Source of the DNA: a virus
Lineage: Duplodnaviria > Heunggongvirae > Uroviricota > Caudoviricetes
Virus record (IMG/VR): IMGVR_UViG_2541047969_000017
DNA: 40,450 bases
Reading direction: 5' to 3' (one strand)
Made by a program: the position numbers and the translations under genes. The notes under the pieces were generated by a model that worked only from the letters and a program-made list of their open reading frames with translations, had not been told where the DNA came from and did not search any database. How positions within the stretch are numbered: the first letter of the stretch is position 1; the number at the start of each line of letters is the position of its first letter. This document shows positions 1 to 40,450 of this stretch, piece after piece.

Positions 1-585
1 CGCTTCGACAGACTCCATCAGGGAGCGTTTGCCGCTGAAGTCATTGTCTTCAAAATCAGCGGTCTGGTTTGCTTCAATCGTGATTTTACGGACTGCCGCA
101 GCTGCTTTTGTTGCCTGAATAGCGTCACCATTAGCATCAAAGCCCACAAGGTAGTCGGCCCAGTCTTCAATCCATTCTGCCAGTGACTTCTGGGAGTTAC
201 GCTCGCCGTTAACAGACAACAGAGCAGAGAACGGTGCTGTCTTTTTCAGTTTGAGAGTGGCGGTGTTATCTGCGTGACCAGGCTCATCAATAGTACCCAG
301 GTTAAGCACACTGACGGCACGCATATTATCGGCATCGATAAAGCAGCGGGTGCCTTCATCCGCAAGATCTTTAGAATAACGGGTAAAGTCATCGATGCTG
401 GCAGTGGAAAGCGCACCACGGAAACGGAAGCGATTTAAATTAAATTTTTCCAGATCATGAATGCGGAAATTCTCAGGTAATGCCACAGCATCGGCACCAA
501 TCTTACTGATAATTTCATTAACACCCTGAGCAGAAATAAGGGCATGGATTTGATTAATTGCGGTTGCGTCTAAGTTCTGAGACAT
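1..585 (-). CDS. Phage early-region protein, DUF2303/YfdQ-like; 3' end runs off the window
   Basis: Minus-strand frame open from ATG at 585-583 to the window edge (at least 195 codons); AGGAC Shine-Dalgarno about 7 nt upstream. N-terminus [22 protein letters not shown] resembles YfdQ-type lambdoid early proteins (recalled). Absent from the ORF track because no stop lies in the window. Confidence 0.55.
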
Positions 586-650
586 AATAAGTCCTCACTA
601 TATAAAGATATTCAGTGATGAGATAAATAATCAGTTTATTAAAAACGATA

Positions 651-1013
651 TTAACGACCAGCTGCGCGGAGTTTTCCGTCAGGTTCACCGGCAAGAGTCA
701 GTAATTGTCCCTGGTCTTCCTGCAGAATAGTCAGGCGACCACCGCGATTGACATACATCGGCGTTTCGGTGGTGTCTTCTTCGGAAATTTTCCCGCGGTT
801 AGTCGGACGAACATATGAGAGTTTGTGTTTTATTTTCACACGGTTCTCATCAAACGGTTCGATTTCCAGGTTGAGCGAGACCTTACCTTTGGTTTTCGTG
901 TTCATCACACCGGAAGCGACTTCACTGAGAACTGCGCCGATTTTGGTTTCAAATACGCCGCCGTCCAGCTCCCCGATAAATTCCTGCACGTTGGTACTGC
1001 GTTCGCTAGCCAT
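651..1013 (-). CDS. Hypothetical phage early protein, 120 aa
   Basis: Track ORF 651..1304 trimmed to the internal ATG (residue 98, MASERSTNVQEF) preceded by GAGGAG; the upstream extension is Arg/Cys-rich and not protein-like. Size and position next to the YfdQ-like gene suggest a YfdP-like protein, but the family is not confirmed. Confidence 0.6.
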   Translation of the reverse strand: MASERSTNVQEFIGELDGGVFETKIGAVLSEVASGVMNTKTKGKVSLNLEIEPFDENRVKIKHKLSYVRPTNRGKISEEDTTETPMYVNRGGRLTILQEDQGQLLTLAGEPDGKLRAAGR

Positions 1014-1148
1014 TTTGCTGCTCCTCATCATATCGACCCTGCAAGGTCGGTTGGTTTCTCCACAAAACAGAGAAGAACACCTGCGGTGGCAGCCGCCCGG
1101 GTGGATTGGGTTATGAGCCCGTCGTCCGGTGATGCTCTTCTCTGTTTT

Positions 1149-1196
1149 GTAAAAAGAGCGGTACCAGCCGGAAGCAAGGGTACAAGCTGGTACCGC
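1149..1196 (-). terminator. Putative rho-independent terminator on the minus strand
   Basis: Perfect 11-bp inverted repeat gcggtaccagc / gctggtaccgc (1158-1168, 1186-1196) with a 17-nt loop; on the minus strand the stem is followed by UCUUUUUAC. Confidence 0.4.
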
Positions 1197-4100
1197 CAGG
1201 ACTGTGGCCGGTGTGATGTCCTGTTGCCATCTGCGTCTCGGGGTCTTTCCAGGGTCGCACGCGAGGTGAGTGGCCCTGCACAGAAGGTCGACTGTCAGCC
1301 TCAACCTTTATCTTTCGCCGCTGAGCCTGCTCCACCACCACGCCAAGGATTCTATTTAGTCGATTATAGCTACCCGCTATGTGGCTGTTCCTAAAATGAC
1401 CTCATCGTTGCGCCCTGGTCTCTCCCCAACCGTCAGAACTCGGCGCCACTGGATGAATCCGTTCTATGAGCAGCATCTTAGATTTGAGCATTCTGTCTAA
1501 ATGGTTTGATTGCGTCGGTAACACGTAGATTATCGACAGTATCGAACGCATCCGACTATCTAAACCTGCCCCACACTCCTCGTTACGATCGAATTTTGAC
1601 TTTTTCTAGTTCGTTCTTCTAGATGGAACGATAAACAACTACTGCGAAGGACGCTTGTGTGTTAGTTCAGATATATGAAGTTTAATGGGTAAAGAAAAGG
1701 TACTCTGTGGCCGCTATGAGACGAGTAAATAAAGGCAAATAGTATGGTTCACAGCTTCTTGACTAGTTGATTAAGTCTTTTCCCGAGGAAATTAAAGCTT
1801 GGTCATTATTGATTGTGAATCCGTCTACATGCTTACTCGTTGTATATGCAGGAGGCAGTAGAGCTGGCACTATCATTTGCTGACGTTAGATTGGTCTTCT
1901 ATAATTAAAATCACACAAATTCTGGGCGTCTCGATTACAATTAGTGATCCCAACACCACCGCAGATGCCAGCTCCTGACTCCATATTTGAGCACTTACTG
2001 TTCCAGATAGCTAAGATGCGATGCATCCTATAGGCTGGCTTTTCGCTAATAACGGATAAAGCAGGACTTCATATGTATTAGACGGCAAGATTGACGGCGT
2101 TCTGACCACTGGTTTGTTCAATGCCATACATCGCACTTGCACTGAGATCATGGTTAACAATACGGAAACCAGCCTTCACAGGTGCATCAACATCGCTAAG
2201 GCTGTGATTATATACAGTCTTGCTTTTCCTGTGTAAAGCACAGAAACAAGCATAATGCACTTCCAAGTTATTTGCATGATTACTCCAGGCCTGTTTGGGT
2301 AATTGGCTCTGAGTTCATGCTGCCTGCCATGTTCTATTAACCGCTTCAACTTGTATTCCTTTGTATAGAGCAGCAATTCTCAAATTTCGCCACTGGGGCA
2401 GTCGGGTAATTCAGGATCCTAAAATAATATGTTTATCAGATGTTTCTAATGCATGTTTAACTCACCTACCAGCCGCAAGATTTAAGGTGATATAATATAC
2501 GGTTCAGGCAATAGATACAGTTCATATGCAATCACATTTACGTAAGATGATCCAACTGCTTTGCATGCCTCTGCATGATCCTGTGGCATGCCTTCAACTA
2601 ATGCGATTGGTTCAGAAGCGAATGAAAAAACAGGAATAAATGCCATGTTCGGAGTCTGGAGTTCTTCAGGCCAACTTCTTTCAGGGAGGAAGAAGCATTA
2701 TGCGATGTGTTTATCCAGCCCGTTACCGATCTAGCTAGAACCACCATCTGTCAAAAACCCGCGGGCCGGGGTTAAGCCGTGAGTAATCATCGTTGGAAAG
2801 TGAGAAATCACGCCAAGTGGTACGCGAAATCTTTCAGCATTAGAACGGCGGAGTTCATGGATTGTTATCCTGAAGATACTAAATGGCTTGATCCGACAAA
2901 GTACGCTTTACTTAACCGTCTACGTCCAGATGGCGATAAGATCTCCCGGGGTAGACGGGCTATGATATCGCAGCGGGCTTCTGTAACTAAAGAAAAGGAG
3001 GACGCGTTCGCCGGGACAGCTGGCGGAACGCCTGTATCGTTACCTCTAATTTAGAAAGGCGAGAACACAGACAGATTTCTGCTGGTGATAAAACTCGACC
3101 AATACATGTCGAGTTCATTTAAGAAATCTCATTCGACAACCGATGTCGATGTAGAAGATCCGCACGACAAGTTCGATTTTTATGCACAATAGGATGTGTC
3201 TAATTGTGGGTTACAGGCACTTGAAGAAAGGAACACAAAAATATTGTTCGGTGAAGAAAGTCGTAACACCGGCCAGGGCGTAGCCCGGTGCTTACGCTCA
3301 ATTTGCGTCCGGGCTGAATCTAACGCAAAAACCGTTAATCGGCAGATATCGGTTTGACGGAGCAGCTAGTGTTCAGTGGCGATGCACAATTGTTTTAAAG
3401 GGATGAAGTGACATTCCCTTCATACCTGACGGTATGTAACAATATACAAATTTCGCCGATGTGTGTCTGCGTGTCGTCCAGGATCTTGACAACGGGTATC
3501 GTGACCGAAGAGTACTGTATGTCCATGAAAATATTGGGAGTCAATAAAAACAGATTCTTACCGAAATTGAAGACGGTGAACTGGAACAGTACTTTAGTCC
3601 ATTGATGAAAGTTAAGCTGTATCTCGTAGTGTGGGAGCTACAGCCGCCAGAAGGATTCTTCCACTCCATCACTTTAGTTTCATAAAGCACTGACTCAAGC
3701 GAGTGCCGAGCTCCGGGCCCCGGAATTCGCCATAACTCTCAAGAGCCCTATGGCTGTTTTGTTGAGCCATAAACAGCAGTACGCCCAAATTATGGGCGCG
3801 TGCGCAAGCCCAAGGACAATTGAACCGGGTGCTTTGCTAAGCAGTAATTGTACCCGTGTACGGCTAAATAGCAATCCGGACGTGGGCAGAGTTGGCGGTG
3901 GGTTATTTCAACTGACCGAAGAAGATAGCCTCATGCGTCCGGTTACACGCCGCTTCAAACCTCAAAACGCCATCCCTGATAGACTGGTTCGTAGGTAATC
4001 GGAAGCACTACGCATTATCTTCTTCAGAGATGGCGACGATGAACAGTACTACAGTCGCACGCATCAATGTTCTCCATAATTCACGGACAGCAAGGTCGGT

Positions 4101-5232
4101 GAGAATGATTAAATTGATCGCACAGGTCTCGAACTGCCTCGCTACCAAAGGCACGGAGTTGGCCATCCGTTCCATGATAGGGCGTCTACCTGATATCAGT
4201 CAGGCCAATGGTATGTGGCAGACATCAATGGAATCAACCACCTGGAAAATCGGCTCGGAGATGAGTACCTTCCGAACGACGATGGCCCTAACGGCAGCAG
4301 ACGGTGTTTCAACACGTCATGAGCTCCTCCGGTGTGACCGCAGTGCGTTGATTCTTTATCGGCATAAGCTTGATCAGCTCTAGCCATTAGCTTTTACGAC
4401 TCTATCAGATTCGGTCCCGCGCAAATCTGCCTCATAAAAATGTGCCCGGTCAATTTTTAAGGCAGGGAGAGCAGATGAAACGGAAGGTTTTCAACCGTTT
4501 GAACATTCAGGGTATCCGTCGTTAAAGTCCGAGCATGATGCACAACATAACAACAGTGCACGTCCTACCGGTTCGCAACGGGACCCGTAGACGTCAGAAG
4601 ATGAGTTTTGAACCCGCGAGCCTGAAGTTGTGGTTCAGTATGCCAAATATCGCCAGTGGGTAAGGAAAGAACATGAAGCCTGCGGAAAGTGCAGCATGAA
4701 TAAGGTGCTGGCCCTGTAAGAGATGAATATCCAATTGGGCAGTCCAGTGGGTAATCCGGATCTACTCAAGTGGACTGCTAATGCCAACGATATGCGTCAG
4801 TGCTGGCTGCGCGACGGGCATATTCATAACCAATGCTACGAGATCAAACGCTCTGTGATGAATCATCTGGTGTGCTTTTGTAAGTCCCTGCGCCCATAGA
4901 AGCTCACGGAGAAAGGGGATGAACGTTACCCACGCTATACCCATTTCCTAAGTACGTACGGTGCAGAACATGCGGTCCGGGACATTACAAACAGTTAACT
5001 CTCCGTGGCCGCAAACCAAATCGCGAGTGCATGAAGGGGACCATGGTGTAGCGCTGAAAAGTCACCCAGAACTTCATTCACTTCCGAACCAGGTGTAGTT
5101 CCGGTGAATTAGCGAATGGTTGTTGGGGTTTCTCCCGACAGGGCGTTCCGAGTTCAGCAAAACAGATACGTCAACTCTGCCGAGTTTCACCAGGCTGTGC
5201 AGGAGTAACACGAACACGCTGCTGGCACTTGA

Positions 5233-5514
5233 AAATCTGCAGCCTTCAAAGCCTGGAAAGCCCGTTTGAATGAGGGGGTAAACCCCGAAACCATGCTGGA
5301 AGGTGTGAAACGCTACGCGGGCTGGGTATCTGCGATGGGTAACAGCGGCACACAATTTGTGAAACAGGCTGTCACGTTCTTTGGTCCGGATCGTCATTTC
5401 GAAGAATCCTGGGAAGTTCCTGCAGTATCTGCAGCCAGACGCGAGGACCCGTACTTCAAAGCCAGTTACGACAACGTGGACTACAGCCAGATCCCGGCAG
5501 GATTCAGGGGGTGA
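5233..5514 (+). pseudogene. 3' remnant of a gene with no start codon or RBS (possibly a replication-module protein)
   Basis: Frame opens right after an in-frame TGA at 5230-5232 and reads protein-like sequence (KSAAFKAWKARLNEGVNPETMLEGVKRYAGWVSAMG...) to the stop at 5512-5514. No ATG or RBS; the track's start is a TTG. Its stop is 2 nt before the next gene's ATG, as in an operon. Confidence 0.4.
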
Positions 5515-5516
5515 TT

Positions 5517-6005
5517 ATGAGTCTTTTGAATGAAGTTCAGAAATTCATTGAAGCCCATCCGGGGTGTACTTCTGGAGACATTGCGGATGCTTTTGCTGGT
5601 TACTCACGGCAGCGCGTTCTGCAGTCAGCAAGCAAGTTACGTCAGAGTGGGCGTGTGGCTCACCGTTGTGAAGGAGATACACGCAGACATTTCCCGCGCC
5701 TGACTGAGAGAGCGCAGGAGCCGGAACCACAATCTGTTCGTGAAACCAGACCTGTGCGCAATTTCTATGTCGGCACTAACGACCCCCGGGTGATTTTGTG
5801 CCTGACCCGCCTGGCTGAAGAACTGGAGTCCAGGGGCTTATTCCGTCGAGCTGCAACGGTGTGGATGGAGGCATTCCGTGAAAGCCACTCCCAGCCAGAA
5901 CGAAACAATTTTCTGGCGCATCGTGAGCGGTGCTTACGGAAAAGCAGCAAGCGCGCTGCATCGGGTGAAGAGTGGTATCTGTCAGGGAATTACGTGGGGG
6001 CTTAA
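5517..6005 (+). CDS. Putative regulator with N-terminal wHTH-like region and C-terminal PerC-like motif
   Basis: ATG at residue 3 of track ORF 5511..6005, GGGGG Shine-Dalgarno 6 nt upstream. C-terminal LESRGLFRRAATVW matches the PerC/Pch LExKGLWRRAA signature as recalled. Confidence 0.5.
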   Translation: MSLLNEVQKFIEAHPGCTSGDIADAFAGYSRQRVLQSASKLRQSGRVAHRCEGDTRRHFPRLTERAQEPEPQSVRETRPVRNFYVGTNDPRVILCLTRLAEELESRGLFRRAATVWMEAFRESHSQPERNNFLAHRERCLRKSSKRAASGEEWYLSGNYVGA

Positions 6006-6658
6006 TGAGTAATAAATATTGCCAGGCGCTGGTGGAGCTGCGGAACAAACCAGCCCATGAACTGAAGGAAGTGGGCGATCAGTGGCGCACGCCGGACAAC
6101 ATTTTCTGGGGAATTAACACCCTGTTTGGCCCGTTTGTTCTGGATCTGTTTACTGATGGTGATAACGCCAAATGTGCCGCTTATTACACTGCGGAAGACA
6201 ACGCGCTGGCGCATGACTGGTCAGAACGTCTTGCGGAGCTTAAAGGTGCTGCCTTTGGTAATCCCCCATACAGCCGCGCGAGTCAGCATGAGGGGCAATA
6301 CATCACCGGCATGCGTTACATCATGAAGCATGCCAGTGCTATGCGTGATAAAGGCGGGCGCTATGTTTTCCTGATCAAAGCTGCCACCAGCGAAGTGTGG
6401 TGGCCGGAAGATGCAGATCATATTGCTTTTATTCGCGGGCGTATTGGTTTTGAACTGCCTGCCTGGTTTATCCCGAAGGACGAGAAGCAGGTGCCGACAG
6501 GCGCTTTCTTCGCTGGTGCTATTGCTGTTTTCGACAAGACCTGGAAGGGACCGGCAATCAGCTACATCGGGCGCGATGAACTTGAGGCATGTGGTGAGGC
6601 CTTTCTGGCGCAGGTTCGCCAGCAGGCGGAAAAACTGCTCAGGGAGATGGCGGCATGA
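6005..6658 (+). CDS. Phage Dam-type DNA N6-adenine methyltransferase
   Basis: ATG at residue 12 of track ORF 5972..6658, overlapping the upstream stop (TAATG). Motifs WRTPDNIF, DLFTDGDNA and GNPPY are typical of phage Dam methylases. Confidence 0.85.
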   Translation: MSNKYCQALVELRNKPAHELKEVGDQWRTPDNIFWGINTLFGPFVLDLFTDGDNAKCAAYYTAEDNALAHDWSERLAELKGAAFGNPPYSRASQHEGQYITGMRYIMKHASAMRDKGGRYVFLIKAATSEVWWPEDADHIAFIRGRIGFELPAWFIPKDEKQVPTGAFFAGAIAVFDKTWKGPAISYIGRDELEACGEAFLAQVRQQAEKLLREMAA

Positions 6659-6981
6659 CGACATTAACTCAATGCCAGCAGCAGGTGCTGGATATGCTGA
6701 TTTCTTACCAGAAAGAACGTGGCTTCCCGCCAACCAATCAGGAGGTGGCAACCATGCTGGGATACCGTTCAGTGAATGCAGCGGTGGAGCATCTTCGCGC
6801 ACTGGAGAAAAAAGGCGTCATCACGATAAAGCGTGGCGTGGCCCGGGGTATCACTCTTCATACCGCGGTGAAGGACGACGACAGCGAGGCGGTCGGGATT
6901 ATCCGCTCACTGCTTGCCGGTGAGGAAAACGCAAGGCTGCGTGCAACCCACTGGTTACATGAGAGAGGCCTGAAAGTATGA
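6655..6981 (+). CDS. LexA N-terminal-domain-like DNA-binding protein
   Basis: Start overlaps the upstream stop (ATGA). Sequence QQQVLDMLISYQKERGFPPTNQEVATMLGYRSVNAAVEHLRALEKKGVI aligns with the LexA winged-helix domain; no peptidase domain follows. Confidence 0.75.
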   Translation: MTTLTQCQQQVLDMLISYQKERGFPPTNQEVATMLGYRSVNAAVEHLRALEKKGVITIKRGVARGITLHTAVKDDDSEAVGIIRSLLAGEENARLRATHWLHERGLKV

Positions 6982-7367
6982 AGCTGATTCTGCCGTTTCC
7001 GCCCAGCGTGAACACGTACTGGCGACACCCCAACAAAGGGGCGTTTGCAGGTAAGAGCCTGATAAGCGCGGCGGGGCGCAAATTCCAGAGCGCGGCGTGT
7101 GCAGCAATAGTTGAGCAGTTACGTCGTCTGCCAAAACCAACGTCGGCACCTGCTTCAGTGGAGATCGTGTTGTTTCCTCCGGATAACCGGATCCGCGATC
7201 TGGACAACTATAACAAGGCGCTGTTTGACGCCCTGACCCACGCGGGTGTGTGGGAGGACGACAGTCAGGTGAAAAGAATGCTGGTTGAGTGGGGACCGGT
7301 TATCCCGAAAGGGAAGGTCGAGATCACTATCAGTAAGTATGAGAAACCGGCGGGTGCAGCCGCCTGA
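6978..7367 (+). CDS. rusA: Holliday junction resolvase RusA
   Basis: N-terminus MKLILPFPPSVNTYW is the RusA signature; 129 aa; start overlaps the upstream stop. Confidence 0.9.
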   Translation: MKLILPFPPSVNTYWRHPNKGAFAGKSLISAAGRKFQSAACAAIVEQLRRLPKPTSAPASVEIVLFPPDNRIRDLDNYNKALFDALTHAGVWEDDSQVKRMLVEWGPVIPKGKVEITISKYEKPAGAAA

Positions 7368-7386
7368 TTAAGAGGAGAAACGAAGT

Positions 7387-8184
7387 ATGAATAATCTGAT
7401 GGTCATTGATGGTATTGAAGTTCGTCGTGATGCTTATGGTCGTTACAGCCTGAACGATCTTCACAGGGCTGCCGGTTCTCTGGATAAGCATAAGCCTGCA
7501 TTCTGGCTCCGCAATGAGCAAACTGAACATTTAATAAGCGAGTTGCAGATTTGCAACTCGGTCAATATAGAGCCAGTTAACGTTATTCGTGGCGGAAATA
7601 ACCAGGGGACGTATGTCTGCAAAGAACTGGTGTATGCCTATGCAATGTGGATAAGCCCGTCATTCCATCTTAAGGTGATCCGTACTTTCGATATGGTAAC
7701 CAGCGTACCGGAAAAATTATCCGGGCAGGCTGCTGACAAGATGCAGGCTGGTGTGATTCTGCTGGACTTTATGCGCCGGGAATTAAATCTGTCTAACTCT
7801 TCAGTGCTTGGTGCCTGTCAGAAACTCCAGGAGGCTGTTGGCTTACCGAATCTGGCACCGCGCTATGCCATTGATGCTCCTGCTGACGCGCCTGATGGCT
7901 CAAGTCGCCCGACGCTGTCACTGAGTGCACTGCTGAAACAGTATGGTATCCGCCTTACGGCTAATCAGGCATATCACCAGATGGCGAAGCTGGGGATCGT
8001 CGAACAGCGCGAACGATACAGCCGTACAGCGATTAACAACATCAAAAAATTCTGGTCGCTGACGGCGAAAGGCTGCATGTTCGGCAAGAACATCACCAGT
8101 CCTGCAAATCCGCGCGAGACGCAGCCGCATTTCTTCGAATCCCGATTCCCTGAGCTGTTAAAGCTGCTCGATACCGTTCATTGA
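7387..8184 (+). CDS. KilA-N domain protein (antirepressor-like)
   Basis: Track ORF with AAGAGGAGAAA Shine-Dalgarno upstream; N-terminal IDGIEVRRDAYGRYSLNDLHRAAG...KPAFWLR is KilA-N-like. Confidence 0.75.
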   Translation: MNNLMVIDGIEVRRDAYGRYSLNDLHRAAGSLDKHKPAFWLRNEQTEHLISELQICNSVNIEPVNVIRGGNNQGTYVCKELVYAYAMWISPSFHLKVIRTFDMVTSVPEKLSGQAADKMQAGVILLDFMRRELNLSNSSVLGACQKLQEAVGLPNLAPRYAIDAPADAPDGSSRPTLSLSALLKQYGIRLTANQAYHQMAKLGIVEQRERYSRTAINNIKKFWSLTAKGCMFGKNITSPANPRETQPHFFESRFPELLKLLDTVH

Positions 8185-8185
8185 G

Positions 8186-9181
8186 GTGACCGTGAGAGCA
8201 CTACTGACCCCTGAAATTGCCCCGCGTATGGGGATCGTATTGTTCAGACCCGGTTCAGAGCTGATGCCCCTGTTTATGCAGGGGCGTGTCCTGCTGGAGC
8301 CTGAGCCGGAACGTTATTCATCTTTCGCCAGTGGTGCCGTTCCGGCGGCATCACAACCGCTGGCGGATGATCCTGCCGTTCGGGCCGTGTTCCGCAATGA
8401 GGCAGTTATTCGTCGTGCGGGTGGCGTGGAATGTCTTGAAAGCTGGTTACTTCGTGAAAAGGGCTGTCAGTGGCCTCATTCCGACTGGCACAGCGAGAAC
8501 ATGACCACAATGCGACACGCTCCGGGCGCAATCCGTCTGTGCTGGCACTGCGATAACCAGCTGCGCGATCAGTTCACGGAACGGCTGGAATCAATGGCAA
8601 CGGATAACTGTGCCCGCTGGGTGTTGTCTGTTGTGCGTCGGGATCTCGGTTTTGATGACAGTCACGTTGTGACAATGCCGGAACTGTGCTGGTGGCTGAT
8701 TCGTAATGACCTGGCGGATGCCTTACCGGAAAGTGCAGCCCGTAAGGCACTGAGATTACCAAAGCCTGTTGTGCCGTCTGTCACCCGGGAAAGTGACCTT
8801 GTGCCTTCGGTTCCTGCCACCAGCATCATCCAGGATAAAGCGAAAAAGGTGCTGGCGCTGAAAGTGGATCCGGAGTCGCCGGAGTCTTATATGTTACGCC
8901 CAAAACGTCGCCGCTGGGTTAATGAAAAGTACACGCGCTGGGTTAAGACACAGCCGTGTGCATGTTGTGGAAAGCCCGCTGATGATCCCCACCACCTGAT
9001 AGGTCACGGTCAGGGTGGAATGGGAACAAAAGCGCATGACCTTTTTGTGTTGCCTTTGTGCAGAAAGCATCACGACGAGCTGCATGCGGATACCGTGGCA
9101 TTTGAAGAGAAGTATGGCTCCCAGCTGGAGCTGATATTTCGTTTTATCGATCGTGCGCTGGCAATTGGCGTGCTGGCCTGA
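8186..9181 (+). CDS. DUF968-family protein with C-terminal Cys/His (HNH-like) motif
   Basis: Track ORF (GTG start; the true start may be a few codons downstream). C-terminal [21 protein letters not shown]...CRKHHDELH matches DUF968 proteins found upstream of Q in lambdoid prophages (recalled, YdfU-like). Confidence 0.7.
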
Positions 9182-9198
9182 TTTTGTGGAGAAAGTTG

Positions 9199-9564
9199 AT
9201 GCGTGATATTCAAATGGTTCTTGAACATTGGGGGGCATGGGTGGCAAATAATCACGAGGATGTCACCTGGTCGTCTATTGCTGCAGGATTTAAAGGACTA
9301 ATCCCTTCAAAAGTAAAATCCCGCCCGCAATGTTGTGACGATGATGCGATGATCATTTGTGGGTGCATGGCTCGCTTGAAAAAGAACAACAGCGATTTGC
9401 ACGATTTATTAGTGGGTTATTATGTAGGTGGTATGACGTTTATGGCGCTTGCCCGTAAACATGGGCGTTCTGATTGCTGGGTTGGGCGTTTATTGCAAAA
9501 GGCTGAAGGTGTAGTTGATGGCATGTTAATGATGTTAGAAATTGAGCTAGAGATGGATCGTTAG
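9199..9564 (+). CDS. Late-gene antiterminator Q (phage 21 / QuuD-like)
   Basis: ATG at residue 6 of track ORF 9184..9564, GGAGAAAG Shine-Dalgarno upstream. [34 protein letters not shown]...[18 protein letters not shown] closely resembles E. coli QuuD as recalled. Confidence 0.8.
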
Positions 9565-9603
9565 AAGACCTCTTATTGAGGGGGTAATTGAATCAGTTTA
9601 ATG

Positions 9604-9637
9604 TGTGGGGAGTCGATTTATTCTCCCCATTTTATTT
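9604..9637 (+). terminator. Rho-independent terminator downstream of Q
   Basis: Stem tggggag / ctcccca (9606-9612, 9623-9629) with a 10-nt loop, followed by TTTTATTT. Confidence 0.5.
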
Positions 9638-9648
9638 AATTAATTTAC

Positions 9649-10095
9649 TTAAGGTTTTAATTCATCAAGACGTTGTTGGATAGTGTTTTTGCTTGCGTTG
9701 TCTGTTATAGCCATTTGTTGTACTTGCCCCATTGCCATTTGAGTTTCCATCCACATATCGGCCCACACTTTTGTATCGTTATTAACTTGAGCGATAGTAA
9801 ATCTGACTTTTGATACCGGGGTTGTTGAATAGGCATTGCCGATTAACATTTGTCCAAAAACGGCAGAGCCGCCTTCCAGTTCTTTACCACATATAACACT
9901 GCTGTTATCCGCGTTGTAAATTATCAACCCTCTACTATTGCAGTAATTCACAAGGGCATCTTTGACTTTATCTTTTGTCGTATTTTGATAAACCCCCTCA
10001 GGTTTTCCTGATTGAGTTTTCTTTATCAATGGTACGGAAGAAGTACAACCTGAAATGATAGTTGCGCTAAGTAATAGTACAGTTATTTTATTCAT
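9649..10095 (-). CDS. Putative lipoprotein (moron between Q and the late operon)
   Basis: Minus-strand track ORF, 148 aa; signal peptide with lipobox (MNKITVLLLSATIISGC); lower GC than neighbours; antisense to the flanking phage genes. Confidence 0.65.
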   Translation of the reverse strand: MNKITVLLLSATIISGCTSSVPLIKKTQSGKPEGVYQNTTKDKVKDALVNYCNSRGLIIYNADNSSVICGKELEGGSAVFGQMLIGNAYSTTPVSKVRFTIAQVNNDTKVWADMWMETQMAMGQVQQMAITDNASKNTIQQRLDELKP

Positions 10096-10215
10096 GTTTC
10101 TTATCCATTGTTAAGGGCATACCCACACAATTATTTTTATTGGAGATGAATAATCAACCGTTTACAATCGTAAAAAATCAAATATGCTGTTAAGAGTGGT
10201 TACTTCGCCACACAA

Positions 10216-10240
10216 CTTAAACCCGCCGCTGAGCGGTTTT
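10216..10240 (+). terminator. Putative terminator (candidate tR') upstream of the late genes
   Basis: Short GC hairpin in cccgccgctgagcgg followed by a run of seven T. Confidence 0.35.
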
Positions 10241-10365
10241 TTTGTACCTGTAAACTTGGTGCAGTACAGTAAACACGCTGGTGGTCGTGAATACTGACTT
10301 TTTATCTTGCTGGCTTTTTAGACAAGAGTTATTGGTATGTCATGTTAATCAGAAGGGAAAAAGAC

Positions 10366-10569
10366 ATGCTAAAACAGCAAGATATGACAGAAACCGCCGC
10401 CGCAGTCCTTCATTTCTTACCTGCTGACAAGTGGGTAACGCCACGCATGATGACGAGAACTACCGGAGTAAGCGAAGCCCAGTGCCAGTTAATACTGACT
10501 CAGTTAGTTCTGGCGGGTCTGGCGAAGGATAACGGCGGGTACGGGAATAAATTCAGACGCTGCCAGTAA
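10366..10569 (+). CDS. Small putative DNA-binding protein upstream of the methyltransferase
   Basis: ATG at residue 9 of track ORF 10342..10569 with AAGGGAAAAAG upstream; 67 aa; the segment VTPRMMTRTTGVSEAQCQLILTQLVLAGLAK looks helix-turn-helix-like. Confidence 0.45.
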   Translation: MLKQQDMTETAAAVLHFLPADKWVTPRMMTRTTGVSEAQCQLILTQLVLAGLAKDNGGYGNKFRRCQ

Positions 10570-10719
10570 TGGCGGTTTCCTGCTGTGAAAATGGGCGGCT
10601 GGTGGGTGTTGGTAGCACCTGCCAGCCATTCGCTCATGCTTACTGGTCACAAGCGAACCACGGCCCACTGCTTTAGCGCAAAAGCAGAGTGAGCCTACCA
10701 GAGTTACGCTTACTGATCC

Positions 10720-11772
10720 ATGAAAAATACTGTAAGAATAAACAGTGTTGATTTAATCAACGCTGATTGCCTGCATTTTATTCAGTCCCTGCCTGATGAT
10801 TCCATTGACCTGATTGTTACCGATCCGCCGTACTTCAAGGTGAAACCCAACGGCTGGGACAATCAGTGGAAAGGGGACGAAGATTACCTTAAGTGGCTGG
10901 ACCACTGTCTGGCCCAGTTCTGGCGGGTGTTAAAACCTGCCGGAAGCCTTTACCTGTTCTGTGGGCATCGTCTGGCATCTGATATTGAGGTCATGATGCG
11001 TGAACGTTTCAACGTGCTTAACCATATCATCTGGGCGAAGCCGTCCGGACGTTGGAATGGGTGTAATAAAGAAAGTCTGCGCGCATATTTTCCTGCCACA
11101 GAGCGCGTTCTGTTTGCTGAACATTACCAGGGGCCATATCGCGGCAAAAGTGACGGCTATGCGGCAAAAGAAAGGGAACTCAAACAGCACATAATGGCAC
11201 CGCTGATATCGTATTTCAGGGATGCTCGTGCCGAACTGGGTATAACGGCAAAACAAATTGCCGAAGCCACAGGTAAGAAAAATATGGTTTCCCACTGGTT
11301 TGGTGCCAGTCAGTGGCAGTTGCCGAATGAGGCTGACTATCGGAAGTTACAGGCACTGTTTTCCCGTATAGCGGCAGAGAAGTTTCAGGAACAACAACTG
11401 GAACAACCACACCACCAGCTGGTGGCATCTTATGATTCACTGAATCGCAAATATTCTGAATTGCTGGATGAGTTTAAATCTCTCCGGCGCTATTTCTCCG
11501 TATCAGTCTCCGTGCCTTATACCGATGTCTGGATGCATAAACCCGTTCAGTTCTACCCGGGTAAACATCCGTGTGAGAAACCGGCGGATATGCTCAGGCA
11601 AATAATCAATGCCAGTAGTCGACCTGGTGATCTGGTTGCTGATTTTTTTATGGGATCCGGTTCCACAATAAAAGCAGCAATGGCGCTGGGGCGTCGGGCC
11701 TTAGGTGTTGAGCTTGAGTCAGAGCGGTTTAACCAGACAGTGAAAGAGATAAACGAGCTGGTGGGGAAATAA
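10720..11772 (+). CDS. DNA methyltransferase (N6-adenine or N4-cytosine, DPPY-type), no restriction partner
   Basis: Track ORF, 350 aa; motif [10 protein letters not shown] near the N-terminus and motif I FFMGSGST near the C-terminus (beta-class order). No restriction endonuclease ORF nearby. Confidence 0.85.
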
Positions 11773-11778
11773 TTTGGT

Positions 11779-11804
11779 GGCCACGTCAGGTGGCCTTTTT
11801 ATTT
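11779..11804 (+). terminator. Rho-independent terminator between the methyltransferase and the lysis genes
   Basis: Stem ggccac / gtggcc with loop gtcag, followed by TTTTTATTT. Confidence 0.5.
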
Positions 11805-11839
11805 CCATTACACAGCACCCGCATCTGCGAGGTGGGGTT

Positions 11840-12055
11840 ATGAAATCCATGGATAAGTTAACAACGGGTGTCGCCTATGGCACCTCAGCAGGTAGTGCCG
11901 GTTACTGGTTTTTACAGCTGCTCGATAAAGTCACGCCCTCACAGTGGGCAGCAATAGGTGTGCTGGGTAGCCTGGTATTTGGCCTGCTGACGTACCTGAC
12001 AAACCTTTATTTCAAGATTAAAGAAGATAAGCGCAAGGCTGCGAGAGGTGAATAA
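11840..12055 (+). CDS. S: Class II holin / pinholin, S21 family, with dual-start motif
   Basis: ATG at residue 23 of track ORF 11774..12055. [31 protein letters not shown]...[22 protein letters not shown] nearly matches phage 21 S as recalled; the Met-Lys-Ser-Met start is the classic antiholin/holin dual start. Confidence 0.85.
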
Positions 12056-12552
12056 TGCCTCCATCATTACGAAAAGCAGTTGCTGCTGCTATTGGTGGCG
12101 GAGCAATTGCTATAGCATCAGTGTTAATCACTGGCCCAAGTGGTGACGATGGCCTGGAAGGTGTCAGCTACATACCATACAAAGATATCGTTGGCGTATG
12201 GACTGTATGTCACGGACACACCGGAAAAGACATCATGCTCGGTAAAACGTATACCGAAGCAGAATGCAAAGCCCTCCTGAATAAAGACCTTGCCACGGTT
12301 GCCAGACAAATTAACCCGTACATCAAAGTCGATATACCGGAAACAACGCGCGGCGCTCTTTACTCGTTCGTCTACAACGTGGGTGCTGGCAATTTCAGAA
12401 CATCGACGCTTCTTCGCAAAATAAACCAGGGCGATATCAAAGGCGCATGTGACCAGCTACGTCGCTGGATATACGCTGGCGGTAAGCAATGGAAAGGCCT
12501 GATGACTCGTCGTGAGATTGAGCGTGAAGTCTGTTTGTGGGGGCAACAATGA
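12055..12552 (+). CDS. R: SAR endolysin (lysozyme, R21-like)
   Basis: Start overlaps the holin stop (TAATG). N-terminal Gly/Ala-rich signal-anchor-release segment ([20 protein letters not shown]) followed by a lysozyme-like domain. Confidence 0.9.
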
Positions 12553-13016
12553 GCAGAGTAACCGCGATTATCTCCGCTCTGGTTATCTGCATCATCGTCT
12601 GCCTGTCGTGGGCGGTCAATCATTACCGTGATAACGCCATCGCCTACAAAGAACAGCGAGATAAAAAAGTCAGTGAGCTGAAGCAGGCGACCGCCACCAT
12701 TACTGACATGCAGCAGCGCCAGCGTTCTGCTGATGCACTCGATGCTAAATACACGAAGGAGTTAGCTGATGCGAAAGCTGAAAATGATGCTCTTCGGCGC
12801 AAGCTTGATAATGGTGGTCGGGTGTTCGTCAAAGGAAAATGCCCTGTGCCATCCTCAGCCGAAACCTCCAGCGCCTCCGGCATGGGCAATGATGCCACCG
12901 TCGAACTCTCTCCAGTTGCTGGACGAAACGTTCTCGGTATCCGGGACGGAATTATCCGCGACCAAACAGCACTGAGAACGCTTCAGGAATACATCAGGAC
13001 GCAATGCCTTCGATGA
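12549..13016 (+). CDS. Rz: Rz i-spanin
   Basis: ATG at residue 5 of track ORF 12537..13016, overlapping the endolysin stop; N-terminal transmembrane segment then coiled-coil; position directly after the endolysin. Confidence 0.8.
12769..12975 (+). CDS. Rz1: Rz1 o-spanin lipoprotein, embedded in the +1 frame of Rz
   Basis: Track ORF lying wholly inside Rz in another frame; signal peptide with lipobox ([13 protein letters not shown]) and a Pro-rich mature part. The true start may be the internal Met. Confidence 0.75.
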
Positions 13017-13189
13017 TAGCGATAATTTTACTCATCATCCTCCACATCTGGCTCTGTAGACAGGATGGTGATCACTTCTGGAGTGAATCCAGATTAAACA
13101 TCTCATTGCTGATGCTTGATATTGAGCATCTTGCGCGCGGTAAGGGGCTGCGTTGAGATAAGAGCCAGTCATTACAAATACCAGGATTT

Positions 13190-13216
13190 AGCCTCGCATT
13201 CGCGGGGCTTTTTATT
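13190..13216 (+). terminator. Rho-independent terminator after the lysis cassette
   Basis: Stem agccucgc / gcggggcu (one G-U pair) with loop AUUC, followed by UUUUUAUU. Confidence 0.5.
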
Positions 13217-13217
13217 G

Positions 13218-13259
13218 CCATTATCAAAGCCACTCCCTACAGAGTGGCTTTGATAATGG
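13218..13259. repeat. Perfect 18-bp inverted repeat with 6-nt spacer
   Basis: ccattatcaaagccactc (13218-13235) and gagtggctttgataatgg (13242-13259) are exact reverse complements; no T-tract follows on either strand, so this is not a canonical terminator. Confidence 0.5.
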
Positions 13260-13599
13260 CTTATACCCTACACGGGATAGCTTAACTGATATCCCTTTTA
13301 ACGGATAAAGGTATTCAAGCCTGACACATCATGCGCTGTATCGTCGCCGTATTCCCGTATTAACAGAGACCGTAGCCCGACGGGGAACTCCTTCTGCGCG
13401 AGTGTGCGGGAATAATCAAAAACGATGCACACCGGGTTTTTACCGCGTTTATGGTTCGCGGGTTTGTCCCTCATGCTCGCCAGTCCTGTGCGGGGGTGGA
13501 AGAAACAGGACACTTACACAGATTCTTGTGGGCACGATGCTATGCCTTTCTGGATTATCCCGATGCCATTCATGCAAGGCGTTGTATCAGACGTTCGTC

Positions 13600-13830
13600 A
13601 GAGCTGTCAGGCTGACGGGTCCTCCCGGTGGGGTGGCCTGCCACGGGGCGGGAGCGTCGCGGAAAAAGGCTAGTTTTTGCATTTTTATCGGCCACCATCA
13701 TCTTTGCATCTTATTGATTATTAATGGTTGTTTGTTTTTTGTATGTCGAATTGAGTGTTTTTTGTTCGACATCGAACGCGTTTTCTTAAAGTTGTTCGCA
13801 CGATGCATGTTTAAAGCTCTCCGGAGGAAA
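13600..13830 (+). other. cos region: lambda-like cosN with flanking repeat elements
   Basis: cacGGGGCGGGAGCGTCGCGGaaaaaggc (about 13643-13670) aligns with lambda cosN (acgGGGCGGCGACCTCGCGGGTTTTCGC) as recalled, giving a predicted 12-nt cohesive end GGGCGGGAGCGT. Downstream lie short inverted TCGAA/TTCGACATCGAACG repeats, and the region sits immediately upstream of the terminase small subunit. Confidence 0.5.
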
Positions 13831-13831
13831 T

Positions 13832-14323
13832 ATGGATCATGAGTTGAAAAAACTGGTGCTGAATATTAATCAACTGGCGGCTTTATCTGGTCTGCACCGC
13901 CAGACTGTCGTGGCAAGACTGAAAAACATTCGTCCCGCTGGTGGACATGACAAACTCAAGCTATACCGGTTGACCGATATTCTGACTGAATTTATGGGGT
14001 TACCACCGCCGGTTGCTGAGGGCGAAATGGATCCACATGAACGCAAAGCCTGGTATCAGTCTGAACGTGAGCGTCTTAAGTTCGAACAGGAAACGGCACA
14101 ACTCATTCCGGCCAGTGATGTCAGACGGGAGTTTGCCATCTGGGCAAAAGCGGTCGTGCAGGTGCTGGAGACATTACCGGATATTCTGGAACGTGACTGT
14201 GGTCTGCAGCCTGCCGCTGTGAGCCGTGTTCAGTCCATTATTGATGATCTGCGCGATCAGATAGCCCTGCGGGTGACCGAAGCAGGTGCGGATGATGAGG
14301 AGGAATTACAGCAGGAGGAGTAA
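13832..14323 (+). CDS. Terminase small subunit (Nu1-like)
   Basis: Track ORF with GGAGGAAATATG start; N-terminal HTH-like segment (LNINQLAALSGLHRQTVVARLKN) and acidic C-terminus; position directly upstream of the large subunit. Confidence 0.8.
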   Translation: MDHELKKLVLNINQLAALSGLHRQTVVARLKNIRPAGGHDKLKLYRLTDILTEFMGLPPPVAEGEMDPHERKAWYQSERERLKFEQETAQLIPASDVRREFAIWAKAVVQVLETLPDILERDCGLQPAAVSRVQSIIDDLRDQIALRVTEAGADDEEELQQEE

Positions 14324-16425
14324 TGCTGAATCAGGAAACCGCAAAGGCAGCACGAACCGATTCAGGTTATATCCTTCGCGCACCGAGACGAATGCGGGTT
14401 GCTGATGCCGTTGCTCAGTATATGCGGGTGCCCATGGGGGCAGGGAACTCAGTCCCGTGGGATCCGCTGGTGGCACCGTATGTTATTGAGCCGATGAACT
14501 GCCTGGCCTCGCGTGAATACGACGCAGTGATATTTGTTGGCCCGGCACGAACCGGCAAGACTATCGGCCTGATTGACGGCTGGGTGATTTACAACGTGAT
14601 TTGCGATCCTGCGGATATGCTGATCATTCAGATGACGGAGGAAAAAGCCCGCGAACACTCCAAAAAACGACTCGCCAGAACGTTTCGCGTCAGCCCGGAA
14701 GTGGTCAGTCGCCTGAGTCCGAACAAAAATGACAACAACGTTTATGACAGAACATTCCTTGCTGGCAACTACCTGAAAATCGGCTGGCCGTCAGTCAATA
14801 TCATGTCCTCATCAGATTATAAATGCGTGGCGCTGACGGATTATGACCGTTTTCCGGAAGATATTGATGGCGAGGGGGATGCCTTCTCTCTTGCCTCAAA
14901 ACGTACCACCACATTTATGTCCAGTGGTATGACGCTGGTGGAGAGTTCCCCCGGCAGGGATGTGAAGGATGTGAAATGGCGACGGACTTCACCGCATGAG
15001 GCTCCACCAACCACGGGGATACTGTCGCTCTATAACCGTGGCGATCGCCGTCGCTGGTACTGGCCCTGTCCACACTGTGGTGAGTATTTTCAGCCCTGCG
15101 GCGATGTGGTTGCTGGTTTCCGTGATATTGCCGATCCCGTGCTGGCAAGTGAGGCGGCTTATATTCAGTGTCCTTCCTGTTCAGGACGGATTATGCCTGA
15201 ACAAAAACGCGAGCTGAACGGACGTGGGGTCTGGTTGCGGGATGGTGAATCCATCAATGCGGATGGCAGTCGTTATGGTGATCCCCGACGCTCACGTATT
15301 GCGTCATTCTGGATGGAGGGTCCGGCAGCTGCTTACCAGACACTCTCGCAACTCGTTTACAAACTGCTTACTGCAGAACAGGAATACGAGACAACCGGAA
15401 GTGAAGAAACACTCAAGACGGTTATCAATACCGACTGGGGATTACCTTATCTTCCCCGTGCCAGCATGGAGCAACGAAAAAGTGAACTGCTTGAGCAGCG
15501 GGCAGAGCCAGTTCCTTCCCGCAGTGTGCCGGATGGCGTTAATTTCCTTGTGGCGACAGTGGATGTGCAGGCGGGACGTCATCGCCGTTTTGTGGTTCAG
15601 GTAACGGGCTATGGCAGCCGTGGCGAACGCTGGATTATTGATCGTTACAACATCACGCAGTCATTGCGCGGTGACAGCGACGGGGAGAGCCAGCGAATTG
15701 ATCCGGCCAGCTATCCGGAAGACTGGGATGTCCTGCTGACGGATGTTTTTCATAAAAGCTGGCCGCTGGCCTCCGATCCTTCTCAACAAATGCGACTGAT
15801 GGCAATGGCGGTGGACTCCGGCGGTGAAGACGGGGTCACTGATAATGCCTATAAATTCTGGCGTCGTTGCCGTCGTGATGGCCTTGGTAAACGTATTTAC
15901 CTGTTTAAGGGCGACAGCATCCGGCGCGCAAAACTGATCACCCGTACATTCCCTGATAACACCGGACGAACAGGCCGACGGGCGCAGGCCGCAGGTGATG
16001 TGCCGCTCTGGCTTCTTCAGACGGATGCCCTGAAAGACCGGGTGAATAACGCGTTATGGCGTGACTCTCCAGGTCCCGGCTATGTGCATTTCCCTGACTG
16101 GCTGGGGAGCTGGTTTTACGACGAACTGACGTATGAAGAGCGGAGTAGTGACGGGAAATGGAGTAAGCCGGGTCGCGGTGCCAACGAAGCTTTTGACCTG
16201 ATGGTGTATGCCGAGGCTCTGGTCATTCTGCATGGATACGAAAAGATCCGCTGGCCGGATGCACCGGGGTGGGCGAGCCGGGAAACCTGGCTGGAGTGTG
16301 TCCCGGACAGTACCGAACCGTCACCCTCACCGGAACCGGTATCCACGCCTGTTAAAAAACAAAAACGGAAGAAAACAGTAACTGACGATGTTAACCCCTG
16401 GCTGACTTCCGGAGGATGGTTATGA
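14323..16425 (+). CDS. Terminase large subunit (lambda gpA family)
   Basis: 700-aa track ORF; Walker A-like VGPARTGKT; start overlaps the upstream stop; followed by gpW-like and portal genes. Confidence 0.9.
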   Translation: MLNQETAKAARTDSGYILRAPRRMRVADAVAQYMRVPMGAGNSVPWDPLVAPYVIEPMNCLASREYDAVIFVGPARTGKTIGLIDGWVIYNVICDPADMLIIQMTEEKAREHSKKRLARTFRVSPEVVSRLSPNKNDNNVYDRTFLAGNYLKIGWPSVNIMSSSDYKCVALTDYDRFPEDIDGEGDAFSLASKRTTTFMSSGMTLVESSPGRDVKDVKWRRTSPHEAPPTTGILSLYNRGDRRRWYWPCPHCGEYFQPCGDVVAGFRDIADPVLASEAAYIQCPSCSGRIMPEQKRELNGRGVWLRDGESINADGSRYGDPRRSRIASFWMEGPAAAYQTLSQLVYKLLTAEQEYETTGSEETLKTVINTDWGLPYLPRASMEQRKSELLEQRAEPVPSRSVPDGVNFLVATVDVQAGRHRRFVVQVTGYGSRGERWIIDRYNITQSLRGDSDGESQRIDPASYPEDWDVLLTDVFHKSWPLASDPSQQMRLMAMAVDSGGEDGVTDNAYKFWRRCRRDGLGKRIYLFKGDSIRRAKLITRTFPDNTGRTGRRAQAAGDVPLWLLQTDALKDRVNNALWRDSPGPGYVHFPDWLGSWFYDELTYEERSSDGKWSKPGRGANEAFDLMVYAEALVILHGYEKIRWPDAPGWASRETWLECVPDSTEPSPSPEPVSTPVKKQKRKKTVTDDVNPWLTSGGWL

Positions 16426-16634
16426 ACCAGAATGATATCGAAGCCATGATTCAGCGTTATACGGAAGCTGAAATGGCGGTGCTGGACGGAAAATCCGTCA
16501 CCTTTAATGGTCAGCAGATGACCATGGAAAACTTATCTGAGATCCGGCAGGGACGGCAGGAGTGGGAGCGCCGCCTTGCGGCTCTGATTACACGACGACG
16601 GGGGCATCCCGGGTACCGGCTGGCGAGGTTCTGA
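16422..16634 (+). CDS. Head-tail joining protein, gpW-like
   Basis: ATG at residue 3 of track ORF 16416..16634, overlapping the terminase stop; 70 aa; the C-terminus RRRGHPGYRLARF resembles lambda W. Confidence 0.7.
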   Translation: MNQNDIEAMIQRYTEAEMAVLDGKSVTFNGQQMTMENLSEIRQGRQEWERRLAALITRRRGHPGYRLARF

Positions 16635-18142
16635 TGGCAATTCTTGATGATGTGATTGGCGTTTTTTCACCAGGATGGAAAGCGGCAAGGCTGCGTTCCC
16701 GTGCGGTGATCCAGGCTTATGAGGCCGTAAAAACGACGCGGACACACAAAGCCCGGCGGGAAAACCGAACTGCCGACCAGTTAAGCCAGTACGGGGCCGT
16801 GTCGTTACGTGAGCAGGCCCGTTACCTTGATAACAACCACGATCTGGTTATTGGTGTATTTGACAAGCTGGAAGAACGGGTGGTGGGGAAAAACGGGATT
16901 ATTGTCGAGCCACATCCGGTATTACGCAATGGGGCCATTGCCCGTGATCTGGCAGCAGAGATACGCACCCGATGGAGTGAATGGTCTGTCAGTCCGGAAG
17001 TCACCGGGCAGTTTACCCGTCCGATGCTGGAACGTCTGATGCTGCGTACCTGGCTGCGCGATGGTGAGGTGTTTGCCCAGATGGTTTCCGGGCGCATAAA
17101 CAGCCTGACGCCTTCTGCCGGTGTTCATTTCTGGCTGGAGGCGCTCGAGCCGGACTTTATTCCCATGACCAGTGATGAGAGCAACAGGCTGAATCAGGGC
17201 GTGTTTGTTGATGACTGGGGGCGTCCCGAAAAATATCTGGTGTATAAAAGCCGTCCCGTATCCGGGCGGCAGATGGAAACCAAAGAAGTGGATGCAGAGC
17301 GAATGCTGCATCTTAAATTTGTTCGCCGTCTGCACCAGATGCGCGGGACGTCTTTGTTGTCCGGTGTGCTGATCCGCCTCAGTGCCCTGAAAGAGTATGA
17401 AGATTCTGAGCTGACTGCAGCAAGGATCGCCGCTGCTCTGGGGATGTACATCCGGAAAGGCGACGGGCAGAGCTATGAACCGGATGGTAATGGCAGCAAG
17501 GAGAATGAACGCGAGCTTACCATTCAGCCAGGCATTATTTACGACGATCTGAAACCCGGCGAAGAAATCGGAATGGTGAAGTCGGATCGTCCCAATCCTA
17601 ACCTTGAAACTTTTCGTAATGGTCAGTTGCGTGCCGTGGCGGCGGGCAGTCGTCTGAGTTTTTCCAGTACGGCACGCAACTATAACGGCACTTACAGCGC
17701 CCAGCGTCAGGAGCTGGTTGAATCCACTGATGGCTACCTGATCCTGCAGGACTGGTTTATTGGTGCCGTCACCCGCCCGATGTATCGTGCCTGGCTGAAA
17801 CAGGCTGTGGCATCCGGTGTTATCAGGCTACCCCGCGATCTTGACCGTTCTTCACTGTATACCGCGGTGTATTCCGGACCGGTGATGCCGTGGATTGACC
17901 CTGTTAAGGAGGCTGAGGCCTGGAAAATTCAGATTCGTGGCGGAGCGGCGACAGAATCAGACTGGGTACGTGCAGGTGGTCGTAATCCGGATGATGTCAA
18001 ACGTCGGCGCAAGGCAGAAATTGATGAAAACCGCAAGCTGGATCTGGTATTTGATACCGATCCGGCCAGTGATAAAGGAGGCAGCAGTGCCGCAACGAAA
18101 CGACAGGAGCCGCAGCACACCGACGACCAGTCCGAAGAATAA
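16634..18142 (+). CDS. Portal protein (lambda gpB family)
   Basis: ATG at residue 25 of track ORF 16562..18142, overlapping the W stop (TGATGG); about 502 aa; position between W and the protease. Confidence 0.85.
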   Translation: MAILDDVIGVFSPGWKAARLRSRAVIQAYEAVKTTRTHKARRENRTADQLSQYGAVSLREQARYLDNNHDLVIGVFDKLEERVVGKNGIIVEPHPVLRNGAIARDLAAEIRTRWSEWSVSPEVTGQFTRPMLERLMLRTWLRDGEVFAQMVSGRINSLTPSAGVHFWLEALEPDFIPMTSDESNRLNQGVFVDDWGRPEKYLVYKSRPVSGRQMETKEVDAERMLHLKFVRRLHQMRGTSLLSGVLIRLSALKEYEDSELTAARIAAALGMYIRKGDGQSYEPDGNGSKENERELTIQPGIIYDDLKPGEEIGMVKSDRPNPNLETFRNGQLRAVAAGSRLSFSSTARNYNGTYSAQRQELVESTDGYLILQDWFIGAVTRPMYRAWLKQAVASGVIRLPRDLDRSSLYTAVYSGPVMPWIDPVKEAEAWKIQIRGGAATESDWVRAGGRNPDDVKRRRKAEIDENRKLDLVFDTDPASDKGGSSAATKRQEPQHTDDQSEE

Positions 18143-18155
18143 TTCCTGGTTCAGG

Positions 18156-20114
18156 ATGCAGGCTGGTCACCAGAGTGACGCGGATATTTATATTTATGAC
18201 GAGATTGGTTTCTGGGGTGTTACAGCGAAGCAGTTTATCAGTGATCTGAATGCACTGGGCGATATCACCCACATTAATCTCCATATCAATTCACCGGGTG
18301 GCGATGTCTTTGAAGGCATCGCCATTTTTAATGCGCTGAAAACACATGGTGCGTCCATTACCGTTTATGTCGACGGTGTGGCGGCGTCAATGGCGTCGGT
18401 CATTGCGATGGTGGGAAACCCGGTCATTATGCCGGAAAACACCTTCATGATGATTCATAAACCATTTGGCTTTACGGGCGGTGATGCGGAGGACATGCGC
18501 ACCTATGCCGACCTGCTCGATAAGGTTGAGGCGGTTCTGTTACCCGCTTATGCACAGAAAACCGGGAAAACCACCGATGAAATTGCTGCCATGCTGGCGG
18601 ATGAGACCTGGATGTCCGGTGCCGAATGTCTGGCACATGGATTTGCTGATCAGGTGACGCCAGCCGTTAAGGCAATGGCATGTATTCAGTCAAAACGTAC
18701 AGAGGAATTTAAAAAGATGCCGGAATCCATTCGAAACATGATTACTCCGCCACGCAACAGTGCTCCACGCGTACAGGATGATGAACCTGCAGCCTCCCGG
18801 ACGCCAGTGCAGGCAGCAGCACCCGTGGTGGATGAAAACAGTATCCGTGCGCAGGTACTGGCAGAGCAAAAAGCGCGTGTAAACGGTATTAATGATCTGT
18901 TTGCCATGTTTGGCGGGCGTTATCAGACGCTACAGGCTCAGTGTCTTGCCGATCCTGAATGTTCGCTGGAGCAGGCCCGCGAAAAGCTGTTGAACGAGAT
19001 GGGGCGCGAGTCCACGCCATCCAATAAAAATACCCCGGCTCATATTTATGCCGGTAACGGTAATTTTGTGGGGGACGGGATCCGCCAGGCGCTGATGGCG
19101 CGTGCCGGATTTGAAAAAACCGAACGTGATAATGTCTACAACGGGATGACCCTGCGTGAATATGCCCGTATGTCACTGACTGAACGGGGTATTGGGGTTT
19201 CCAGTTATAACCCGATGCAGATGGTCGGTGCGGCGTTCACACACAGTACGTCTGACTTCGGTAATATTCTGCTGGATGTTGCGAACAAAGCCATTCTGCA
19301 GGGCTGGGAAGATGCTCCTGAAACCTATGAACAGTGGACGCGGAAAGGTCAGTTGTCTGATTTTAAAATTGCCCATCGTGTGGGTATGGGGGGCTTCAGT
19401 GCTCTGCGTCAGGTGCGTGAAGGGGCGGAATATAAATACGTCACCACCGGAGATAAACAGGCCACTATTGCACTGGCGACCTATGGCGAGCTGTTCAGTA
19501 TCACCCGTCAGGCCATTATCAATGATGATCTGAATATGCTGACCGATGTCCCGATGAAACTGGGCCGTGCGGCGAAATCCACTATTGCCGATCTGGTTTA
19601 TGCCATTCTGACGTCTAACCCGAAAATCTCCACAGATAATGTAAGTCTGTTCGATAAAGCGAAACATGCAAACGTACTGGAGAGCGCTGCAATGGACGTG
19701 GCATCGCTGGATAAAGCCCGCCAGTTGATGCGCGTTCAGAAAGAGGGGGAGCGTCATCTGAATATTCGTCCTGCGTTCGTACTGGTACCGACGGCGATGG
19801 AGTCTGTTGCTAACCAGGTCATTCGCTCCTCAAGTGTCAAGGGGGCTGACATTAACGCCGGTATTATTAACCCGGTGAAAGATTTTGCGACCGTTATTGC
19901 AGAGCCTCGTCTTGATGATAACAGCCAGACCACCTTCTACCTGGCTGCGTCAAAAGGCTCCGATACAATTGAAGTGGCTTATCTCAACGGTGTGGATACG
20001 CCATATATTGATCAGATGGAGGGCTTCAGTGTGGATGGCGTGACAACGAAAGTGCGTATTGACGCCGGTGTCGCGCCAGTTGATCACCGCGGTCTGGTGA
20101 AATGTACGGCGTAA
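18156..20114 (+). CDS. Fused prohead protease (ClpP/S49-like) and major capsid protein
   Basis: ATG at residue 88 of track ORF 17895..20114, just after the portal stop. N-terminal ~200 aa carry the phage ClpP-like protease signature (IYIYDEIGFWGV...INSPGGDVFEG...ASMAS); the C-terminal ~400 aa are capsid-like; one continuous frame. Confidence 0.8.
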   Translation: MQAGHQSDADIYIYDEIGFWGVTAKQFISDLNALGDITHINLHINSPGGDVFEGIAIFNALKTHGASITVYVDGVAASMASVIAMVGNPVIMPENTFMMIHKPFGFTGGDAEDMRTYADLLDKVEAVLLPAYAQKTGKTTDEIAAMLADETWMSGAECLAHGFADQVTPAVKAMACIQSKRTEEFKKMPESIRNMITPPRNSAPRVQDDEPAASRTPVQAAAPVVDENSIRAQVLAEQKARVNGINDLFAMFGGRYQTLQAQCLADPECSLEQAREKLLNEMGRESTPSNKNTPAHIYAGNGNFVGDGIRQALMARAGFEKTERDNVYNGMTLREYARMSLTERGIGVSSYNPMQMVGAAFTHSTSDFGNILLDVANKAILQGWEDAPETYEQWTRKGQLSDFKIAHRVGMGGFSALRQVREGAEYKYVTTGDKQATIALATYGELFSITRQAIINDDLNMLTDVPMKLGRAAKSTIADLVYAILTSNPKISTDNVSLFDKAKHANVLESAAMDVASLDKARQLMRVQKEGERHLNIRPAFVLVPTAMESVANQVIRSSSVKGADINAGIINPVKDFATVIAEPRLDDNSQTTFYLAASKGSDTIEVAYLNGVDTPYIDQMEGFSVDGVTTKVRIDAGVAPVDHRGLVKCTA

Positions 20115-20137
20115 ACGTCGCAGACAACAACTCTGAT

Positions 20138-20157
20138 GGCCCGTAAGGGCTTTTTTT
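20138..20157 (+). terminator. Weak terminator after the capsid gene
   Basis: Short hairpin gccc-gtaa-gggc followed by seven T; a second hairpin agcccc / ggggct lies at 20169-20187. Confidence 0.35.
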
Positions 20158-20200
20158 GTACCTGAAATCAGCCCCTGAACGGGGCTGTGCGGAGACAGTT

Positions 20201-20524
20201 ATGGCAAAGAATTTTGTAGAAGAAGGAAAAACGGTGGCGATTGTTGCCAGTGCAGCCATCAGCAGCGGAGATCTGGTGCAGGTGGGTGATGTTTTTGCGG
20301 TGGCGCTGACCGATATTCCACAGGGTGAAACAGGCGACGGCATGACCGAAGGTGTGTTTATGCTGCCTAAGCTGAAAACGGATGACATGAAAACGGGTAA
20401 GAAGGTTTATCTGAAGTCCGGAAAAGTTCAGCTGACTAACAGCGGCTCTGATCCGCTGGTCGGGGTTGTCTGGGCAGATGCCGGAACCAGTGCAGAAGAA
20501 GTGCCGGTAAAACTCAATGTCTGA
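20201..20524 (+). CDS. DUF2190-like head protein (possible decoration or connector protein)
   Basis: ATG at residue 16 of track ORF 20156..20524 with GGAGACAG Shine-Dalgarno; 107 aa; MAKNFVEEGKTVAIVASAAISSGDLVQVGDVFAVALTDIPQGETGDG resembles the small head protein family often found after capsid genes (recalled). Confidence 0.55.
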   Translation: MAKNFVEEGKTVAIVASAAISSGDLVQVGDVFAVALTDIPQGETGDGMTEGVFMLPKLKTDDMKTGKKVYLKSGKVQLTNSGSDPLVGVVWADAGTSAEEVPVKLNV

Positions 20525-20792
20525 TCCCTTTTCCCGGCTGGCAGCGCGTATGGATGCGATCACGGTCAGAAAGATGGGAAAGACAGCCTCGATTAATGAT
20601 GTCGATATGACTGTGATCCCGGGAGAAACACTGGCAGAGCTGAATGCTCTGTCCGGACCTGCGGTCTCTCTGGTGGTGTTTTCTTCGGGATACCGCCCAC
20701 GGCGCGGGGATCGCGTTGTTTATGACGGACAACAATGGACGGTCACACGGCATGAACGCTTTAACGGTAAGCCAATGATCTTTATTGAGTAA
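20517..20792 (+). CDS. Head-tail connector, gpFII-like
   Basis: Track ORF overlapping the upstream gene; 91 aa; position just before the Z/U/V tail genes and loose similarity to lambda FII. Confidence 0.55.
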   Translation: MSDPFSRLAARMDAITVRKMGKTASINDVDMTVIPGETLAELNALSGPAVSLVVFSSGYRPRRGDRVVYDGQQWTVTRHERFNGKPMIFIE

Positions 20793-20803
20793 AGAGGTGT
20801 GGG

Positions 20804-21394
20804 ATGAAGGGGCTTGAGAATGCCATCCGCAATCTGAACAGCCTTGATACCCGTATGGTGCCACAGGCCAGCGCATGGGCGATAAACCGTGTGGCACAGA
20901 AAGCGGTCTCGGTTGCCACCCGGCAGGTTGCCGGGAATACCGTTGCGGGAGATAACCAGGTGAAAGGGATCCCCCTGAAACTGGTACGTCAGCGTGTCCG
21001 GGTGTTTAAAGCCAGTCCGTCAGGAAAAATGACGGCCAGGATCCGCGTTAACCGGGGCAATCTGCCCGCCATCAAACTGAACACAACACGGCGGCGTGCT
21101 GGTGAAGGACTGAGAGTGGGAAAATACTTTTTCCGGAGGGCATTTGTTCAGCAACTGGCGAATGGCCGCTGGCATGTTCTGAGGCGTCTTCCTGAAGCGC
21201 GTTTTGCAACAGGGCATGACCATCAGGGCAGGCCAAGAAAAAATCGTCTTCCTGTGGAGGTAGTGAAAATCCCGCTGTCCGGACCGCTGACACAGGCATT
21301 TGAAGATGCCCGCGACCGCATCATTGCTGCGGAAATGCCGAAACAGCTGGGGTATGCACTGAAACAACAACTGAGGTTATGGCTGACTCGATGA
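20804..21394 (+). CDS. Z: Minor tail protein Z (lambda gpZ family)
   Basis: Strong similarity to lambda Z as recalled (MKGLENAIRNLN..., QQLANGRWHV, VVKIPL, ELGYALKQQLR). Confidence 0.85.
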   Translation: MKGLENAIRNLNSLDTRMVPQASAWAINRVAQKAVSVATRQVAGNTVAGDNQVKGIPLKLVRQRVRVFKASPSGKMTARIRVNRGNLPAIKLNTTRRRAGEGLRVGKYFFRRAFVQQLANGRWHVLRRLPEARFATGHDHQGRPRKNRLPVEVVKIPLSGPLTQAFEDARDRIIAAEMPKQLGYALKQQLRLWLTR

Positions 21395-21792
21395 ACCGAC
21401 ATACACAAATCCGCCAGGCCGTACTGGCACGCCTTCGGGAACAGTGTGGAGACAGCGCCACGTTTTTTGACGGGCTTCCGGCATTTATTGATGCGCAGGA
21501 ACTGCCTGCCGTGGCGGTGTGGCTGAGTGATGCTCAGTACACCGGAAAAATGACGGATGAAGATGACTGGCAGGCTGTTCTGCATATTGCCGTCTTCATC
21601 CGGGCACAGGCACCGGATTCAGAGCTGGATATGTGGATGGAGAGCACCATTTTCCCTGCCCTGAATGATATACCGGCACTTTCCGGACTCATCGACACCC
21701 TGATCCCACTCGGTTTTAACTATCAACGTGATAATGAGATGGCCACCTGGGCGATGGCGGAAATCACGTACCAGATCACGTACACGAATTAA
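21391..21792 (+). CDS. U: Tail terminator protein U (lambda gpU family)
   Basis: ATG at residue 5 of track ORF 21379..21792, overlapping the Z stop; ATFFDGLPAFIDAQELPAVAVWLSDAQYTG...ITYQITY aligns with lambda U. Confidence 0.85.
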   Translation: MNRHTQIRQAVLARLREQCGDSATFFDGLPAFIDAQELPAVAVWLSDAQYTGKMTDEDDWQAVLHIAVFIRAQAPDSELDMWMESTIFPALNDIPALSGLIDTLIPLGFNYQRDNEMATWAMAEITYQITYTN

Positions 21793-21802
21793 GGAGGTGG
21801 TA

Positions 21803-22546
21803 ATGACCACACCAAATCCACTGGCAAAGACGAAAGGTGCGGGGACGACGTTCTGGATGTATACCGGCAACGGCGACGCATTTGCGAACCCTTTGTCGGA
21901 CACTGACTGGCTGCGTCTTGCGATGGTGAAGGATCTGCAACCTGGCGAAATGACCGCTGATGCAGAAGATGATACTTATCTCGATGATGAAGATGCAGAC
22001 TGGAAAACGACAACCCAGGGGCAGAAATCCGTTGGTGATACTTCGGCGACGCTGGCCTGGCGTCCGGGTGACAGCGGGCAGAAAAAACTGGTTCAGTTGT
22101 TCGACTCCGGTGAAGTCTGCGCGTTTCGTATCAAATATCCCAACGGTACTGTTGATGTTTTCCGTGGCTGGCTGAGTTCACTGGGTAAAACCATTGCCTC
22201 AAAAGACGTGATGACCCGCACTGTGAAAATCAGCGGTGTGGGGCGTCCGTATCTGGCAGAGGAAGGCACTGAAATAGTGAGCGTTACCGGGCTGACGGTG
22301 GCACCGGCATCTGCCAGTGTAAAAGTGGGAGCAACCACCACGCTGACCTTTACAGTAAAACCTGACGGAGCCAGTGACAAAGCGATCAGTGTGCATTCGT
22401 CAGATCCACAGACTGCCACGGTGACCCTGAACGGGCTTGTAGCCACGGTGAAAGGCGTGAAGCAGGGCAGTGTCAGCATTGTGGGCATGACCGCTGACGG
22501 GAATTTTGTGGCTGTGGTTGCGGTGACTGTCAGCGCCGCAGGTTAA
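21803..22546 (+). CDS. V: Major tail protein V with C-terminal Ig-like domain
   Basis: ATG at residue 26 of track ORF 21728..22546 with AAGGAGGTGG Shine-Dalgarno; MTTPNPLAKTKGAGTTFWMY...YLDDEDADW...NGTVDVFRGW closely matches lambda V. Confidence 0.9.
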   Translation: MTTPNPLAKTKGAGTTFWMYTGNGDAFANPLSDTDWLRLAMVKDLQPGEMTADAEDDTYLDDEDADWKTTTQGQKSVGDTSATLAWRPGDSGQKKLVQLFDSGEVCAFRIKYPNGTVDVFRGWLSSLGKTIASKDVMTRTVKISGVGRPYLAEEGTEIVSVTGLTVAPASASVKVGATTTLTFTVKPDGASDKAISVHSSDPQTATVTLNGLVATVKGVKQGSVSIVGMTADGNFVAVVAVTVSAAG

Positions 22547-22565
22547 CAGGACGATACTCATCATT

Positions 22566-22589
22566 TGCCCCGGTTATCCGGGGCTTTTT
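22566..22589 (+). terminator. Rho-independent terminator after the major tail gene
   Basis: Stem gccccgg / ccggggc with loop ttat, followed by six T. Confidence 0.5.
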
Positions 22590-22603
22590 TGCAGGTGGAG
22601 AAC

Positions 22604-22993
22604 ATGATGTTTCTGAAACAGGGCACGTTTAATTATGAAAAACAGTCCGTGGTGCTCAGTGAGCTGTCCGGGCTGCAGAGAATTGAATATCTGGCGTTTG
22701 TTCAGCAGCGAACGGCAAAGTTTGATGCCGGTGAGGGAGAACTGCCGGAGGCTGAACGACAGATTGCTTTTCTGCGGATGGGGATGGATATCAATGCCTG
22801 GCTGGTTTCCCGCTCACTGTGGAATGCGGATCAGTCTAAGGATGTAGAGACGCTTTGCGCATCCGTTATTACAACATGGTCGTATGATGCCCTGGGTGCG
22901 GGGGCGGAGATGGTTCTGTCGCTGAGCGGTATGGGGGCCATTGATAATGCCGGGGATGATGAGCATGAGGCGCTGACGCCGGAAAAGTCCTGA
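22604..22993 (+). CDS. G: Tail assembly chaperone G
   Basis: Internal Met (residue 14) of track ORF 22565..22993; MMFLKQGTFNYEKQSVVLSELSGLQRIEYLAF resembles lambda G. My own base counting put the start 1 nt earlier; track coordinates are used. Confidence 0.8.
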   Translation: MMFLKQGTFNYEKQSVVLSELSGLQRIEYLAFVQQRTAKFDAGEGELPEAERQIAFLRMGMDINAWLVSRSLWNADQSKDVETLCASVITTWSYDALGAGAEMVLSLSGMGAIDNAGDDEHEALTPEKS

Positions 22994-23001
22994 CGCGGGA
23001 A

Positions 23002-23331
23002 ATGCAGTTTGTCATGCGGCTTGCCCGGGAGTTCCGGCGGGCAGACTGGCGGCGGATGCTGTCGGAAATGTCGGCCACTGAGCTTGGTGAGTGGGGTGAT
23101 TATTTCCGGATGCAGAGCTTCAGTGATGTGTGGATGGATGCGCAGTTTGCCTCGCTGAAGGCATTGATCGTGAGAATGGTGTCCGGCAGCAGTGATGCTG
23201 CGGTGGCTGATTTCAGCCTTTTACCGGAAGAGAACGGGATACCGGAGCGAACGGACGAAGAACTGATGCATCTTGGGGAAGGTATTTCCGGAGGTGTGCG
23301 TTATGGACCAGATAGCCAACCTGGTCATTGA
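23002..23331 (+). CDS. T: Tail assembly protein T, expected to be made as a G-T fusion by programmed -1 frameshift
   Basis: Track ORF in the -1 frame relative to G, beginning 9 nt after the G stop; that frame is open from 22969; conserved lambda-type G/T arrangement directly upstream of the tape-measure gene. Confidence 0.7.
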   Translation: MQFVMRLAREFRRADWRRMLSEMSATELGEWGDYFRMQSFSDVWMDAQFASLKALIVRMVSGSSDAAVADFSLLPEENGIPERTDEELMHLGEGISGGVRYGPDSQPGH

Positions 23332-26300
23332 TTTGGGGATTGATGCGGCAGAGTTTAAAAATGAAATCCCCCGTATCAAAAACCTTCTGAATGGTGCAGC
23401 CAGCGATGCAGAACGGTCTTCTGCCCGTATGCAGCGTTTTATGGAGCGTCAGACTCAGGCCGCCCGGCAGACAACGCAGGCGGCGTCTTCGGCTGCAACA
23501 GCCGCATCCGTCCATGCGCAGACGGTGGAGAAGAACGCACAGGCTCATGAACGCATGGCCCGCGAGGTGGAGAAAACCCGCCAGCGCATGGAGGCGCTGA
23601 GCCAGAAAATGCGCGAGGAACAGGCGCAGGCCATGGCTCTGGCGGAGGCTCAGGATAAAGCGGCTGCTGCGTTTTATCGTCAGATTGACAGTGTGAAACA
23701 GGCCAGTGCGGGTCTGCAGGAATTACAGCGTATTCAGCAGCAGATCCGACAGGCCAGAAACAGTGGCGGGATTGGTCAGCAGGATTATCTGGCGCTGATT
23801 TCTGAGGTTACGGCGAAAACCCGTGTTCTTACACAGGCTGAGGAAGAGGCTACCCGACAGAAAGTGGCGTTTATCCGTCAGCTTAAAGAGCAGGCAACCC
23901 GCCAGAATCTTTCATCTTCTGAGTTGCTTCGTGCTAAGGCTGCCCAGCTGGGGGTAAGCAGTGCTGCAGAAGTGTATATCCGCAAAATGGAGCAGGCAGG
24001 AAAAGCCACGCATTCGCTGGGTCTGAAAAGTGCAGCGGCCCGCCAGGAGATAGGCGTTCTGATAGGTGAACTGGCCCGCGGCAATTTAGGGGCGCTGAGG
24101 GGATCCGGGATAACGCTGGCTAACCGTGCCGGATGGATAGACACACTGATGTCACCGAAAGGCATGATGCTGGGCGGGGTTATTGGCGGTATTGCCGCAG
24201 CTGTCTATGGTCTGGGTAAAGCCTGGTATGACGGTCAGAAGGAGGGGGAAGAATTTAACCGCCAGCTGTCGCTGACGGGGCATTATGCCGGAGTCACTGC
24301 CGGGCAGCTGTGGACGCTCAGTCGTGCTATTTCCGGGAATGGTATCACGCAACATGCTGCAGCCGGTGCGCTGGCTCAGGTGGTGGGGAGTGGTGCATTT
24401 CGTGGAAACGATATCGGTATGGTGGCGAGAGCTGCCGCACAGATGGAGCGATCGGTTGGCCAGTCGGTCAGCGATACCATAAGTCAGTTTAAGCGGCTGA
24501 AGGATGATCCTGTAAATGCCGCGAAGGCTCTGGACAATGAGCTGCATTTTCTTGCTGCCACTCAGCTTGAGCAGATACGCGTCCTTGGGGAACAGGGGCG
24601 GTCCAGTGATGCGGCACGGATAGCCATGTCTGCACTGGCAGAGGAAACCGGTCGGCGTACTGCGGATATTGATAATAACCTCAATGCGCTGGGCAGTACG
24701 CTGAAGTATCTGTCTGATTTATGGAGTCGTTTCTGGGATGCGGCCATGAATATTGGTCGTGAAGACTCGCTGGATGAACAGATTTCCGCTTTACAGGAGA
24801 AAGTGTCGCGGGCGAAAAGACTCCCCTGGACGGCATCATCTTCTCAGGTTGAGTACGATCAGCAGCGTCTTAACGAGCTTCAGGAAAAAAAACGCCAGAA
24901 GGATTTGCAGGATGCAAAAGAGCAGGCAGAGCGGAATTATCAGGAGCAACAGAAACGCCGTAATGCTGAAAATGCTGCACTGAACCGGATGAATGAAACG
25001 GAAGCAGCACGACATCAGCGTGAAATTGCGCGTATTAATGCCATGCAGTACGCCGATCAGACTGTCAGGGATGCGGCGATACAACGTGAAAATGAACGTT
25101 ACGAGAAAGCCCTGGCATCCGGTAAGAAAAAAACACGCGAAACCCGTAATGATGAGGCCACCCGGTTATTGCTGCAGTACAGTCAGCAACAGGCACAGGT
25201 GGAAGGACAGATTGCTGCTGCCAGACAGTCAGCAGGCATTGCCACGGAAAGGATGACAGAAGCGCATAAACAGCTTCTGGCTCTGCAGCAGCGCATCAGC
25301 GACCTGGACGGGAAAAAACTGACGGAAGATGAAAAGAGTGTGCTGGCCCGTAAAGATGAACTGATTCAGGCACTGACGCTGCTGGATGTAAAACAGCAGG
25401 AGCTTCAGAAACAGACGGCACTCAACGAGCTGAAGAAAAAAACAATTCAGCTGACCAGTCAACTGGCTGAAGAAGAGCGTGCTCAGCGTCAACAACATAA
25501 TCTGGATATCGCCACGGTGGGTATGGGTGATCAGCAGCGGCAGCGATATCAGGTACAACTGAGTCTTCGTCAGAAATACCAGCAACAGCTGGAGCAGTTG
25601 AGGCGGGATAGTGAGCAGAAAGGGACATATAACACGGATGACTACAGAAAGGCCGAGCAGGCGCTGACGGAGAGCCTGAACCGACAACTGAATGAGAATC
25701 GCCGTTACTGGCAACAGCTTGAAATTGCTCAGGGTAACTGGAAAAACGGAGTCCTGCGTGCACTCCAGAATGTCACTGAGAATGCGGATAACACAGCCTG
25801 GACAGTGGAACAGTTGTTCACGTCTGCGTTCAGTAGCATGAGTGACTGGCTGGCGACATTCTGTACTACAGGCAAACTCAATTTCAAATCTTTTACTTCT
25901 TCTGTGCTGTCAGATATGTCCAGAATCATGGCTCAGATAGCTTTAATGAAAGCGGTAAAAGGCATTGCTTCCGCGCTGCCTTTTGATTTTGTAGCCAATG
26001 CTGATGGCGGTGTTTATCAGTCGGCTGATTTGAGTCGCTACAGTGGCACGGTGGTTAACCGTCCGACGTTTTTTGCTTTTGCAAAAGGCGCGGGTGTGAT
26101 GGGGGAAGCGGGACCTGAAGCCATTCTGCCACTGCGTCGTGGTGCTGACGGTAAGCTGGGGGTTGTGGCGGATATTGGTGGTTCAGGTATGGCGATGTTT
26201 GCCCCGCAGTACAACATTGAGATCAATAACGATGGCACGAACGGGCAGATAGGTCCGGCTGCCCTGAAGGTGGTTTATGACCTTGGGAAAAAAGCGGCAG

Positions 26301-26359
26301 CGGACTTTATGCAACAGCAGGCCCGTGATGGTGGTCGGTTAAGTGGAGCATATCGGTAA
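23303..26359 (+). CDS. H: Tail tape measure protein (lambda gpH family)
   Basis: ATG at residue 11 of track ORF 23273..26359 with GGAGGT Shine-Dalgarno; about 1018 aa, coiled-coil-rich; C-terminal INNDGTNGQIGPAALKVVYD matches lambda H. Confidence 0.9.
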   Translation: MDQIANLVIDLGIDAAEFKNEIPRIKNLLNGAASDAERSSARMQRFMERQTQAARQTTQAASSAATAASVHAQTVEKNAQAHERMAREVEKTRQRMEALSQKMREEQAQAMALAEAQDKAAAAFYRQIDSVKQASAGLQELQRIQQQIRQARNSGGIGQQDYLALISEVTAKTRVLTQAEEEATRQKVAFIRQLKEQATRQNLSSSELLRAKAAQLGVSSAAEVYIRKMEQAGKATHSLGLKSAAARQEIGVLIGELARGNLGALRGSGITLANRAGWIDTLMSPKGMMLGGVIGGIAAAVYGLGKAWYDGQKEGEEFNRQLSLTGHYAGVTAGQLWTLSRAISGNGITQHAAAGALAQVVGSGAFRGNDIGMVARAAAQMERSVGQSVSDTISQFKRLKDDPVNAAKALDNELHFLAATQLEQIRVLGEQGRSSDAARIAMSALAEETGRRTADIDNNLNALGSTLKYLSDLWSRFWDAAMNIGREDSLDEQISALQEKVSRAKRLPWTASSSQVEYDQQRLNELQEKKRQKDLQDAKEQAERNYQEQQKRRNAENAALNRMNETEAARHQREIARINAMQYADQTVRDAAIQRENERYEKALASGKKKTRETRNDEATRLLLQYSQQQAQVEGQIAAARQSAGIATERMTEAHKQLLALQQRISDLDGKKLTEDEKSVLARKDELIQALTLLDVKQQELQKQTALNELKKKTIQLTSQLAEEERAQRQQHNLDIATVGMGDQQRQRYQVQLSLRQKYQQQLEQLRRDSEQKGTYNTDDYRKAEQALTESLNRQLNENRRYWQQLEIAQGNWKNGVLRALQNVTENADNTAWTVEQLFTSAFSSMSDWLATFCTTGKLNFKSFTSSVLSDMSRIMAQIALMKAVKGIASALPFDFVANADGGVYQSADLSRYSGTVVNRPTFFAFAKGAGVMGEAGPEAILPLRRGADGKLGVVADIGGSGMAMFAPQYNIEINNDGTNGQIGPAALKVVYDLGKKAAADFMQQQARDGGRLSGAYR

Positions 26360-26688
26360 TGGAGACGTTTCACTGGAAAGTGCGCCCGGATATGAATGTG
26401 GTATCAGAGCCGAAAGTGGTGACAGTGAAGCTGGGCGATGGTTATGAACAGCGTCGTGCGGCGGGACTGAATAACCAGTTGTCGACTTACAGCGTGACGA
26501 TACGTGTTCGTAAATGTGAACACCCATCTTTAAAAGCCTTTCTGGAACGGCACGGTGGCGTCCGCGCATTTCAGTGGACGCCACCTTATGACTGGAAACC
26601 GATTAGGGTGGTTTGTCGTAAATGGTCGGCAAGCGTGGGGGCGCTGTGGGTAACCATAACGGCAGATTTTGAACAGGTCGTGGCATAG
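26359..26688 (+). CDS. M: Minor tail protein M
   Basis: METFHWKVRPDMNV...GDGYEQR...TYSVT...HGGVRAFQWTPPYDW...FEQVV closely matches lambda M; start overlaps the H stop. Confidence 0.9.
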   Translation: METFHWKVRPDMNVVSEPKVVTVKLGDGYEQRRAAGLNNQLSTYSVTIRVRKCEHPSLKAFLERHGGVRAFQWTPPYDWKPIRVVCRKWSASVGALWVTITADFEQVVA

Positions 26689-26697
26689 GAGGCTCTG

Positions 26698-27396
26698 ATG
26701 CAGGATATTCCACAGGAAACACATCATGAGACGACACGCCTCACTCAGTCAGCCCAGGTGGTGCTCTGGGAAATCGATCTGACAGAGGTCGGTGGTGAAC
26801 GTTATTTTTTCTGTAATGAGCAGAACGAAAAAGGTGAGCCGGTTACCTGGCAGGGGCGGCAGTATCAGGCATACCCCATTCAGGGGACAGGATTTGAACT
26901 GAACGGCAAGGGCAGTGCTGCCCGTCCGACACTGACGGTTTCTAACCTGCACGGCATGGTCACGGGGATGGCGGAAGACCTGCAGAGTCTGGTCGGCGGA
27001 ACGGTGGTCAGGCGTAAGGTTTACGCCCGTTTTCTGGATGCGGTGAACTTCGTCAACGGAAACAGCGACGCCGATCCGGAGCAGGAGGTGATCAGCCGCT
27101 GGCGCATCGAGCAGTGCAGCGAACTGAGTGCGGTCAGTGCCTCCTTTGTGTTGTCCACACCGACGGAAACGGATGGTGCTGTTTTTCCGGGGCGTATCAT
27201 GCTGGCCAACACCTGCACCTGGACCTATCGCGGTGATGAGTGTGGTTATCACGGTCCGGCTGTCGCGGATGAATATGACCAGCCGACAACCGATATCACG
27301 AAGGATAAATGCAGCAAATGCCTGAGCGGTTGTAAGTTTCGCAATAACGTCGGCAACTTTGGCGGCTTCCTTTCCATTAACAAACTTTCGCAGTAA
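26698..27396 (+). CDS. L: Minor tail protein L
   Basis: Track ORF, 232 aa; Cys-containing C-terminus and position between M and K as in lambda. Confidence 0.85.
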   Translation: MQDIPQETHHETTRLTQSAQVVLWEIDLTEVGGERYFFCNEQNEKGEPVTWQGRQYQAYPIQGTGFELNGKGSAARPTLTVSNLHGMVTGMAEDLQSLVGGTVVRRKVYARFLDAVNFVNGNSDADPEQEVISRWRIEQCSELSAVSASFVLSTPTETDGAVFPGRIMLANTCTWTYRGDECGYHGPAVADEYDQPTTDITKDKCSKCLSGCKFRNNVGNFGGFLSINKLSQ

Positions 27397-27400
27397 ACCC

Positions 27401-28144
27401 ATGACAGAGACAGAATCAGCGATTCTGGCGCACGCCCGGCGATGTGCGCCAGCGGAGTCGTGCGGCTTCGTGGTGAGAACGCCGGAGGGGGAAAGATATT
27501 TTCCCTGCGTGAATATTTCCGGTGAGCCGGAGGGGTATTTCCGGATGGCTCCGGAGGACTGGCTGCAGGCAGAGATGCAGGGTGAGATTGTGGCGCTGGT
27601 TCACAGCCACCCCGGTGGTCTGCCCTGGCTGAGTGAGGCCGACCGGCGGTTGCAGGTGCAGAGTGATTTGCCGTGGTGGCTGGTCTGCCGCGGGGCGATT
27701 CATAAGTTCCGCTGTGTGCCGCATCTCACCGGGCGGCGCTTTGAGCACGGGGTGACGGACTGTTACACGCTGTTCCGGGACGCTTACCATCTGGCGGGGA
27801 TTGAGATGCCGGATTTTCATCGCGAGGATGACTGGTGGCGTAACGGTCAGAATCTCTATCTGGATAATCTGGAGGCCACAGGGCTGTATCAGGTGCCGTT
27901 GTCAGCGGCGCAGCCGGGCGATGTGCTGCTGTGCTGCTTTGGTTCATCGGTGCCGAATCATGCCGCCATTTACTGCGGCGACGGCGAGCTGTTGCACCAT
28001 ATTCCTGAACAACTGAGCAAACGAGAGAGGTATACCGACAAATGGCAGCGACGCACACACTCCCTCTGGCGTCACCGGGCATGGCACGCATCTGCCTTTA
28101 CGGGGATTTACAACGATTTGGCCGCCGCATCGACCTTCGTGTGA
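27401..28144 (+). CDS. K: Tail assembly protein K (NlpC/P60 and JAB/MPN-like)
   Basis: ATG at residue 15 of track ORF 27359..28144; MTETESAILAHARRCAPAESCGFVV...VHSHPGG (JAB-like HSHP motif) and a downstream Cys/His motif; lambda K-like. Confidence 0.85.
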   Translation: MTETESAILAHARRCAPAESCGFVVRTPEGERYFPCVNISGEPEGYFRMAPEDWLQAEMQGEIVALVHSHPGGLPWLSEADRRLQVQSDLPWWLVCRGAIHKFRCVPHLTGRRFEHGVTDCYTLFRDAYHLAGIEMPDFHREDDWWRNGQNLYLDNLEATGLYQVPLSAAQPGDVLLCCFGSSVPNHAAIYCGDGELLHHIPEQLSKRERYTDKWQRRTHSLWRHRAWHASAFTGIYNDLAAASTFV

Positions 28145-28689
28145 AAACGGGGGCCGAAGCCATCCGGGCGCTGGCCACGCAGCTTCCGTCGTTTCGCCAG
28201 AAACTGAATGAGGGCTGGTATCAGGTGCGCATTGCCGGGCGTGATGCAGGCGAAAATGAATTATCTGCCCGTCTTAATGAGCCGCTGGCAAATGGTGCCG
28301 TGATCCACATTGTGCCGCGTCTGGCGGGAGCTAAAAGTGGCGGTGTTTTTCAGGCAGTGCTGGGTGCGGCGCTGATTGCGGTGGCATGGTGGAACCCTGT
28401 GGGCTGGCTGGGTGCCGCGGCTGTATCGGGCATGTATGCGGCAGGGGCCAGTATGATCCTGGGCGGTGTGGCTCAGATGCTGGCACCGAAAGCCAGAACT
28501 CCCCGCACACAGACAACGGATAACGGTAAGCAGAACACCTATTTCTCCTCACTGGATAACATGGTTGCCCAGGGCAATGTTATGCCTGTTCTGTATGGTG
28601 AAATGCGCGTGGGGTCACGTGTGGTATCTCAGGAGATCAGCACGGCAGATGAAGGGGACGGTGGTCAGGTTGTGGTGATTGGTCGATGA
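28042..28689 (+). CDS. I: Tail assembly protein I
   Basis: Track ORF, 215 aa; MAATHTLPLASPGMARICLYGDLQRFGRRIDLRV...YFSSLDNMVAQGNV...VGSRVVSQEISTADEGDGGQVVVIGR resembles lambda I. It overlaps the 3' end of K in another frame, so the exact start is uncertain. Confidence 0.8.
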   Translation: MAATHTLPLASPGMARICLYGDLQRFGRRIDLRVKTGAEAIRALATQLPSFRQKLNEGWYQVRIAGRDAGENELSARLNEPLANGAVIHIVPRLAGAKSGGVFQAVLGAALIAVAWWNPVGWLGAAAVSGMYAAGASMILGGVAQMLAPKARTPRTQTTDNGKQNTYFSSLDNMVAQGNVMPVLYGEMRVGSRVVSQEISTADEGDGGQVVVIGR

Positions 28690-28708
28690 TGCAAAATGTT
28701 TTATGTGA

Positions 28709-28735
28709 AACCGCCTGCGGGCGGTTTTGTCGTTT
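28709..28735 (+). terminator. Terminator-like hairpin between I and J
   Basis: Stem aaccgcc / ggcggtt with loop tgcg, followed by TTTTGTCGTTT. Confidence 0.3.
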
Positions 28736-28749
28736 ATGGAGCATGACGA

Positions 28750-31700
28750 ATGGGTAAAGGCAGCAGTAAGGGACATACCCCGCGCGAAGCAAAGGACAAT
28801 CTGAAGTCCACGCAGTTGCTGAGTGTGATCGATGCCATCAGCGAAGGGCCGATTGAAGGTCCGGTGGATGGATTAAAAAGCGTGCTGCTGAACAGTACGC
28901 CGGTGCTGGACAGTGAGGGGAATACCAACATCTCCGGTGTCACGGTGGTGTTCCGGGCAGGTGAGCAGGAACAGACACCGCCGGAGGGATTTGAATCCTC
29001 CGGATCCGAGACGGTGCTGGGTACGGAAGTGAAATACGACACGCCGATCACCCGGACCATCACGTCTGCAAACATCGACCGTCTGCGCTTTACCTTCGGT
29101 GTGCAGGCACTGGTGGAAACCACCTCAAAGGGGGACCGGAATCCGTCGGAAGTCCGCCTGCTGGTTCAGATACAGCGTAATGGTGGCTGGGTGACGGAAA
29201 AAGACATCACCATTAAGGGCAAAACCACCTCGCAGTATCTGGCCTCGGTGGTGGTGGATAACCTGCCGCCGCGCCCGTTTAATATCCGGATGCGCAGAAT
29301 GACGCCGGACAGCACCACAGACCAGCTGCAGAACAAAACGCTCTGGTCGTCATACACCGAAATCATCGATGTGAAACAGTGCTACCCGAACACGGCACTG
29401 GTCGGCGTGCAGGTGGATTCGGAGCAGTTCGGCAGCCAGCAGGTGAGTCGTAATTATCATCTTCGCGGGCGCATTCTGCAGGTGCCGTCGAACTATAACC
29501 CGCAGACGCGACAATACAGCGGTATCTGGGACGGAACGTTTAAGCCAGCATACAGCAACAACATGGCCTGGTGTCTGTGGGATATGCTGACCCATCCGCG
29601 CTACGGCATGGGGAAGCGTCTCGGTGCGGCGGATGTGGACAAATGGGCGCTGTATGTCATCGGCCAGAATTGCGACCAGTCGGTGCCGGATGGCTTTGGT
29701 GGCACGGAGCCGCGCATCACCTGTAATGCCTGGCTGACCACACAGCGCAAGGCGTGGGATGTGCTCAGTGATTTCTGCTCGGCGATGCGCTGTATGCCGG
29801 TATGGAACGGGCAGACGCTGACGTTCGTGCAGGACCGACCATCAGATAAGGTGTGGACCTATAACCGCAGTAATGTGGTGATGCCGGATGATGGCGCGCC
29901 GTTCCGCTACAGCTTCAGCGCCCTGAAGGACCGCCATAATGCCGTTGAGGTGAACTGGATTGACCCGAACAACGGCTGGGAGACGGCGACAGAGCTTGTT
30001 GAAGATACGCAGGCCATTGCCCGTTACGGTCGTAACGTCACGAAGATGGATGCCTTTGGCTGTACCAGCCGGGGGCAGGCGCACCGCGCCGGGCTGTGGC
30101 TGATTAAAACGGAACTGCTGGAAACGCAGACCGTGGACTTCAGCGTGGGTGCGGAAGGGCTTCGCCATGTACCGGGGGATGTCATTGAAATCTGTGATGA
30201 TGACTATGCGGGTATCAGCATCGGCGGGCGCGTGCTGGCGGTGAACAGCCAGACCCGGACGCTGACGCTCGACCGTGAAATCACGCTGCCATCCTCCGGT
30301 ACCACGCTGATAAGTCTGGTTGACGGAAGTGGCAATCCGGTCAGCGTGGAGGTTCAGTCCGTCACCGACGGCGTGAAGGTAAAAGTGAGCCGTGTTCCTG
30401 ACGGTGTTGCTGAATACAGCGTATGGGGGCTGAAGCTGCCGACGCTGCGCCAGCGCCTGTTCCGCTGCGTGAGTATCCGTGAGAACGACGACGGCACGTA
30501 TGCCATCACCGCCGTGCAGCATGTGCCGGAAAAAGAGGCCATCGTGGATAACGGGGCGCACTTTGACGGCGACCAGAGCGGCACGGTGAATGGTGTCACG
30601 CCGCCTGCGGTGCAGCACCTGACTGCCGAAGTCACCTCAGACAGCGGGGAGTATCAGGTGCTGGCGCGCTGGGATACGCCGAAGGTGGTGAAGGGGGTGA
30701 GCTTTATGCTTCGCCTGACCGTGGCAGCGGATGACGGCAGTGAGCGGCTGGTCAGCACGGCCAGGACGACGGAAACCACATACCGCTTCAGGCAACTGGC
30801 GCTGGGGCGTTACACGCTGACGGTCAGGGCGGTAAATGCGTGGGGACAGCAGGGCGATCCGGCATCGGTATCGTTCCGGATTGCCGCACCGGCAGCGCCG
30901 TCGCGGATTGAGCTGACGCCGGGCTATTTTCAGATAACTGCCACGCCGCATCTTGCGGTTTATGATCCGACGGTACAGTTTGAGTTCTGGTTCTCGGAAA
31001 AGCGGATTACCGATATCAGGCAGGTTGAGACCACAGCCCGCTATCTTGGTACGGCGCTGTACTGGATAGCTGCCAGTATCAATATCAAACCGGGCCATGA
31101 TTATTACTTTTATATCCGCAGTGTGAACACCGTTGGCAAATCGGCATTCGTGGAGGCTGTTGGTCAGCCGAGCGATGATGCGGAAGGTTACCTGGATTTT
31201 TTCAAAGGCCAGATAACCGAATCCCATCTCGGCAAGGAGCTGCTGGAAAAAGTCGAGCTGACGGAGGATAACGCCAGCAAACTGGAGGAGTTTTCGAAAG
31301 AGTGGAAGGACGCCAACGATAAATGGAATGCCATGTGGGGCGTCAAAATTGAGCAGACCGAAGACGGCAGGCATTATGTCGCGGGGCTTGGCCTTAGTAT
31401 GGAGGATACGGAGGAAGGCAAACTGAGCCAGTTCCTGGTTGCCGCTAACCGTATCGCGTTTATTGACCCGGCAAACGGGAATGAAACGCCGATGTTTGTG
31501 GCGCAGGGCAACCAGATATTCATGAACGAAGTGTTCCTGAAGTATCTGACGGCTCCCACCATTACCAGTGGCGGCAATCCTCCGGTATTTTCCCTGACAC
31601 CGGACGGGCGGCTGACGGCGAAAAATGCCGATATCAGCGGTAACGTGAATGCGAACTCCGGGACGCTCAATAATGTCACGATTAACGAGAACTGTCGGGT

Positions 31701-32145
31701 TCTGGGAAAACTGTCCGCGAACCAGATTGAAGGCGATCTCGTTAAAACAGTGGGCAAAGCTTTCCCCCGGGACTCCCGTGCACCGGAGCGGTGGCCATCA
31801 GGGACTATTACCGTCAGGGTTTATGACGATCAGTCGTTTGACCGGCAAATTGTTATTCCAGCGGTGGCTTTCTGCGGTGCCAGACATGAGCGGGAGAATA
31901 GCGATACTTATTCGTCATGCCGCCTGATAGTGAAGAAAAACGGGGCTGAAATTTATAACCGAACGGCTCTGGATAATACTCTGATTTACACGGGTGTTAT
32001 TGATATGCCTGCAGGCAGTGGTGTAATGACACTGGAGTTTTCTGTATCAGCATGGTGGGTAAATGGTTGGTATCCCACAGCAAGTATCAGCGATTTGCTG
32101 GTTGTTGTGATGAAGAAAGCCACTGCAGGCATCAGTATCAGCTGA
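28750..32145 (+). CDS. J: Tail tip / host specificity protein J
   Basis: 1131-aa track ORF; [45 protein letters not shown] is the lambda J N-terminus; size and position match. Confidence 0.95.
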
Positions 32146-32164
32146 ATTTTATAACCCCAATACG

Positions 32165-32190
32165 GGCGTCAGAAATGACGCCTTTTTTAT
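32165..32190 (+). terminator. Rho-independent terminator after J
   Basis: Stem ggcgtca / tgacgcc with loop gaaa, followed by six T. Confidence 0.55.
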
Positions 32191-32212
32191 TGCAGAAAAG
32201 CGAGAGGTAATT

Positions 32213-32812
32213 ATGCGTAAATTATGTGCTGTTATTCTGTCCGCAGTAGTCTGGCTGGTTGCCGCTGGTACGCCAGCGAGCGCAGCAGAGCATCAGTCCA
32301 CACTAAGCGCCGGGTATCTTCAGACCCATACTTATATGCCAGGCAGTGATGACCTGAAGGGCATTAACGTGAAATACCGTTATGAATTTACGGACACGCT
32401 GGGGCTGGTGACGTCATTCAGTTATGCAGGATACAAGAATCGTCAGCTGACCCGTTACAGCGATACCCGCTGGCATAAAGATTCCGTGCGTAACCGCTGG
32501 TTCAGCGTGATGGCGGGGCCGTCTGTGCGCGTGAATGAATGGTTCAGCGCGTATGCGATGGCGGGTATGGCTTACAGCCGTGTTTCGACTTTTTCCGGGG
32601 ATTACCTCCGCGTAACTGACAACAAGGGGAAAACGCACGATGTGCTGACCGGAAGTGATGACGGTCGCCACAGCAACACGTCTCTGGCGTGGGGAGCTGG
32701 CGTGCAGTTTAACCCGACCGAATCCGTGGCCATTGATATTGCTTATGAAGGCTCCGGCAGTGGTGACTGGCGCACTGACGGTTTCATCGTGGGTGTCGGT
32801 TATAAGTTCTGA
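32213..32812 (+). CDS. lom: Outer membrane protein Lom (Ail/Lom family)
   Basis: Signal peptide MRKLCAVILSAVVWLVAAGTPASA; C-terminal DIAYEGSGSGDWRTDGFIVGVGYKF identical in character to lambda Lom. Confidence 0.9.
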   Translation: MRKLCAVILSAVVWLVAAGTPASAAEHQSTLSAGYLQTHTYMPGSDDLKGINVKYRYEFTDTLGLVTSFSYAGYKNRQLTRYSDTRWHKDSVRNRWFSVMAGPSVRVNEWFSAYAMAGMAYSRVSTFSGDYLRVTDNKGKTHDVLTGSDDGRHSNTSLAWGAGVQFNPTESVAIDIAYEGSGSGDWRTDGFIVGVGYKF

Positions 32813-32838
32813 TTAGCCAGGTAACACAGTGTTATGAC

Positions 32839-32866
32839 AGCCCGCCGGTTCAGGCGGGCTTTTTTG
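32839..32866 (+). terminator. Rho-independent terminator after lom
   Basis: Stem agcccgcc / ggcgggct with loop ggttca, followed by TTTTTTG. Confidence 0.55.
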
Positions 32867-32876
32867 TGGAGTGGAT

Positions 32877-34145
32877 ATGGCAGCAGTAAAAATCTCAGGT
32901 GTGCTGAAAGATGGTGCGGGAAAACCAATACAGAACTGCACTATTCAACTGAAGGCAAAGCGTAACAGCACCACGGTACTGGTGAACACGGTGGCCTCTG
33001 AAAATCCGGATGAAGCCGGGCGTTACAGCATGGATGTTGAGTATGGCCAGTACAGCGTCATCCTGCTGGTTGAAGGTTTTCCGCCTTCACATGCCGGGAC
33101 CATTACCGTCTATGAAGGCTCCAGACCAGGTACGCTGAATGATTTTCTCGGTGCCATGACGGAAGATGATGTCATGCCGGAGGCATTGCGTCGTTTTGAG
33201 GAAATGGTGGAAGAAGCGGCACGCAACGCTGAAGCCGCCTCTCAGAGCGCAGCGGCGGCAAAGAAATCCGAAACTGCAGCGGCATCATCGAAGAACGCGG
33301 CGAAAACCTCAGAAACGAATGCAGCTAATAGTGCACAGGCGGCAGCGACCTCACAGACTGCATCAGCAAACTCCGCGACAGCAGCCAAAAAATCAGAAAC
33401 CAACGCGAAAAATAGCGAGACAGCCGCAAAGACGAGCGAAACCAACGCAAAGTCCAGCCAGACGGCAGCGAAGACCAGCGAAACGAATGCTAAAGCCAGT
33501 GAAACTGCGGCAAAAAACAGCCAGGTTGCAGCAGCCCAAAGCGAGAGCGCGGCAGCCGGTTCTGCGACTTCAGCAGCTGGATCAGCAACTGCTGCGGCTA
33601 ACAGCCAGAAAGCTGCGAAGACGAGTGAAACTAACGCAAAGTCCAGCCAGACGGCAGCGAAGACCAGCGAAACGAATGCCAAAGCCAGTGAAACTGCGGC
33701 GAAAAGCAGTCAGGATGCAGCGGCCCAAAGCGAGAGTGCCGCAGCCAGTTCTGCAAGTGAGGCGGCGGCTTCTGCTACTGCATCAGCCAACAGTCAAAAA
33801 GCTGCAAAAACCAGTGAAACCAACGCAAAGGCGAGCGAGACTACGGCGGCCAACTCGGCGAAAGCATCCGCTGCAAGCCAGACCGCTGCAAAAGCAAGTG
33901 AAGACGCAGCCAGAGAGTATGCAAGCCAGGCAGCAGATCCGTATAAATATGTCTTACAGCCGCTGCCTGATGTGTGGATACCGTTTAACGATTCACTGGA
34001 TATGATTACGGGCTTTTCGCCATCATATAAAAAGATTGTTATTGGTGACGACGAAATAACGATGCCTGGCGACAAGATTGTTAAGTTTAAACGTGCATCG
34101 AAAGCAACCTATATTAACAAATCTGGTGTGCTGACAGAGGCTGCC
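32877..34145 (+). pseudogene. stf: Side tail fibre gene, N-terminal part, truncated by IS2
   Basis: ATG at residue 3 of track ORF 32871..34148; MAAVKISGVLKDGAGKPIQNCTIQLKAKRNSTTVLVNTVASENPDEAGRYSMDVEYGQYSV matches the lambda Stf N-terminus. The frame ends at TAG 34146-34148, which is the first three bases of the IS2 left end. Confidence 0.8.
33431..33765 (+). repeat. Direct in-frame duplication (~140 bp units, ~190 bp period) inside stf
   Basis: The segment encoding AKTSETNAKSSQTAAKTSETNAKASETAAK..AAAQSESAAA occurs twice (about 33431-33575 and 33621-33765) with only a few mismatches. Confidence 0.5.
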
Positions 34146-34236
34146 TAGACTGGCCCCCTGAATCTCCAGACAACCAATATCACTTAAATAAGTGATAGTC
34201 TTAATACTAGTTTTTAGACTAGTCATTGGAGAACAG

Positions 34237-34602
34237 ATGATTGATGTCTTAGGGCCGGAGAAACGCAGACGGCGTACTACACAGGAAAAGATCGCTATCG
34301 TTCAGCAGAGCTTTGAACCGGGAATGACGGTCTCCCTTGTTGCCCGGCAACATGGTGTGGCAGCCAGCCAGCTATTTCTCTGGCGTAAGCAATACCAGGA
34401 GGGAAGTCTTACTGCTGTGGCTGCCGGAGAACAGGTCGTTCCTGCCTCTGAACTTGCTGCCGCCATGAAGCAGATTAAAGAACTCCAGCGTCTGCTCGGC
34501 AAAAAAACGATGGAAAATGAACTCCTTAAAGAAGCCGTTGAATATGGGCGAGCAAAAAAGTGGATAGCGCACGCGCCCTTATTGCCCGGGGATGGGGAGT
34601 AA
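34237..34602 (+). CDS. insC: IS2 transposase OrfA (InsC)
   Basis: ATG at residue 16 of track ORF 34192..34602; [56 protein letters not shown] matches InsC as recalled. Confidence 0.9.
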
Positions 34603-35465
34603 GCTTCGTCAGCCGTTGTCTCCGGGTGTCGCGTGCGCAGTTGCACGTCATTCTCAGACGAGCCGATGACTGGAAGGACGGCCGCCGCAGCCGTCACACG
34701 GATGATACGGATGTGCTTCGCCGTATACACCATGTTATCGGAGAGCTACCCACATATGGTTATCGTCGGGTATGGGCGCTGCTTCGCAGACAAACAGAAC
34801 TTGATGGTATGCCTGCGATCAATGCCAAACGTGTTTACCGGATCATGCGCCAGAATGCGCTGTTGCTTGAGCGAAAACCCGCTGTACCGCCATCGAAACG
34901 GGCACATACCGGCAGAGTGGCTGTGAAAGAAAGTAATCAGCGATGGTGCTCTGACGGGTTTGAGTTCCGCTGTGATAACGGAGAAAAACTGCGGGTCACG
35001 TTCGCGCTGGACTGCTGTGACCGTGAGGCACTGCACTGGGCGGTCACAACGGGTGGCTTCGACAGTGAAACAGTACAGGACGTCATGCTGGGAGCAGTGG
35101 AACGCCGCTTTGGCAGCGAGCTTCCGGCGTCTCCAGTGGAGTGGCTGACGGATAATGGTTCATGCTACCGGGCGAATGAAACACGTCAGTTCGCCAGGAT
35201 GTTGGGACTTGAACCGAAGAACACGGCAGTGCGGAGTCCGGAGAGTAACGGAATAGCAGAGAGCTTCGTGAAAACGATAAAGCGTGACTACATAAGTATC
35301 ATGCCCAAACCAGACGGGTTAACGGCAGCAAAGAACCTTGCAGAGGCGTTCGAGCATTATAACGAATGGCATCCGCATAGTGCGCTGGGTTATCGCTCGC
35401 CACGGGAATATCTGCGGCAGTGGGCCAGTGATGGGTTAAGTGATAACAGGTGTCTGGAAATATAG
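34560..35465 (+). CDS. insD: IS2 transposase OrfB (InsD), DDE integrase-like
   Basis: Track ORF, 301 aa, beginning [30 protein letters not shown]; overlaps insC in the -1 frame. Confidence 0.9.
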
Positions 35466-35476
35466 GGGCAAATCCA

Positions 35477-36588
35477 CTGCCATTGATGAGCCTCGATTTG
35501 AACGTGATGGCCTGCTTATTGAGGGGAAAAGAACGAACTACATGCTCAATTCGGAAAACCCTGCCAGTTGGGGGCGATCGTCAAATATGGATGTTCCCGA
35601 AACCGGGACGGATAGTTTTGGTTTTACCTATGGAAAGTTTGTCTGTAACGATTCTCTGATTGGGCAAACCTCAGCCATTAATATGGCATCAATTGCTGCA
35701 ACAAAGTCAGTTGATGTCTCAGGCGATAATAAATACGTGACAACCTCATGTCGTTTTAAAACAGAACTGCAGGTAAGGTTGCGTATCCGATTTGATAAAT
35801 ATGACGGTAGCGCAACAACTTTTCTTGGTGATGCGTATATTGATACACAAACGCTTGAAATTAATATGACAGGCGGCGCTGCCTCAAGGATTACAGCGAG
35901 AGTCAGAAAGGACGAAGCTACCGGATGGATTTTTGCAGAGGCAACAATTCAGGCAATTGATGGGGAGTTAAAAATAGGTTCTCAGATACAGTATTCTCCT
36001 AAGCAGGGCGGGGCAACCGTATCTGGTGACTATATTTATCTGGCCACCCCACAAGTAGAAAATGGGCCTTGTGTATCATCTTTTATTATATCAGGAACGA
36101 CGGCGGCGACCCGCGCAAGCGATATAGTTACAGTTCCCATTAAGAATAATCTTTATAATCTTCCTTTTACGGTTCTTTGTGAGGTACATAAGAACTGGTA
36201 TAAAACGCCAAATGCAGCGCCGCGTGTTTTTGACACCGGCGGTCATCAAACCGGAGCGGCTATTATTCTTGGCTTCGGTTCTTCAGCAGATTACGACGGA
36301 TTTCCTTATTGCGATATTGGAGGAGCTAACAGACGGGTAAACGAAAACGCATTGCTTGAAAAAATGGTTATGGGGATGCGTGTAAAGTCAGATCAGTCTA
36401 CGTGCTCAGTAAGTAACGGGCGTATATCCAGCGAAACAAAAACCACATGGTCCTGTATTCAGAACACCGCAATTATCCGTATTGGAGGCCAGACTACAGC
36501 CGGGTTACGTCATTTATTTGGTCATGTCAGGAATTTCAGAATATGGCACAAGGCATTGACTGATGCTCAGGTGGGGGAGTCAATCTAA
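35477..36588 (+). pseudogene. stf: Side tail fibre gene, C-terminal part downstream of IS2
   Basis: Frame open from the IS2 right junction (track ORF 35440..36588 starts inside IS2). Removing IS2 plus one target-repeat copy (1336 bp) joins this frame in phase to the upstream stf frame (..KSGVLTEAA|IDEPRFERDGLLIEGKRTNYML..). Confidence 0.7.
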
Positions 36589-36869
36589 TGAAAGATTTAA
36601 CACTCAAATTTGCCGACAGGGCCGACTTTTCGGCCTTTATGGAGAGTATTGGCTATTATGATGACGAGTCGATGCAGGATGATATTCTTATTGACGTGAT
36701 AGGTAACGCGTACAAAGAAACCGGAGAACTGACTGAAGATGGCGAACCGGTATGTGTTAAGGACGACGGATATTTTGTAAACGTGCGCATCATTAATGAT
36801 GTGAAAACACCATCAATATTCGATGAATACGTGGTTGCTGTTGAGCATCAACTTCGTGGCTGGATGTGA
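36588..36869 (+). CDS. Hypothetical small acidic protein
   Basis: Track ORF, 93 aa; start overlaps the stop of the fibre fragment; no recognisable motif. Confidence 0.5.
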   Translation: MKDLTLKFADRADFSAFMESIGYYDDESMQDDILIDVIGNAYKETGELTEDGEPVCVKDDGYFVNVRIINDVKTPSIFDEYVVAVEHQLRGWM

Positions 36870-36878
36870 GGAAGAAAA

Positions 36879-37919
36879 ATGGCTACATCGACAGTAATTC
36901 CTGATGACATCAAAACGCTAAAATCCGACGTTAGCAAATTAAAAAACGATCAAGGAAGCTACGCAACAAAATCATATGTAGACAGCAAAGATGAAACCGT
37001 TGGTGACTGGTCTGCTTCATGGTATCAGCAGGTATTGCCAACTAGCGGAGCTATATTTGGGAGAAAACTCCGCTCAACTCACAGGACGGCAGGTGTTGAG
37101 GATGCGTATTGCGAACTATACCTCAAAAAATGGATAGACAGTCCAGGTAACGCAATGGCGCGCCTTAACCTGAACGATAACGGGACAAACATTTGCTGGG
37201 ACTTTACCAACCTTTATGGCGGTACGATGATTTTTCCCGGTGACAGCGGATACCTCAAAATGGGTAACTGCCTTATGTCATACAGCAAGCGTGGAAGTAA
37301 CGCGCTTATTAAATTTGATTACACCGACACATTACAGATCAAATATGCCAATCATGGGTCAACCATGACATTAAACACACAGGGAACCGCTCATTCTGGC
37401 GCTACTACTAGTTTGTGGGGTAACTCTACCCGTCCGGTTGTATATGAAGTTGGTGCTGATGGTGGCGCGTATATGTTCTATGCGCAGAAAAATACCGATA
37501 ACACCTATATGTTAAGCGTTAATGGTGCATGTCATGCCACCGCATTTAACCAGCATTCCGACCGGGATCTGAAAGACAACATTCAGGTGATCGATAATGC
37601 AACCGACCGCATCCGTAAAATGAACGGCTATACATACACGCTTAAAGAAAACGGTATGCCCTATGCTGGTGTCATTGCACAGGAAGCACTGGAAGCAATC
37701 CCAGAAGTTGTAGGTTCCGCAATGAAATATCAGGACGGTGCAGGCGGATCGGAAGGTGAAGAAGGTGAACGTTATTACACAGTAGATTATTCTGGTGTTA
37801 CTGGCTTGCTTGTTCAGGTAGCCAGAGAGTCAGACGACAGAATAACAGCACTGGAAGAAGAAAACGCAGAATTAAGACAAAGATTATCTGCAATTGAGGC
37901 GGCGCTTGCGTCTAAATAA
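36879..37919 (+). CDS. Tail fibre/spike-like protein with C-terminal intramolecular chaperone (peptidase S74-like) domain
   Basis: Track ORF, 346 aa, GAGGAAGAAAAATG start; C-terminal ..NQHSDRDLKDNIQVIDNATDRIRKMNGYTYTLKENGMPYAGVIAQEALEAIPEVV.. followed by a coiled coil resembles the self-cleaving chaperone domain of T5 L-shaped fibre and endosialidases (recalled). Confidence 0.7.
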   Translation: MATSTVIPDDIKTLKSDVSKLKNDQGSYATKSYVDSKDETVGDWSASWYQQVLPTSGAIFGRKLRSTHRTAGVEDAYCELYLKKWIDSPGNAMARLNLNDNGTNICWDFTNLYGGTMIFPGDSGYLKMGNCLMSYSKRGSNALIKFDYTDTLQIKYANHGSTMTLNTQGTAHSGATTSLWGNSTRPVVYEVGADGGAYMFYAQKNTDNTYMLSVNGACHATAFNQHSDRDLKDNIQVIDNATDRIRKMNGYTYTLKENGMPYAGVIAQEALEAIPEVVGSAMKYQDGAGGSEGEEGERYYTVDYSGVTGLLVQVARESDDRITALEEENAELRQRLSAIEAALASK

Positions 37920-37925
37920 TATTAA

Positions 37926-37948
37926 GGGGCCGAGCGCCCCGTTTTATT
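37926..37948 (+). terminator. Rho-independent terminator after the second fibre gene
   Basis: Stem ggggc / gcccc with loop cgagc, followed by GTTTTATT. Confidence 0.45.
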
Positions 37949-37955
37949 GGGTAGG

Positions 37956-38255
37956 ATGAAAATGGATATAACACCTTTCCTTCATGCGCTTTGTGCTGCG
38001 GCTGCGCAGCTATTGATTGGTCTTTTTACCGGGAACTGGGCTTACGGGGCGATAGCCGGTTGTACGTTCTTCATTGCGCGCGAACATACCCAGGCAGAAT
38101 ATCGCTGGATTGAAATGTTCGGGCATGGCAAGCGTATGAATATGCCGTGGTGGGGCGGTTTTGATCCTCGTGCATGGGATGTGGCAAGCCTGATGGATTT
38201 TTCTGTGCCGGTGGTGGCGTGTCTGCTGGTCTGGCTGTTGGTTAATCGTGGGTGA
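37956..38255 (+). CDS. Small hydrophobic membrane protein
   Basis: ATG at residue 4 of track ORF 37947..38255 with GGTAGG upstream; two or three predicted hydrophobic helices (LHALCAAAAQLLIGLF, VPVVACLLVWLLV). Confidence 0.5.
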   Translation: MKMDITPFLHALCAAAAQLLIGLFTGNWAYGAIAGCTFFIAREHTQAEYRWIEMFGHGKRMNMPWWGGFDPRAWDVASLMDFSVPVVACLLVWLLVNRG

Positions 38256-38558
38256 AAAAAGGTGAGCTGTATATGCAACGGAGGAAGAAACCTCGTTGCT
38301 GGAAGCCTGGAAGAAGTATCGGGTGTTGCTGAATCGCGTTGATACATCAGTAGCACCGGATACTGAGTGGCCGGAAGAACCAGACACAATGTAAGTGAAA
38401 AAGAAAAAACGCAGACACGACGTATGCAGGACGTGCTGCGGTTGGCTGGTGAACTTTCGATAGTGCGAGTATTGAATGATTTCCAGCCGTTACTGATTTT
38501 ACGCATTTCACGCGCAAGAGAAATTGAACTTTATCCCTCTGTCACCCCATGACGGGGA

Positions 38559-39317
38559 TTAACATTCTGGATTTTTTATTTCTAAATCAGATAAAGCATT
38601 AATTCTTATTTTTTCTAAGGCTTTATCCATGGCCCCCTTGATTCTGTATCCATAATCATCCGGTTCTTCATATTCCTGTGGGGACGGATTTGTACCAATA
38701 TTCTCAATCAATTCATTTAAAATAACTGTTACTTCTTTATTAAGAAGAACTGCTTTAGTTAACATCATCTCTGTTAATGCTGTGAAGGCTAGGCTAAGTT
38801 TCTGTTGTAGCTCTTTATTTTTTAATTTTAGATCTTCATCGTTTAGTGCTTTATCACGGTCTTCGTGAGCCTGTTGTACTTCATCCCAAAACTGCTTTTC
38901 TTGTTCTTGATTAAAATATCCTTGATAACTATTGGCTACATATGTTGGCATCATGTGAATCTCAATAATTTCAAATTCATTATCAGCCCATTTTTTTATA
39001 CTAAGTAACTGTGTGTAAATGTACTCATACATATCGTACTTTTTTTGCCAGATTTGTTGAGAAATCCACAACTCAGAAGTAATCTTTTTTTCTATATCTT
39101 TGATAGTTGTTGTATTTAATGCTAACTGCTTTCTGAGTATTTCATAGTTAGCGTTGGTAGCAGAAATTTTTGCTTTTTCAGTTATAAAAGAAACAATAAA
39201 GTTCACTATGAGAGCTACAATAATAATAGCGAAGCTCAACCCCAAAATCTCTGTGGTTGAGAAATTGGATGACTGTAATGCTTTGATAAGTTCAAAAAAC
39301 TGTTTTTCTGTGAGCAT
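38559..39317 (-). CDS. Hypothetical membrane-anchored protein (N-terminal transmembrane helix, coiled-coil-rich), AT-rich
   Basis: Minus-strand track ORF, 252 aa; one hydrophobic segment ILGLSFAIIIVALIVNFIVSFI near the N-terminus, then a charged Lys/Glu-rich region; composition clearly more AT-rich than the phage backbone. Confidence 0.6.
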   Translation of the reverse strand: MLTEKQFFELIKALQSSNFSTTEILGLSFAIIIVALIVNFIVSFITEKAKISATNANYEILRKQLALNTTTIKDIEKKITSELWISQQIWQKKYDMYEYIYTQLLSIKKWADNEFEIIEIHMMPTYVANSYQGYFNQEQEKQFWDEVQQAHEDRDKALNDEDLKLKNKELQQKLSLAFTALTEMMLTKAVLLNKEVTVILNELIENIGTNPSPQEYEEPDDYGYRIKGAMDKALEKIRINALSDLEIKNPEC

Positions 39318-39415
39318 GGTGCCTTACCAAAAATTAAGACTGTTATCTATATAAAAATGTTACCCAAGAGGGATTGTAATGAAATAACAAACCGGCACAT
39401 TGGCCGGTTTGAAGT

Positions 39416-40450
39416 TCAAGGAGGTGAGATTGTAGAGGCGTTACCTTGTTCTATCACACCAGACCTAATCTTGTAACTACCAAGGATGTTGACCGTTTTA
39501 TTATTTTTCATCGCGTCAAAAATTAAGCCTATTTCATCAGGGTCATTGATAAAACTGGTATCAACATAGATCGGGAATGAATCATCACCTGTTGGCTCAT
39601 GGCAGCTTAACGTTAGCTTATCGGCTGAGCGTTTTATACTATCAATGACAACTTCCAATGTTTGCTGCTCTGACTTAGCCTTTTCAATTGGGTTCTTGAT
39701 GATTTCTTGAACCTGACCTTGCGAAAGTTCAATATTGCTGGCCCCGCGGATCGTCACTTTGTCTGCATCAGATGCACCTTTAAGAACTCCAGTGTATGCC
39801 TTAGCGGTGTGCTCTTGGATACCTTCGGCGCGCTCTATCGTATCAATACCTTCATGTGCTTTTATTGCAGACAGCATACCATCGCGTAGAATTGTCATCC
39901 GCTCGGATTCTGCTCGCTGTTTTGCTTCTTCCTGTTGTAACTCAATAGTTTTGGTTTCGACTTGTGTCTGATGATCTAAGTAGGACGTACCGACCCATGC
40001 GCCGCCTAAAACTAAGACAGCAAACAGGAAACACATTGTTTTCTGTCTTGGGCTCATACCTTGTGTTACCTTCTCAAATGCGTTACCAAAGGAATCAATA
40101 AGTTCTTTAACTGAGGTGATAATTTCTGTACAGCCAGGTTTGATAGTAAAAACCAACTCTGCAGCTTCTCTATCCTCAGCAGTGAGCTTCTGTAAGTTAG
40201 AGGTTTTGTACTTGATTAGAGTAAAAACCTTGTACATCTCAGTTTGAAATTCACAAATACCCTGTGCCAAACCTGCAGGCAGAGTACCATTATACTTATC
40301 TTCATCACCAAAAAATTTGAAATCAATACTTTCTAAGAAGTTTAACTTCAAATTTTCAATGTGGATTTCTTCGCCTGAAATAACTCGGTCGAAAATATTT
40401 CCTATATCATCAATATCATTGATTTCATAGGTCTGAATTGCATCTTCCAT
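39416..40450 (-). CDS. Hypothetical membrane protein with one central transmembrane segment, AT-rich; start at or beyond the window edge
   Basis: Minus-strand track ORF, 344 aa, whose first codon is the last three bases of the window, so the true N-terminus may lie outside; central hydrophobic segment MCFLFAVLVLGGAWVGTSYL; no recognisable catalytic motif. Confidence 0.55.
   Translation of the reverse strand: MEDAIQTYEINDIDDIGNIFDRVISGEEIHIENLKLNFLESIDFKFFGDEDKYNGTLPAGLAQGICEFQTEMYKVFTLIKYKTSNLQKLTAEDREAAELVFTIKPGCTEIITSVKELIDSFGNAFEKVTQGMSPRQKTMCFLFAVLVLGGAWVGTSYLDHQTQVETKTIELQQEEAKQRAESERMTILRDGMLSAIKAHEGIDTIERAEGIQEHTAKAYTGVLKGASDADKVTIRGASNIELSQGQVQEIIKNPIEKAKSEQQTLEVVIDSIKRSADKLTLSCHEPTGDDSFPIYVDTSFINDPDEIGLIFDAMKNNKTVNILGSYKIRSGVIEQGNASTISPP

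Follow-up and report, generated by a model that had tools for sequence, protein, structure and literature searches.

The window analysed here is the whole 40,450-nt stretch of IMG/VR virus record IMGVR_UViG_2541047969_000017 (Caudoviricetes). Between its leftward early genes and its replication/nin-like genes, at a position colinear with UTI89, NU14 and SfV-type prophages, lies an altered block of 4,033 nt (~1199–5231). Relatives carry a repressor, a cro-like helix-turn-helix (HTH) gene, YmfL, Rha and a replication gene at this position, in agreement with the preliminary description of this DNA, which expected immunity and replication genes here. Positions 1–8000 correspond, gap-free, to exactly 8000 nt in UTI89, with flanks that are 95–100% identical and a middle at ~62%, and the 26 kb of 8131–34145 are 100% identical to UTI89. 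The stretch was previously taken to start at 1400, yet all relatives lose identity at ~1199. On the right, the abrupt boundary noted earlier was confirmed, the last altered base being 5231 and identity to UTI89 being 100% from 5232 onward. The supposed gene remnant at 5233–5514 is indeed the intact 3' end of an 819-nt gene, UTI89_RS24740 (4696–5514), of which the block takes in the 5' 536 nt and leaves the 3' end (5232–5514) untouched.

As had been claimed, the block holds no credible open reading frame: the longest stop-to-stop frames in 1199–5231 are 155, 106 and 92 codons, against 122 ± 24 in shuffles. The tetramer CTAG, put by eye at no fewer than seven copies against a handful elsewhere, occurs exactly 7 times in 1400–5232 and 9 times in the other 36.6 kb (hand binomial estimate, p ~ 4e-4); the native counterparts described below contain 2 (P1) and 0–1 (P2 proxies). 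The suggestion that the DNA is compositionally foreign held only in part. Its GC content is 0.472 vs 0.479 and 0.484 in the two native modules, and only the oligonucleotide signature is attenuated (s.d. of the 4-mer log observed/expected ratio, 0.26 vs 0.44–0.47). A scan for structured RNAs, also proposed earlier, returned 0 matches to curated Rfam families in 900–5600 at gathering thresholds.

Protein-like signal, reported before as lacking, is nonetheless present. With tblastn, two gene sets were found as ghosts that run over the full length without frameshift (31–37% amino-acid identity), and translated searching thereby recovered cI/cro/replication-like proteins for both parents of the block, an outcome that the preliminary description had itself set against its reading. 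One parent, P1, is the UTI89 immunity/replication module, from the prophage to which the remainder of the window belongs (locus L001, offset +500). The other, P2, is a module of the ymfK/ymfT/ymfL type from a second prophage within the same lineage of strains, found in NU14 (second prophage L020, offset +6500) and also in IMG/VR contigs (L017, reverse complement, offset +4194). The features, in window coordinates, are:

1–1198, minus strand: left flank with the 3' part of yfdQ, yfdP and a frameshifted hypothetical gene; common to both prophages, and the anchor that sets the P2 register
1736–2428, minus strand: ghost of the P1 XRE/cI-like repressor (UTI89_RS24715; annotation minus 500); tblastn 31% over 227 aa, E = 4e-20, in one frame
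2526–2786, plus strand: ghost of the P1 cro-like HTH gene (annotation); this and the next three are full length, without frameshift, in the 33–38% tblastn range of this gene group
2779–3330, plus strand: ghost of P1 YmfL (annotation)
3327–4478, plus strand: ghost of the P1 Rha antirepressor (annotation)
4475–4699, plus strand: ghost of a P1 hypothetical gene (annotation)
4696–5514, plus strand: P1 helix-turn-helix/replication gene, 819 nt (UTI89_RS24740); 59.6% over 272 aa overall
2197–2871, minus strand: ghost of P2 ymfK, a LexA-family cI-like repressor (L020 8697–9371 minus 6500); tblastn 36% over 222 aa, E = 5e-38
2962–3162, plus strand: P2 ymfT, placed by coordinates only
3206–3757, plus strand: ghost of P2 ymfL (annotation minus 6500); tblastn 37%
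3933–4112, plus strand: P2 DUF4222 gene, placed by coordinates only
4102–5043, plus strand: ghost of the P2 HTH replication gene (annotation minus 6500); tblastn 35% over 310 aa
5040–5231, plus strand: ghost of the start of P2 yfdN (annotation minus 6500); tblastn 44% at the N-terminus
6203–7255, no strand assigned: second site-wise P1/P2 blend, in methyltransferase/LexA-like/RusA genes; homologous register, P2 shifted by −471

P2 ymfT and DUF4222 gave no significant tblastn match in the block. Nor does it contain intact divergent repressor and cro-like genes: no ORF fits either repressor, and the tblastn alignments (31–36%) cross ORF-free sequence.

Each of the 4,033 bases is the P1 or the P2 base at a fixed, ungapped offset, and 0/4,033 match neither parent, whether L017 or the NU14 second prophage is used as P2. 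At the 3,001 informative sites, where P1 differs from P2, the block carries the P1 base 1,486 times, the P2 base 1,515 times and a third base never. Identity with P1 is 62.4% and with P2 63.2%; between the parents, in the register used, it is only 25.6%. Its left edge is a bound, the first P1 choice falling at 1204; with an L017-like partner, which equals the window there, mixing may begin anywhere from 661. With partial P2 proxies, 0–5 positions per 200 nt match neither parent (13 in one bin).

The choice of parent is independent between sites and ~50:50 (runs-test z = 1.37, geometric run lengths, lag-1 autocorrelation −0.025), with minor deviations. At A/G sites, A was taken 289 times vs 206 for G (p = 2e-4), regardless of which parent has A, and one run of 22 successive P2 choices occupies 1280–1308, with an estimated chance of ~7e-4 for a fair coin. 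The block belongs among site-wise two-parent chimeras (uniform crossover or tie-broken overlay). In a de-mixing test, bases agreeing with UTI89 were set to N and the remaining pattern was searched exactly; the de-mixed patterns match 13 and 11 natural IMG/VR contigs exactly, with the correct spacing. When P1 and P2 were blended by coin flip in 300 simulations, the longest open frame was 149 ± 29 codons (155 observed) and CTAG occurred 8.1 ± 2.7 times (7 observed).

In nature the two modules lie apart. P1 resides in the UTI89/NU14 prophage at 4.99 Mb, and P2 is one contiguous piece in ~530 complete E. coli genomes, located in the second NU14/UTI89-lineage prophage near ssrA and also found in IMG/VR contigs such as IMGVR_UViG_646862326_000010. 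The overlay does not follow homology: its two ymfL copies are displaced by 427 nt, the P2 copy lying further right, and P2 arrives 471 nt too soon at the right flank that both parents share. P2 takes its register from the common left flank, where its genes fail to line up with their P1 homologues further on; the superposition is therefore by coordinate and results neither from alignment nor from recombination. An alignment-based consensus of P1 and P2 was rejected on these displacements and on MAFFT alignments in five modes, which were never ungapped (27–48 gaps per sequence in the block region).

Both parents can also be followed outside the block. In the left flank (1–1198) 39 sites tell P1 from P2, and the window always carries one of the two alleles; here these lie in blocks and not site-wise, P1 at 103–124, P2 at 208–361, P1 at 472–660 except 478, and P2 at 804–1186. 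The second blend, bounded by the nearest pure-P1 sites (6202 and 7256), has 27 informative sites (6268–7079; 12 P2 and 15 P1) with 12 switches. A natural third haplotype was rejected for this segment, since it holds 0 new alleles, whereas natural intermediate haplotypes among the 95 loci compared each carry at least four.

No blend-like sequence of >75% identity was seen in 5,426 complete E. coli genomes. Two 24-mers of the blend are absent from IMG/VR, one 28-mer is absent from GTDB species representatives and JGI metagenomes, and six candidate ORFs overlapping the blend are absent from a collection of 15 billion proteins. The genome and 24-mer results also led us to reject a rare natural allele at 1199–1390 with the blend beginning at ~1400; as a separate allele this segment is likewise ruled out because its bases resolve into P1 and P2, as they do in the remainder of the block. 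Elsewhere in the window, a 35-mer across the IS2 junction is absent from IMG/VR, no complete genome has this junction as a single continuous match, and the IS2-truncated tail-fibre protein was not found in the same protein collection.

Of the explanations put forward in the preliminary description, an artificial or randomised segment came closest: the block does appear to be artificial, yet it is not randomised, as there are two fixed parents with a random choice at each site. Compared with P1, it has 0 indels in 4,033 nt, a Ts/Tv of 0.52, mismatch rates of 0.367/0.372/0.378 at codon positions 1–3 (p = 0.84), binomial bin variance and zero autocorrelation of mismatches. Random in-silico point substitution that redraws ~50% of sites, or else partial shuffling of native P1, was at first favoured and would give the overall mismatch rate of 0.373 (0.5 × 0.75), a Ts/Tv of ~0.5 and the lack of codon-position bias and indels. 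Under this model, however, some two in three changed bases should differ from P2, whereas all 1,515 are the P2 base, and the exact matches of de-mixed patterns to natural contigs also speak against it. It was dropped when 189/190 positions in 1199–1388 proved to be allele A or allele B, and then when the exact parents accounted for 4,033/4,033, and we now find it hardly credible. The same can be said of natural decay or pseudogenisation of a cryptic prophage's immunity/replication region, to which the absence of intact ORFs, the ghosts that resemble repressor, cro and replication proteins and the somewhat degraded IS2 elsewhere in the prophage might otherwise point. Decay is contradicted by the absence of indels in 4 kb, by the Ts/Tv and by equal change at the three codon positions; with flanks that are 100% UTI89 over 26 kb, 37% divergence would not have had time to build up, and a second, non-homologous sequence supplies every non-P1 base.

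Horizontally acquired heterologous non-coding DNA in place of the early region is the least probable explanation of all. The enrichment of CTAG relative to the remainder of the window and the lack of a close match in near-identity BLAST could be read in its favour, but the GC content is that of the native modules, and ungapped identity of 62–63% to two ordinary E. coli prophage modules explains every base. We also consider it very unlikely that the block is a real molecule, whether a fine-scale mosaic produced by recombination or heteroduplex repair between co-resident prophages or a product of chemical synthesis. The two parents do share a genome lineage, and P2 alleles are found among P1 sequence in the homologous flanks; where these alleles form blocks, genuine gene conversion could account for them. 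Within 1199–5231, however, parents that are only 25.6% identical in register make heteroduplex or homologous exchange impossible, and ~1,500 parent switches in 4 kb follow geometric run lengths. Even in the homologous segment 6203–7255 the 12 switches among 27 sites include two sites 2 nt apart. Moreover, the product encodes nothing, not even a repressor, so such a prophage would not be maintained. To our knowledge, no recombination, repair or decay process yields such a pattern.

The stretch ~1199–5231 is thus almost certainly a computational chimera and no physical DNA arrangement that a cell could make. It is not a real feature, and represents no new element, RNA or defence system. P1 and P2 would have been stacked coordinate by coordinate from the shared left anchor, the yfdQ/yfdP flank, with one of the two bases written at each position with a probability of ~0.5, independently of its neighbours, until the overlay ended at 5231 and pure P1 followed. 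As the modules are non-homologous in this register, such an operation would destroy all frames, bring back avoided words of the CTAG type and leave ~62% identity to each parent without indels; its stop at 5231, followed by pure P1, would leave the intact 3' end of a gene without its start.

As to the origin of the blend, as opposed to its decomposition, we infer one of two inseparable routes, an unaligned merge or consensus tie-break or a deliberate in-silico decoy ('uniform crossover'), to which we give roughly equal weight with a slight lean to a deliberate or scripted operation. The co-occurrence of both parents in one genome lineage, together with 26 kb of 100% UTI89, would also fit cross-talk between paralogous prophages during assembly.

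Among known systems, the native UTI89/NU14 module resembles the block in its position between yfdP and a PerC/yfdN-like gene, in its length to the base and at 62.4% of positions, and its gene set (XRE repressor, cro-like HTH, YmfL, Rha antirepressor, hypothetical, HTH replication gene) is found as frame-intact ghosts. It differs in that half of its informative sites are overwritten in the block, where a surviving ORF, promoter or operator is not to be assumed. The P2 module is the source of the other half of the bases (63.2%), in a single ungapped register from the shared left flank; natively it sits in its own prophage, whereas here it is superimposed on P1 in a non-homologous register and breaks off at 5231, mid-yfdN. 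A collapsed-paralogue assembly artefact is similar in that the contributors are paralogous prophages of one lineage and P2 alleles are confined to P2-homologous or P2-anchored regions. In a read-based consensus, neighbouring sites are correlated at short range and the outcome depends on alignment. By contrast, choices in the block are independent (lag-1 −0.025) and the overlay is gap-free over non-homologous DNA; we know of no read-based consensus that combines zero short-range correlation with such an overlay. A synthetic control, or the 'uniform crossover' of genetic algorithms, shares the independent choice with probability 0.5 per site at equal coordinates, and no public copy of the block was found in any collection searched; a plain fair sampler would not be expected to give the small excess of A over G or the 22 successive P2 choices.

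Read as a computational chimera, the locus has missing immunity genes that are an artefact of the sequence record, and what looks like an exotic ORF-free, CTAG-rich insert is fully accounted for by two overlaid ordinary sequences, which is of relevance to quality control. A simple, reusable test brings it to light: bases shared with the closest relative are masked and the remainder is searched. Should the window derive from a real assembly, its record is no basis for conclusions on which immunity type or gene content the prophage has or on whether it is inducible. It is conceivable, though we are doubtful, that a genuine assembly, public or from a laboratory, contains the blend, which would then reflect an undescribed failure of a merge or polishing tool, in which co-resident prophage alleles were superimposed by coordinate and bases tie-broken randomly. 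Were this true, other deposited genomes could harbour similar silent 'ghost' regions, which two-parent decomposition could find.

A De Bruijn-graph bubble or contig end was considered for the stop at 5231 and rejected, per-site switching at SNPs 2–12 nt apart being incompatible with bubble resolution. Where the block ends, P2 has advanced 93 nt into an exact repeat of 110 nt, which would imply k of ~94–95, an observation suggestive of nothing particular.

The feature at 1199-5231, hereafter the block, is not real under either of the origins considered here, artefact or decoy. Within it, 0 of 4,033 bases match neither of two natural parents: P1, the immunity and replication module of the Escherichia coli UTI89 prophage, and P2, a ymfK/ymfT/ymfL-type module from a second prophage of the same strain lineage. 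The features concerned are as follows.

1199-5231, position of the P1 genes: XRE/cI-like repressor, cro-like HTH, ymfL, Rha antirepressor, small hypothetical and HTH replication gene
1199-5231, overlaid P2 module: ymfK (LexA-family repressor), ymfT, ymfL, DUF4222, HTH replication gene and yfdN
6203-7255 (informative sites 6268-7079), second, smaller site-wise blend in homologous register, over methyltransferase, LexA-like and RusA genes
34146-35476, IS2 (IS3 family), 1,331 bp, in the prophage tail-fibre gene, with 5-bp target duplication CTGCC

The preliminary description is largely confirmed, with corrections. No long ORF occurs on either strand from about 1200 to 5231, as it had stated; the three longest frames between stops run to 155, 106 and 92 codons, and shuffles of the block's own bases give a longest frame of 122 +/- 24 codons. 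The reported CTAG excess also holds, with 7 in 1400-5232 vs 9 across the other 36.6 kb, as does the abrupt right edge: 5231 is the last altered base, and from 5232 on the reference prophage is matched perfectly, save for 26 differences in 5232-34145, all within 6268-8130. The left edge, placed at 1400, lies instead at about 1199. Nor is the block foreign in base composition as had been proposed, since its GC (0.472) equals that of the native modules (0.479 and 0.484); a flattened oligonucleotide signature is its sole compositional departure. Immediately left of the prophage-type divergence point, 3' of yfdP, a GC-rich inverted repeat, GGTACCAGCCGGAAGCAAGGGTACAAGCTGGTACC, is found at 1150-1198, a possible terminator or mosaic-boundary element.

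Window positions 1-8000 are colinear with the UTI89 prophage, where the span is exactly 8000 nt. In an ungapped, position-by-position comparison, 1400-5231 shares 62.7% of its bases with UTI89. Its departures from UTI89 do not look natural: Ts/Tv is 0.52, the three codon positions mismatch at rates of 0.367/0.372/0.378 (p = 0.84), bin variance follows the binomial and autocorrelation is zero. A first model, random substitution of half of the sites, was dropped because 1199-1388, the part of the block with two natural alleles for comparison, equals one of them at 189 of 190 positions. A diagonal scan revealed further natural prophage loci with 60-70% identity to the window at shifted offsets, and where such proxies for a second parent were valid, only 0-5 positions per 200 matched neither parent (13 in one bin). 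For de-mixing, we built search patterns that keep the window bases differing from UTI89, with N at all remaining positions. These patterns matched exactly in 13 and 11 natural IMG/VR contigs, with the correct 411-nt spacing. IMGVR_UViG_646862326_000010 accounts for the entire block in one ungapped register, as does the second prophage of NU14, a strain almost clonal with UTI89. There is nothing unusual about the P2 module, which some 530 complete E. coli genomes carry in one piece.

Where the parents differ (3,001 informative sites), the block carries the P1 base at 1,486 and the P2 base at 1,515; it is 62.4% identical to P1 and 63.2% to P2, which share 25.6% identity in this register. The lengths of successive runs from one parent follow a geometric distribution (runs-test z 1.37; lag-1 autocorrelation -0.025). 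Recognisable cI/cro/replication-like proteins, whose recovery by translated search the preliminary description named as refuting its reading, do emerge with tblastn: both gene sets are superimposed as frame-intact ghosts, at 31-37% identity. Fresh simulated per-site blends of P1 and P2 reproduce both the ORF absence and the CTAG count: in them the longest open frame is 149 +/- 29 codons, vs 155 observed, and CTAG occurs 8.1 +/- 2.7 times, vs 7 observed.

P2 is in register with the shared left flank only; its ymfL sits 427 nt to the right of that of P1, it meets the right flank common to both 471 nt too soon, and the overlay ends at 5231 in mid-yfdN. The simplest generator is two sequences stacked by coordinate, with one base picked randomly per site. 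Recombination or mismatch repair is ruled out, because parents so dissimilar cannot pair and the parent changes some 1,500 times within 4 kb. An alignment-based consensus is excluded by MAFFT alignments, which open 27-48 gaps in each sequence over the block region; a read-pileup consensus would correlate choices at adjacent sites, and no such correlation is seen. The choice depends slightly on the base: at A/G sites A was picked 289 times vs 206 (p = 2e-4), independently of which parent has A; over all sites the base earlier in the alphabet is taken 52.6% of the time, and at 1280-1308 the P2 base is chosen 22 times in succession. The A/G bias and this run might be fingerprints of the blend-making tool; neither rescues a biological reading. 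That one strain lineage holds both parents would suit cross-talk between paralogous prophages during assembly, but a scripted operation is the better fit to the independence of sites and to an ungapped overlay of non-homologous DNA. The origin is either an unaligned merge or tie-break artefact or a deliberate decoy. Of the interpretations initially put forward, heterologous non-coding DNA and a heavily decayed region fall away, and an artificial segment remains, more narrowly specified. In no complete E. coli genome does identity to the blended sequence rise above 75%; IMG/VR lacks two 24-mers of the blend, a 28-mer of the blend is missing from GTDB species representatives and JGI metagenomes, and its candidate ORFs from a 15-billion-protein collection. 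Biological interest is low; the value is methodological and resides in the de-mixing test.

Mixing of the two parents extends further. Each of the 26 sites in 5232-34145 that differ from UTI89 has the P2 allele in homologous register. On its allele pattern, 6203-7255 is a second, smaller site-wise blend, its 27 informative sites comprising 12 P2 and 15 P1 bases with 12 switches and 0 new alleles; among 95 loci compared, no natural haplotype resembles it, and natural intermediates each have at least 4 private alleles. The flanks 1-1198 and 7905-8130 depart from UTI89 only where the co-resident P2 prophage also departs, and here P2 alleles come in blocks (208-361, 804-1186 and 7905-8130, the last with 14/16 sites). 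These allele combinations occur in no complete E. coli genome (best 99.3% and 98.7%), and could reflect gene conversion between co-resident prophages or the same artefact or construction.

The gene 3' remnant noted right of the block is present, and can now be identified as the last 282 nt of the UTI89 HTH replication gene. From this intact 3' end, 82-aa and 73-aa ORFs arise at 5266-5514; 80 and 60 public E. coli contigs, complete chromosomes included, carry them under the annotation 'hypothetical proteins', so natural truncations or small-ORF calls of the gene arise independently of the blend.

Identity to UTI89 is 100% over 8131-34145, and besides the blend the one other large difference is the IS2 within the tail-fibre gene, at an insertion site that UTI89 lacks. 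Its junction was not found as one continuous match among 5,426 complete genomes, nor the truncated tail-fibre protein in the 15-billion-protein collection. The element itself has intact orfA and orfB and matches IS2 copies elsewhere at 99.8-99.9% identity.

Follow-up and report, generated by a model that had tools for sequence, protein, structure and literature searches.

PerC from EPEC and PchA/B/C from EHEC, activators of the LEE1/ler promoter, are single-domain proteins (89 amino acids (aa) for PerC and 104 aa for group-1 Pch) with a helical segment carrying a GxxRRAAxxW motif. Among the Pch proteins, clear activation of ler is confined to the prophage-borne group-1 PchABC; PchD was equal to the vector control on ler, and the effect of PchD and PchE on LEE was small (PMC5931665, PMC6265319). 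LEE-related activity is not known for YfdN-type proteins: yfdN of Escherichia coli K-12 was described solely as "the K12 unique PerC homologue", with no activity reported (PMC5931665), and was deleted in the reporter strain merely as a precaution (PMC5931665, PMC6265319). With regard to phage methylases, the phage-encoded M.EcoVT2Dam was reported to be GATC-specific (PMC6602927), and a gene resembling dam is also present in HP1 (PMC7556043). [quoted passage not shown]

The stretch analyzed here (40,450 nucleotides of Caudoviricetes DNA from IMG/VR, referred to as the window) contains three intact genes with overlapping stop and start codons at 5517-6981, all on the plus strand. ORF1 (5517-6005) encodes a YfdN-type regulator of 162 aa from the ATG (or 164 aa from the alternative GTG start at 5511 chosen by RefSeq), with a Pfam PerC match and 95% identity to its K-12 orthologue, YfdN; ORF2 (6005-6658) encodes a phage-type orphan N6-adenine DNA methyltransferase of 217 aa (Pfam Dam and TIGR01712); and ORF3 (6655-6981) encodes a LexA DNA-binding-domain-only protein of 108 aa (Pfam LexA_DNA_bind). 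The PerC-like, Dam and LexA-domain assignments of the preliminary description, which had been made without database searches, all scored above curated cut-offs in HMM searches. Upstream, a replication-initiation gene has its 3' end, the final 82 codons, intact (5266-5514, plus strand; PHROG replication-protein families, E 5e-38); the gene corresponds in UTI89 to window positions 4696-5514, and its stop codon is located 2 nt before the ATG of ORF1 (TGA-tt-ATG). The following junctions are TAATG (ORF1/ORF2, 6003-6007), ATGA (ORF2/ORF3, 6655-6658) and again ATGA (6978-6981) between ORF3 and the rusA Holliday-junction resolvase gene (6978-7367, plus strand; Pfam RusA, 56 bits), such that one overlapping gene chain spans the replication gene to rusA. 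These overlaps probably reflect translational coupling, as had been proposed, and the position between the replication gene and rusA, KilA-N, DUF968 and Q bears out the assignment to the nin region. Two further long ORFs, at 6221-6802 (minus strand, antisense) and 6411-6923 (plus strand, out of frame), were dismissed as by-products of GC-rich coding sequence, and an Rfam scan of the whole window returned zero RNA families. Directly upstream of the block, the window looks artificially scrambled (~1200-5232), the replication-initiation gene being affected 5' of about 5232, and the upstream promoter region is unreadable in the window for this reason.

Annotations of the block already exist, both in RefSeq and in phage entries back to SfV, and its genes are among the commonest of E. 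coli prophages: at least 80% of it, at 95% identity or more, was present in 1610 of the 5426 complete E. coli genomes (about 30%) and in all pathotypes, and the closest genomes among the matches listed were UPEC/ExPEC-type strains, such as UTI89 and NU14. It was also found in the phages SfV, mEp460 and Stx2a/Stx2c; yfdN is missing from cdtI, which carries the other two genes. The same gene order is annotated in UTI89, SfV, mEp460, Lys8385Vzw and Stx2 phages. The preliminary description had joined the three genes into one functional unit, a view at odds with the finding that yfdN and dam are each independently missing in related phages. Only dam acts as an optional insert, and rusA directly after the LexA-like gene was the constant arrangement, seen in all relatives inspected, mEp390 and a Citrobacter prophage among them. 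No promoter-like or terminator-like sites were found on the plus strand at 5240-7360, and the GC content of the block (0.52-0.56) is host-typical; the marks of a moron or lysogenic-conversion gene (own promoter and terminator, atypical composition, discrete insert) were absent. The wide spread, the lack of an own promoter and terminator, and the independent assortment therefore point to ordinary early-operon phage equipment, and we consider it likely that the block comprises standard delayed-early genes of SfV/CPS-53/mEp460-type lambdoid prophages, made on infection or induction, rather than a lysogenic-conversion cassette. Its transcription would be part of that of the rightward early operon, in which the gene order is replication gene, yfdN, dam, lexA-like, rusA, KilA-N, DUF968 and Q, and its products would thus be made during infection or induction. 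Some observations count against this. In the SfV entry, a putative dam promoter is marked within the yfdN homologue, which speaks against a promoter-less early block; this promoter has poor hexamers (TTGCGC/TACGGA), and in the window the -35 has decayed further, to TGGCGC. Furthermore, a putative Dam of the Stx phage Phi24B, linked to ORF2 by name only, was reported to be expressed in lysogen cultures (PMC3342100), and this counts against expression from the early operon only.

The C-terminal part of ORF1 scores above the gathering cut-off of the PerC family (PF06069; 35.6 bits, cut-off 22.6), residues 98-149 (nt 5808-5963) matching profile positions 5-56 of 90. In the AF2 model (mean pLDDT 73.5, block means 83-91 over residues 1-60), a winged helix (residues 1-60, nt 5517-5696), matched by Foldseek to MarR/ArsR winged helices at an rmsd of about 2 Å, is followed by a disordered linker (residues 63-85) and a three-helix PerC-like domain (residues 90-147). 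Pairwise BLASTP with EPEC PerC gave 39% identity over 44 aa (E 2e-6), and hhalign a probability of 95.6% over 55 columns; the two proteins have a conserved GLxRRAAxxW motif in common. As judged from these alignments, the likeness is distant: only PerC residues 6-60 are matched, the C-terminal third of PerC is missing from ORF1, and, in contrast to the single-domain PerC/PchABC-like proteins (about 90-105 aa), ORF1 has two domains and a linker in 162 aa. Across 17 sequences of the family, with identity down to 68%, 45 positions do not vary. No significant match was obtained in a PDB sequence search with ORF1 and ORF2, and in a tblastn search of plasmids with the PerC-like domain (E <= 0.01), perC of the EAF plasmid was absent among the matches listed. 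ORF1 would be a winged-helix DNA-binding regulator whose PerC-like helical domain makes effector contacts. A hint of the ANR (AraC negative regulator) family, with the PerC-like helices as a protein-contact module, was rejected as too weak (NCBIfam 18.5 bits, cut-off 32 bits).

ORF2 matched Pfam Dam (PF05869) at 156 bits (cut-off 28.1) and TIGR01712 at 255.6 bits (cut-off 97.05), and carries the catalytic (D/N)PPY motif as NPPY at residues 86-89 (nt 6260-6271). It is an orphan: PADLOC gave MTase_II with methyltransferase models only, the neighbors are yfdN, the LexA-like gene and rusA, and no cognate restriction endonuclease or defence partner was found by PADLOC or among the neighboring genes. 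PADLOC matches for ORF3 and KilA-N were weak and were disregarded. Since M.EcoVT2Dam is reported to target GATC, ORF2 would, by analogy and from its family, methylate the GATC adenines of fast-replicating phage DNA. The gain might be full methylation before packaging, which would shield the DNA from MutH and from methylation-sensitive restriction that cuts at GATC; the methylase might in this way guard against restriction, as the preliminary description had suggested. GATC counts in the window gave no sign of selection either way (134 observed vs 156 ± 13 expected).

ORF3 matched LexA_DNA_bind (PF01726) at 69 bits over the complete profile (positions 1-65 of 65), and was 50% identical to residues 2-69 of E. 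coli LexA. Residues 1-68 make up a winged helix, of which residues 39-52 (nt 6769-6810) are the recognition helix, and a C-terminal tail contains two helices (residues 75-87 and 93-103); the AF2 model superposed on the LexA-DNA complex 3JSO at 1.3 Å over 68 residues. Among the five DNA-contact residues of LexA (PMC3091678), four are retained (S39, N41, A42 and E45) and E44 is replaced by V; R64-G65-I66 of the wing are also conserved. On the other hand, the full LexA model TIGR00498 was matched at 70.8 bits (cut-off 110.95) and at positions 1-91 of 203 only: the N-terminal winged-helix domain of a LexA repressor is present, and the S24 domain with Ser119 and Lys156 is not. No S24 peptidase was found in another frame or downstream, the protein stops at residue 108, and a hidden peptidase is excluded because the next downstream frame is rusA; the claim that this LexA-like protein lacks a peptidase therefore stands. 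Without an S24 domain, ORF3 has neither Ser119 nor Lys156, and dimerization would need another surface, for which the conserved two-helix tail may be a substitute. An Ala-Gly pair occurs at A88-G89, its Gly being K or N in close relatives, and does not qualify as a self-cleavage site. Family members from E. coli, Salmonella, Citrobacter and Hafnia are uniformly 106-108 aa long, 42 positions do not vary among 15 sequences, and the tail pattern is kept down to relatives of 104-135 aa with 38-49% identity. The recognition helix suggests binding to LexA-type, CTGT-containing palindromes; since E45 varies in distant members, the operator need not be identical to the SOS box.

The preliminary description had called the trio regulatory cargo for host reprogramming, in which the PerC-like protein acts on LEE-type promoters, the LexA-like protein on SOS boxes and Dam against restriction. 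The Pfam PerC match with the motif common to EPEC PerC, the activation of ler by prophage-borne PchABC (PMC5931665, PMC6265319) and the LexA-like recognition helix of ORF3 are in its favor, but we regard it as quite unlikely. The extra winged helix of this YfdN-type protein and its short match to PerC weaken the link to LEE and virulence, as does the behavior of PchD and PchE; moreover, about 30% of complete genomes, K-12 (CPS-53 yfdN/yfdM) and UTI89 among them, carry the block, and the missing promoter and terminator, the host-typical GC content, the overlapping gene chain and the independent assortment of the three genes do not fit cargo. The opposite extreme, that ORF1 and ORF3 are decaying remnants (a fused perC fragment and a truncated lexA) of no present function, would explain why CPS-53 of K-12 keeps fragments only, with yfdM truncated and the LexA-like gene unannotated, and why frameshifted copies occur in databases. 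This is very improbable, given the cross-genus conservation and invariant positions of both families, the retention of synteny and overlapping junctions in Citrobacter at 65% identity, and AF2 models that are confident for the folded parts. Ordinary delayed-early genes remain the reading that we prefer for the block as a whole.

Possible targets of ORF3 were sought as SOS boxes: no site within three mismatches of the perfect SOS consensus occurred in the window, and an SOS-box-like palindrome with exact CTGT-N8-ACAG, TACTGTAAGAATAAACAGTG, was found at 10728-10747 (unstranded); host LexA or ORF3 might, speculatively, bind there. The palindrome falls in codons 3-9 of another methyltransferase gene (10720-11772), one belonging to the late operon, and is the sole exact CTGT-N8-ACAG outside the scrambled zone; its CTGT...CAG is kept in Morganella, Klebsiella, P27 and Stx2 phage relatives. 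The count of such sites in the window, 2 vs 0.43 expected, was reached in 8 of 100 shuffles and is not significant alone. Strong SOS-like boxes of the phage lineage are TACTGTTTTTACATACAGTA, which lies within the repressor gene in UTI89 and mEp460, and TACTGTAA(A/G)AATAAACAGTG, which lies where the late methylase gene begins; exact CTGT-N8-ACAG occurs two to three times per ~10-16 kb early region (UTI89, mEp460, cdtI and Stx2c) vs 0.1-0.3 in shuffles. Together with the precedent of gp6, these boxes would suit a phage-internal timing regulator, made early and, from a palindrome of its own, activating or gating a promoter used later by the phage, possibly in interplay with host LexA boxes within the phage. 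We consider this unlikely: the box-bearing loci are near-identical homologues, so that the repeated boxes are not independent observations, the ORF3-positive Citrobacter prophage and mEp390 have no such box, and 2H10 and Lys8385Vzw have just the poor 11/20 site. In addition, both good boxes are within coding sequence, which is unusual for an activator site, and Q already controls lambdoid late genes. The idea of an uncleavable SOS-box occupant is reasonable, if hypothetical: being incapable of self-cleavage for want of the catalytic domain, ORF3 could act once host LexA has been destroyed. Its extension, that ORF3 and its 104-135-aa relatives are widespread uncleavable LexA mimics of induced lambdoid prophages, re-occupying LexA-type operators after the RecA-driven loss of LexA and so resetting or hijacking the SOS programme, is a tentative proposal that we hold to be rather doubtful. 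Such a mimic might act on host SOS genes, on LexA-controlled antirepressors or colicins of competing elements, or on the SOS-like boxes in the repressor and late methylase genes of its own lineage, and the YfdN-type winged-helix/PerC-domain protein might be a partner regulator.

As it stands, the finding is of little weight, the genes being long annotated and very common, and no experimentally defined function for a YfdN-type or LexA-domain-only protein was found in the literature consulted. If ORF3 were an uncleavable SOS-box binder, a phage-encoded layer of SOS control would exist in about one in three E. coli strains, and would include lysogens of Stx2 phages, in which toxin release is governed by SOS timing.

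Among known loci, yfdO-yfdN-yfdM of the K-12 prophage CPS-53 (KpLE1) and orf39-orf40-dam-orf42-orf43 of SfV contain the same genes in the same order as this block. SfV orf42 is 98% identical to ORF3; SfV has a Mu-like tail, whereas this prophage has a lambda-type gpA terminase and J tail tip. CPS-53 has lost the 3' portion of its methylase gene together with all that followed it: yfdM is a copy of ORF2 cut off just past NPPY, and its product is identical to the first 89 residues of ORF2. The phage methyltransferases of TIGR01712/PF05869 share with ORF2 the NPPY motif, orphan status and prophage location. M.EcoVT2Dam and the Dam-like protein of HP1 may be comparable to ORF2, to judge from their descriptions, and host Dam belongs to another sequence family (PF02086, unmatched by ORF2). 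The winged helix of E. coli LexA is shared by ORF3 at the identity and superposition given above, and ORF3 has the structure that defines a truncated phage LexA homologue of the gp6 type (PMC6182141). The closest studied analogue of ORF3 is GIL01 gp6, an early protein of a temperate Bacillus thuringiensis tectivirus that likewise has the LexA DNA-binding domain without the autocleavage domain, and is 44% identical to its host LexA vs 50% for ORF3 (PMC6182141). The phage type and host are, however, unrelated, gp6 has no counterpart of the conserved two-helix tail, and it switches on a late promoter from its own palindrome, whereas the late genes of this phage are under Q antitermination.

Three adjoining genes were read on the plus strand between 5517 and 6981 (1.47 kb), as the preliminary description had proposed: ORF1 (YfdN-type; 5517-6005; 162 aa, or 164 aa from an alternative GTG at 5511, the start used by RefSeq), ORF2 (phage Dam methylase; 6005-6658; 217 aa), and ORF3 (LexA-like; 6655-6981; 108 aa). 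Their overlapping junctions were also confirmed: TAATG (6003-6007) between ORF1 and ORF2, and ATGA (6655-6658) between ORF2 and ORF3. The stop codon of the upstream replication gene (5512-5514) is 2 nt ahead of the ORF1 ATG, the rusA start overlaps the ORF3 stop (ATGA, 6978-6981), and a G-rich Shine-Dalgarno-like run is located 5-9 nt upstream of each of the three starts. Since the downstream genes encode RusA, a KilA-N protein, DUF968/HNH, and antiterminator Q, the assignment to the nin region was correct. The GC content of the block was 0.52-0.56, and neither a sigma-70-like site nor a terminator-like site was detected on the plus strand at 5240-7360. The SfV record contains an annotated putative dam promoter with weak hexamers (TTGCGC/TACGGA), the -35 of which is further decayed in the window copy.

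Upstream of the block, a stretch of ~4 kb (~1200-5232) aligned with the UTI89 prophage at ~63% identity without real gaps, between flanks of 95-100%. Substitutions were evenly distributed over the three codon positions (~35% each), all 12 types occurred at similar frequency, and transitions:transversions (482:912) were near the random expectation of 1:2. No ORF longer than 117 aa was found there, and among complete E. coli genomes none matched the stretch above the 80-90% band (one record in this band, the others at 60-80%). This looks like artificial randomisation and not like natural divergence. In UTI89, the genes for the repressor, Cro, YmfL, and Rha are located here, together with two thirds of the replication gene; the scrambling thus deprives the window of its immunity region and early promoters, and the upstream control of the three genes was therefore read from relatives. 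Infection or induction would switch these genes on as part of the early rightward transcript.

The block is a known feature with existing annotation, listed in the SfV record as orf40-dam-orf42-orf43. It was matched in 51 phage records (41 covering 80% or more of the query); Stx2c and Stx2a converting phages, mEp460, 1720a-02, and Shigella phages are among its carriers. Of the 5426 complete E. coli genomes, 1610 had 80% or more of the block and 2675 had part of it, with identities of 95-99% in nearly all; strains such as UTI89 and NU14 were the best matches listed for the region as a whole. The three genes form a mosaic rather than a fixed unit: dam is missing between yfdN and the LexA-like gene in phage 2H10, in a Citrobacter prophage, and in some genomes of E. 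coli, yfdN is missing ahead of dam and the LexA-like gene in cdtI, and only the LexA-like gene of the three is present in mEp390. In the relatives inspected, the latter gene was always directly ATGA-coupled to rusA. Because the genes are widely distributed, assort independently, and carry no promoter- or terminator-like sites of their own, the proposed role as regulatory cargo was not borne out, and the block is therefore described as conserved, mosaic early-operon phage genes and not as a moron-type cargo cassette. A much better moron/cargo candidate is a 148-aa ORF in the opposite orientation between Q and the late genes (9649-10095, minus strand), which is AT-rich (GC ~0.39), has a lipoprotein signal (MNKITVLLLSATIISGC...), and gave no match in Pfam. 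The tail-fibre region of the prophage carries an inserted IS3-family transposase (rve, HTH_21; 34192-35465, plus strand).

The assignment of ORF1 to the PerC family holds, since the Pfam PerC match (35.6 bits; residues 98-149) exceeded the curated cut-off of 22.6; RefSeq labels the gene "yfdN: PerC family transcriptional regulator". With 155 of 164 residues identical to K-12 YfdN, ORF1 is, by sequence, the orthologue of this protein from cryptic prophage CPS-53. In the AF2 model, the N-terminus (residues 1-60, block-mean pLDDT 83-91) formed a winged helix of three helices and a beta hairpin, followed by a disordered linker (63-85) and a C-terminal three-helix domain (90-147). Foldseek related the N-terminal part to winged helices of the MarR/ArsR/SmtB type (~2 A rmsd over ~60 residues), consistent with weak MarR-family HMM matches. 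The C-terminal domain and the 89-aa PerC of EPEC E2348/69 (from pMAR2) aligned over 44 residues at 39% identity (E 2e-6), and a profile-profile comparison gave 95.6% probability over 55 columns. This similarity is centred on the motif GLFRRAATVW/GFYRRAADRW, which is invariant across the YfdN family, and the alignments mark the domain as a distant yet genuine PerC relative. Because of this combination of winged helix, linker, and distant PerC-like domain, ORF1 is a two-domain variant and not a PerC/Pch look-alike. The suggested activation of LEE is unsupported by the Pch literature and by the commonness of the gene across pathotypes. PchABC clearly activate ler, PchD did not differ from the vector control, and the effect of PchD/PchE on LEE is small (PMC5931665, PMC6265319, PMC7369912). 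In this literature, YfdN appears only as a K-12 homologue deleted from a reporter strain, and yfdN is common across genomes irrespective of pathotype, that of K-12 among them.

The earlier Dam-family call for ORF2 was confirmed by PF05869 (Pfam Dam; 156 bits) and by TIGR01712, "phage N-6-adenine-methyltransferase", at 255.6 bits against a cut-off of 97. Its catalytic motif NPPY is encoded at 6260-6271, and K-12 yfdM corresponds to the same gene truncated just past this motif. Several RefSeq and PHROG entries (H11, H20, H83, H98; phrog_33262) name the phage Dam gene "phosphoadenosine phosphosulfate reductase", which looks like a misnomer spread from fusion proteins. The phage-encoded M.EcoVT2Dam reportedly targets GATC (PMC6602927), and phage HP1 has a Dam-like gene (cited in PMC7556043). 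Since PADLOC detected only methyltransferase models for ORF2 and no nuclease partner, the enzyme is an orphan. It probably holds fast-replicating phage DNA at full GATC methylation, so that this DNA, once packaged, would be shielded from MutH and from methylation-sensitive restriction at GATC. The number of GATC sites in the window (134 versus 156 +/- 13 expected) gave no signal in either direction. Dam-mediated escape from restriction, as previously proposed, is plausible, and would be redundant in dam+ hosts.

By analogy, a second DNA methyltransferase (10720-11772, plus strand; 350 aa; Pfam N6_N4_Mtase) looks a better candidate for broad protection than Dam. Its gene is the first past the Q region, ahead of the holin, and has counterparts in SfV orf48, cdtI orf56, and P27 L24. 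Matched by description, it is similar in size and class to the non-specific adenine methylases M.EcoGI/GII, and it is present in one phage named for this family (PMC5778455). Just upstream, a hairpin (CTGCTTT-AGCGCA-AAAGCAG, 10668-10687) without a match in Rfam is kept in related phages of E. coli, Klebsiella, and Morganella.

In the search of the prophage for SOS boxes, suggested together with the LexA-type protein, no site in the window matched the 20-nt consensus with up to 3 mismatches, and two exact CTGT-N8-ACAG sites were found (0.43 expected; equalled in 8 of 100 shuffles). One of the two, the SOS-box-like palindrome TACTGTAAGAATAAACAGTG, is located at 10728-10747, inside codons 3-9 of the second methyltransferase gene. 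Its CTGT...CAG is kept in related phages (Stx2c, P27, Stx2a, and those of Klebsiella and Morganella), down to the 64% protein identity of a Morganella phage. A very good, near-consensus LexA box (17/20), TACTGTTTTTACATACAGTA, is found in natural relatives within the reading frame of the S24-type repressor gene: at 2700-2719 in the UTI89 locus (L001) and 3546-3565 in the mEp460 locus (L014), equivalent to 2200-2219 in the scrambled zone of the window. Both make attractive candidates for occupation by host LexA or ORF3, as a lead and not as evidence; these recurrences are not independent because the loci are close homologues, and the ORF3-positive Citrobacter prophage and mEp390 have no such box. 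In all relatives checked, GGCTGTAAGTAACCACAGAG occurs ~100 nt into the Rha/antirepressor-like gene (27344 in L013, 4774 in L014, 5107 in L015, 5081 in L016, 4780 in L017, and 5731 in L018); it matches the SOS consensus poorly (11/20) and is probably just conserved coding sequence.

The sole interest of the block is that two extremely common phage DNA-binding proteins are still without characterised function. For ORF3, the description as a LexA DNA-binding domain lacking the peptidase proved accurate: it matched the entire 65-position profile of Pfam LexA_DNA_bind (69 bits), reached only 70.8 bits (cut-off 110.95; positions 1-91 of 203) with the full LexA model, and contained neither an S24 peptidase domain nor space for one. 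Identity to E. coli LexA was 50% (residues 2-69), and the ORF3 model could be superimposed on the DNA-bound LexA of 3JSO (1.3 A, 68 residues). Among the DNA-contacting residues of LexA, Ser39, Asn41, Ala42, Glu44, and Glu45 (PMC3091678), all are conserved except for Val at position 44. Beyond a short low-confidence hinge, the model has a tail of two helices (75-87 and 93-103), a pattern kept in relatives of 104-135 aa (38-49% identity), and we infer that this tail takes over dimerisation from the missing S24 domain. Ala-Gly at 88-89 resembles the LexA cleavage site, and the Gly is replaced by K or N in close relatives. Such a dimer would probably bind CTGT-type palindromes, and RecA-stimulated self-cleavage could not remove it because Ser119/Lys156 are absent. 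The only studied analogue found was gp6 of GIL01, a truncated LexA homologue made early, which activates a late promoter adjoining host LexA boxes (PMC6182141).

Follow-up and report, generated by a model that had tools for sequence, protein, structure and literature searches.

The window, a 40,450-nucleotide stretch of DNA from a virus (Caudoviricetes; IMG/VR record IMGVR_UViG_2541047969_000017), contains a late operon in which J (28750-32145) and lom (32213-32812) are followed by the side tail fibre gene, stf, from position 32877. The stf gene is in two pieces, separated by a complete 1331-bp IS2 (34146-35476, + strand) whose transposase genes run in the same direction as stf. The 5′ part (32877-34145, + strand) holds codons 1-423, which encode a collar domain and a shaft of Ala/Ser/Thr-rich repeats. 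The 3′ part (35482-36588, + strand) is in phase with it and holds codons 424-791, which encode the distal domain, and the stop codon, but has no translation start of its own. Downstream lie a 93-aa ORF (36588-36869, + strand; phrog_1361, unknown function), whose ATG overlaps the stf stop codon (TAATG), and the gene for a second fibre protein of 346 aa (36879-37919, + strand). This second fibre matches phrog_4563 (tail fiber) over its full length and carries a C-terminal intramolecular chaperone domain (PF13884, Peptidase_S74) at residues 227-278. J, lom, the 93-aa ORF and the 346-aa fibre are also the neighbours of stf in a prophage of E. coli UTI89, where the order and annotation of J, lom and stf are the same.

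To set the boundaries of the element independently of the flanking repeats, we used an ungapped alignment with K-12 IS2A (NC_000913.3 381260-382590). The two copies differ by 57 substitutions and no indels (95.7% identity), and are the same over the first 132 and the last 26 nt. The termini read TAGACTGG... and ...GCAAATCCA, and the two ends match each other in a gapped alignment, giving a left inverted repeat (IRL) of 42 bp at 34146-34187 (+ strand) and a right inverted repeat (IRR) of 41 bp at 35436-35476 (− strand) that ends ...TCCA-3′. IS2 is known to have inverted repeats of these lengths, with an atypical TA end at IRL and a CA end at IRR (PMC3299598); in the window's copy, the outer end of IRL is TA on the transferred strand, the end at IRR is CA, and both are intact.

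Both transposase genes are open and full length, as a sequence-only reading of this DNA had proposed. The protein encoded by orfA (InsC, the helix-turn-helix TnpA repressor; 34237-34602, + strand; 121 aa) is identical to K-12 InsC1; it matches NF006928 over residues 1-121 of 121 with 276 bits, against an IS2-specific NCBIfam cut-off of 229, and also matches PF01527. The orfB gene (InsD; 34560-35465, + strand) encodes 301 aa with a DDE/rve catalytic domain (PF00665, PF13683), matches NF006918 over residues 1-301 of 301 (696 bits; cut-off 597), and differs from K-12 InsD1 by 14 substitutions, with no stop codon or frameshift. In the overlap of the two genes lies the slippery sequence A AAA AAG (34554-34560, + strand). 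Its AAA AAG codons in orfA occupy 34555-34560 and the orfB frame opens at GTG 34560; checked by hand, the frames fit a −1 programmed frameshift that would yield an OrfAB transposase of ~409 aa. Thus, the window's copy shares with K-12 IS2A the length of 1331 bp, the absence of indels, OrfA, the 301-aa rve/DDE OrfB, the A6G site, the imperfect 42- and 41-bp repeats and the 5-bp target duplication, which together identify it as IS2, of the IS2 group in the IS3 family. It differs from the K-12 element in being a variant that is found, 100% identical, in other E. coli chromosomes and plasmids, for example in PA45B, UPEC 26-1 and large plasmids thereof. From its intact sequence, the copy looks competent for transposition and is probably still mobile.

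On recount, the direct repeat CTGCC lies immediately outside the element at 34141-34145 and 35477-35481, so that the span 34141-35481 comprises IS2 and both repeat copies. The repeat extends no further than 5 bp, since the next base outward is G on one side and A on the other. Because the IS2 boundaries were fixed independently, the chance that five flanking bases would match is ~1/1024. The intact counterpart of the gene, UTI89_RS24915 ("prophage tail fiber N-terminal domain-containing protein"), lies in the prophage next to prfC in E. coli UTI89 and NU14. The UTI89 gene has no IS2 and contains CTGCC once, and the two BLAST segments that flank the element overlap by exactly 5 bp in this subject. 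As controls, K-12 IS2A is flanked by a 5-bp duplication (ATTAC), and five other loci with IS2 in stf each have 5-bp repeats.

At the left junction, the stf frame, whether read from ATG 32877 or from an alternative start at GTG 32871, terminates at TAG 34146-34148. These are the first three bases of IS2, just as the sequence-only reading had it. Excision of 34146-35481 in silico rejoins the flanks, which had been expected to give about 790 codons, in a frame that stays open up to its only stop codon, at the end, and encodes 791 aa from the ATG or 793 aa from the GTG. RefSeq uses the ATG. The reconstructed gene is identical at 2376 of 2376 nt to the intact alleles of UTI89 (UTI89_RS24915, WP_000741755.1) and GU2018_CL13.

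The reconstructed protein matches phrog_1419 over its full length. PF08400 covers residues 3-132 (E 6e-67), residues 3-95 match the collar of Ur-lambda Stf, its tail-docking domain (residues 1-94; PDB 9E7M/9MGH; E 4e-50), and KTSETNAK-type Ala/Ser/Thr-rich repeats are visible at approximately residues 110-350. As in lambda, the gene follows J and lom and encodes a homologous N-terminal collar. The distal part is different: whereas that of lambda is gp37-like, we found no gp37-like tip here, and residues 435-635 are instead covered by NF048003 (GTA_spike_fiber), a domain that begins 12 codons past the cut. The distal part also matches, weakly, the RcGTA head spike fibre (6TB9; E 1.5e-4). A lambda-type tfa gene, for the Tfa assembly chaperone, is not intact downstream; only a pseudogene remnant is annotated in UTI89. 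By its anchor and position, we regard the window's gene as an Stf that carries another kind of distal module. Annotated (side or lateral) tail fibres of the isolated phages ESCO3, 2G7b, Tritos, phage 21 and mEp460 share 71-99% identity with the distal 368 aa. This homology suggests that the distal part is conserved, and used as a fibre, in viable phages.

How old is the insertion? Upstream of it, 26 kb of the window (8131-34145) are 100% identical to UTI89, with no differences. Between 35477 and 40450 there are three differences, none of them in stf. When we searched 5,426 complete E. coli genomes, neither junction between stf and IS2 was present in any of them, and a search with the 40-nt left junction (GGTGTGCTGACAGAGGCTGCCTAGACTGGCCCCCTGAATC) gave no match in GTDB species representatives or JGI metagenome contigs. 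Because the junction occurs in none of the 5,426 genomes and the upstream 26 kb match UTI89 perfectly, the insertion appears to be young. The sequence-only reading had suggested this from the clean repeat and intact flanks, and the comparisons make the case stronger than it was then, although "recent" is a relative term that derives from zero divergence and not from a dated phylogeny. That the exact junction occurs in no other public sequence searched would also be expected if the IS2 copy were an assembly artefact, either a misplaced repeat or a chimeric contig. However, a misplaced repeat would not generate an exact 5-bp duplication of bases that occur once in the uninterrupted gene, nor would it leave the flanks in phase and base-perfect, and we consider an artefact extremely improbable.

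The two prophages are not the same throughout, as the window's has a different early/immunity region (1199-5173). When positions 1-12000 were used as a query, no genome covered more than 67%, and therefore the immunity region is a different piece of the mosaic. The 93-aa ORF has three substitutions at 12-nt intervals, for which we considered targeted hypermutation and rejected it, as the window has the common allele state of other prophages.

We are highly confident that IS2 recently inserted into stf of a UTI89-type lambdoid prophage adjoining prfC and cut the fibre after codon 423. In the normal IS2 pathway, the element would have been copied out to a minicircle and then joined to a target cut with a 5-bp stagger, which would have duplicated CTGCC. 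Translation of stf would then end at TAG, the first triplet of IS2, and therefore the cell should be able to make only a stub consisting of the collar and shaft. The distal 368 residues, which carry the putative receptor-binding domain, would have no start signal for their translation. If virions are produced, they would be expected to have no working side fibres and to rely on J, the central fibre.

The cut removes residues 424-791 and with them all of the distal domain, so that loss of fibre function can be inferred on good grounds, and the sequence-only reading had sound reason to call the fibre probably non-functional. A precedent exists in lambda PaPa, whose stf carries a frameshift: the side fibres are lost and adsorption slows 10-30 fold, while the phage stays viable and plaque number is unchanged (PMC12617516). 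As here, the PaPa lesion falls close to mid-gene and separates the collar and shaft from the distal receptor-binding part, although it is a 1-bp frameshift rather than an IS insertion. The fibre could nonetheless retain partial function if the 423-residue stub were sufficient, or if the distal 368 residues were translated from a new start, either GTG 35440 within IS2 or an ATG near 35541, and then joined the stub. An ORF of 382 aa (35440-36588) is indeed open in the stf frame. In lambdoid phages, polymerase that Q has made resistant to terminators transcribes the late operon, and the window has a Q gene at approximately 9199-9564; therefore, the distal part of stf is probably still transcribed. 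Translation of this part is another matter. TAA (35437-35439) lies directly 5′ of GTG 35440, no Shine-Dalgarno sequence or other ribosome-binding site was evident by eye before either candidate start, and no outward promoter was predicted at the right end of IS2. In addition, trimeric fibres fold as continuous chains, and the comparable split of stf in lambda PaPa leaves no side fibres. We therefore consider a partly functional fibre very unlikely, although the stub might assemble as a collar with some structural role.

Loss of the side fibre led the sequence-only reading to assign tropism to J and the second fibre protein. This holds for J, which is untouched. The 346-aa fibre is less secure, as its expression or attachment could also be affected: its gene follows IS2 in the same operon and comes after the 93-aa ORF that overlaps the stf stop codon. 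From this overlap, the 93-aa ORF is likely to be translationally coupled to stf. Consequences of the insertion for the downstream genes may include reduced expression of both the 93-aa ORF and the second fibre.

Disruption of stf by IS2 is a real but ordinary event of a recurrent kind. Other genomes have orthologous fibre genes in which IS2 occupies no fewer than eight further positions, in both orientations. Five of the split orthologues (NZ_CP178659.1, NZ_LR882057.1, NZ_CP122600.1, NZ_CP085063.1 and NZ_CP097198.1) resemble the window's gene in carrying a full-length IS2 with a 5-bp duplication. They differ from it in the position of the insertion and in the duplicated pentamer, and in carrying K-12-type IS2, ~95.5-95.8% identical to the window's copy. 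Duplications at insertions in the same orientation as the window's are AATAT, GGTTG (after nt 1569), ATAGG (after nt 1766) and TCTTC (after nt 1951), the last found in two strains, one from a chicken in South Africa and the other from a pig in the Netherlands. An apparent orientation bias proved to be an artefact of query ascertainment, which had returned only co-oriented insertions; when the query was reversed, opposite-orientation insertions were recovered from 16 genomes, at a minimum of three spacings, and we rejected the bias.

Could the stf family be a preferred or positively selected target of IS2, such that side fibres are recurrently, and possibly adaptively, inactivated, or even switched on and off by precise excision across the 5-bp repeats? 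The occurrence of other insertions at differing positions and in both orientations is in keeping with this idea, and a rough neutral expectation, assuming ~450 genomes with the allele, ~4 IS2 copies in each and a 2.4-kb gene in a 5-Mb genome, is less than one event. However, insertions are tolerated in prophage accessory genes but not in most of the chromosome, and enrichment would therefore be expected even if there were neither targeting nor selection. The same differences in site, duplicated sequence and orientation also argue against any specific hot spot, and 13 of the 16 opposite-orientation genomes share one spacing, which probably reflects one inherited event. Preferred or selected targeting of the family is accordingly unlikely in our view. 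We also give little credence to the proposal that the distal half of Stf genes is a regional hot spot or a recurrently selected target, with side fibres repeatedly lost and then regained by precise excision and the window representing one of nine or more independent events.

An ordinary, recent IS2 insertion raises no new issue for transposition or phage biology, but it has practical uses. Its junction, unique among 5,426 complete genomes, makes it a clean and datable strain marker, and the prophage can be described as side-fibre-defective with late genes otherwise identical to those of the UTI89 prophage. Since UTI89 has an isogenic intact allele, the insertion is also a natural knock-out of stf with which binding by the non-lambda distal domain could be tested. 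RefSeq annotates the halves of IS2-split stf orthologues as two pseudogene fragments; in the window, the two pieces of stf should be annotated together, as a single IS-disrupted pseudogene.

We read the region 33900-35700 of the window and recounted it by script. The side tail fibre gene stf is interrupted there by two copies of CTGCC (34141-34145 and 35477-35481) separated by exactly 1331 bp (34146-35476), which start TAGACTGGCCCCC and finish GGGGCAAATCCA. The repeat extends over 5 bp and no further, since the sixth base outward is not the same on the two sides. The upstream stf frame, which opens at GTG 32871 or at the RefSeq ATG 32877, is stopped by a TAG (34146-34148) that is the first triplet of the element. 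When 34146-35481 was deleted in silico, a single open frame resulted, ending with the stop codon at 36586-36588 and comprising 793 codons from the GTG or 791 from the ATG; in the reconstructed protein, ...GVLTEAA is followed directly by IDEPRFERDG.... The recount bore out every countable claim of the sequence-only reading, which had described a 1331-bp IS2 flanked by two CTGCC copies, an stf stop supplied by its first three bases, and in-phase flanks giving about 790 codons. The feature is real, and both its description and its interpretation were correct.

Judged by its sequence, the inserted element is IS2. It aligned end to end and without gaps to K-12 IS2A (NC_000913.3 381260-382590), with 57 substitutions (95.7% identity) and the same first 132 and last 26 nt. 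Its ends show the published peculiarity of IS2, a 42-bp IRL ending in TA and a 41-bp IRR ending in CA (PMC3299598), and the K-12 copy also has a 5-bp flanking duplication, ATTAC. As had been claimed, both transposase ORFs are intact: OrfA (34237-34602, 121 aa) matches InsC1 at every residue, and OrfB (34560-35465, 301 aa) differs from K-12 by 14 substitutions, none of them a stop. Both cover the full model length and exceed the IS2-specific NCBIfam cut-offs (NF006928, 276 bits against 229, for OrfA; NF006918, 696 against 597, for OrfB), with the expected Pfam domains HTH_Tnp_1, rve, and rve_3. A slippery site, A AAA AAG (34554-34560), lies where the frame layout allows a -1 shift to yield OrfAB. 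Other E. coli, PA45B and UPEC 26-1 among them, carry 100% identical copies of the element on chromosomes and large plasmids, and 4,900 of 5,426 complete E. coli genomes contain IS2-like sequence.

A lambdoid prophage of the UTI89 type, adjoining prfC, makes up the window. Using a 1400-nt empty-site query in which both flanks were joined in silico, we obtained one continuous match over at least 80% of its length in 448 genomes; GU2018_CL13 matched at 100%. The reconstructed 2376-nt stf is base for base the allele of GU2018_CL13 and of UTI89 (UTI89_RS24915, WP_000741755.1). As the two stf halves overlap by 5 bp on UTI89, that strain holds a single CTGCC. UTI89 is 100% identical across window 8131-34145, where every lysis, head, and tail gene lies, and differs at 3 bases across 35477-40450. 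Although the rest of the prophage is near-identical, the early/immunity region (1199-5173) is unrelated to its UTI89 counterpart. No complete E. coli genome covered more than 67% of window 1-12000; this mosaic combination is therefore absent from the complete-genome collection.

None of the 5,426 complete E. coli genomes contained either the left or the right junction as a continuous match, nor was the 40-nt left junction found in GTDB species representatives or JGI metagenome contigs. Since, in addition, both stf halves show zero divergence and the duplication and element are intact, these data indicate a young, strain-specific insertion, inferred rather than dated, in agreement with the recent origin proposed earlier.

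A junction search of the same genomes revealed IS2 adjoining related stf genes in seven further genomes. We retrieved and mapped five of these loci, and in all five IS2 is full length and flanked by a 5-bp duplication of its own: AATAT, GGTTG (after nt 1569), ATAGG (after nt 1766), or TCTTC (after nt 1951). Two unrelated-looking strains, from a South African chicken and a pig in the Netherlands (L007, NZ_CP178659.1, 4083-5413; L009, NZ_CP122600.1, 4079-5409), have IS2 at the TCTTC site, reflecting either an inherited prophage in common or a repeat hit at one site. An apparent orientation bias proved to be an artefact of the query, as reversing IS2 in the query matched 16 additional genomes with at least three spacings; both orientations thus exist. 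In all, at least eight other positions in orthologous fibre genes are interrupted by IS2, with both orientations represented. Such disruption of the fibre family by IS2 is a recurrent, already annotated kind of event, and the present insertion adds one more case to a well-known phenomenon rather than a new kind. The recurrence may mean no more than that dispensable prophage genes tolerate insertions; it is also possible that the family is an IS2 hot spot or under selection.

To define what is lost, we examined the architecture of the intact protein, which matches phrog_1419 end to end. Residues 3-132 form the Pfam prophage tail fibre N-terminal domain, and residues 3-95 match (E 4e-50) the Ur-lambda side-fibre collar, known from cryo-EM (PDB 9E7M/9MGH; PMC12617516). 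These matches and the gene's place behind J and lom together justify the name stf. Residues ~110-350, repeats rich in Ala, Ser, and Thr, are presumably the shaft. Whereas the distal domain of the lambda side fibre is related to T4 gp37, residues 424-791 (35482-36585) are not. NF048003, the 'GTA head spike fiber' domain, covers residues 435-635 (50 bits), and the distal part weakly matches the Rhodobacter capsulatus gene transfer agent head spike fibre (6TB9, E 1.5e-4), to which the distal domain is, on these matches, related. Annotated fibre proteins from phage isolates, among them ESCO3, 2G7b, Tritos, phage 21, and mEp460, share 71-99% identity with the distal 368 residues, so the intact protein is in use by viable phages. 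A 90.5% identical copy of the distal domain is also encoded in a 99.9-kb record that lacks annotation and bears the name 'Campylobacter phage C13' (H169, MG065692.1, 63369-64472); an E. coli fibre domain is odd for such a phage and suggests that the record is mislabelled or contaminated.

IS2 cuts stf after codon 423, 12 codons ahead of the distal domain, leaving a product of collar and shaft with zero extra residues. In the distal fragment, a TAA (35437-35439) directly precedes the first possible start, GTG 35440, before which no ribosome-binding site was visible on reading the sequence, and no outward promoter was predicted. Besides its uses for annotation and as a strain marker, the insertion provides a naturally occurring knock-out of a distal fibre domain unlike that of lambda, for which an isogenic intact allele exists.

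Lambdoid late operons are transcribed by Q-modified polymerase, and the UTI89 region identical to the window's has an annotated Q gene; transcriptional polarity of IS2 is therefore probably limited. The start of a 93-aa ORF (36588-36869) overlaps the stf stop, 2.4 kb downstream of the point of insertion (TAATG, 36586-36590), which suggests translational coupling that IS2 would break. Since loss of coupling could lower expression of this ORF and of the 346-aa second fibre, which begins 10 nt past its stop and carries a Peptidase_S74 chaperone domain, the proposal that tropism rests on J, the central fibre, and the second fibre is at most plausible. In lambda PaPa, an stf frameshift removes the side fibres and slows adsorption 10-30x while titres stay the same (PMC12617516); by analogy, the prophage should still be able to form infectious, J-dependent particles. 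Because siphovirus lateral fibres are often required for crossing the O-antigen layer (PMC11990801), their loss may be more consequential on smooth hosts than for lambda on K-12.

The three differences from UTI89 downstream of IS2 (36709, 36721, and 36733) all fall in the 93-aa ORF, at second codon positions spaced exactly 12 nt apart (A/V, T/N, T/N). We ruled out hypermutation, as the window has the common state among five other prophage alleles; the differences are thus a short conversion patch or ordinary polymorphism between alleles. A remnant of a tail fibre assembly (tfa) gene without its N terminus lies beyond the second fibre gene (~38275-38394), as known from the annotation of the identical UTI89 region (UTI89_RS27715 equivalent), and may be a trace of a past exchange of the fibre module.

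Follow-up and report, generated by a model that had tools for sequence, protein, structure and literature searches.

The window analysed here (IMG/VR virus record IMGVR_UViG_2541047969_000017, Caudoviricetes; 40,450 nucleotides) contains at positions 36879..37919 of the plus strand an open reading frame with an ATG start, which encodes a tail-fibre protein of 346 residues with a predicted self-cleaving chaperone at its C-terminus. Taken jointly, the evidence makes it likely that this is a short homotrimeric lateral fibre protein, namely an exchangeable second receptor-binding subunit which cleaves itself, is mounted on the fibre protein Stf and in this prophage is displayed poorly or not at all. 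The upstream stf gene is interrupted by IS2, and this insertion probably orphans the 346-residue protein rather than promoting it.

Location and Annotation of the Gene

The open reading frame is preceded by a good ribosome-binding site (GAGGAAG, 7 nt 5' of the ATG). Directly 3' of the stop codon, inspection of the sequence revealed a terminator-like hairpin with a T-run (37926..37950, plus strand), GGGGCCGAGCGCCCC being followed by GTTTTATT at 37926..37940. Two minus-strand genes downstream of the open reading frame gave nothing significant with PADLOC or Pfam. The encoded protein is a common, already catalogued E. coli phage protein and is not new. It covers positions 1-346 of 346 of phrog_4563, annotated as "tail fiber protein" (PHROG profile match, E=2.8e-217). 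Since UTI89 carries 100% identical DNA, the protein is identical to the UTI89 product WP_001555784.1 ("tail fiber domain-containing protein"). Among 5426 complete E. coli genomes, 771 contain DNA that matches the gene. A literature search retrieved no experiment on the protein or a close homologue, and the literature on LF82/Gally, ECOR prophages and lambdoid Stf yielded no functional study of it.

The C-Terminal Peptidase_S74 Chaperone

Residues 227-346 (37557..37916, plus strand) were assigned as an intramolecular chaperone of the Peptidase_S74 family on the basis of PF13884, a Ser/Lys dyad and an alignment with gp37 of Salmonella phage S16. In the Pfam search residues 227-278 matched model positions 1-57 of 58 with E=6e-14 and 52.5 bits, the gathering score of the family being 22 bits. 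The motif HSDRDLKDNI occupies residues 226-235, with the codon of Ser227 at 37557-37559 and that of Lys232 at 37572-37574. Because the profile match starts there and lies well above the gathering score, this SDxxxK motif is not a chance occurrence. Both residues were invariant in an alignment of 54 homologues, none of which deviates, and they show the Ser/Lys+5 spacing of T5 pb1. Thus the earlier note, which had proposed a C-terminal intramolecular chaperone of ~110 residues with an SDxxxK motif, was borne out on both points, the length of the domain being 120 residues. The domain reaches the last residue (346) and hence occupies the extreme C-terminus of the fibre protein. In an AlphaFold2 monomer of the protein (pLDDT 67) the chaperone region 229-270 remained below 50. 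A long terminal helix was predicted for residues 304-344, with a block-mean pLDDT of 87-93 over the last ~25 residues. This helix fits a trimeric coiled coil, and weak bZIP/ZapB coiled-coil matches were obtained with Pfam at residues 317-340.

A characterised protein of the family is T5 pb1 (PDB 4UW7/4UW8), which likewise carries a C-terminal S74 chaperone of ~120-133 residues with Ser and Lys five apart at its start (PMC4690869). Its dyad is Ser1264/Lys1269, and the exchange S1264A blocks cleavage. The Ser departs with the chaperone and the receptor-binding tip is masked until cleavage, both of which we count as presumably shared with the 346-residue protein. Cleavage before the Ser was reported for T5 pb1 and for K1F, and an S74 domain works in cis on the polypeptide of which it is part (PMC4690869). 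Unlike the present protein with its anchorless mature part of 226 residues, T5 pb1 is a single chain of 1396 residues that carries a tail anchor and ends in a bullet-shaped tip, and no sequence match between the two was found beyond the family level. The K1F endosialidase endoNF, whose C-terminal chaperone (MEROPS/Pfam S74) is the founding member of the same Pfam family, differs by a large catalytic sialidase body that is absent here. Neither T5 pb1 nor endoNF was reached by sequence or profile searches of the PDB with the 346-residue protein; consequently, the dyad comparison with these two proteins relies on published work and on the Pfam model. The only solved structure that matched at the SDRxxK site and at the beginning of the chaperone was S16 gp37 (PDB 6F45), with SDRRIK aligned to this site; E was 0.0018 when a single sequence was used and 2e-7 with the profile. 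Unlike the present protein, S16 gp37 belongs to a T4-type long fibre which later receives the gp38 adhesin, and a gp38-like gene is absent here.

If the protein behaves like the characterised S74 proteins to which it is homologous, its last 120 residues would drive trimerisation and folding. After correct trimer formation Ser227, activated by Lys232, would cut the chain just before itself. Such a cleavage is expected to convert the 37.9-kDa precursor into a 13.1-kDa chaperone and a 24.8-kDa mature protein (residues 1-226) and to unmask the distal end of the latter.

The Mature Part of the Protein

For the part in front of the chaperone the earlier note had given a length of ~230 residues, close to the predicted 226, and had recognised no similarity. 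The latter statement holds for residues ~1-90, which are family-specific. Residues 92-342, however, match the distal ends of tail fibres of 1200-1570 residues (phrog_5668, phrog_6578), and residues ~170-225 resemble the T4 gp34 structures 4uxe, 5nxf and 5nxh (PDB profile search, E 1e-8 to 3e-8). A phage_tail_N (PF08400) tail-attachment domain, by which a Stf of the lambda type is recognised, was not detected in the protein with Pfam.

Residues 1-30 (36879..36968, plus strand) comprise the N-terminal adaptor motif MATSTVIPDDIKTLK and a short predicted coiled coil; the AlphaFold2 monomer contains a helix at residues 9-28. With conservation values of 0.91-0.97 this adaptor is strongly conserved whereas the body of the protein varies, and we propose it as the docking element. 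Variable cassette 1, a candidate specificity region recognised by allele comparison, corresponds to residues 31-125 (36969..37253, plus strand). Among otherwise near-identical genes its alleles show ~100%, ~52% or ~42% identity, and they assort independently of cassette 2. This second cassette (37374..37556, plus strand; residues 166-226) is the distal domain before the predicted cleavage site with the T4 gp34-like segment, and its alleles lie at 100/89/75/64% identity. W180, G181, R185 and E190 were invariant in the 54-sequence alignment. Such independent assortment of two variable cassettes resembles that of receptor-binding proteins, and the shuffled cassettes probably set the receptor specificity.

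A Three-Gene Fibre Module with an Exchangeable Slot

In every context examined the gene order was a fibre gene (neck and lectin-like head), a gene for a ~92-residue protein and a third gene, here called the slot gene. This order was found in lambda-like phages (UTI89, Tritos, PhiR47_1, PhiR49_1), in 9g-like Nonagvirus (JenP1, ESCO3), in T1-like phages (PeterMerian, contigs L006 and L008) and in T5-like phages (AKFV33, BUCT632, L009). Seven contexts of the module were retrieved via the 346-residue protein itself, and the slot gene was third in all of them. The tail anchor of the fibre differs among the phage groups, while the last ~430 residues are common to all. In the window the second gene (36588..36869, plus strand) encodes a 93-residue acidic protein (phrog_1361), which gene order and homologues mark as a companion of the fibre head. 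JenP1 and contigs of the T1-like and T5-like groups carry homologues with 39-54% identity. Wherever the sequence extends far enough, the ~92-residue protein gene lies directly 3' of the fibre gene, in loci with a filled and with an empty slot alike. An AlphaFold2 model of the 93-residue protein with 18 close homologues reached a pLDDT of 42.5 and was unusable.

Every slot protein begins with M-x-T-x-T-x-I-P-x-D-I-x-x-L-K, and none has a tail anchor. This motif heads otherwise unrelated proteins of 234, 326-351, 340 and 557-583 residues. Slots were filled with the 346-residue S74 protein, a 234-residue S74 protein, proteins of 557-583 residues (S74 was shown for the 583-residue one) or a 340-residue Gp34_trimer protein with a Tfa chaperone gene behind it; the slot may also be empty. 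The adaptor-bearing open reading frame begins 1.55-1.61 kb after the neck segment in 16 of the 16 phage records common to both searches. The present gene lies just 3' of the anchor-bearing fibre gene and is itself anchorless, and both its position and its shared N-terminus are those of a second fibre subunit. As far as sequence comparison goes, it is exchangeable cargo of a conserved lateral-fibre module. Because the slot proteins share their N-terminus and have no tail anchor, the 346-residue protein most likely mounts on Stf; being anchorless and always encoded by the third gene of the module, it most likely also needs Stf to reach the virion.

The modules of AKFV33 (orf137-136-135), BUCT632, the BASEL phage PeterMerian (bas05_0031-0029), JenP1 and ESCO3 have the same three-gene order, neck, head, ~92-residue protein and adaptor as the present one. 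They differ from it in the tail anchor of the first protein and the body of the third (234 to 583 residues), and no functional data were found for them. A comparable dependence has been described for LtfA-LtfB of DT57C and DT571/2, which are also encoded by tandem fibre genes and of which the second protein is also anchorless (PMC4728585, PMC10713586). In DT57C, LtfB adds host specificity and, as shown genetically, gets to the virion only via LtfA; autocleavage is predicted in this system as well (PMC4728585, PMC10713586). Homology between the two systems was considered and rejected. LtfB starts with MSRPLMPKSGAMAPYVV (MSRPLMPKSG...), the best BLASTP value was E=0.85, and no significant BLASTP similarity was found to the N-terminal 45 residues of LtfB, which represent the adaptor type of DT57C LtfB and phiEco32 gp15. 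LtfA shares only the Ala-rich shaft with Stf and has neither neck nor lectin head, and no ~92-residue protein gene lies between LtfA and LtfB. The DT57C pair is thus an analogue and not a homologue of Stf and the 346-residue protein.

Interruption of stf by IS2 and the Intact gpJ Gene

The 5' fragment of stf (32871..34148 or 32877..34148, plus strand) corresponds to phrog_1419 positions 1-422 and encodes the tail anchor (phage_tail_N, PF08400, E=1.9e-67), the Ala-rich shaft and the neck. It ends with ...SGVLTEAA at a TAG contributed by IS2. The 1331-bp element, with its transposase genes on the plus strand, occupies 34146..35476; its ends were read, and TnpA and TnpB were identified with NCBIfam (4e-83 and 6e-210). 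It is flanked by a 5-bp target-site duplication CTGCC (left 34141..34145, right 35477..35481). The 3' fragment (35482..36588, plus strand; phrog_1419 positions 421-793) encodes the head-spike-fibre-like part and the lectin-like head (GTA_spike_fiber in NCBIfam, E=9e-14; a weak Laminin_G_3 match in Pfam) and is severed from the start codon and anchor. It is 100% identical to the residues of UTI89 Stf beyond the break. In UTI89 and phage Tritos the same stf is unbroken, so that WP_001555784.1, unlike the protein studied here, stands behind an intact stf. The IS2 assignment, the CTGCC repeat and the intact open reading frame of the 346-residue protein confirm the earlier reading of a broken stf with an intact S74-protein gene beside it. 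The exact stf::IS2 junction was absent from the 5426 complete E. coli genomes and from the GTDB species representatives. In ~12 genomes an IS2 or IS3-family element was found in the homologous stf region, at a different position in all three cases that could be checked.

The gene of the central tail fibre and host specificity protein gpJ (28750..32145, plus strand) is intact and encodes 1131 residues, the length of UTI89 gpJ. In lambda-type phages gpJ is the primary specificity protein (10.1101/2022.09.30.509847). The separate Tfa (Caudo_TAP) gene of a lambda-type Stf/Tfa pair is represented downstream only by a 39-codon remnant of the Tfa C-terminus (38275..38394). The suggestion in the earlier note that the 346-residue protein may be the functional host-range determinant was overstated, since the protein is anchorless, its gene is the third of the module in every context examined and gpJ is intact. 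Probably gpJ is the remaining operative specificity determinant and the lateral-fibre apparatus of this prophage is crippled.

The Fibre Neck as Candidate Docking Site

No stretch of the C-terminal ~430 residues of the fibre is more strongly conserved across the phage groups than the neck. In the window this segment, PLPDVWIPFNDSL...LTEAA, is located at 33960..34145 (plus strand) and is kept upstream of IS2; by its conservation it is a candidate socket for the adaptor. It includes the signature DEITMPGDKIVKFKR (34050..34094, plus strand). All filled slots that were seen pair with a neck of the I-T-x-P type, and the slot was always empty behind necks of the VVQVASDKQV type. The phage AKFV33 has an intermediate neck, DVITMPSDKVVSFSR, and a filled slot. 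A strict one-to-one rule, by which a DEIT-type neck means a filled slot (57/57 vs 24/24), was rejected because Lambda_2E9 combines a DEITMPGDK neck with an empty slot. The rule that survives, that a filled slot is accompanied by a neck of the I-T-x-P type, seems to hold for the sequences compared, with few independent lineages behind this association. Instead of the neck, the ~92-residue protein could be the real connector.

Proposed Role and Alternative Explanations

In the likely reading given at the outset, the adaptor would plug into Stf, probably at the neck between shaft and lectin-like head, and a branched fibre would result, as suggested by the gene context in 4-5 siphovirus groups. 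In this prophage IS2 cuts stf after codon 422 and the carrier fibre is truncated. Transcription of the 346-residue protein gene as part of the late operon probably continues, but the gene product is most likely not or only poorly displayed.

A wider model, to which we give only tentative credence, is a plug-and-socket system shared by lambda-like, T1-like, T5-like, 9g-like and Dhillon-type siphoviruses. An N-terminal adaptor of ~15-30 residues would dock unrelated receptor-binding proteins, whose folding is assisted in cis by an S74 chaperone or in trans by Tfa, on the neck PLPDVWIPFNDSL...I-T-x-P of a lectin-headed lateral fibre, and the present phage would carry a head-less but socket-bearing stump and could have the S74 protein as its sole lateral adhesin. 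This arrangement has apparently not been recognised as a system before.

It is rather unlikely that the 346-residue protein is still mounted as a working lateral receptor-binding protein, either on truncated Stf(1-422) or at another tail site. The gene is intact and has a good ribosome-binding site, and in lambda Q antitermination acts on the late operon, which means that IS2 polarity need not silence the genes downstream. Moreover, the candidate docking segment 33960..34145 lies entirely upstream of IS2 together with anchor and shaft. Because the signature at 34050..34094 is thus retained, the candidate socket survives on Stf(1-422), which might still carry the protein, and its Ala-rich shaft could form a trimer unaided. 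Against this, trimerisation of fibre proteins would in general depend on their C-terminal part or on a chaperone, and Stf(1-422) stops 17 residues past the signature and would be uncapped. A naturally head-less fibre with a slot protein was found in 0 of >200 loci examined, and the docking site is itself a deduction.

We consider it very improbable that the protein is a trans-acting assembly chaperone of the lateral fibre instead of a receptor-binding protein. Homologues in PeterMerian, VogelGryff, ESCO3 and JK16 are labelled "putative lateral tail fiber chaperone" or "endosialidase chaperone", and the 234-residue variant would leave a mature part of only ~115 residues, most of it predicted to be coiled coil. 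These labels, however, reflect the Pfam name "Chaperone of endosialidase", and S74 domains act in cis (PMC4690869). The fibre head with its ~92-residue partner occurs without a slot gene in many phages and therefore needs none, the slot can also be occupied by a Gp34_trimer fibre that has a Tfa chaperone gene of its own, and the body of the protein shows cassette shuffling like receptor-binding proteins.

The S74 domain was first described in endosialidases, and the annotation in JenP1 reads "endosialidase-like", but a capsule- or O-antigen-degrading tailspike is hardly credible, as no catalytic glycosidase or lyase domain was detected with Pfam, NCBIfam or PDB searches and the 226-residue mature part matches fibre segments and not beta-helix or beta-propeller depolymerases.

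Implications

The identification itself is routine annotation, the protein being identical in UTI89 and closely related variants occurring in hundreds of E. coli genomes. Several phage records call homologues "tail fibre chaperone" or "endosialidase chaperone"; by the present evidence they are exchangeable fibre subunits. If adaptor and neck are a true docking pair, they would offer a natural cross-family handle for swaps of receptor-binding proteins in the host-range engineering of siphoviruses.

Gene, relatives and chaperone domain

The 346-aa tail fibre protein is encoded by an uninterrupted open reading frame with an ATG start (36879..37919, + strand), with GAGGAAG 7 nt 5' of the ATG and a GC-rich hairpin with a T-run directly 3' of the stop codon (37926..37940, +). 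In UTI89, NU14 and other strains the DNA of the gene is 100% identical and annotated as WP_001555784.1, 'tail fiber domain-containing protein'. A match to the gene was found in 771 of 5426 complete E. coli genomes, with at least 80% of the gene covered in 512. Copies of the protein that are 97-98% identical occur in the phages Tritos, 2G7b, PhiR63_1 and HannyBb, phrog_4563 ('tail fiber protein') matched it from end to end (E=2.8e-217), and some relatives carry the name 'pyocin knob domain-containing S74 family peptidase'. This is a catalogued protein, so its novelty is low. Several prophage copies are shortened (L005 7001..7885; L051; L017; P0018, P0024-P0029), with open reading frames of 294, 299 and 323 aa and forms of 254 aa, a length in keeping with initiation at Met93; this points to frequent gene decay or wrongly annotated start codons in lysogens.

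An earlier note had proposed a self-cleaving type of chaperone domain at the C-terminus with a critical Ser/Lys dyad in HSDRDLKDNI. Pfam Peptidase_S74 matched residues 227-278 with model positions 1-57 of 58 (E=6e-14; 52.5 bits, gathering score 22). The motif occupies residues 226-235, with the codons of Ser227 at 37557-37559 and Lys232 at 37572-37574 (+). Both residues are invariant in an alignment of 54 homologues of 37-96% identity, as are W180, G181, R185 and E190 just upstream. The Ser-to-Lys+5 spacing is the same as in T5 pb1 (Ser1264/Lys1269), where the mutation S1264A prevents cleavage, the mature fibre lacks the Ser and adsorption is blocked by the cleaved protein only (PMC4690869). 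Of the solved structures, S16 gp37 (6f45) alone was reached by sequence at the dyad site; its SSDRRIKKDI aligned with HSDRDLKDNI. The model of the 346-aa protein contains a long terminal helix (304-344; block-mean pLDDT 87-93 for the final ~25 residues), in agreement with published descriptions of a central coiled coil in S74 chaperones. Thus, domain and dyad had been recognized correctly; the sizes were slightly off, with 120 instead of ~110 residues for the chaperone and 226 instead of ~230 for the N-terminal part. We infer autocleavage of the protein, by which the 37.9-kDa precursor would be split into a mature part of 24.8 kDa and a free chaperone of 13.1 kDa (computed masses).

Mature part

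The N-terminal domain had been described as lacking recognizable similarity, which does not hold from residue 92 onward and leaves it only partly unrecognized. Similarity to the distal ends of 1200-1570-aa fibres (phrog_5668, phrog_6578) extends over residues 92-342, and a T4 gp34 segment (4uxe, 5nxf, 5nxh; E 1e-8 to 3e-8) matched residues ~170-225 (WGN..R..VYEVG..FYAQKN.D..VNG). The comparison of 42 distinct alleles of 340-352 aa over five regions revealed conservation of residues 1-30, 126-165 and 227-346. Compared with the window allele, three types exist for residues 31-125 (~100, ~52 and ~42% identity) and four for residues 166-226 (100, ~89, ~75 and ~64%). The two cassettes combine freely, as in locus L014 with 100/42/92/100/98 across the five regions. 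Such shuffling is typical of receptor-binding proteins and hard to reconcile with a role as a mere assembly chaperone.

A three-gene module in several phage groups

In UTI89 and Tritos the gene order is gpJ (central fibre), (lom), an intact side tail fibre gene stf (790 aa), a 93-aa gene, the 346-aa gene and a 97-aa membrane-protein gene. The trio of fibre gene, ~92-aa gene and 346-aa-type gene was also found in Nonagvirus JenP1 and ESCO3, in T1-like PeterMerian and the metagenomic contigs L006 and L008, where it adjoins primase and ERF genes, and in T5-like AKFV33, BUCT632 and L009, where it lies between collar protein and dUTPase. These phages outside the lambda-like prophages are virulent and unrelated. 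The last ~430 fibre residues, from LQPLPDVWIPFNDSLDMITGF, are common to the phage groups at no less than 56-61% identity, and the tail-anchor ends differ (37-39% identity for Nonagvirus, no match for T1-like phages). This C-terminal part matched the NCBIfam 'head spike fiber' domain (9e-14) and, weakly, a concanavalin-like lectin. Therefore, the fibre itself probably possesses a binding head.

The 93-aa acidic protein (phrog_1361; 36588..36869, +) is encoded directly 3' of the fibre gene. In every sufficiently long locus from five phage groups, a ~92-aa gene follows the fibre gene within a few bases, whether the next position, here called the slot, is filled or not. AlphaFold gave a pLDDT of 42 for the 93-aa protein; candidate roles are chaperone of the lectin-like head or connector. 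The 97-aa hydrophobic, probably membrane-spanning protein (MDITPFLHALCAAAAQLLIGLFTGNWAYGAIAGC..., phrog_1443; 37962..38255, +) is encoded after the slot in all lambda-like loci, filled or empty, and is missing in the virulent phages. PADLOC gave no hit for it. Given the position of its gene after the terminator-like hairpin, it is possibly a moron expressed in lysogens, with superinfection exclusion as one conceivable role. A 39-codon remnant of a Tfa C-terminus (38275..38394, +; with ...EWPEEP), which is a pseudogene in the UTI89 annotation, seems to be left over from an earlier stf-tfa arrangement, since replaced by the present fibre-head module. At the prophage end two hypothetical genes of 252 and 344 aa (38559..39317 and 39416..40450, - strand), both found in UTI89, had no significant match in Pfam or PADLOC and are possibly cargo.

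Slot occupants and their common adaptor

The slot was screened in >200 loci, with open reading frames extracted by script. It holds the S74-bearing 346-aa protein in the window, UTI89 and Tritos, a 234-aa protein with its own S74 domain (E=3e-5) in L029, PhiR49_1 and PeterMerian, 557-583-aa proteins in L079, AKFV33 and BUCT632 (S74 at 5e-12, from the scan of L079), and in L054 a 340-aa protein with Gp34_trimer followed by a Tfa chaperone gene with Caudo_TAP. In L055-L078, ev243 and Lambda_2E9 it is empty and the 97-aa membrane-protein gene comes next. All occupants start with M-x-T-x-T-x-I-P-x-D-I-x-x-L-K (e.g. MATSTVIPDDIKTLK, MVTKTIIPTDITTLK, MATVTTIPADITNLK, MTTVTNIPADITNLK, MTTYTNIPQDITKLK), which we call the adaptor. 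A search with the first 35 residues retrieved 59 phage records, all from E. coli or Shigella phages; those checked were lambda-like, 9g-like and T1-like. The fibre neck, the segment between shaft and head, was present in 215 records, and in each of the 16 records seen with both searches the adaptor reading frame starts 1.55-1.61 kb past it. No tail-anchor domain was found in any slot occupant. A conserved N-terminus, interchangeable bodies and a constant fibre neighbour are the pattern expected of a subunit docking on the fibre.

The 'mini' slot protein of 231-234 aa (L029 6398..7102; L090 4501..5196; L091 4501..5205) combines the same adaptor with ~70 residues of heptad repeats and an S74 domain of its own, with a predicted remainder after cleavage of only ~115 residues. 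In the BASEL phage PeterMerian it is annotated as 'putative lateral tail fiber chaperone'.

The neck (PLPDVW...EPRFE, UTI89 Stf ~364-435) is the best-conserved part of the fibre across groups (0.87-0.97 versus 0.6-0.8 for the head). Its 15-residue signature occurs as type one (DEITMPGDKIVKFKR; DEITMPGDK[IV]VKFKR, with variants DEITWP.., DEITVP.. and DVITMPS...) and type two (NVVQVASDKQVNFSR; [ND]VVQVASDKQV[NS]FSR). The filled slots examined all go with a type-one neck (57 loci of the first set plus ESCO3, PeterMerian, PhiR49_1, BUCT632 and AKFV33), including L079 with type-two flanks around a type-one signature. With a type-two neck the slot was empty in 24 of 24 loci of the first set and in ev243, and unreadable in 4A7, where a mobile element follows stf. 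A strict rule that a type-one neck means a filled slot was rejected: Lambda_2E9 has DEITMPGDK and an empty slot. Because of this exception, and because the loci are far from phylogenetically independent, the neck is regarded here as no more than a candidate socket.

Proposed mechanism and precedents

The 346-aa protein would be the branch or distal subunit of the fibre, a trimer that its own S74 chaperone folds and then releases, and the adaptor would mount it on the Stf neck. The fibre would thereby bear two binding modules, the lectin-like Stf head and the 346-aa protein. The closest functional precedent is DT57C LtfA/LtfB, a pair non-homologous to that of the window, in which LtfB has no tail anchor and the phenotypes of ltfA amber and ltfB opal mutants support its presence on the virion via LtfA (PMC4728585; PMC10713586). 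An internal stretch of DT57C LtfA (L226, 73748..73897) is 63% identical to the first 45 residues of the AKFV33 type of slot protein (..TNIP.DIT.LK...NNNLSDLADRAAAWLN); this junction thus seems to occur in two forms, within a single chain and divided between two genes. In the papers searched we found no description of such an adaptor shared by several siphovirus groups, together with its likely socket on a lectin-headed fibre. The BASEL papers go no further than noting that lateral fibres may be built from one or several proteins and that their far N-terminus is conserved (PMC8594841), and the RBPseg atlas contains a class with N-terminal coiled coil and C-terminal S74 domain (PMC12143355).

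Interruption of stf by IS2

In the window stf is broken by IS2, as the earlier note had stated. The 1331-bp element (34146..35476) starts with TAGACTGG at 34146, ends with AAATCCA at 35476, encodes TnpA (34192..34602; NCBIfam 4e-83) and TnpB (34560..35465; 6e-210) and is flanked by the direct repeat CTGCC (34141-45 and 35477-81). The stf pieces correspond to positions 1-422 (5') and 421-793 (3') of phrog_1419, and the first IS2 triplet provides the TAG stop of the 5' piece, whose product ends ...SGVLTEAA. In about a dozen complete E. coli genomes (H41-H51) the homologous stf region harbours IS2 or an IS3-family element, at a position differing from that of the window in 3 of 3 checkable genomes. 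The exact stf::IS2 junction was found in none of 5426 E. coli genomes. The stf gene may be a recurrent IS target.

The 346-aa protein had been proposed as the surviving host-range determinant. This is unsupported and should probably be reversed, with the proposed carrier Stf truncated at codon 422 and gpJ intact (28750..32145); in lambda gpJ mediates the irreversible, specificity-defining binding and Stf merely aids adsorption (10.1101/2022.09.30.509847). The neck segment (33960..34145, signature 34050..34094, +) lies just upstream of IS2 and is therefore retained on the truncated fibre, so that a shaft-plus-neck stump might still display the 346-aa protein; we consider this unlikely for a stump that would be headless and has probably lost its ability to fold. 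As its carrier would lack the head and probably be unable to fold, the 346-aa protein of this prophage has most likely been orphaned by IS2.

What the first reader, a model, noticed from the sequence alone, without database searches (positions are those of the whole stretch)
38559..39317. Second gene of the AT-rich pair: N-terminally anchored coiled-coil protein
The protein has one N-terminal hydrophobic helix followed by about 200 residues rich in Lys/Glu/Gln with heptad-like periodicity. It sits 98 bp downstream of the larger gene on the same strand, consistent with one operon. A membrane-tethered coiled-coil partner of another membrane protein fits a sensor or effector role in exclusion or abortive infection, but this is speculation.
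Basis: inference. Interest (0 to 1): 0.5.

Follow-up and report, generated by a model that had tools for sequence, protein, structure and literature searches.

The report
Orphan membrane-anchored prophage cargo gene
This is a real, conserved but rare gene carried as cargo at the ends of prophages; it encodes a membrane-anchored, all-helical protein of an undescribed family that is probably a stand-alone anti-phage factor, and it is not an obligate partner of the gene upstream.

Summary
The ORF is real. It lies at 38559-39317 on the minus strand, encodes 252 aa and is UTI89_C5140 / Q1R274 / WP_000954672.1. It has one N-terminal transmembrane helix (residues 24-46) followed by an acidic, all-alpha domain of about 205 aa. 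Charge distribution across the family predicts an N-out/C-in topology. A heptad (coiled-coil) signal is not above chance.

The gene belongs to a small family under purifying selection (dN/dS 0.07-0.22) with 31-35% GC in every host. It is found in 35 of 5426 complete E. coli genomes. The family has no match in Pfam, NCBIfam, PADLOC, PDB sequences or PDB folds. A wider superfamily of about 200 representatives shares only the TM helix and the juxtamembrane helix (W-x2-QQ-x-W).

The "pair" is not a conserved system:
- The upstream 344-aa gene carries its own terminator in every context examined.
- Below about 81% identity the two families never co-occur.
- Each family occurs alone elsewhere. The 344-aa family sits directly after cI, in the rexAB position.
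- The pair is a young composite block flanked by a roughly 100-nt direct repeat, and it also occurs in an Enterobacter prophage.

Homologues of the 252-aa gene sit in att-proximal or tail-fibre-distal cargo slots beside McrA-like, RnlAB, PDC-S39, RM and HicAB genes. Distant relatives follow TIR or DUF4145 genes.

My best reading is a stand-alone, membrane-anchored abortive-infection or exclusion factor. This is inferred, not shown.

The parts
38559..39317 (-). CDS of the 252-aa protein (UTI89_C5140 / Q1R274 / WP_000954672.1). It is a single-pass membrane protein with an acidic, all-helical C-terminal domain.
   Evidence: ORF and sequence. Identity to the UTI89 annotation. Identifiers. 56 homologue clusters. 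dN/dS 0.07-0.22. AF2 model with pLDDT 78.7.
39180..39248 (-). Codons for the transmembrane helix (residues 24-46, ILGLSFAIIIVALIVNFIVSFIT).
   Evidence: Hydropathy maximum 2.92. Across 55 superfamily members, mean K+R is 0.65 in the N-flank and 3.47 in the C-flank, which predicts N-out/C-in. TMHMM gives 1 TM helix per PMC5404293 Table S6.
39027..39077 (-). Codons for the invariant juxtamembrane motif S81-E-L-W-x-S-Q-Q-x-W-Q-K-K-Y-x-x-Y97, the signature of the family and the superfamily.
   Evidence: Invariant columns in the 35-sequence alignment A1. W84 is invariant, and Q87 and W90 nearly invariant, in the 55-member superfamily alignment A2. Most remote hits align only to profile positions about 22-105. 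W84, Q87, Q91 and Y94 fall on a/d positions of one helix face.
39318..39362 (-). 5' leader of the 252-aa gene. It holds the conserved -10-like TAACAT (39357-39362) and the Shine-Dalgarno AAGG (39322-39325). Homology to the family's own upstream region starts here. The family's usual -35 region is missing.
   Evidence: Alignment A4 of upstream regions from nine contexts. Raw upstream sequences. No consensus sigma-70 promoter is called here. That this element is a promoter is inference.
39378..39411 (-). Intrinsic-terminator-like hairpin (CAAACCGGC-CAATGT-GCCGGTTTG) plus T-rich tail. It belongs to the upstream 344-aa gene and separates the two genes.
   Evidence: Terminator scan, 9 pairs of which 6 are G-C. 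Homologous hairpins follow the 344-aa gene in Citrobacter, Yersinia and Proteus loci. The hairpin is conserved in the Enterobacter copy of the pair.
39416..40450 (-). Upstream neighbour: the 344-aa protein (UTI89_C5141 / Q1R273 / WP_000389073.1, phrog_6191). It is an independent cargo module, not an obligate partner.
38511..38556 (-). Decayed remnant of the 3' part of a tRNA-Pro gene, immediately after the stop codon. It is an att-site relic that travels with the gene.
   Evidence: Alignment of downstream regions. The Citrobacter copy is 96% identical to E. coli tRNA-Pro. ARAGORN finds no complete tRNA. Rfam finds no match. Consensus folding energy is only -3.2 kcal/mol.
38404..38503 (.). Left copy of a roughly 100-nt direct repeat (93-95% identical) that brackets the 2.39-kb two-gene block. 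The right copy lies about 340 nt beyond the window end, next to the DinI-like gene.
   Evidence: the repeat finder family D1 in L001 (8129-8204 and 10516-10591). Extended pairwise alignment.

Best explanation
The gene is a self-contained, horizontally mobile cargo ('moron') gene of prophages and other integrative elements.

Shown or strongly indicated:
- It encodes a 29-kDa bitopic inner-membrane protein with a roughly 23-residue N-terminal tail outside, one TM helix, and an acidic all-alpha domain of about 205 residues in the cytoplasm.
- It is the founding member of an undescribed family.
- The family's conserved core is the TM helix plus a juxtamembrane helix bearing an invariant Trp/Gln/Tyr stripe. 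The C-terminal part varies across the wider superfamily.
- It is not an obligate partner of the upstream 344-aa gene. In this lineage two independent modules were fused into one block, which recombined into the variable slot between the tail-fibre genes and the DinI-like gene.

Inferred mechanism:
- The protein is made in the lysogen and protects it against other phages as a single-gene, membrane-anchored abortive-infection or exclusion factor.
- The variable cytoplasmic helical domain senses a phage protein.
- Sensing releases or reorganises the conserved juxtamembrane/TM module, which oligomerises and compromises the inner membrane, or blocks a membrane-associated step. Infection aborts.
- This is analogous to the membrane-anchored prophage or plasmid Abi proteins AbiP and PdpSau.
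For: Real, selected gene:
- 56 clusters of 47-99% identity with conserved length, and 40 invariant residues.
- dN/dS is 0.07-0.22.

Topology:
- There is a single hydrophobic helix.
- The positive-inside bias is 0.65 against 3.47 K+R. Many superfamily members start the TM helix at residues 1-7.

Fold and family status:
- The model is all-helical.
- There are no hits in Pfam, NCBIfam, PADLOC or PDB sequences, either for this protein or for 55 superfamily members.

Mobility and cargo status:
- GC is 31-35% in hosts ranging from Aeromonas to Klebsiella.
- The gene is present in 35 of 5426 complete E. coli genomes and in 2 of 185,579 species-representative genomes.
- It lies within about 2 kb of the provirus end in 10 of 10 IMG/VR contigs.
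- It travels with a conserved upstream region (5 of 8 other contexts, A4) and a tRNA-Pro att relic (6 of 8).

Independence from the 344-aa gene:.

Defence-type neighbourhood of homologues:
- RnlAB and T5orf172.
- PDC-S39.
- A fused RM enzyme.
- A McrA-like HNH enzyme.
- HicAB.

Distant relatives are the downstream gene after a TIR protein or a DUF4145 protein.

Conserved N-terminal module and variable C-terminus.

Precedent for this architecture acting as an Abi protein comes from AbiP and PdpSau (PMC13064643, PMC10127798).

There is weak evidence of promoter activity in UTI89 (PMC5404293).
Against: - No experiment links this family to phage resistance.
- The same prophage slot also carries non-defence cargo elsewhere: T3SS effectors EspW and EspM2, ydfK, and invertases. 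Position alone is therefore not specific.
- Many neighbours of homologues are of unknown function or are SOS-related (SRAP, UmuDC, DinI) rather than defence genes.
- The neighbourhood association was not tested statistically.
- Unlike AbiP and PdpSau, the cytoplasmic domain is acidic (net charge -10, pI 4.9) and has no OB fold.
- In this window the family's usual -35 region is missing and no consensus promoter is called. Expression may be weak or may depend on read-through.
- The only expression data come from a screen whose hits cluster suspiciously in one chromosomal region.
- The topology is predicted, not measured.
Confidence: 0.4

Rival explanations
1. The 344-aa and 252-aa genes form one two-gene system, a sensor plus a membrane effector, co-transcribed and functionally dependent on each other.
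For: - The genes share a strand and are 98 nt apart.
- The pair, with its spacer conserved, occurs in 28 E. coli genomes. It also occurs in an unrelated Enterobacter prophage at ssrA, at 90% and 94% protein identity.
- In the window the 252-aa gene has lost its usual -35 region, so read-through from upstream could matter.
- The terminator's T-tract is interrupted.
- Distant superfamily members are often the second gene after a variable partner such as TIR or DUF4145.
- The 344-aa protein has an OB fold that could act as a sensor.
Against: - A terminator hairpin lies between the genes and is an inherited part of the 344-aa module.
- The two families never co-occur once the 252-aa protein is at or below 81% identity: 13 contexts against 9 reciprocal ones.
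- Each family is found alone in positions typical of single-gene cargo. The 344-aa family sits directly after cI. The 252-aa family sits beside att sites.
- GC content differs by 8 points.
Confidence: 0.1
2. The protein is a superinfection or entry-exclusion protein. It sits in the inner membrane and directly blocks entry of incoming phage or conjugative DNA, without killing the cell. This would resemble Sie-type proteins, HK97 gp15, or the Eex/TraS proteins of conjugative elements.
For: - It is a single-pass inner-membrane protein encoded as prophage cargo.
- One distant relative lies directly after a VirB/Trb type IV secretion gene cluster on a conjugative element, a typical place for entry-exclusion genes.
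- No catalytic-looking conserved residues are present.
Against: - About 80% of the protein is predicted to be cytoplasmic, and only about 23 residues face the periplasm.
- There is no match to the SieB family or to any other Pfam or PHROG exclusion family.
- Relatives next to TIR or HEPN-like (DUF4145) genes fit effector logic better.
Confidence: 0.15
3. The protein is a lysogenic-conversion factor unrelated to phages. It would modulate envelope physiology or host-cell interaction of the uropathogen.
For: - The same slot in other lambdoid prophages carries virulence effectors.
- UTI89_C5140 and its neighbours were listed as induced inside bladder epithelial cells. Deleting the adjacent 'UTI89_C5139' raised adhesion and invasion by 25% (PMC5404293).
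Against: - The family occurs in Aeromonas, Serratia, Pantoea, Pectobacterium, Kosakonia and environmental metagenomes, so it is not tied to pathogens.
- Most of the 34 'induced' regions in that screen lie in one roughly 100-kb stretch of the chromosome, which suggests a regional artefact.
- The deletion did not remove this gene. It removed part of a different gene on the opposite strand.
Confidence: 0.15
4. The protein is a membrane toxin or addiction-type module that stabilises the mobile element, or it is a decaying passenger with no current function.
For: - It is a small, AT-rich membrane protein at the end of an element.
- A HicAB toxin-antitoxin pair and RnlAB lie nearby in some contexts.
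- No consensus promoter is present in the window.
Against: - No cognate antitoxin gene is conserved next to it.
- It is intact in all 28 high-quality E. coli copies and under purifying selection across genera. That argues against decay.
Confidence: 0.08

Closest known systems
AbiP (Lactococcus) and PdpSau (Staphylococcus aureus Sa2-type prophages): single-gene, membrane-anchored abortive-infection proteins
   Same: All three are proteins of about 230-280 aa with one N-terminal TM helix and the bulk of the protein in the cytoplasm. Each is encoded as an accessory gene of a plasmid or prophage and acts alone. PdpSau causes membrane depolarisation on infection (PMC13064643 and PMC10127798).
   Different: AbiP and PdpSau have a positively charged, OB-fold-like nucleic-acid-binding domain. 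The protein here is acidic (net charge -10) and all-helical with no OB fold. No sequence similarity was detectable: tblastn found no hit in 50,697 phage records. Notably, the neighbouring 344-aa protein is the one that combines a hydrophobic helix with an OB fold.
Lambda rexAB and other lysogen-expressed exclusion genes of lambdoid phages
   Same: Both are prophage-borne, lysogeny-associated cargo thought to act through the membrane (RexB is a membrane protein, from general knowledge). The neighbouring 344-aa family occupies the rexAB position exactly, 22 nt after cI in phage mEp332.
   Different: There is no sequence or fold relation, and the PADLOC and Pfam scans are negative. The 252-aa gene itself was never found in the immunity region. 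It occurs at att-proximal or tail-fibre-distal ends.
TM effectors of TIR-based defence systems (Thoeris-like, Rst_2TM_1TM_TIR)
   Same: A distant superfamily member (P0291, 200 aa, one TM helix) lies 135 nt downstream of a TIR-domain protein, in an islet between housekeeping genes.
   Different: No TIR gene lies near the window gene or its close homologues. No PADLOC model of such effectors matches.
Att-proximal defence cargo of e14-like prophages (mcrA of E. coli K-12 e14; from general knowledge)
   Same: Homologues occupy the same kind of slot, next to icd fragments and integrase remnants. In one provirus the homologue sits directly beside a McrA-like HNH gene.
   Different: The similarity is one of position only. 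The proteins are unrelated.

Membership tests
AbiP / PdpSau membrane-anchored Abi proteins | A single N-terminal transmembrane anchor with the rest of the protein in the cytoplasm | tested here: met
   Hydropathy. Positive-inside analysis. TMHMM gives 1 TM helix in PMC5404293 Table S6. This is prediction only.
AbiP / PdpSau membrane-anchored Abi proteins | A basic, OB-fold-like, nucleic-acid-binding cytoplasmic domain | tested here: not met
   [not shown]
AbiP / PdpSau membrane-anchored Abi proteins | Abortive-infection phenotype, with membrane depolarisation on infection | not testable with these tools
   This needs phage challenge and membrane-potential assays.
Conserved two-gene system with the upstream 344-aa gene | The two families co-occur across diverged homologues | tested here: not met
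   tblastn over 43 loci shows the pair only at 90% identity or above. There are 13 solo contexts of the 252-aa family and 9 of the 344-aa family.
Conserved two-gene system with the upstream 344-aa gene | Co-transcription, meaning no terminator between the genes | tested here: inconclusive
   A strong hairpin with a T-rich tail lies between them and is inherited with the 344-aa gene. However, the T-tract is interrupted and the downstream gene lacks a clear promoter. No transcript data are available.
Canonical coiled-coil protein | Sustained heptad (a/d) hydrophobic periodicity above composition-matched chance | tested here: not met
   The crude register score is not above shuffles: 55% of shuffles reach the maximum and 11% reach the mean. 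AF2 gives a multi-helix bundle. No dedicated coiled-coil predictor was available.
Rz-type i-spanin (N-terminal TM helix plus periplasmic coiled coil) | Located in the lysis cassette with an o-spanin partner, with a periplasmic C-terminal domain | tested here: not met
   The gene lies at the far end of the prophage beyond the tail fibres. ORFs whose layout resembles a lambdoid lysis cassette lie at about 11.8-13.0 kb of the window, but they were not annotated here. The predicted topology is C-in.
Known defence, exclusion or phage protein families (PADLOC v2, Pfam including SieB, PHROGs, NCBIfam) | A significant profile match | tested here: not met
   Best hits were LeoBC at E = 0.016, phrog_13188 at E = 0.039 and PspC at E = 0.25. 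Pfam gave none. 55 superfamily members also gave no consistent hit.
   There is no PHROG structural family match. tblastn found no hit in 50,697 phage genomes.

The most novel reading that the evidence does not exclude
The protein is the founding, experimentally tractable member of a previously unrecognised superfamily of bitopic membrane proteins, with about 200 representative clusters at 50% identity. The conserved TM helix plus the Trp/Gln-stripe juxtamembrane helix would form a new membrane-targeting antiphage effector module. That module would be used either alone with a variable cytoplasmic sensor domain, as here, or downstream of TIR or HEPN-like (DUF4145) partners in two-gene systems.
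Probability: 0.3. Interest if true: 0.6.

Novelty: new variant of a known kind. Interest (0 to 1): 0.4.

Why it matters
If the inferred role is right, this would be a new single-gene antiphage family carried by prophages of Enterobacterales. Its compact effector module (one TM helix plus a conserved helix) is unrelated to known defence proteins and is reused in a wider superfamily next to TIR-type genes. That would add a membrane effector type to the defence repertoire. It would also provide a simple model for how a bitopic protein senses infection.

The analysis also corrects the picture of this locus:
- The two AT-rich genes are separate cargo modules that became linked recently.
- The neighbouring 344-aa family, which occupies the rexAB position in other phages and has an OB fold, is at least as good a candidate for study.
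- The published UTI89_C5139 deletion phenotype probably does not concern a real gene of that name.

If the role is wrong, the gene remains an ordinary orphan moron.

Tried and rejected
- **Profile searches.** Pfam, PADLOC, PHROGs and NCBIfam gave nothing significant for the protein or for 55 superfamily members.
- **PDB sequence search.** The family profile found nothing.
- **Phage and plasmid collections.** tblastn found no phage hit and one Pantoea megaplasmid hit.
- **Heptad test.** Not above shuffles.
- **A functional RNA downstream of the stop codon.** ARAGORN found no tRNA. Rfam found no match. The consensus fold is weak at -3.2 kcal/mol. The element proved to be a relic of the 3' end of tRNA-Pro.
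- **LexA box upstream.** Read by eye in the sequence; none found.
- **Literature.** No paper mentions the RefSeq accessions. Only the DFI-seq paper mentions the locus tags. The DefensePredictor supplementary tables hold neither the accessions nor the sequence motifs, although some of those files are stored truncated.
- **Metagenome scan.** The first alignment (A7) was too diverse to derive search patterns. A narrower alignment (A8) returned 15 mostly short contigs.
- **Species-representative genomes.** The scan found only two loci, so a broad co-occurrence census was not possible that way.
- **HepS paper.** PMC13043305 was checked and is unrelated.
Full report
**Where the window comes from**

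The window is a lambdoid prophage. The 2.15-kb query spanning the finding (window 38300-40450) is 100% identical to E. coli UTI89, NU14 and relatives. The prophage is integrated next to prfC. The gene order at its right end is: J, Lom, side tail fibre, two small genes, a tail-fibre-domain gene, a 97-aa membrane protein, a remnant of a tail-fibre assembly gene, the 252-aa gene (minus strand), and the 344-aa gene (minus strand). Just outside the window come a DinI-like gene and host prfC. RefSeq calls both AT-rich genes 'hypothetical protein' (WP_000954672.1 and WP_000389073.1).

**Check of the observation**

The ORF at 38559-39317 is intact on the minus strand. It encodes 252 aa, starts with ATG, and has an AAGG Shine-Dalgarno sequence 5 nt upstream.

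It has one strongly hydrophobic segment, residues 24-46, and no other. A published TMHMM run on the same protein (Q1R274, UTI89_C5140) also gave one helix (PMC5404293 Table S6).

The remaining 206 residues are 29% Glu, Lys and Gln. They carry a net charge of -10 and have a pI of 4.9.

AlphaFold2, run with a 35-sequence alignment, gives an all-helical model with mean pLDDT 78.7 and pTM 0.43. One long helix (21-129) contains the TM segment. Four further helices follow: 137-159, 161-191, 194-207 and 219-244.

The claimed heptad periodicity is not more than chance in a simple register test against shuffles. 'Amphipathic helical bundle' describes the protein better than 'coiled coil'.

**It is a real gene of an undescribed family**

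The large protein collection holds 56 clusters related to this protein, at 47-99% identity. Most full-length clusters are 249-252 aa long (a few reach 283 aa), and about a fifth are truncated fragments of 139-228 aa. Those that carry an organism name come from Enterobacterales and Aeromonas; about half are unnamed metagenome or read-assembly sequences. All that carry a name are 'hypothetical'.

Forty positions are invariant, including S81-E-L-W-x-S-Q-Q-x-W-Q-K-K-Y and Y-E-x-P-D-x-Y-x-x-R.

Pairwise dN/dS is 0.07-0.22 wherever synonymous sites are not saturated. Every copy has 31-35% GC, whatever the host.

An exhaustive profile search of 1.84 billion representative proteins finds 197 representatives at E <= 0.001. 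Most of them align only to profile positions about 22-105, which cover the TM helix and the following helix. In that superfamily W84 is invariant, and A53, T69, Q87, W90 and L245 are nearly so.

**Topology**

Across 55 superfamily members, the 15 residues before the TM helix hold on average 0.65 Lys+Arg. The 15 residues after it hold 3.47. Many members begin the TM helix at residues 1-7.

By the positive-inside rule, the short N-terminus faces the periplasm and the helical domain is cytoplasmic. This is a prediction, not a measurement.

**The pair is not a conserved system**

A hairpin with 9 pairs, 6 of them G-C, followed by a T-rich tail, lies 5 nt after the stop codon of the 344-aa gene. 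Homologous hairpins follow the 344-aa gene in Citrobacter, Yersinia and Proteus loci, so the terminator belongs to that gene.

The 252-aa family occurs without any 344-aa relative in many settings:
- Aeromonas, in an islet between formate dehydrogenase genes.
- Citrobacter, at two different junctions.
- A metagenomic icd junction.
- Klebsiella.
- Two other E. coli prophage ends, at 71% DNA identity.
- Serratia and Rahnella.
- Four (L035-L038) of the ten IMG/VR proviruses.

The 344-aa family, in turn, occurs alone:
- Directly after cI in Citrobacter prophages and in phage mEp332, 22 nt after cI in the rexAB position.
- Beside an Abi_2 gene in Proteus.
- At the end of a Mu-like prophage in Yersinia.

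A tblastn of both proteins over all 43 loci fetched up to that point confirmed this. Among those loci, co-occurrence appeared only where the 252-aa protein is at least 94% identical. A later lookup added an Enterobacter hormaechei prophage at ssrA in which the pair is kept with the same spacer and hairpin, at 90% and 94% protein identity.

So the pair is a young composite block that moves between prophages. It is not an ancient operon.

**How the block was built and inserted**

In five of the eight other contexts aligned (A4), the 252-aa gene carries about 130 nt of conserved upstream sequence, which includes a TTGAAC-16/17-TAACCT promoter-like element. In six of eight contexts, about 50 nt downstream represent the 3' part of a tRNA-Pro gene. 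That downstream piece is 96% identical to E. coli tRNA-Pro in the Citrobacter copy. Such a piece is the signature of a gene sitting at the very edge of a tRNA-integrating element.

In the window the tRNA relic has decayed (38511-38556). Homology to the family's upstream region begins only at the -10-like TAACAT (39357-39362). The -35 region has been replaced by the terminator of the 344-aa gene.

The whole 2.39-kb block is bracketed by a direct repeat of about 100 nt at 93-95% identity. This repeat is the sequence normally found between the tail-fibre assembly gene and the DinI-like gene.

That slot is variable in sister prophages. It holds a recombinase with ydfK and ynaM in one, the T3SS effectors EspW and EspM2 in O157:H7, and an invertase in another.

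**Functional inference**

The family is rare and patchy. It is present in 35 of 5426 complete E. coli genomes and in 2 of 185,579 species-representative genomes. It is absent from 50,697 sequenced phage genomes. It lies within about 2 kb of the provirus end in all ten IMG/VR hits.

Its neighbours in different contexts include several defence or toxin-antitoxin genes:
- RnlAB and a T5orf172 protein.
- The PADLOC defence candidate PDC-S39.
- A fused restriction-modification enzyme.
- A McrA-like HNH type IV restriction enzyme.
- HicAB.

It also neighbours SOS-type cargo (SRAP, UmuDC, DinI) and proteins of unknown function.

Distant superfamily members are frequently the downstream gene of a tight pair. 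The upstream partner is a TIR-domain protein, a DUF4145 protein, or an unknown protein.

The conserved residues are Trp, Gln, Tyr, Thr and Ala rather than a catalytic set. W84, Q87, Q91 and Y94 fall on one helix face.

Taken together, the pattern is a conserved membrane module, a variable cytoplasmic domain, mobile AT-rich cargo, defence-rich neighbourhoods, and TIR-linked relatives. I read this as a stand-alone, membrane-anchored abortive-infection or exclusion factor. Its cytoplasmic domain would sense a phage product. Its juxtamembrane/TM module would then act on the membrane. None of these steps is shown experimentally.

**Comparison with known systems**

The closest functional analogues are AbiP of Lactococcus and PdpSau of S. 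aureus prophages. Both are single accessory genes encoding an N-terminal TM anchor and a cytoplasmic domain. PdpSau causes membrane depolarisation on infection (PMC13064643 and PMC10127798).

The protein here fails one defining feature of that group. It is acidic and all-helical, with no basic OB-fold-like nucleic-acid-binding domain. It also shows no sequence similarity to any phage record.

It is not an Rz-type spanin. It lies far from the ORFs at about 11.8-13.0 kb whose layout resembles a lysis cassette, which were not annotated here. Its predicted topology is also wrong for a spanin. It matches no known exclusion family in Pfam or PHROGs.

**Published data**

One paper touches the locus. 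A promoter-trap screen (DFI-seq) in UTI89 listed UTI89_C5140 (this gene), C5141 (the 344-aa gene) and C5139 among regions enriched in bladder epithelial cells, with rLogFC values of 1.84, 1.65 and 1.55 (PMC5404293).

Only 4,320 events were sorted in that experiment. Most of the 34 'induced' regions lie within the last roughly 100 kb of the chromosome (C5068-C5163, yjj, deo, osmY, slt). I therefore treat this as weak evidence of promoter activity.

**Verdict**

The operon or partner interpretation is not supported. The exclusion or abortive-infection guess remains the best hypothesis but is untested. The family is undescribed.

My overall interest score is moderate, at 0.4. The upside is that this may be a new membrane effector superfamily.

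Noticed in passing
window 38042-38506 (minus strand): The published 'gene' UTI89_C5139 (Q1R275), whose deletion raised adhesion and invasion by 25%, is this minus-strand ORF; the knock-out primers match exactly. It runs antisense to the 97-aa phrog_1443 membrane-protein gene (37962-38255, + strand) and to the tail-fibre-assembly remnant (38275-38394, + strand). RefSeq does not annotate it. The deletion therefore removed about two thirds of a different, conserved gene.
   Followed up: partly
[not shown]
   Followed up: partly
window 34192-35465: An IS2 element interrupts the side tail-fibre gene. NCBIfam identifies the IS2 TnpA repressor at E = 3e-83 and IS2 TnpB at E = 6e-210. The gene is split into 32871-34148 and 35440-36588. 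In the UTI89 reference it is an intact 2376-bp ORF. The window therefore comes from a close relative of UTI89, and its prophage probably makes no side tail fibres.
   Followed up: partly
window 38511-38556; L006 8766-8815; L040 about 7765-7815: Immediately after the stop codon of the 252-aa gene lies a relic of the 3' end of tRNA-Pro. In the Citrobacter copy it is 96% identical to E. coli tRNA-Pro. In the Klebsiella and Citrobacter copies it is followed by what looks like a terminator and then an SRAP (YedK-like) gene. The arrangement looks like an old att junction that has been carried along into several different prophages.
   Followed up: partly
window 38404-38503 and L001 10492-10591 (outside the window): A direct repeat of about 100 nt at 93-95% identity brackets the 2.39-kb two-gene block. 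The repeated sequence occurs in about 3400 E. coli genomes, between tail-fibre assembly genes and DinI-like genes. It probably serves as a recombination linker for exchanging cargo.
   Followed up: partly
L024-L026 (metagenome and MAG contigs), genes at 6712-7866 and 8001-8603 of L024: A distant superfamily member (200 aa, one TM helix) lies 135 nt downstream of a 384-aa TIR-domain protein. The two sit in an islet between the CCA-adding enzyme gene and dinB. This may be an undescribed Thoeris-like system made of a TIR protein and a TM effector.
   Followed up: no
L019 6288-6929 and L020 6288-6929; L037 10564-11250: The 71%-identity E. coli variant of the gene is always convergent with a conserved protein of 213-228 aa of unknown function. 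That protein has only a weak PADLOC PDC-S50 hit, E = 3e-4 to 6e-4. The pairing recurs in three different prophage ends.
   Followed up: no
window end (40450): The window, and five IMG/VR provirus contigs, stop exactly at the start codon of the 344-aa gene. The promoter region of that gene, the right-hand repeat copy, the DinI-like gene and the true prophage end all lie outside the window.
   Followed up: yes

What the first reader, a model, noticed from the sequence alone, without database searches (positions are those of the whole stretch)
39416..40450. AT-rich membrane protein with a central transmembrane segment: first gene of a candidate two-gene accessory module
This gene and the one at 38559-39317 lie on the minus strand, convergent with the late operon, immediately after the tail fibre genes, a classic slot for horizontally acquired defence or exclusion cargo. 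Their base composition is visibly more AT-rich than the phage backbone. Both products are membrane-anchored and neither shows a catalytic motif I recognise. This is the most plausible place in the window for an undescribed system, but the evidence is context and composition only.
Basis: partly seen in the sequence, partly recalled or inferred. Interest (0 to 1): 0.6.

Follow-up and report, generated by a model that had tools for sequence, protein, structure and literature searches.

The report
Two independent prophage membrane cargo genes
The two membrane-protein genes at the end of this E. coli prophage are real, but they are separate, independently mobile cargo genes rather than a pair. The larger one belongs to a widespread, unstudied family that in most related phages sits directly behind the repressor gene, where phage lambda keeps its rexAB exclusion genes, so it is a good candidate for a new anti-phage protein.

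Summary
Window 39416-40450 (-) is a complete 344-aa ORF, gene A (40% GC, central hydrophobic helix). Window 38559-39317 (-) is a 252-aa ORF, gene B (32% GC, N-terminal anchor). Both lie after the tail-fibre genes of a UTI89-type lambdoid prophage.

A and B are adjacent only in one prophage lineage, found in 28 of 5426 E. coli genomes. Every relative of A at 96% identity or below lacks B, and every relative of B at 80% or below lacks A. A has its own terminator. DNA homology to solo copies breaks between the two genes.

The "exclusion cargo" idea is supported for A by context. About two-thirds of A's relatives lie directly downstream of CI repressors of many immunity types. This includes phage mEp332, which has lambda immunity and carries the A homologue in place of rexAB.

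A belongs to a gammaproteobacterial family of about 785 representative clusters. It matches no Pfam, NCBIfam or PADLOC model, and its PHROG family has no annotated function. The AF2 model shows an N-terminal domain, a hydrophobic helix, a helical hairpin and an acidic OB-fold.

Best guess: a single-gene, membrane-anchored superinfection-exclusion or defence protein. No function has been tested, and B remains unknown cargo.

The parts
39416..40450 (-). Gene A. Complete 344-aa ORF (WP_000389073.1, old locus tag UTI89_C5141). Member of a broad uncharacterised family; phrog_6191.
   Evidence: The start is confirmed by an in-frame stop and a Shine-Dalgarno sequence in the extended sequence.
40055..40450 (-). 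Gene A residues 1-132: alpha/beta N-terminal domain. It holds the best-conserved block of the wide family (residues about 76-112, consensus NL..LT...K..LEL.F.I.EGST). Predicted to be cytoplasmic.
   Evidence: AF2 model. Conservation by segment. No fold or sequence match.
39977..40039 (-). Gene A residues 138-158: hydrophobic helix and probable single-pass membrane anchor. K/R residues lie on the N-terminal side.
   Evidence: The weak profile matches to TM-plus-stalk proteins (MotB, ATP synthase b) cover only this region.
39776..39946 (-). Gene A residues 169-225: helical hairpin (stalk).
   Evidence: AF2 secondary structure, helices H169-199 and H202-225.
39425..39760 (-). Gene A residues 231-342: OB-fold beta domain. 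Acidic (pI 4.9), with one Cys.
39388..39411 (-). Intrinsic-terminator-like hairpin (9 bp stem, 6 G-C pairs) followed by TTATTTCATT, 5 nt after the stop codon of gene A. It is part of the A cassette.
   Evidence: L001 10112-10089 = window + 29299. Homology to solo A copies runs through it. The mEp332 homologue is followed by the annotated Timm terminator.
39369..39375 (.). Approximate junction between the A cassette and the B cassette.
   Evidence: Blastn end points. Solo A loci match up to q2014-2025. Solo B loci match from q2031-2037.
38559..39317 (-). Gene B. 252-aa ORF (WP_000954672.1, old tag UTI89_C5140). N-terminal anchor (residues 24-46, window 39180-39248), then an all-helical domain predicted to be cytoplasmic. 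It is an independent cargo gene.
   Evidence: Solo copies in Klebsiella, Citrobacter and E. coli.
38406..38503 (.). Left copy of a 76-99-nt direct repeat that brackets the 2.39-kb A-B block. The right copy lies outside the window, directly downstream of the dinI-like gene (L001 11493-11591).
   Evidence: The 'empty site' with one copy joins the tfa remnant to dinI in 511 E. coli genomes. The same sequence brackets other cargo in L086.
38275..38394 (+). Tail fibre assembly (tfa) pseudogene remnant, on the left flank of the insertion site.
   Evidence: RefSeq annotation of UTI89.

Best explanation
The region holds two unrelated single-gene cargo cassettes that happen to abut in one lambdoid prophage lineage, integrated beside prfC.

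Shown: the 2.39-kb block is an insertion into the common tfa-dinI junction of lambdoid prophages, bracketed by a 76-99-nt duplication. Each gene has its own homology boundaries. A has its own terminator.

Inferred for gene A:
- It is a bitopic inner-membrane protein.
- It has a conserved cytoplasmic N-terminal domain, one membrane helix, and a more variable periplasmic part made of a helical stalk and an acidic OB-fold.
- It is made in the lysogen. In most relatives it sits in the cI operon. Here it has its own upstream region, or is reached by read-through from the LexA-controlled dinI-like gene.
- It works alone to protect the lysogen from other phages.

My preferred mechanism is interference at the inner membrane with the incoming phage's genome-entry machinery (superinfection exclusion). 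The variable ectodomain would be the recognition part.

Gene B is a separate cargo gene with a short external N-terminus, an anchor and a cytoplasmic helical domain. Its function is unknown and may also be defence.
For: Independence of A and B (shown).
- A and B are adjacent only where both are at least 98% identical to the window. A at 96%, 93% and 78% or below, and B at 80% or below, always occur alone.
- In E. coli complete genomes the same 28 carry both. Five others carry a diverged A (about 67% nt) and seven different ones carry a diverged B (about 71% nt).
- There is a terminator after A. Cassette break points fall in the gap.
- GC differs: 40% for A, 32% for B.
- hhalign of A against B gives probability 1%.
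- The empty site is present in 511 genomes.

Lysogeny/exclusion slot (shown for relatives).
- 21 of 28 distinct upstream neighbours of A are HTH plus Peptidase_S24 repressors. They are often only 16-25% identical to the reference repressor in the alignment. The gaps to A are 23-130 nt.
- In phage mEp332 the annotated order is pRM-cI-homologue-Timm-oL/pL-N.
- The same layout appears in Citrobacter and other loci and in E. coli MDK9L1.
- The cI-N interval is a recognised mosaic hotspot that holds rexAB and bstA (PMC8585504).
- Other family members lie beside Abi_2, after an integrase, inside a tail operon, or in an inovirus-like contig.

Architecture and topology (predicted).
- AF2 pLDDT is 79.9. 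The C-terminal domain has an OB fold.
- The hydrophobic helix is conserved in position. In the close family, 3 K/R residues flank it on the N side and 1 on the C side.
- The part C-terminal to the helix is Cys-poor (0 Cys in 37 of 56 members), and the N-terminal part is not.
- The N-domain is the most conserved segment across the wide family.

Expression. Promoter-trap fragments for UTI89_C5141 and C5140 are each listed as active single-gene units (PMC5404293).
Against: - No phenotype exists for any family member in the literature I could search.
- Context is not function. RexA in the same slot also tunes the lysis-lysogeny switch (PMC11077077).
- In the window itself A is not in the cI slot, and no sigma-70 consensus promoter was found in its 446-nt upstream region.
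- The membrane helix is borderline (Hessa sum +0.9). Charge bias across the wide family is weak: 26 members favour the N side, 18 the C side, 12 tie.
- The AF2 pTM of 0.69 hints that the N- and C-terminal parts may pack together, which would not fit opposite sides of a membrane. I could not inspect the coordinates.
- PADLOC 2.0 dates from 2023. Brenes & Laub 2025 and the DefensePredictor supplements could not be read, so a recent naming cannot be excluded.
Confidence: 0.5

Rival explanations
1. A and B form one two-gene system. The two membrane proteins would work together, for example as sensor plus effector.
For: They lie on the same strand, 98 nt apart. Both have low GC and both are membrane-anchored. 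The pair is invariant in all 28 E. coli genomes that carry either gene at high identity.
Against: No co-occurrence outside this one lineage in about 70 further loci or among diverged E. coli copies. A terminator lies between them. Cassette boundaries fall between them. B has no homologue in 50,697 phage genomes, while A has 10. Their GC contents differ.
Confidence: 0.06
2. A is an abortive-infection protein: a one-polypeptide functional analogue of RexA plus RexB. The soluble domains would sense infection, and the hydrophobic helix would insert or oligomerise to depolarise the membrane and kill the cell.
For: It occupies the rexAB slot, including in a phage with lambda immunity. The other characterised occupants, rexAB and bstA, are abortive systems. 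The compact AF2 model (pTM 0.69) would fit a soluble state with a shielded helix. The helix is borderline as a membrane segment.
Against: No homology to RexA or RexB (hhalign probabilities 0.8% and 0.2%). A single borderline helix is a weak basis for a channel. The Cys and charge patterns fit a constitutive N-in/C-out anchor.
Confidence: 0.2
3. A is not a defence gene. It would be a lysogenic-conversion or regulatory factor, for example one that modifies an envelope process of the host or tunes prophage induction.
For: RexA in the same slot modulates the bistable switch independently of exclusion. In the window lineage and in Serratia, A lies downstream of a dinI-like gene; the window-lineage copy has a LexA box. 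The promoter fragment was scored as induced inside bladder cells. The bitopic layout resembles envelope scaffolds, and GenBank submitters labelled homologues 'T2SS GspM containing'.
Against: The family turns up in many kinds of phage and slot: lambdoid cI slot, P2-like tail end, tail operon, integrase end, inovirus-like contig. That pattern is typical of mobile defence cargo, not of a regulator tied to one phage's circuitry. No Pfam T2SSM match appears even at E up to 1.
Confidence: 0.2
4. One or both ORFs are decaying remnants without function.
For: The neighbourhood contains a tfa pseudogene. The prophage carries an IS2 insertion in a tail fibre gene.
Against: Both ORFs are intact. They are conserved at 45-94% identity across genera with many invariant residues. 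A's family has 785 full-length representative clusters.
Confidence: 0.02

Closest known systems
Phage lambda RexA/RexB exclusion system
   Same: Relatives of A occupy exactly the rexAB position: downstream of cI, upstream of Timm/oL/pL/N. In phage mEp332, which has lambda immunity, the A homologue stands there and rexAB is absent. Rex has a membrane component, and A is predicted to be membrane-anchored.
   Different: A is one gene, not two. No sequence relationship was found (hhalign probabilities 0.8% and 0.2%). RexB has four membrane helices (my own knowledge), whereas A has one. The copy in this window is not in the cI slot at all.
BstA (Salmonella prophage BTP1) and other single-gene defences behind the prophage repressor
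   Same: A single gene directly downstream of cI, presumably sharing its promoter, with a conserved slot across diverse repressors (PMC8585504).
   Different: BstA is a cytoplasmic DNA-associated abortive protein with a self-immunity DNA element. A shows no match to any PADLOC model, BstA included, and has a membrane helix.
Membrane-anchored superinfection-exclusion proteins that block genome entry (P22 SieA, HK97 gp15, lactococcal Sie2009, Ltp). The list is from my own knowledge; SieA is also covered by PMC10883804, seen.
   Same: These are prophage-expressed, small to medium membrane proteins encoded as cargo, and each acts alone. This is the mechanism I favour for A.
   Different: No homology was tested or seen. 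Those proteins have no OB-fold ectodomain or 130-residue cytoplasmic domain as far as I know. A's activity is untested.
SNIPE / PD-lambda-1 (membrane-bound nuclease that cuts phage DNA during injection)
   Same: A single-pass inner-membrane anchor holding an elongated, largely helical protein at the site of genome entry (PMC13190303). B in particular has the same predicted topology: N-terminus outside, the rest cytoplasmic.
   Different: Neither A nor B has DUF4041 or a GIY-YIG nuclease, and neither has any Pfam or PADLOC match.
Bitopic envelope scaffolds of the GspL/GspM/PilN-PilO type
   Same: The general layout of a cytoplasmic part, one membrane helix, a periplasmic coiled coil and a small globular domain. 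GenBank records PV340541-PV340554 label homologues 'T2SS GspM containing protein'.
   Different: No Pfam T2SSM match at E up to 1. The globular C-terminal domain is an OB fold, not the ferredoxin-like fold of GspM/PilO (the GspM fold is from my own knowledge). The label appears to be an over-annotation.

Membership tests
   They are adjacent only at 98% identity or more. All diverged copies are solo.
   A terminator-like hairpin follows A. The homology break points of solo cassettes fall in the gap. The promoter-trap study lists each as a one-gene unit.
Lambda Rex system | Located between cI and pL/N and cotranscribed with cI. | tested here: inconclusive
   Position is met for about two-thirds of A's relatives. 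It is not met for the copy in this window, which lies between the tail fibre genes and dinI. Cotranscription was not tested.
Lambda Rex system | Sequence homology to RexA or RexB. | tested here: not met
   hhalign of the 56-sequence profile against lambda RexA gives probability 0.8%, and against RexB 0.2%.
Lambda Rex system | Excludes T4 rII and causes loss of membrane potential on infection. | not testable with these tools
   Needs plating and physiology of lysogens.
Known anti-phage defence families (PADLOC-DB 2.0.0) | Significant match to a defence-protein model. | tested here: not met
   For A and B the best E-values are 0.007 and 0.016. Of 56 diverse A-family members, one matched one candidate model at 5e-4. 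The database dates from 2023.
Curated protein families (Pfam-A 2025, NCBIfam June 2026, PHROGs v4) | Match above the curated cut-off. | tested here: not met
   No Pfam or NCBIfam match for A, B or diverse members. A matches phrog_6191 (7e-93), which has no known function. B matches no PHROG.
OB-fold proteins (nucleic-acid-binding type) | Five-stranded beta-barrel fold. | tested here: met
OB-fold proteins (nucleic-acid-binding type) | Basic, aromatic ligand-binding face typical of ssDNA binders. | tested here: not met
   The domain has pI 4.9, with 12 K+R against 16 D+E and only 5 aromatic residues in 114. This measures overall composition only. The surface was not mapped.
Type II secretion GspM (label in GenBank PV340541-PV340554) | Match to the T2SSM family. 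| tested here: not met
   No such Pfam hit at E up to 1. The only structural matches are OB folds.
Integral inner-membrane protein (A) | A membrane-spanning helix, with the N-terminus inside and the C-terminus outside. | tested here: inconclusive
   The helix at 140-158 has Kyte-Doolittle 1.82 and Hessa sum +0.9. It is conserved in position. Charge bias is clear in the close family and weak in the wide family. Cys distribution is consistent. No dedicated topology predictor and no experiment were available.
SNIPE / PD-lambda-1 | Membrane anchor plus DUF4041 plus GIY-YIG nuclease. | tested here: not met
   Only the anchor is present. No DUF4041 or nuclease domain was found in A or B.

The most novel reading that the evidence does not exclude
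Gene A represents a new, widespread family of single-protein, trans-envelope anti-phage sensors. There are about 785 clusters at 50% identity across Enterobacterales, Aeromonas, Vibrionaceae and Pseudoalteromonas, with structural look-alikes in a Leptospira phage. In this reading a variable periplasmic OB-fold on a helical stalk detects or blocks the incoming phage's injection apparatus, and a conserved cytoplasmic domain executes or relays the response. The family would be a functional replacement for rexAB in phages with lambda immunity.
Probability: 0.25. Interest if true: 0.75.

Novelty: new variant of a known kind. Interest (0 to 1): 0.5.

Why it matters
The interval behind the prophage repressor is among the most productive places to look for anti-phage genes; rexAB and bstA both sit there. 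Here an undescribed family fills that slot behind at least 21 different repressors, and in one natural lambda relative it replaces rexAB. That gives a directly testable candidate. One gene can be cloned alone, a natural isogenic comparison exists (mEp332 against lambda), and several hundred diverse homologues are available for specificity mapping.

If the predicted topology is right, it would be a rare case of a defence protein with a sizeable periplasmic recognition domain. That bears on the open question of how cells detect phages before or during genome entry.

The negative result also matters. It shows that adjacency of two low-GC membrane genes in a cargo slot is not evidence of a system. 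It also documents a conserved 76-190-nt sequence that brackets swappable cargo downstream of tfa in E. coli lambdoid prophages.

Tried and rejected
- Known-family searches for A, B and 56 diverse A-family members gave nothing usable: Pfam, PADLOC, NCBIfam, PHROGs and a PDB sequence profile.
- The AFDB50 library was not available.
- The B model was too uncertain (pTM 0.30) to justify a fold search.
- Homology of A to RexA, RexB or B was rejected by hhalign.
- I looked for a cI remnant upstream of A, to see whether the cassette came from an immunity region. None was found.
- I asked whether the repeat at the cassette border is a known RNA. Rfam gave only a sub-threshold partial IS009 match over the tfa remnant, and nothing on the repeat.
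- The apparent 91-93% diverged A-B pair in strain SCU-306 was rejected as evidence of co-conservation. Every gene in that stretch, including prfC, is annotated as frameshifted, so it is an error-rich assembly.
- Literature searches by accession, locus tag, phage name and topic found no functional study. Degnan et al. 2007, Brenes & Laub 2025 and the DefensePredictor supplements could not be read.
- The profile search with the 56-sequence alignment in the 5.8-billion-protein database was limited by its candidate cap and added only four distant members.
- Two of three extra viral-contig scans with distant members found nothing.
Full report
WHAT IS THERE

The window is a lambdoid prophage of E. 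coli. The last 2151 bases are 100% identical to UTI89 (NC_007946.1 5030298-5032448) and to eight other complete-genome records. In UTI89 the order is: tail tip J, lom-like gene, tail fibre genes, a small hypothetical gene, a tail-fibre-assembly pseudogene, gene B (-), gene A (-), a dinI-like gene (-), then the host gene prfC. The two ORFs therefore lie in the accessory slot at the right end of the prophage.

Gene A (39416-40450, minus strand, 344 aa) is complete inside the window.
- Its ATG is the last window base and is the RefSeq start.
- In the extended sequence an in-frame TAA lies two codons upstream, and an AAGGA lies in Shine-Dalgarno position.

Gene B (38559-39317, minus strand) encodes 252 aa.

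GC content is 40.2% for A and 31.8% for B, against 51.8% for the rest of the window.

A has one hydrophobic stretch, residues 140-158, with mean Kyte-Doolittle 1.82. B has a strong N-terminal anchor, residues 24-42, with Kyte-Doolittle 2.92. One small correction: a membrane ORF of phrog_1443 and a tfa remnant lie between the tail fibre genes and B.

ARE A AND B A PAIR? NO.

I collected about 80 loci that carry a relative of A or B. They came from one-genome-per-species contigs, IMG/VR, public assemblies, deposited phages and E. coli complete genomes.

A tblastn of both proteins against the 77 loci held at that point gave a clear split.
- The genes are adjacent only where both are at least 98% identical to the window copies.
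- A copies at 96% (L040) and 93% (L041), and every copy at 78% or below, have no B within the fetched flanks.
- Every B copy at 80% or below has no A.

In 5426 complete E. coli genomes the same 28 carry both genes at megablast level. With sensitive blastn, five further genomes carry a copy of A at about 67% nucleotide identity. Seven different genomes carry a copy of B at about 71%. One apparent 91-93% pair (SCU-306) lies in an assembly stretch where every gene, prfC included, is frameshifted, so I discount it.

The DNA itself tells the same story.
- A is followed, 5 nt after its stop, by a 9-bp G+C-rich hairpin and a T-rich tail.
- Homology to solo A loci runs from 114-348 nt upstream of A through that hairpin and then stops.
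- Homology to solo B loci starts about 46 nt upstream of B and ends about 42 nt after it.
- The two break points fall within about 10 nt of each other, at about window 39369-39375.
- Profile comparison finds no relationship between the two proteins.
- B has no homologue in 50,697 deposited phage genomes, while A has ten.

HOW THE BLOCK GOT THERE

A 76-nt direct repeat (95% identical, extendable to 99 nt at 92%) brackets the block. One copy lies at window 38406-38503, just downstream of B. The other lies directly downstream of the dinI-like gene, outside the window.

I built a synthetic 'empty site' made of the left flank, one repeat copy and dinI. It matches as a single uninterrupted piece in 511 E. 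coli genomes. The 2.39-kb block is therefore an insertion into a common tfa-dinI junction.

The same sequence occurs twice in another E. coli prophage (L086), where it separates tfa, one cargo gene and further cargo that includes a diverged B. It behaves as a recombination anchor for cargo exchange.

WHAT GENE A IS

Close homologues number 48 clusters at 90% clustering, with 44-94% identity. All are 'hypothetical' and come from Escherichia, Citrobacter, Cronobacter, Klebsiella, Serratia, Yersinia, Pantoea, Dickeya, Proteus and Xenorhabdus.

A profile search of 1.84 billion cluster representatives finds much more.
- 785 representatives at E of 1e-3 or better.
- 325 representatives at E of 1e-10 or better.
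- Nearly all are 310-370 aa and match end to end.

Named examples come from Aeromonas, Arsenophonus, Oceanimonas, Vibrio, Photobacterium, Enterovibrio and Pseudoalteromonas.

Neither A nor 56 diverse members match any Pfam-A, NCBIfam (June 2026) or PADLOC 2.0 model. The only PHROG match is phrog_6191, of unknown function.

The AlphaFold2 model (pLDDT 79.9, pTM 0.69) has these parts:
- an alpha/beta N-terminal domain, residues 1-130;
- the hydrophobic helix, 134-159;
- a disordered linker;
- a helical hairpin, 169-225;
- a beta-rich C-terminal domain, 231-342.

The PDB sequence profile gives only weak matches of the helix-plus-stalk region to MotB and ATP synthase subunit b.

WHERE THE FAMILY LIVES

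This is the most informative result. Of 28 distinct upstream neighbours of A homologues, 21 are HTH plus Peptidase_S24 proteins, that is, CI-type repressors. In the alignment, identities to the reference repressor range from 11% to 89%, and many lie at 16-25%. They sit on the same strand and end 23-130 nt before A. By locus, this is roughly 37 of 54 loci outside the window's own lineage.

The gene calls show the full lambdoid layout: cII and cro leftward, cI and the A homologue rightward, then N, kil and recombination genes.

The GenBank record of phage mEp332 spells the layout out as pRM, cI, gene mEp33204, terminator Timm, oL3-oL1/pL, nutL, N. mEp332 is a wild phage with lambda immunity. In lambda the same interval holds rexA and rexB.

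The literature describes this interval as a mosaic hotspot that also holds bstA. It notes that the repressor promoter is one of the most active in a lysogen (PMC8585504).

Other members occur in other phage settings:
- between a dinI-like gene and P2-like tail genes in Serratia (tail gene identity by my reading of the translations);
- near an Abi_2 gene in Proteus;
- after an integrase;
- inside a tail operon after the NlpC/P60 tail protein;
- beside a Zot-like ORF in a Vibrio contig (Zot identity by my reading).

A single gene that hops among such slots in many phage types is the usual signature of phage-borne defence or exclusion cargo. That is an inference from context, not a demonstration.

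LIKELY MECHANISM, WITH LEVELS OF SUPPORT

Shown: A is a conserved, autonomous, single-gene cassette with its own terminator.

- In the close family the K/R count is 3 on the N side and 1 on the C side.
- The 139-residue N-terminal part has no signal peptide.
- The part after the helix is Cys-poor, with none in 37 of 56 members, while the N-terminal part is not.

Together these favour a cytoplasmic N-domain and a periplasmic stalk plus OB fold. Across the wide family the N-domain block at residues 76-112 is the best conserved. The stalk and OB part vary more, as expected if the outer part recognises variable phage components.

Inferred: in a lysogen the protein sits at the inner membrane and interferes with genome entry by superinfecting phages. 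P22 SieA, HK97 gp15 and Sie2009 do this (my own knowledge). SNIPE shows that the entry site is a workable target (PMC13190303).

My estimates are about 0.9 for independence of A and B, about 0.55-0.6 for an anti-phage role of A, and about 0.3 for the entry-block version specifically.

The main rival is an abortive, Rex-like action in which the helix is the effector. The compact AF2 model (pTM 0.69) and the borderline hydrophobicity keep this open.

A second rival is a regulatory or conversion role. RexA also tunes the lysis-lysogeny switch (PMC11077077). In this window A lies downstream of a dinI-like gene with a perfect LexA box, and I found no consensus promoter of its own.

GENE B

B has 56 homologue clusters, with 47-99% identity among the full-length members. 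They come from Klebsiella, Enterobacter, Proteus, Kosakonia, Pantoea, Yersinia, Pectobacterium, Citrobacter and Aeromonas, and none has a Pfam family covering B itself.

Its K/R bias (C side greater than N side in 22 of 23 members) predicts a short external N-terminus and a cytoplasmic body. That body is all-helical, with a strongly conserved SELWxSQQxWQKKY motif.

Solo copies sit at prophage ends.
- Some are convergent with tail fibre genes.
- They lie next to SRAP, UmuDC-like, RnlAB and DinI genes.

B is cargo of unknown function. A defence role is plausible but has less support than for A.

COMPARISON WITH WHAT IS KNOWN, AND NOVELTY

A is not a member of the Rex, BstA, SNIPE or GspM families, and it matches no PADLOC model. 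Defining features were tested and not met.

It resembles them in slot (Rex, BstA) and in general logic (membrane-anchored, single-gene, prophage-expressed).

That mEp332 carries this ORF instead of rexAB has been in GenBank since 2007. I found no functional work on it. I could not read Degnan et al. 2007, Brenes & Laub 2025 or the DefensePredictor tables.

I therefore rate it a new variant of a known kind: an undescribed family in a known functional niche. Interest is moderate. There is no evidence of function yet, but the candidate is unusually well placed and easy to test.

Noticed in passing
window 34146-35476: A 1331-bp insertion with a 5-bp target duplication splits the tail fibre gene, which is intact in UTI89. 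Its ORFs read as IS2 InsC/InsD by eye. The window's strain therefore differs from UTI89, and its prophage probably lacks this fibre.
   Followed up: partly
window 38406-38503; L001 11493-11591; L086 2869-2953 and 4837-5024: A conserved 76-190-nt sequence downstream of tfa recurs as direct repeats bracketing different cargo genes in E. coli lambdoid prophages. It looks like a recombination anchor for cargo exchange. Parts of the 614-nt empty-site query that contains it match 4305 of 5426 E. coli genomes. What it encodes, if anything, is unknown. It has no Rfam match.
   Followed up: partly
L019 7158-7364 (-); also L020-22, L043-47, L050-53, L087 4659-4856: A 65-68-aa ORF lies convergent to, and 38-135 nt downstream of, the A homologue in 14 cI-slot loci. 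It is conserved at 34-52% identity and has no Pfam family. It is absent from the window. It could be a partner or counter-factor of A in its main context, or just another occupant of the cI-N interval.
   Followed up: partly
window 38042-38506 (-): The old locus tag UTI89_C5139 corresponds to a 154-aa ORF antisense to the phrog_1443 gene and the tfa remnant. Current RefSeq no longer annotates it. A published deletion of C5139 was assayed for adhesion and invasion (PMC5404293). That deletion would also remove the real plus-strand gene and the repeat copy next to B.
   Followed up: no
L001 11598-11846 (-), LexA box at 11860-11879 (outside the window, right of gene A): The dinI-like gene upstream of A has a TTGACA/AAAAAT promoter and a perfect LexA box (TACTGTATACAAACACAGTA). 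No minus-strand terminator was predicted between it and A. A dinI-like gene also precedes the A homologue in Serratia (L002 288-527). SOS-driven read-through into A is possible.
   Followed up: partly
window 37947-38255 (+): A small hydrophobic ORF of phrog_1443 (unknown function, E 4e-58) lies between the last tail fibre gene and the tfa remnant. RefSeq annotates it from 37962.
   Followed up: no
window 38253-38351 (L001 8954-9052, +): A partial, sub-threshold Rfam match to IS009 (64 bits against a gathering score of 117, E 1.7e-13) overlaps the tfa pseudogene remnant. It probably reflects sequence shared with K-12 cryptic prophages rather than a functional RNA.
   Followed up: no
L006-L008 6998-7675; L010-L011 7075-7743: In Klebsiella and Citrobacter prophages the solo B homologue is usually followed, 240-320 nt downstream on the same strand, by an SRAP (YedK-like) gene. 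UmuDC-like, RnlAB or DUF7380/EMARD_N genes lie nearby. This is a cargo island worth its own look.
   Followed up: no
window 33411-33841: The tail fibre ORF contains internal Ala/Ser/Thr-rich repeats of the KTSETNAK type. They align with themselves at 83% over 242 nt.
   Followed up: no
L085 (E. coli SCU-306, NZ_CP053231.1 4149161-4160206): Every gene in this stretch, including the host gene prfC, is annotated as frameshifted. The apparent 91-93% divergence of A and B there is assembly error, not evolution.
   Followed up: yes
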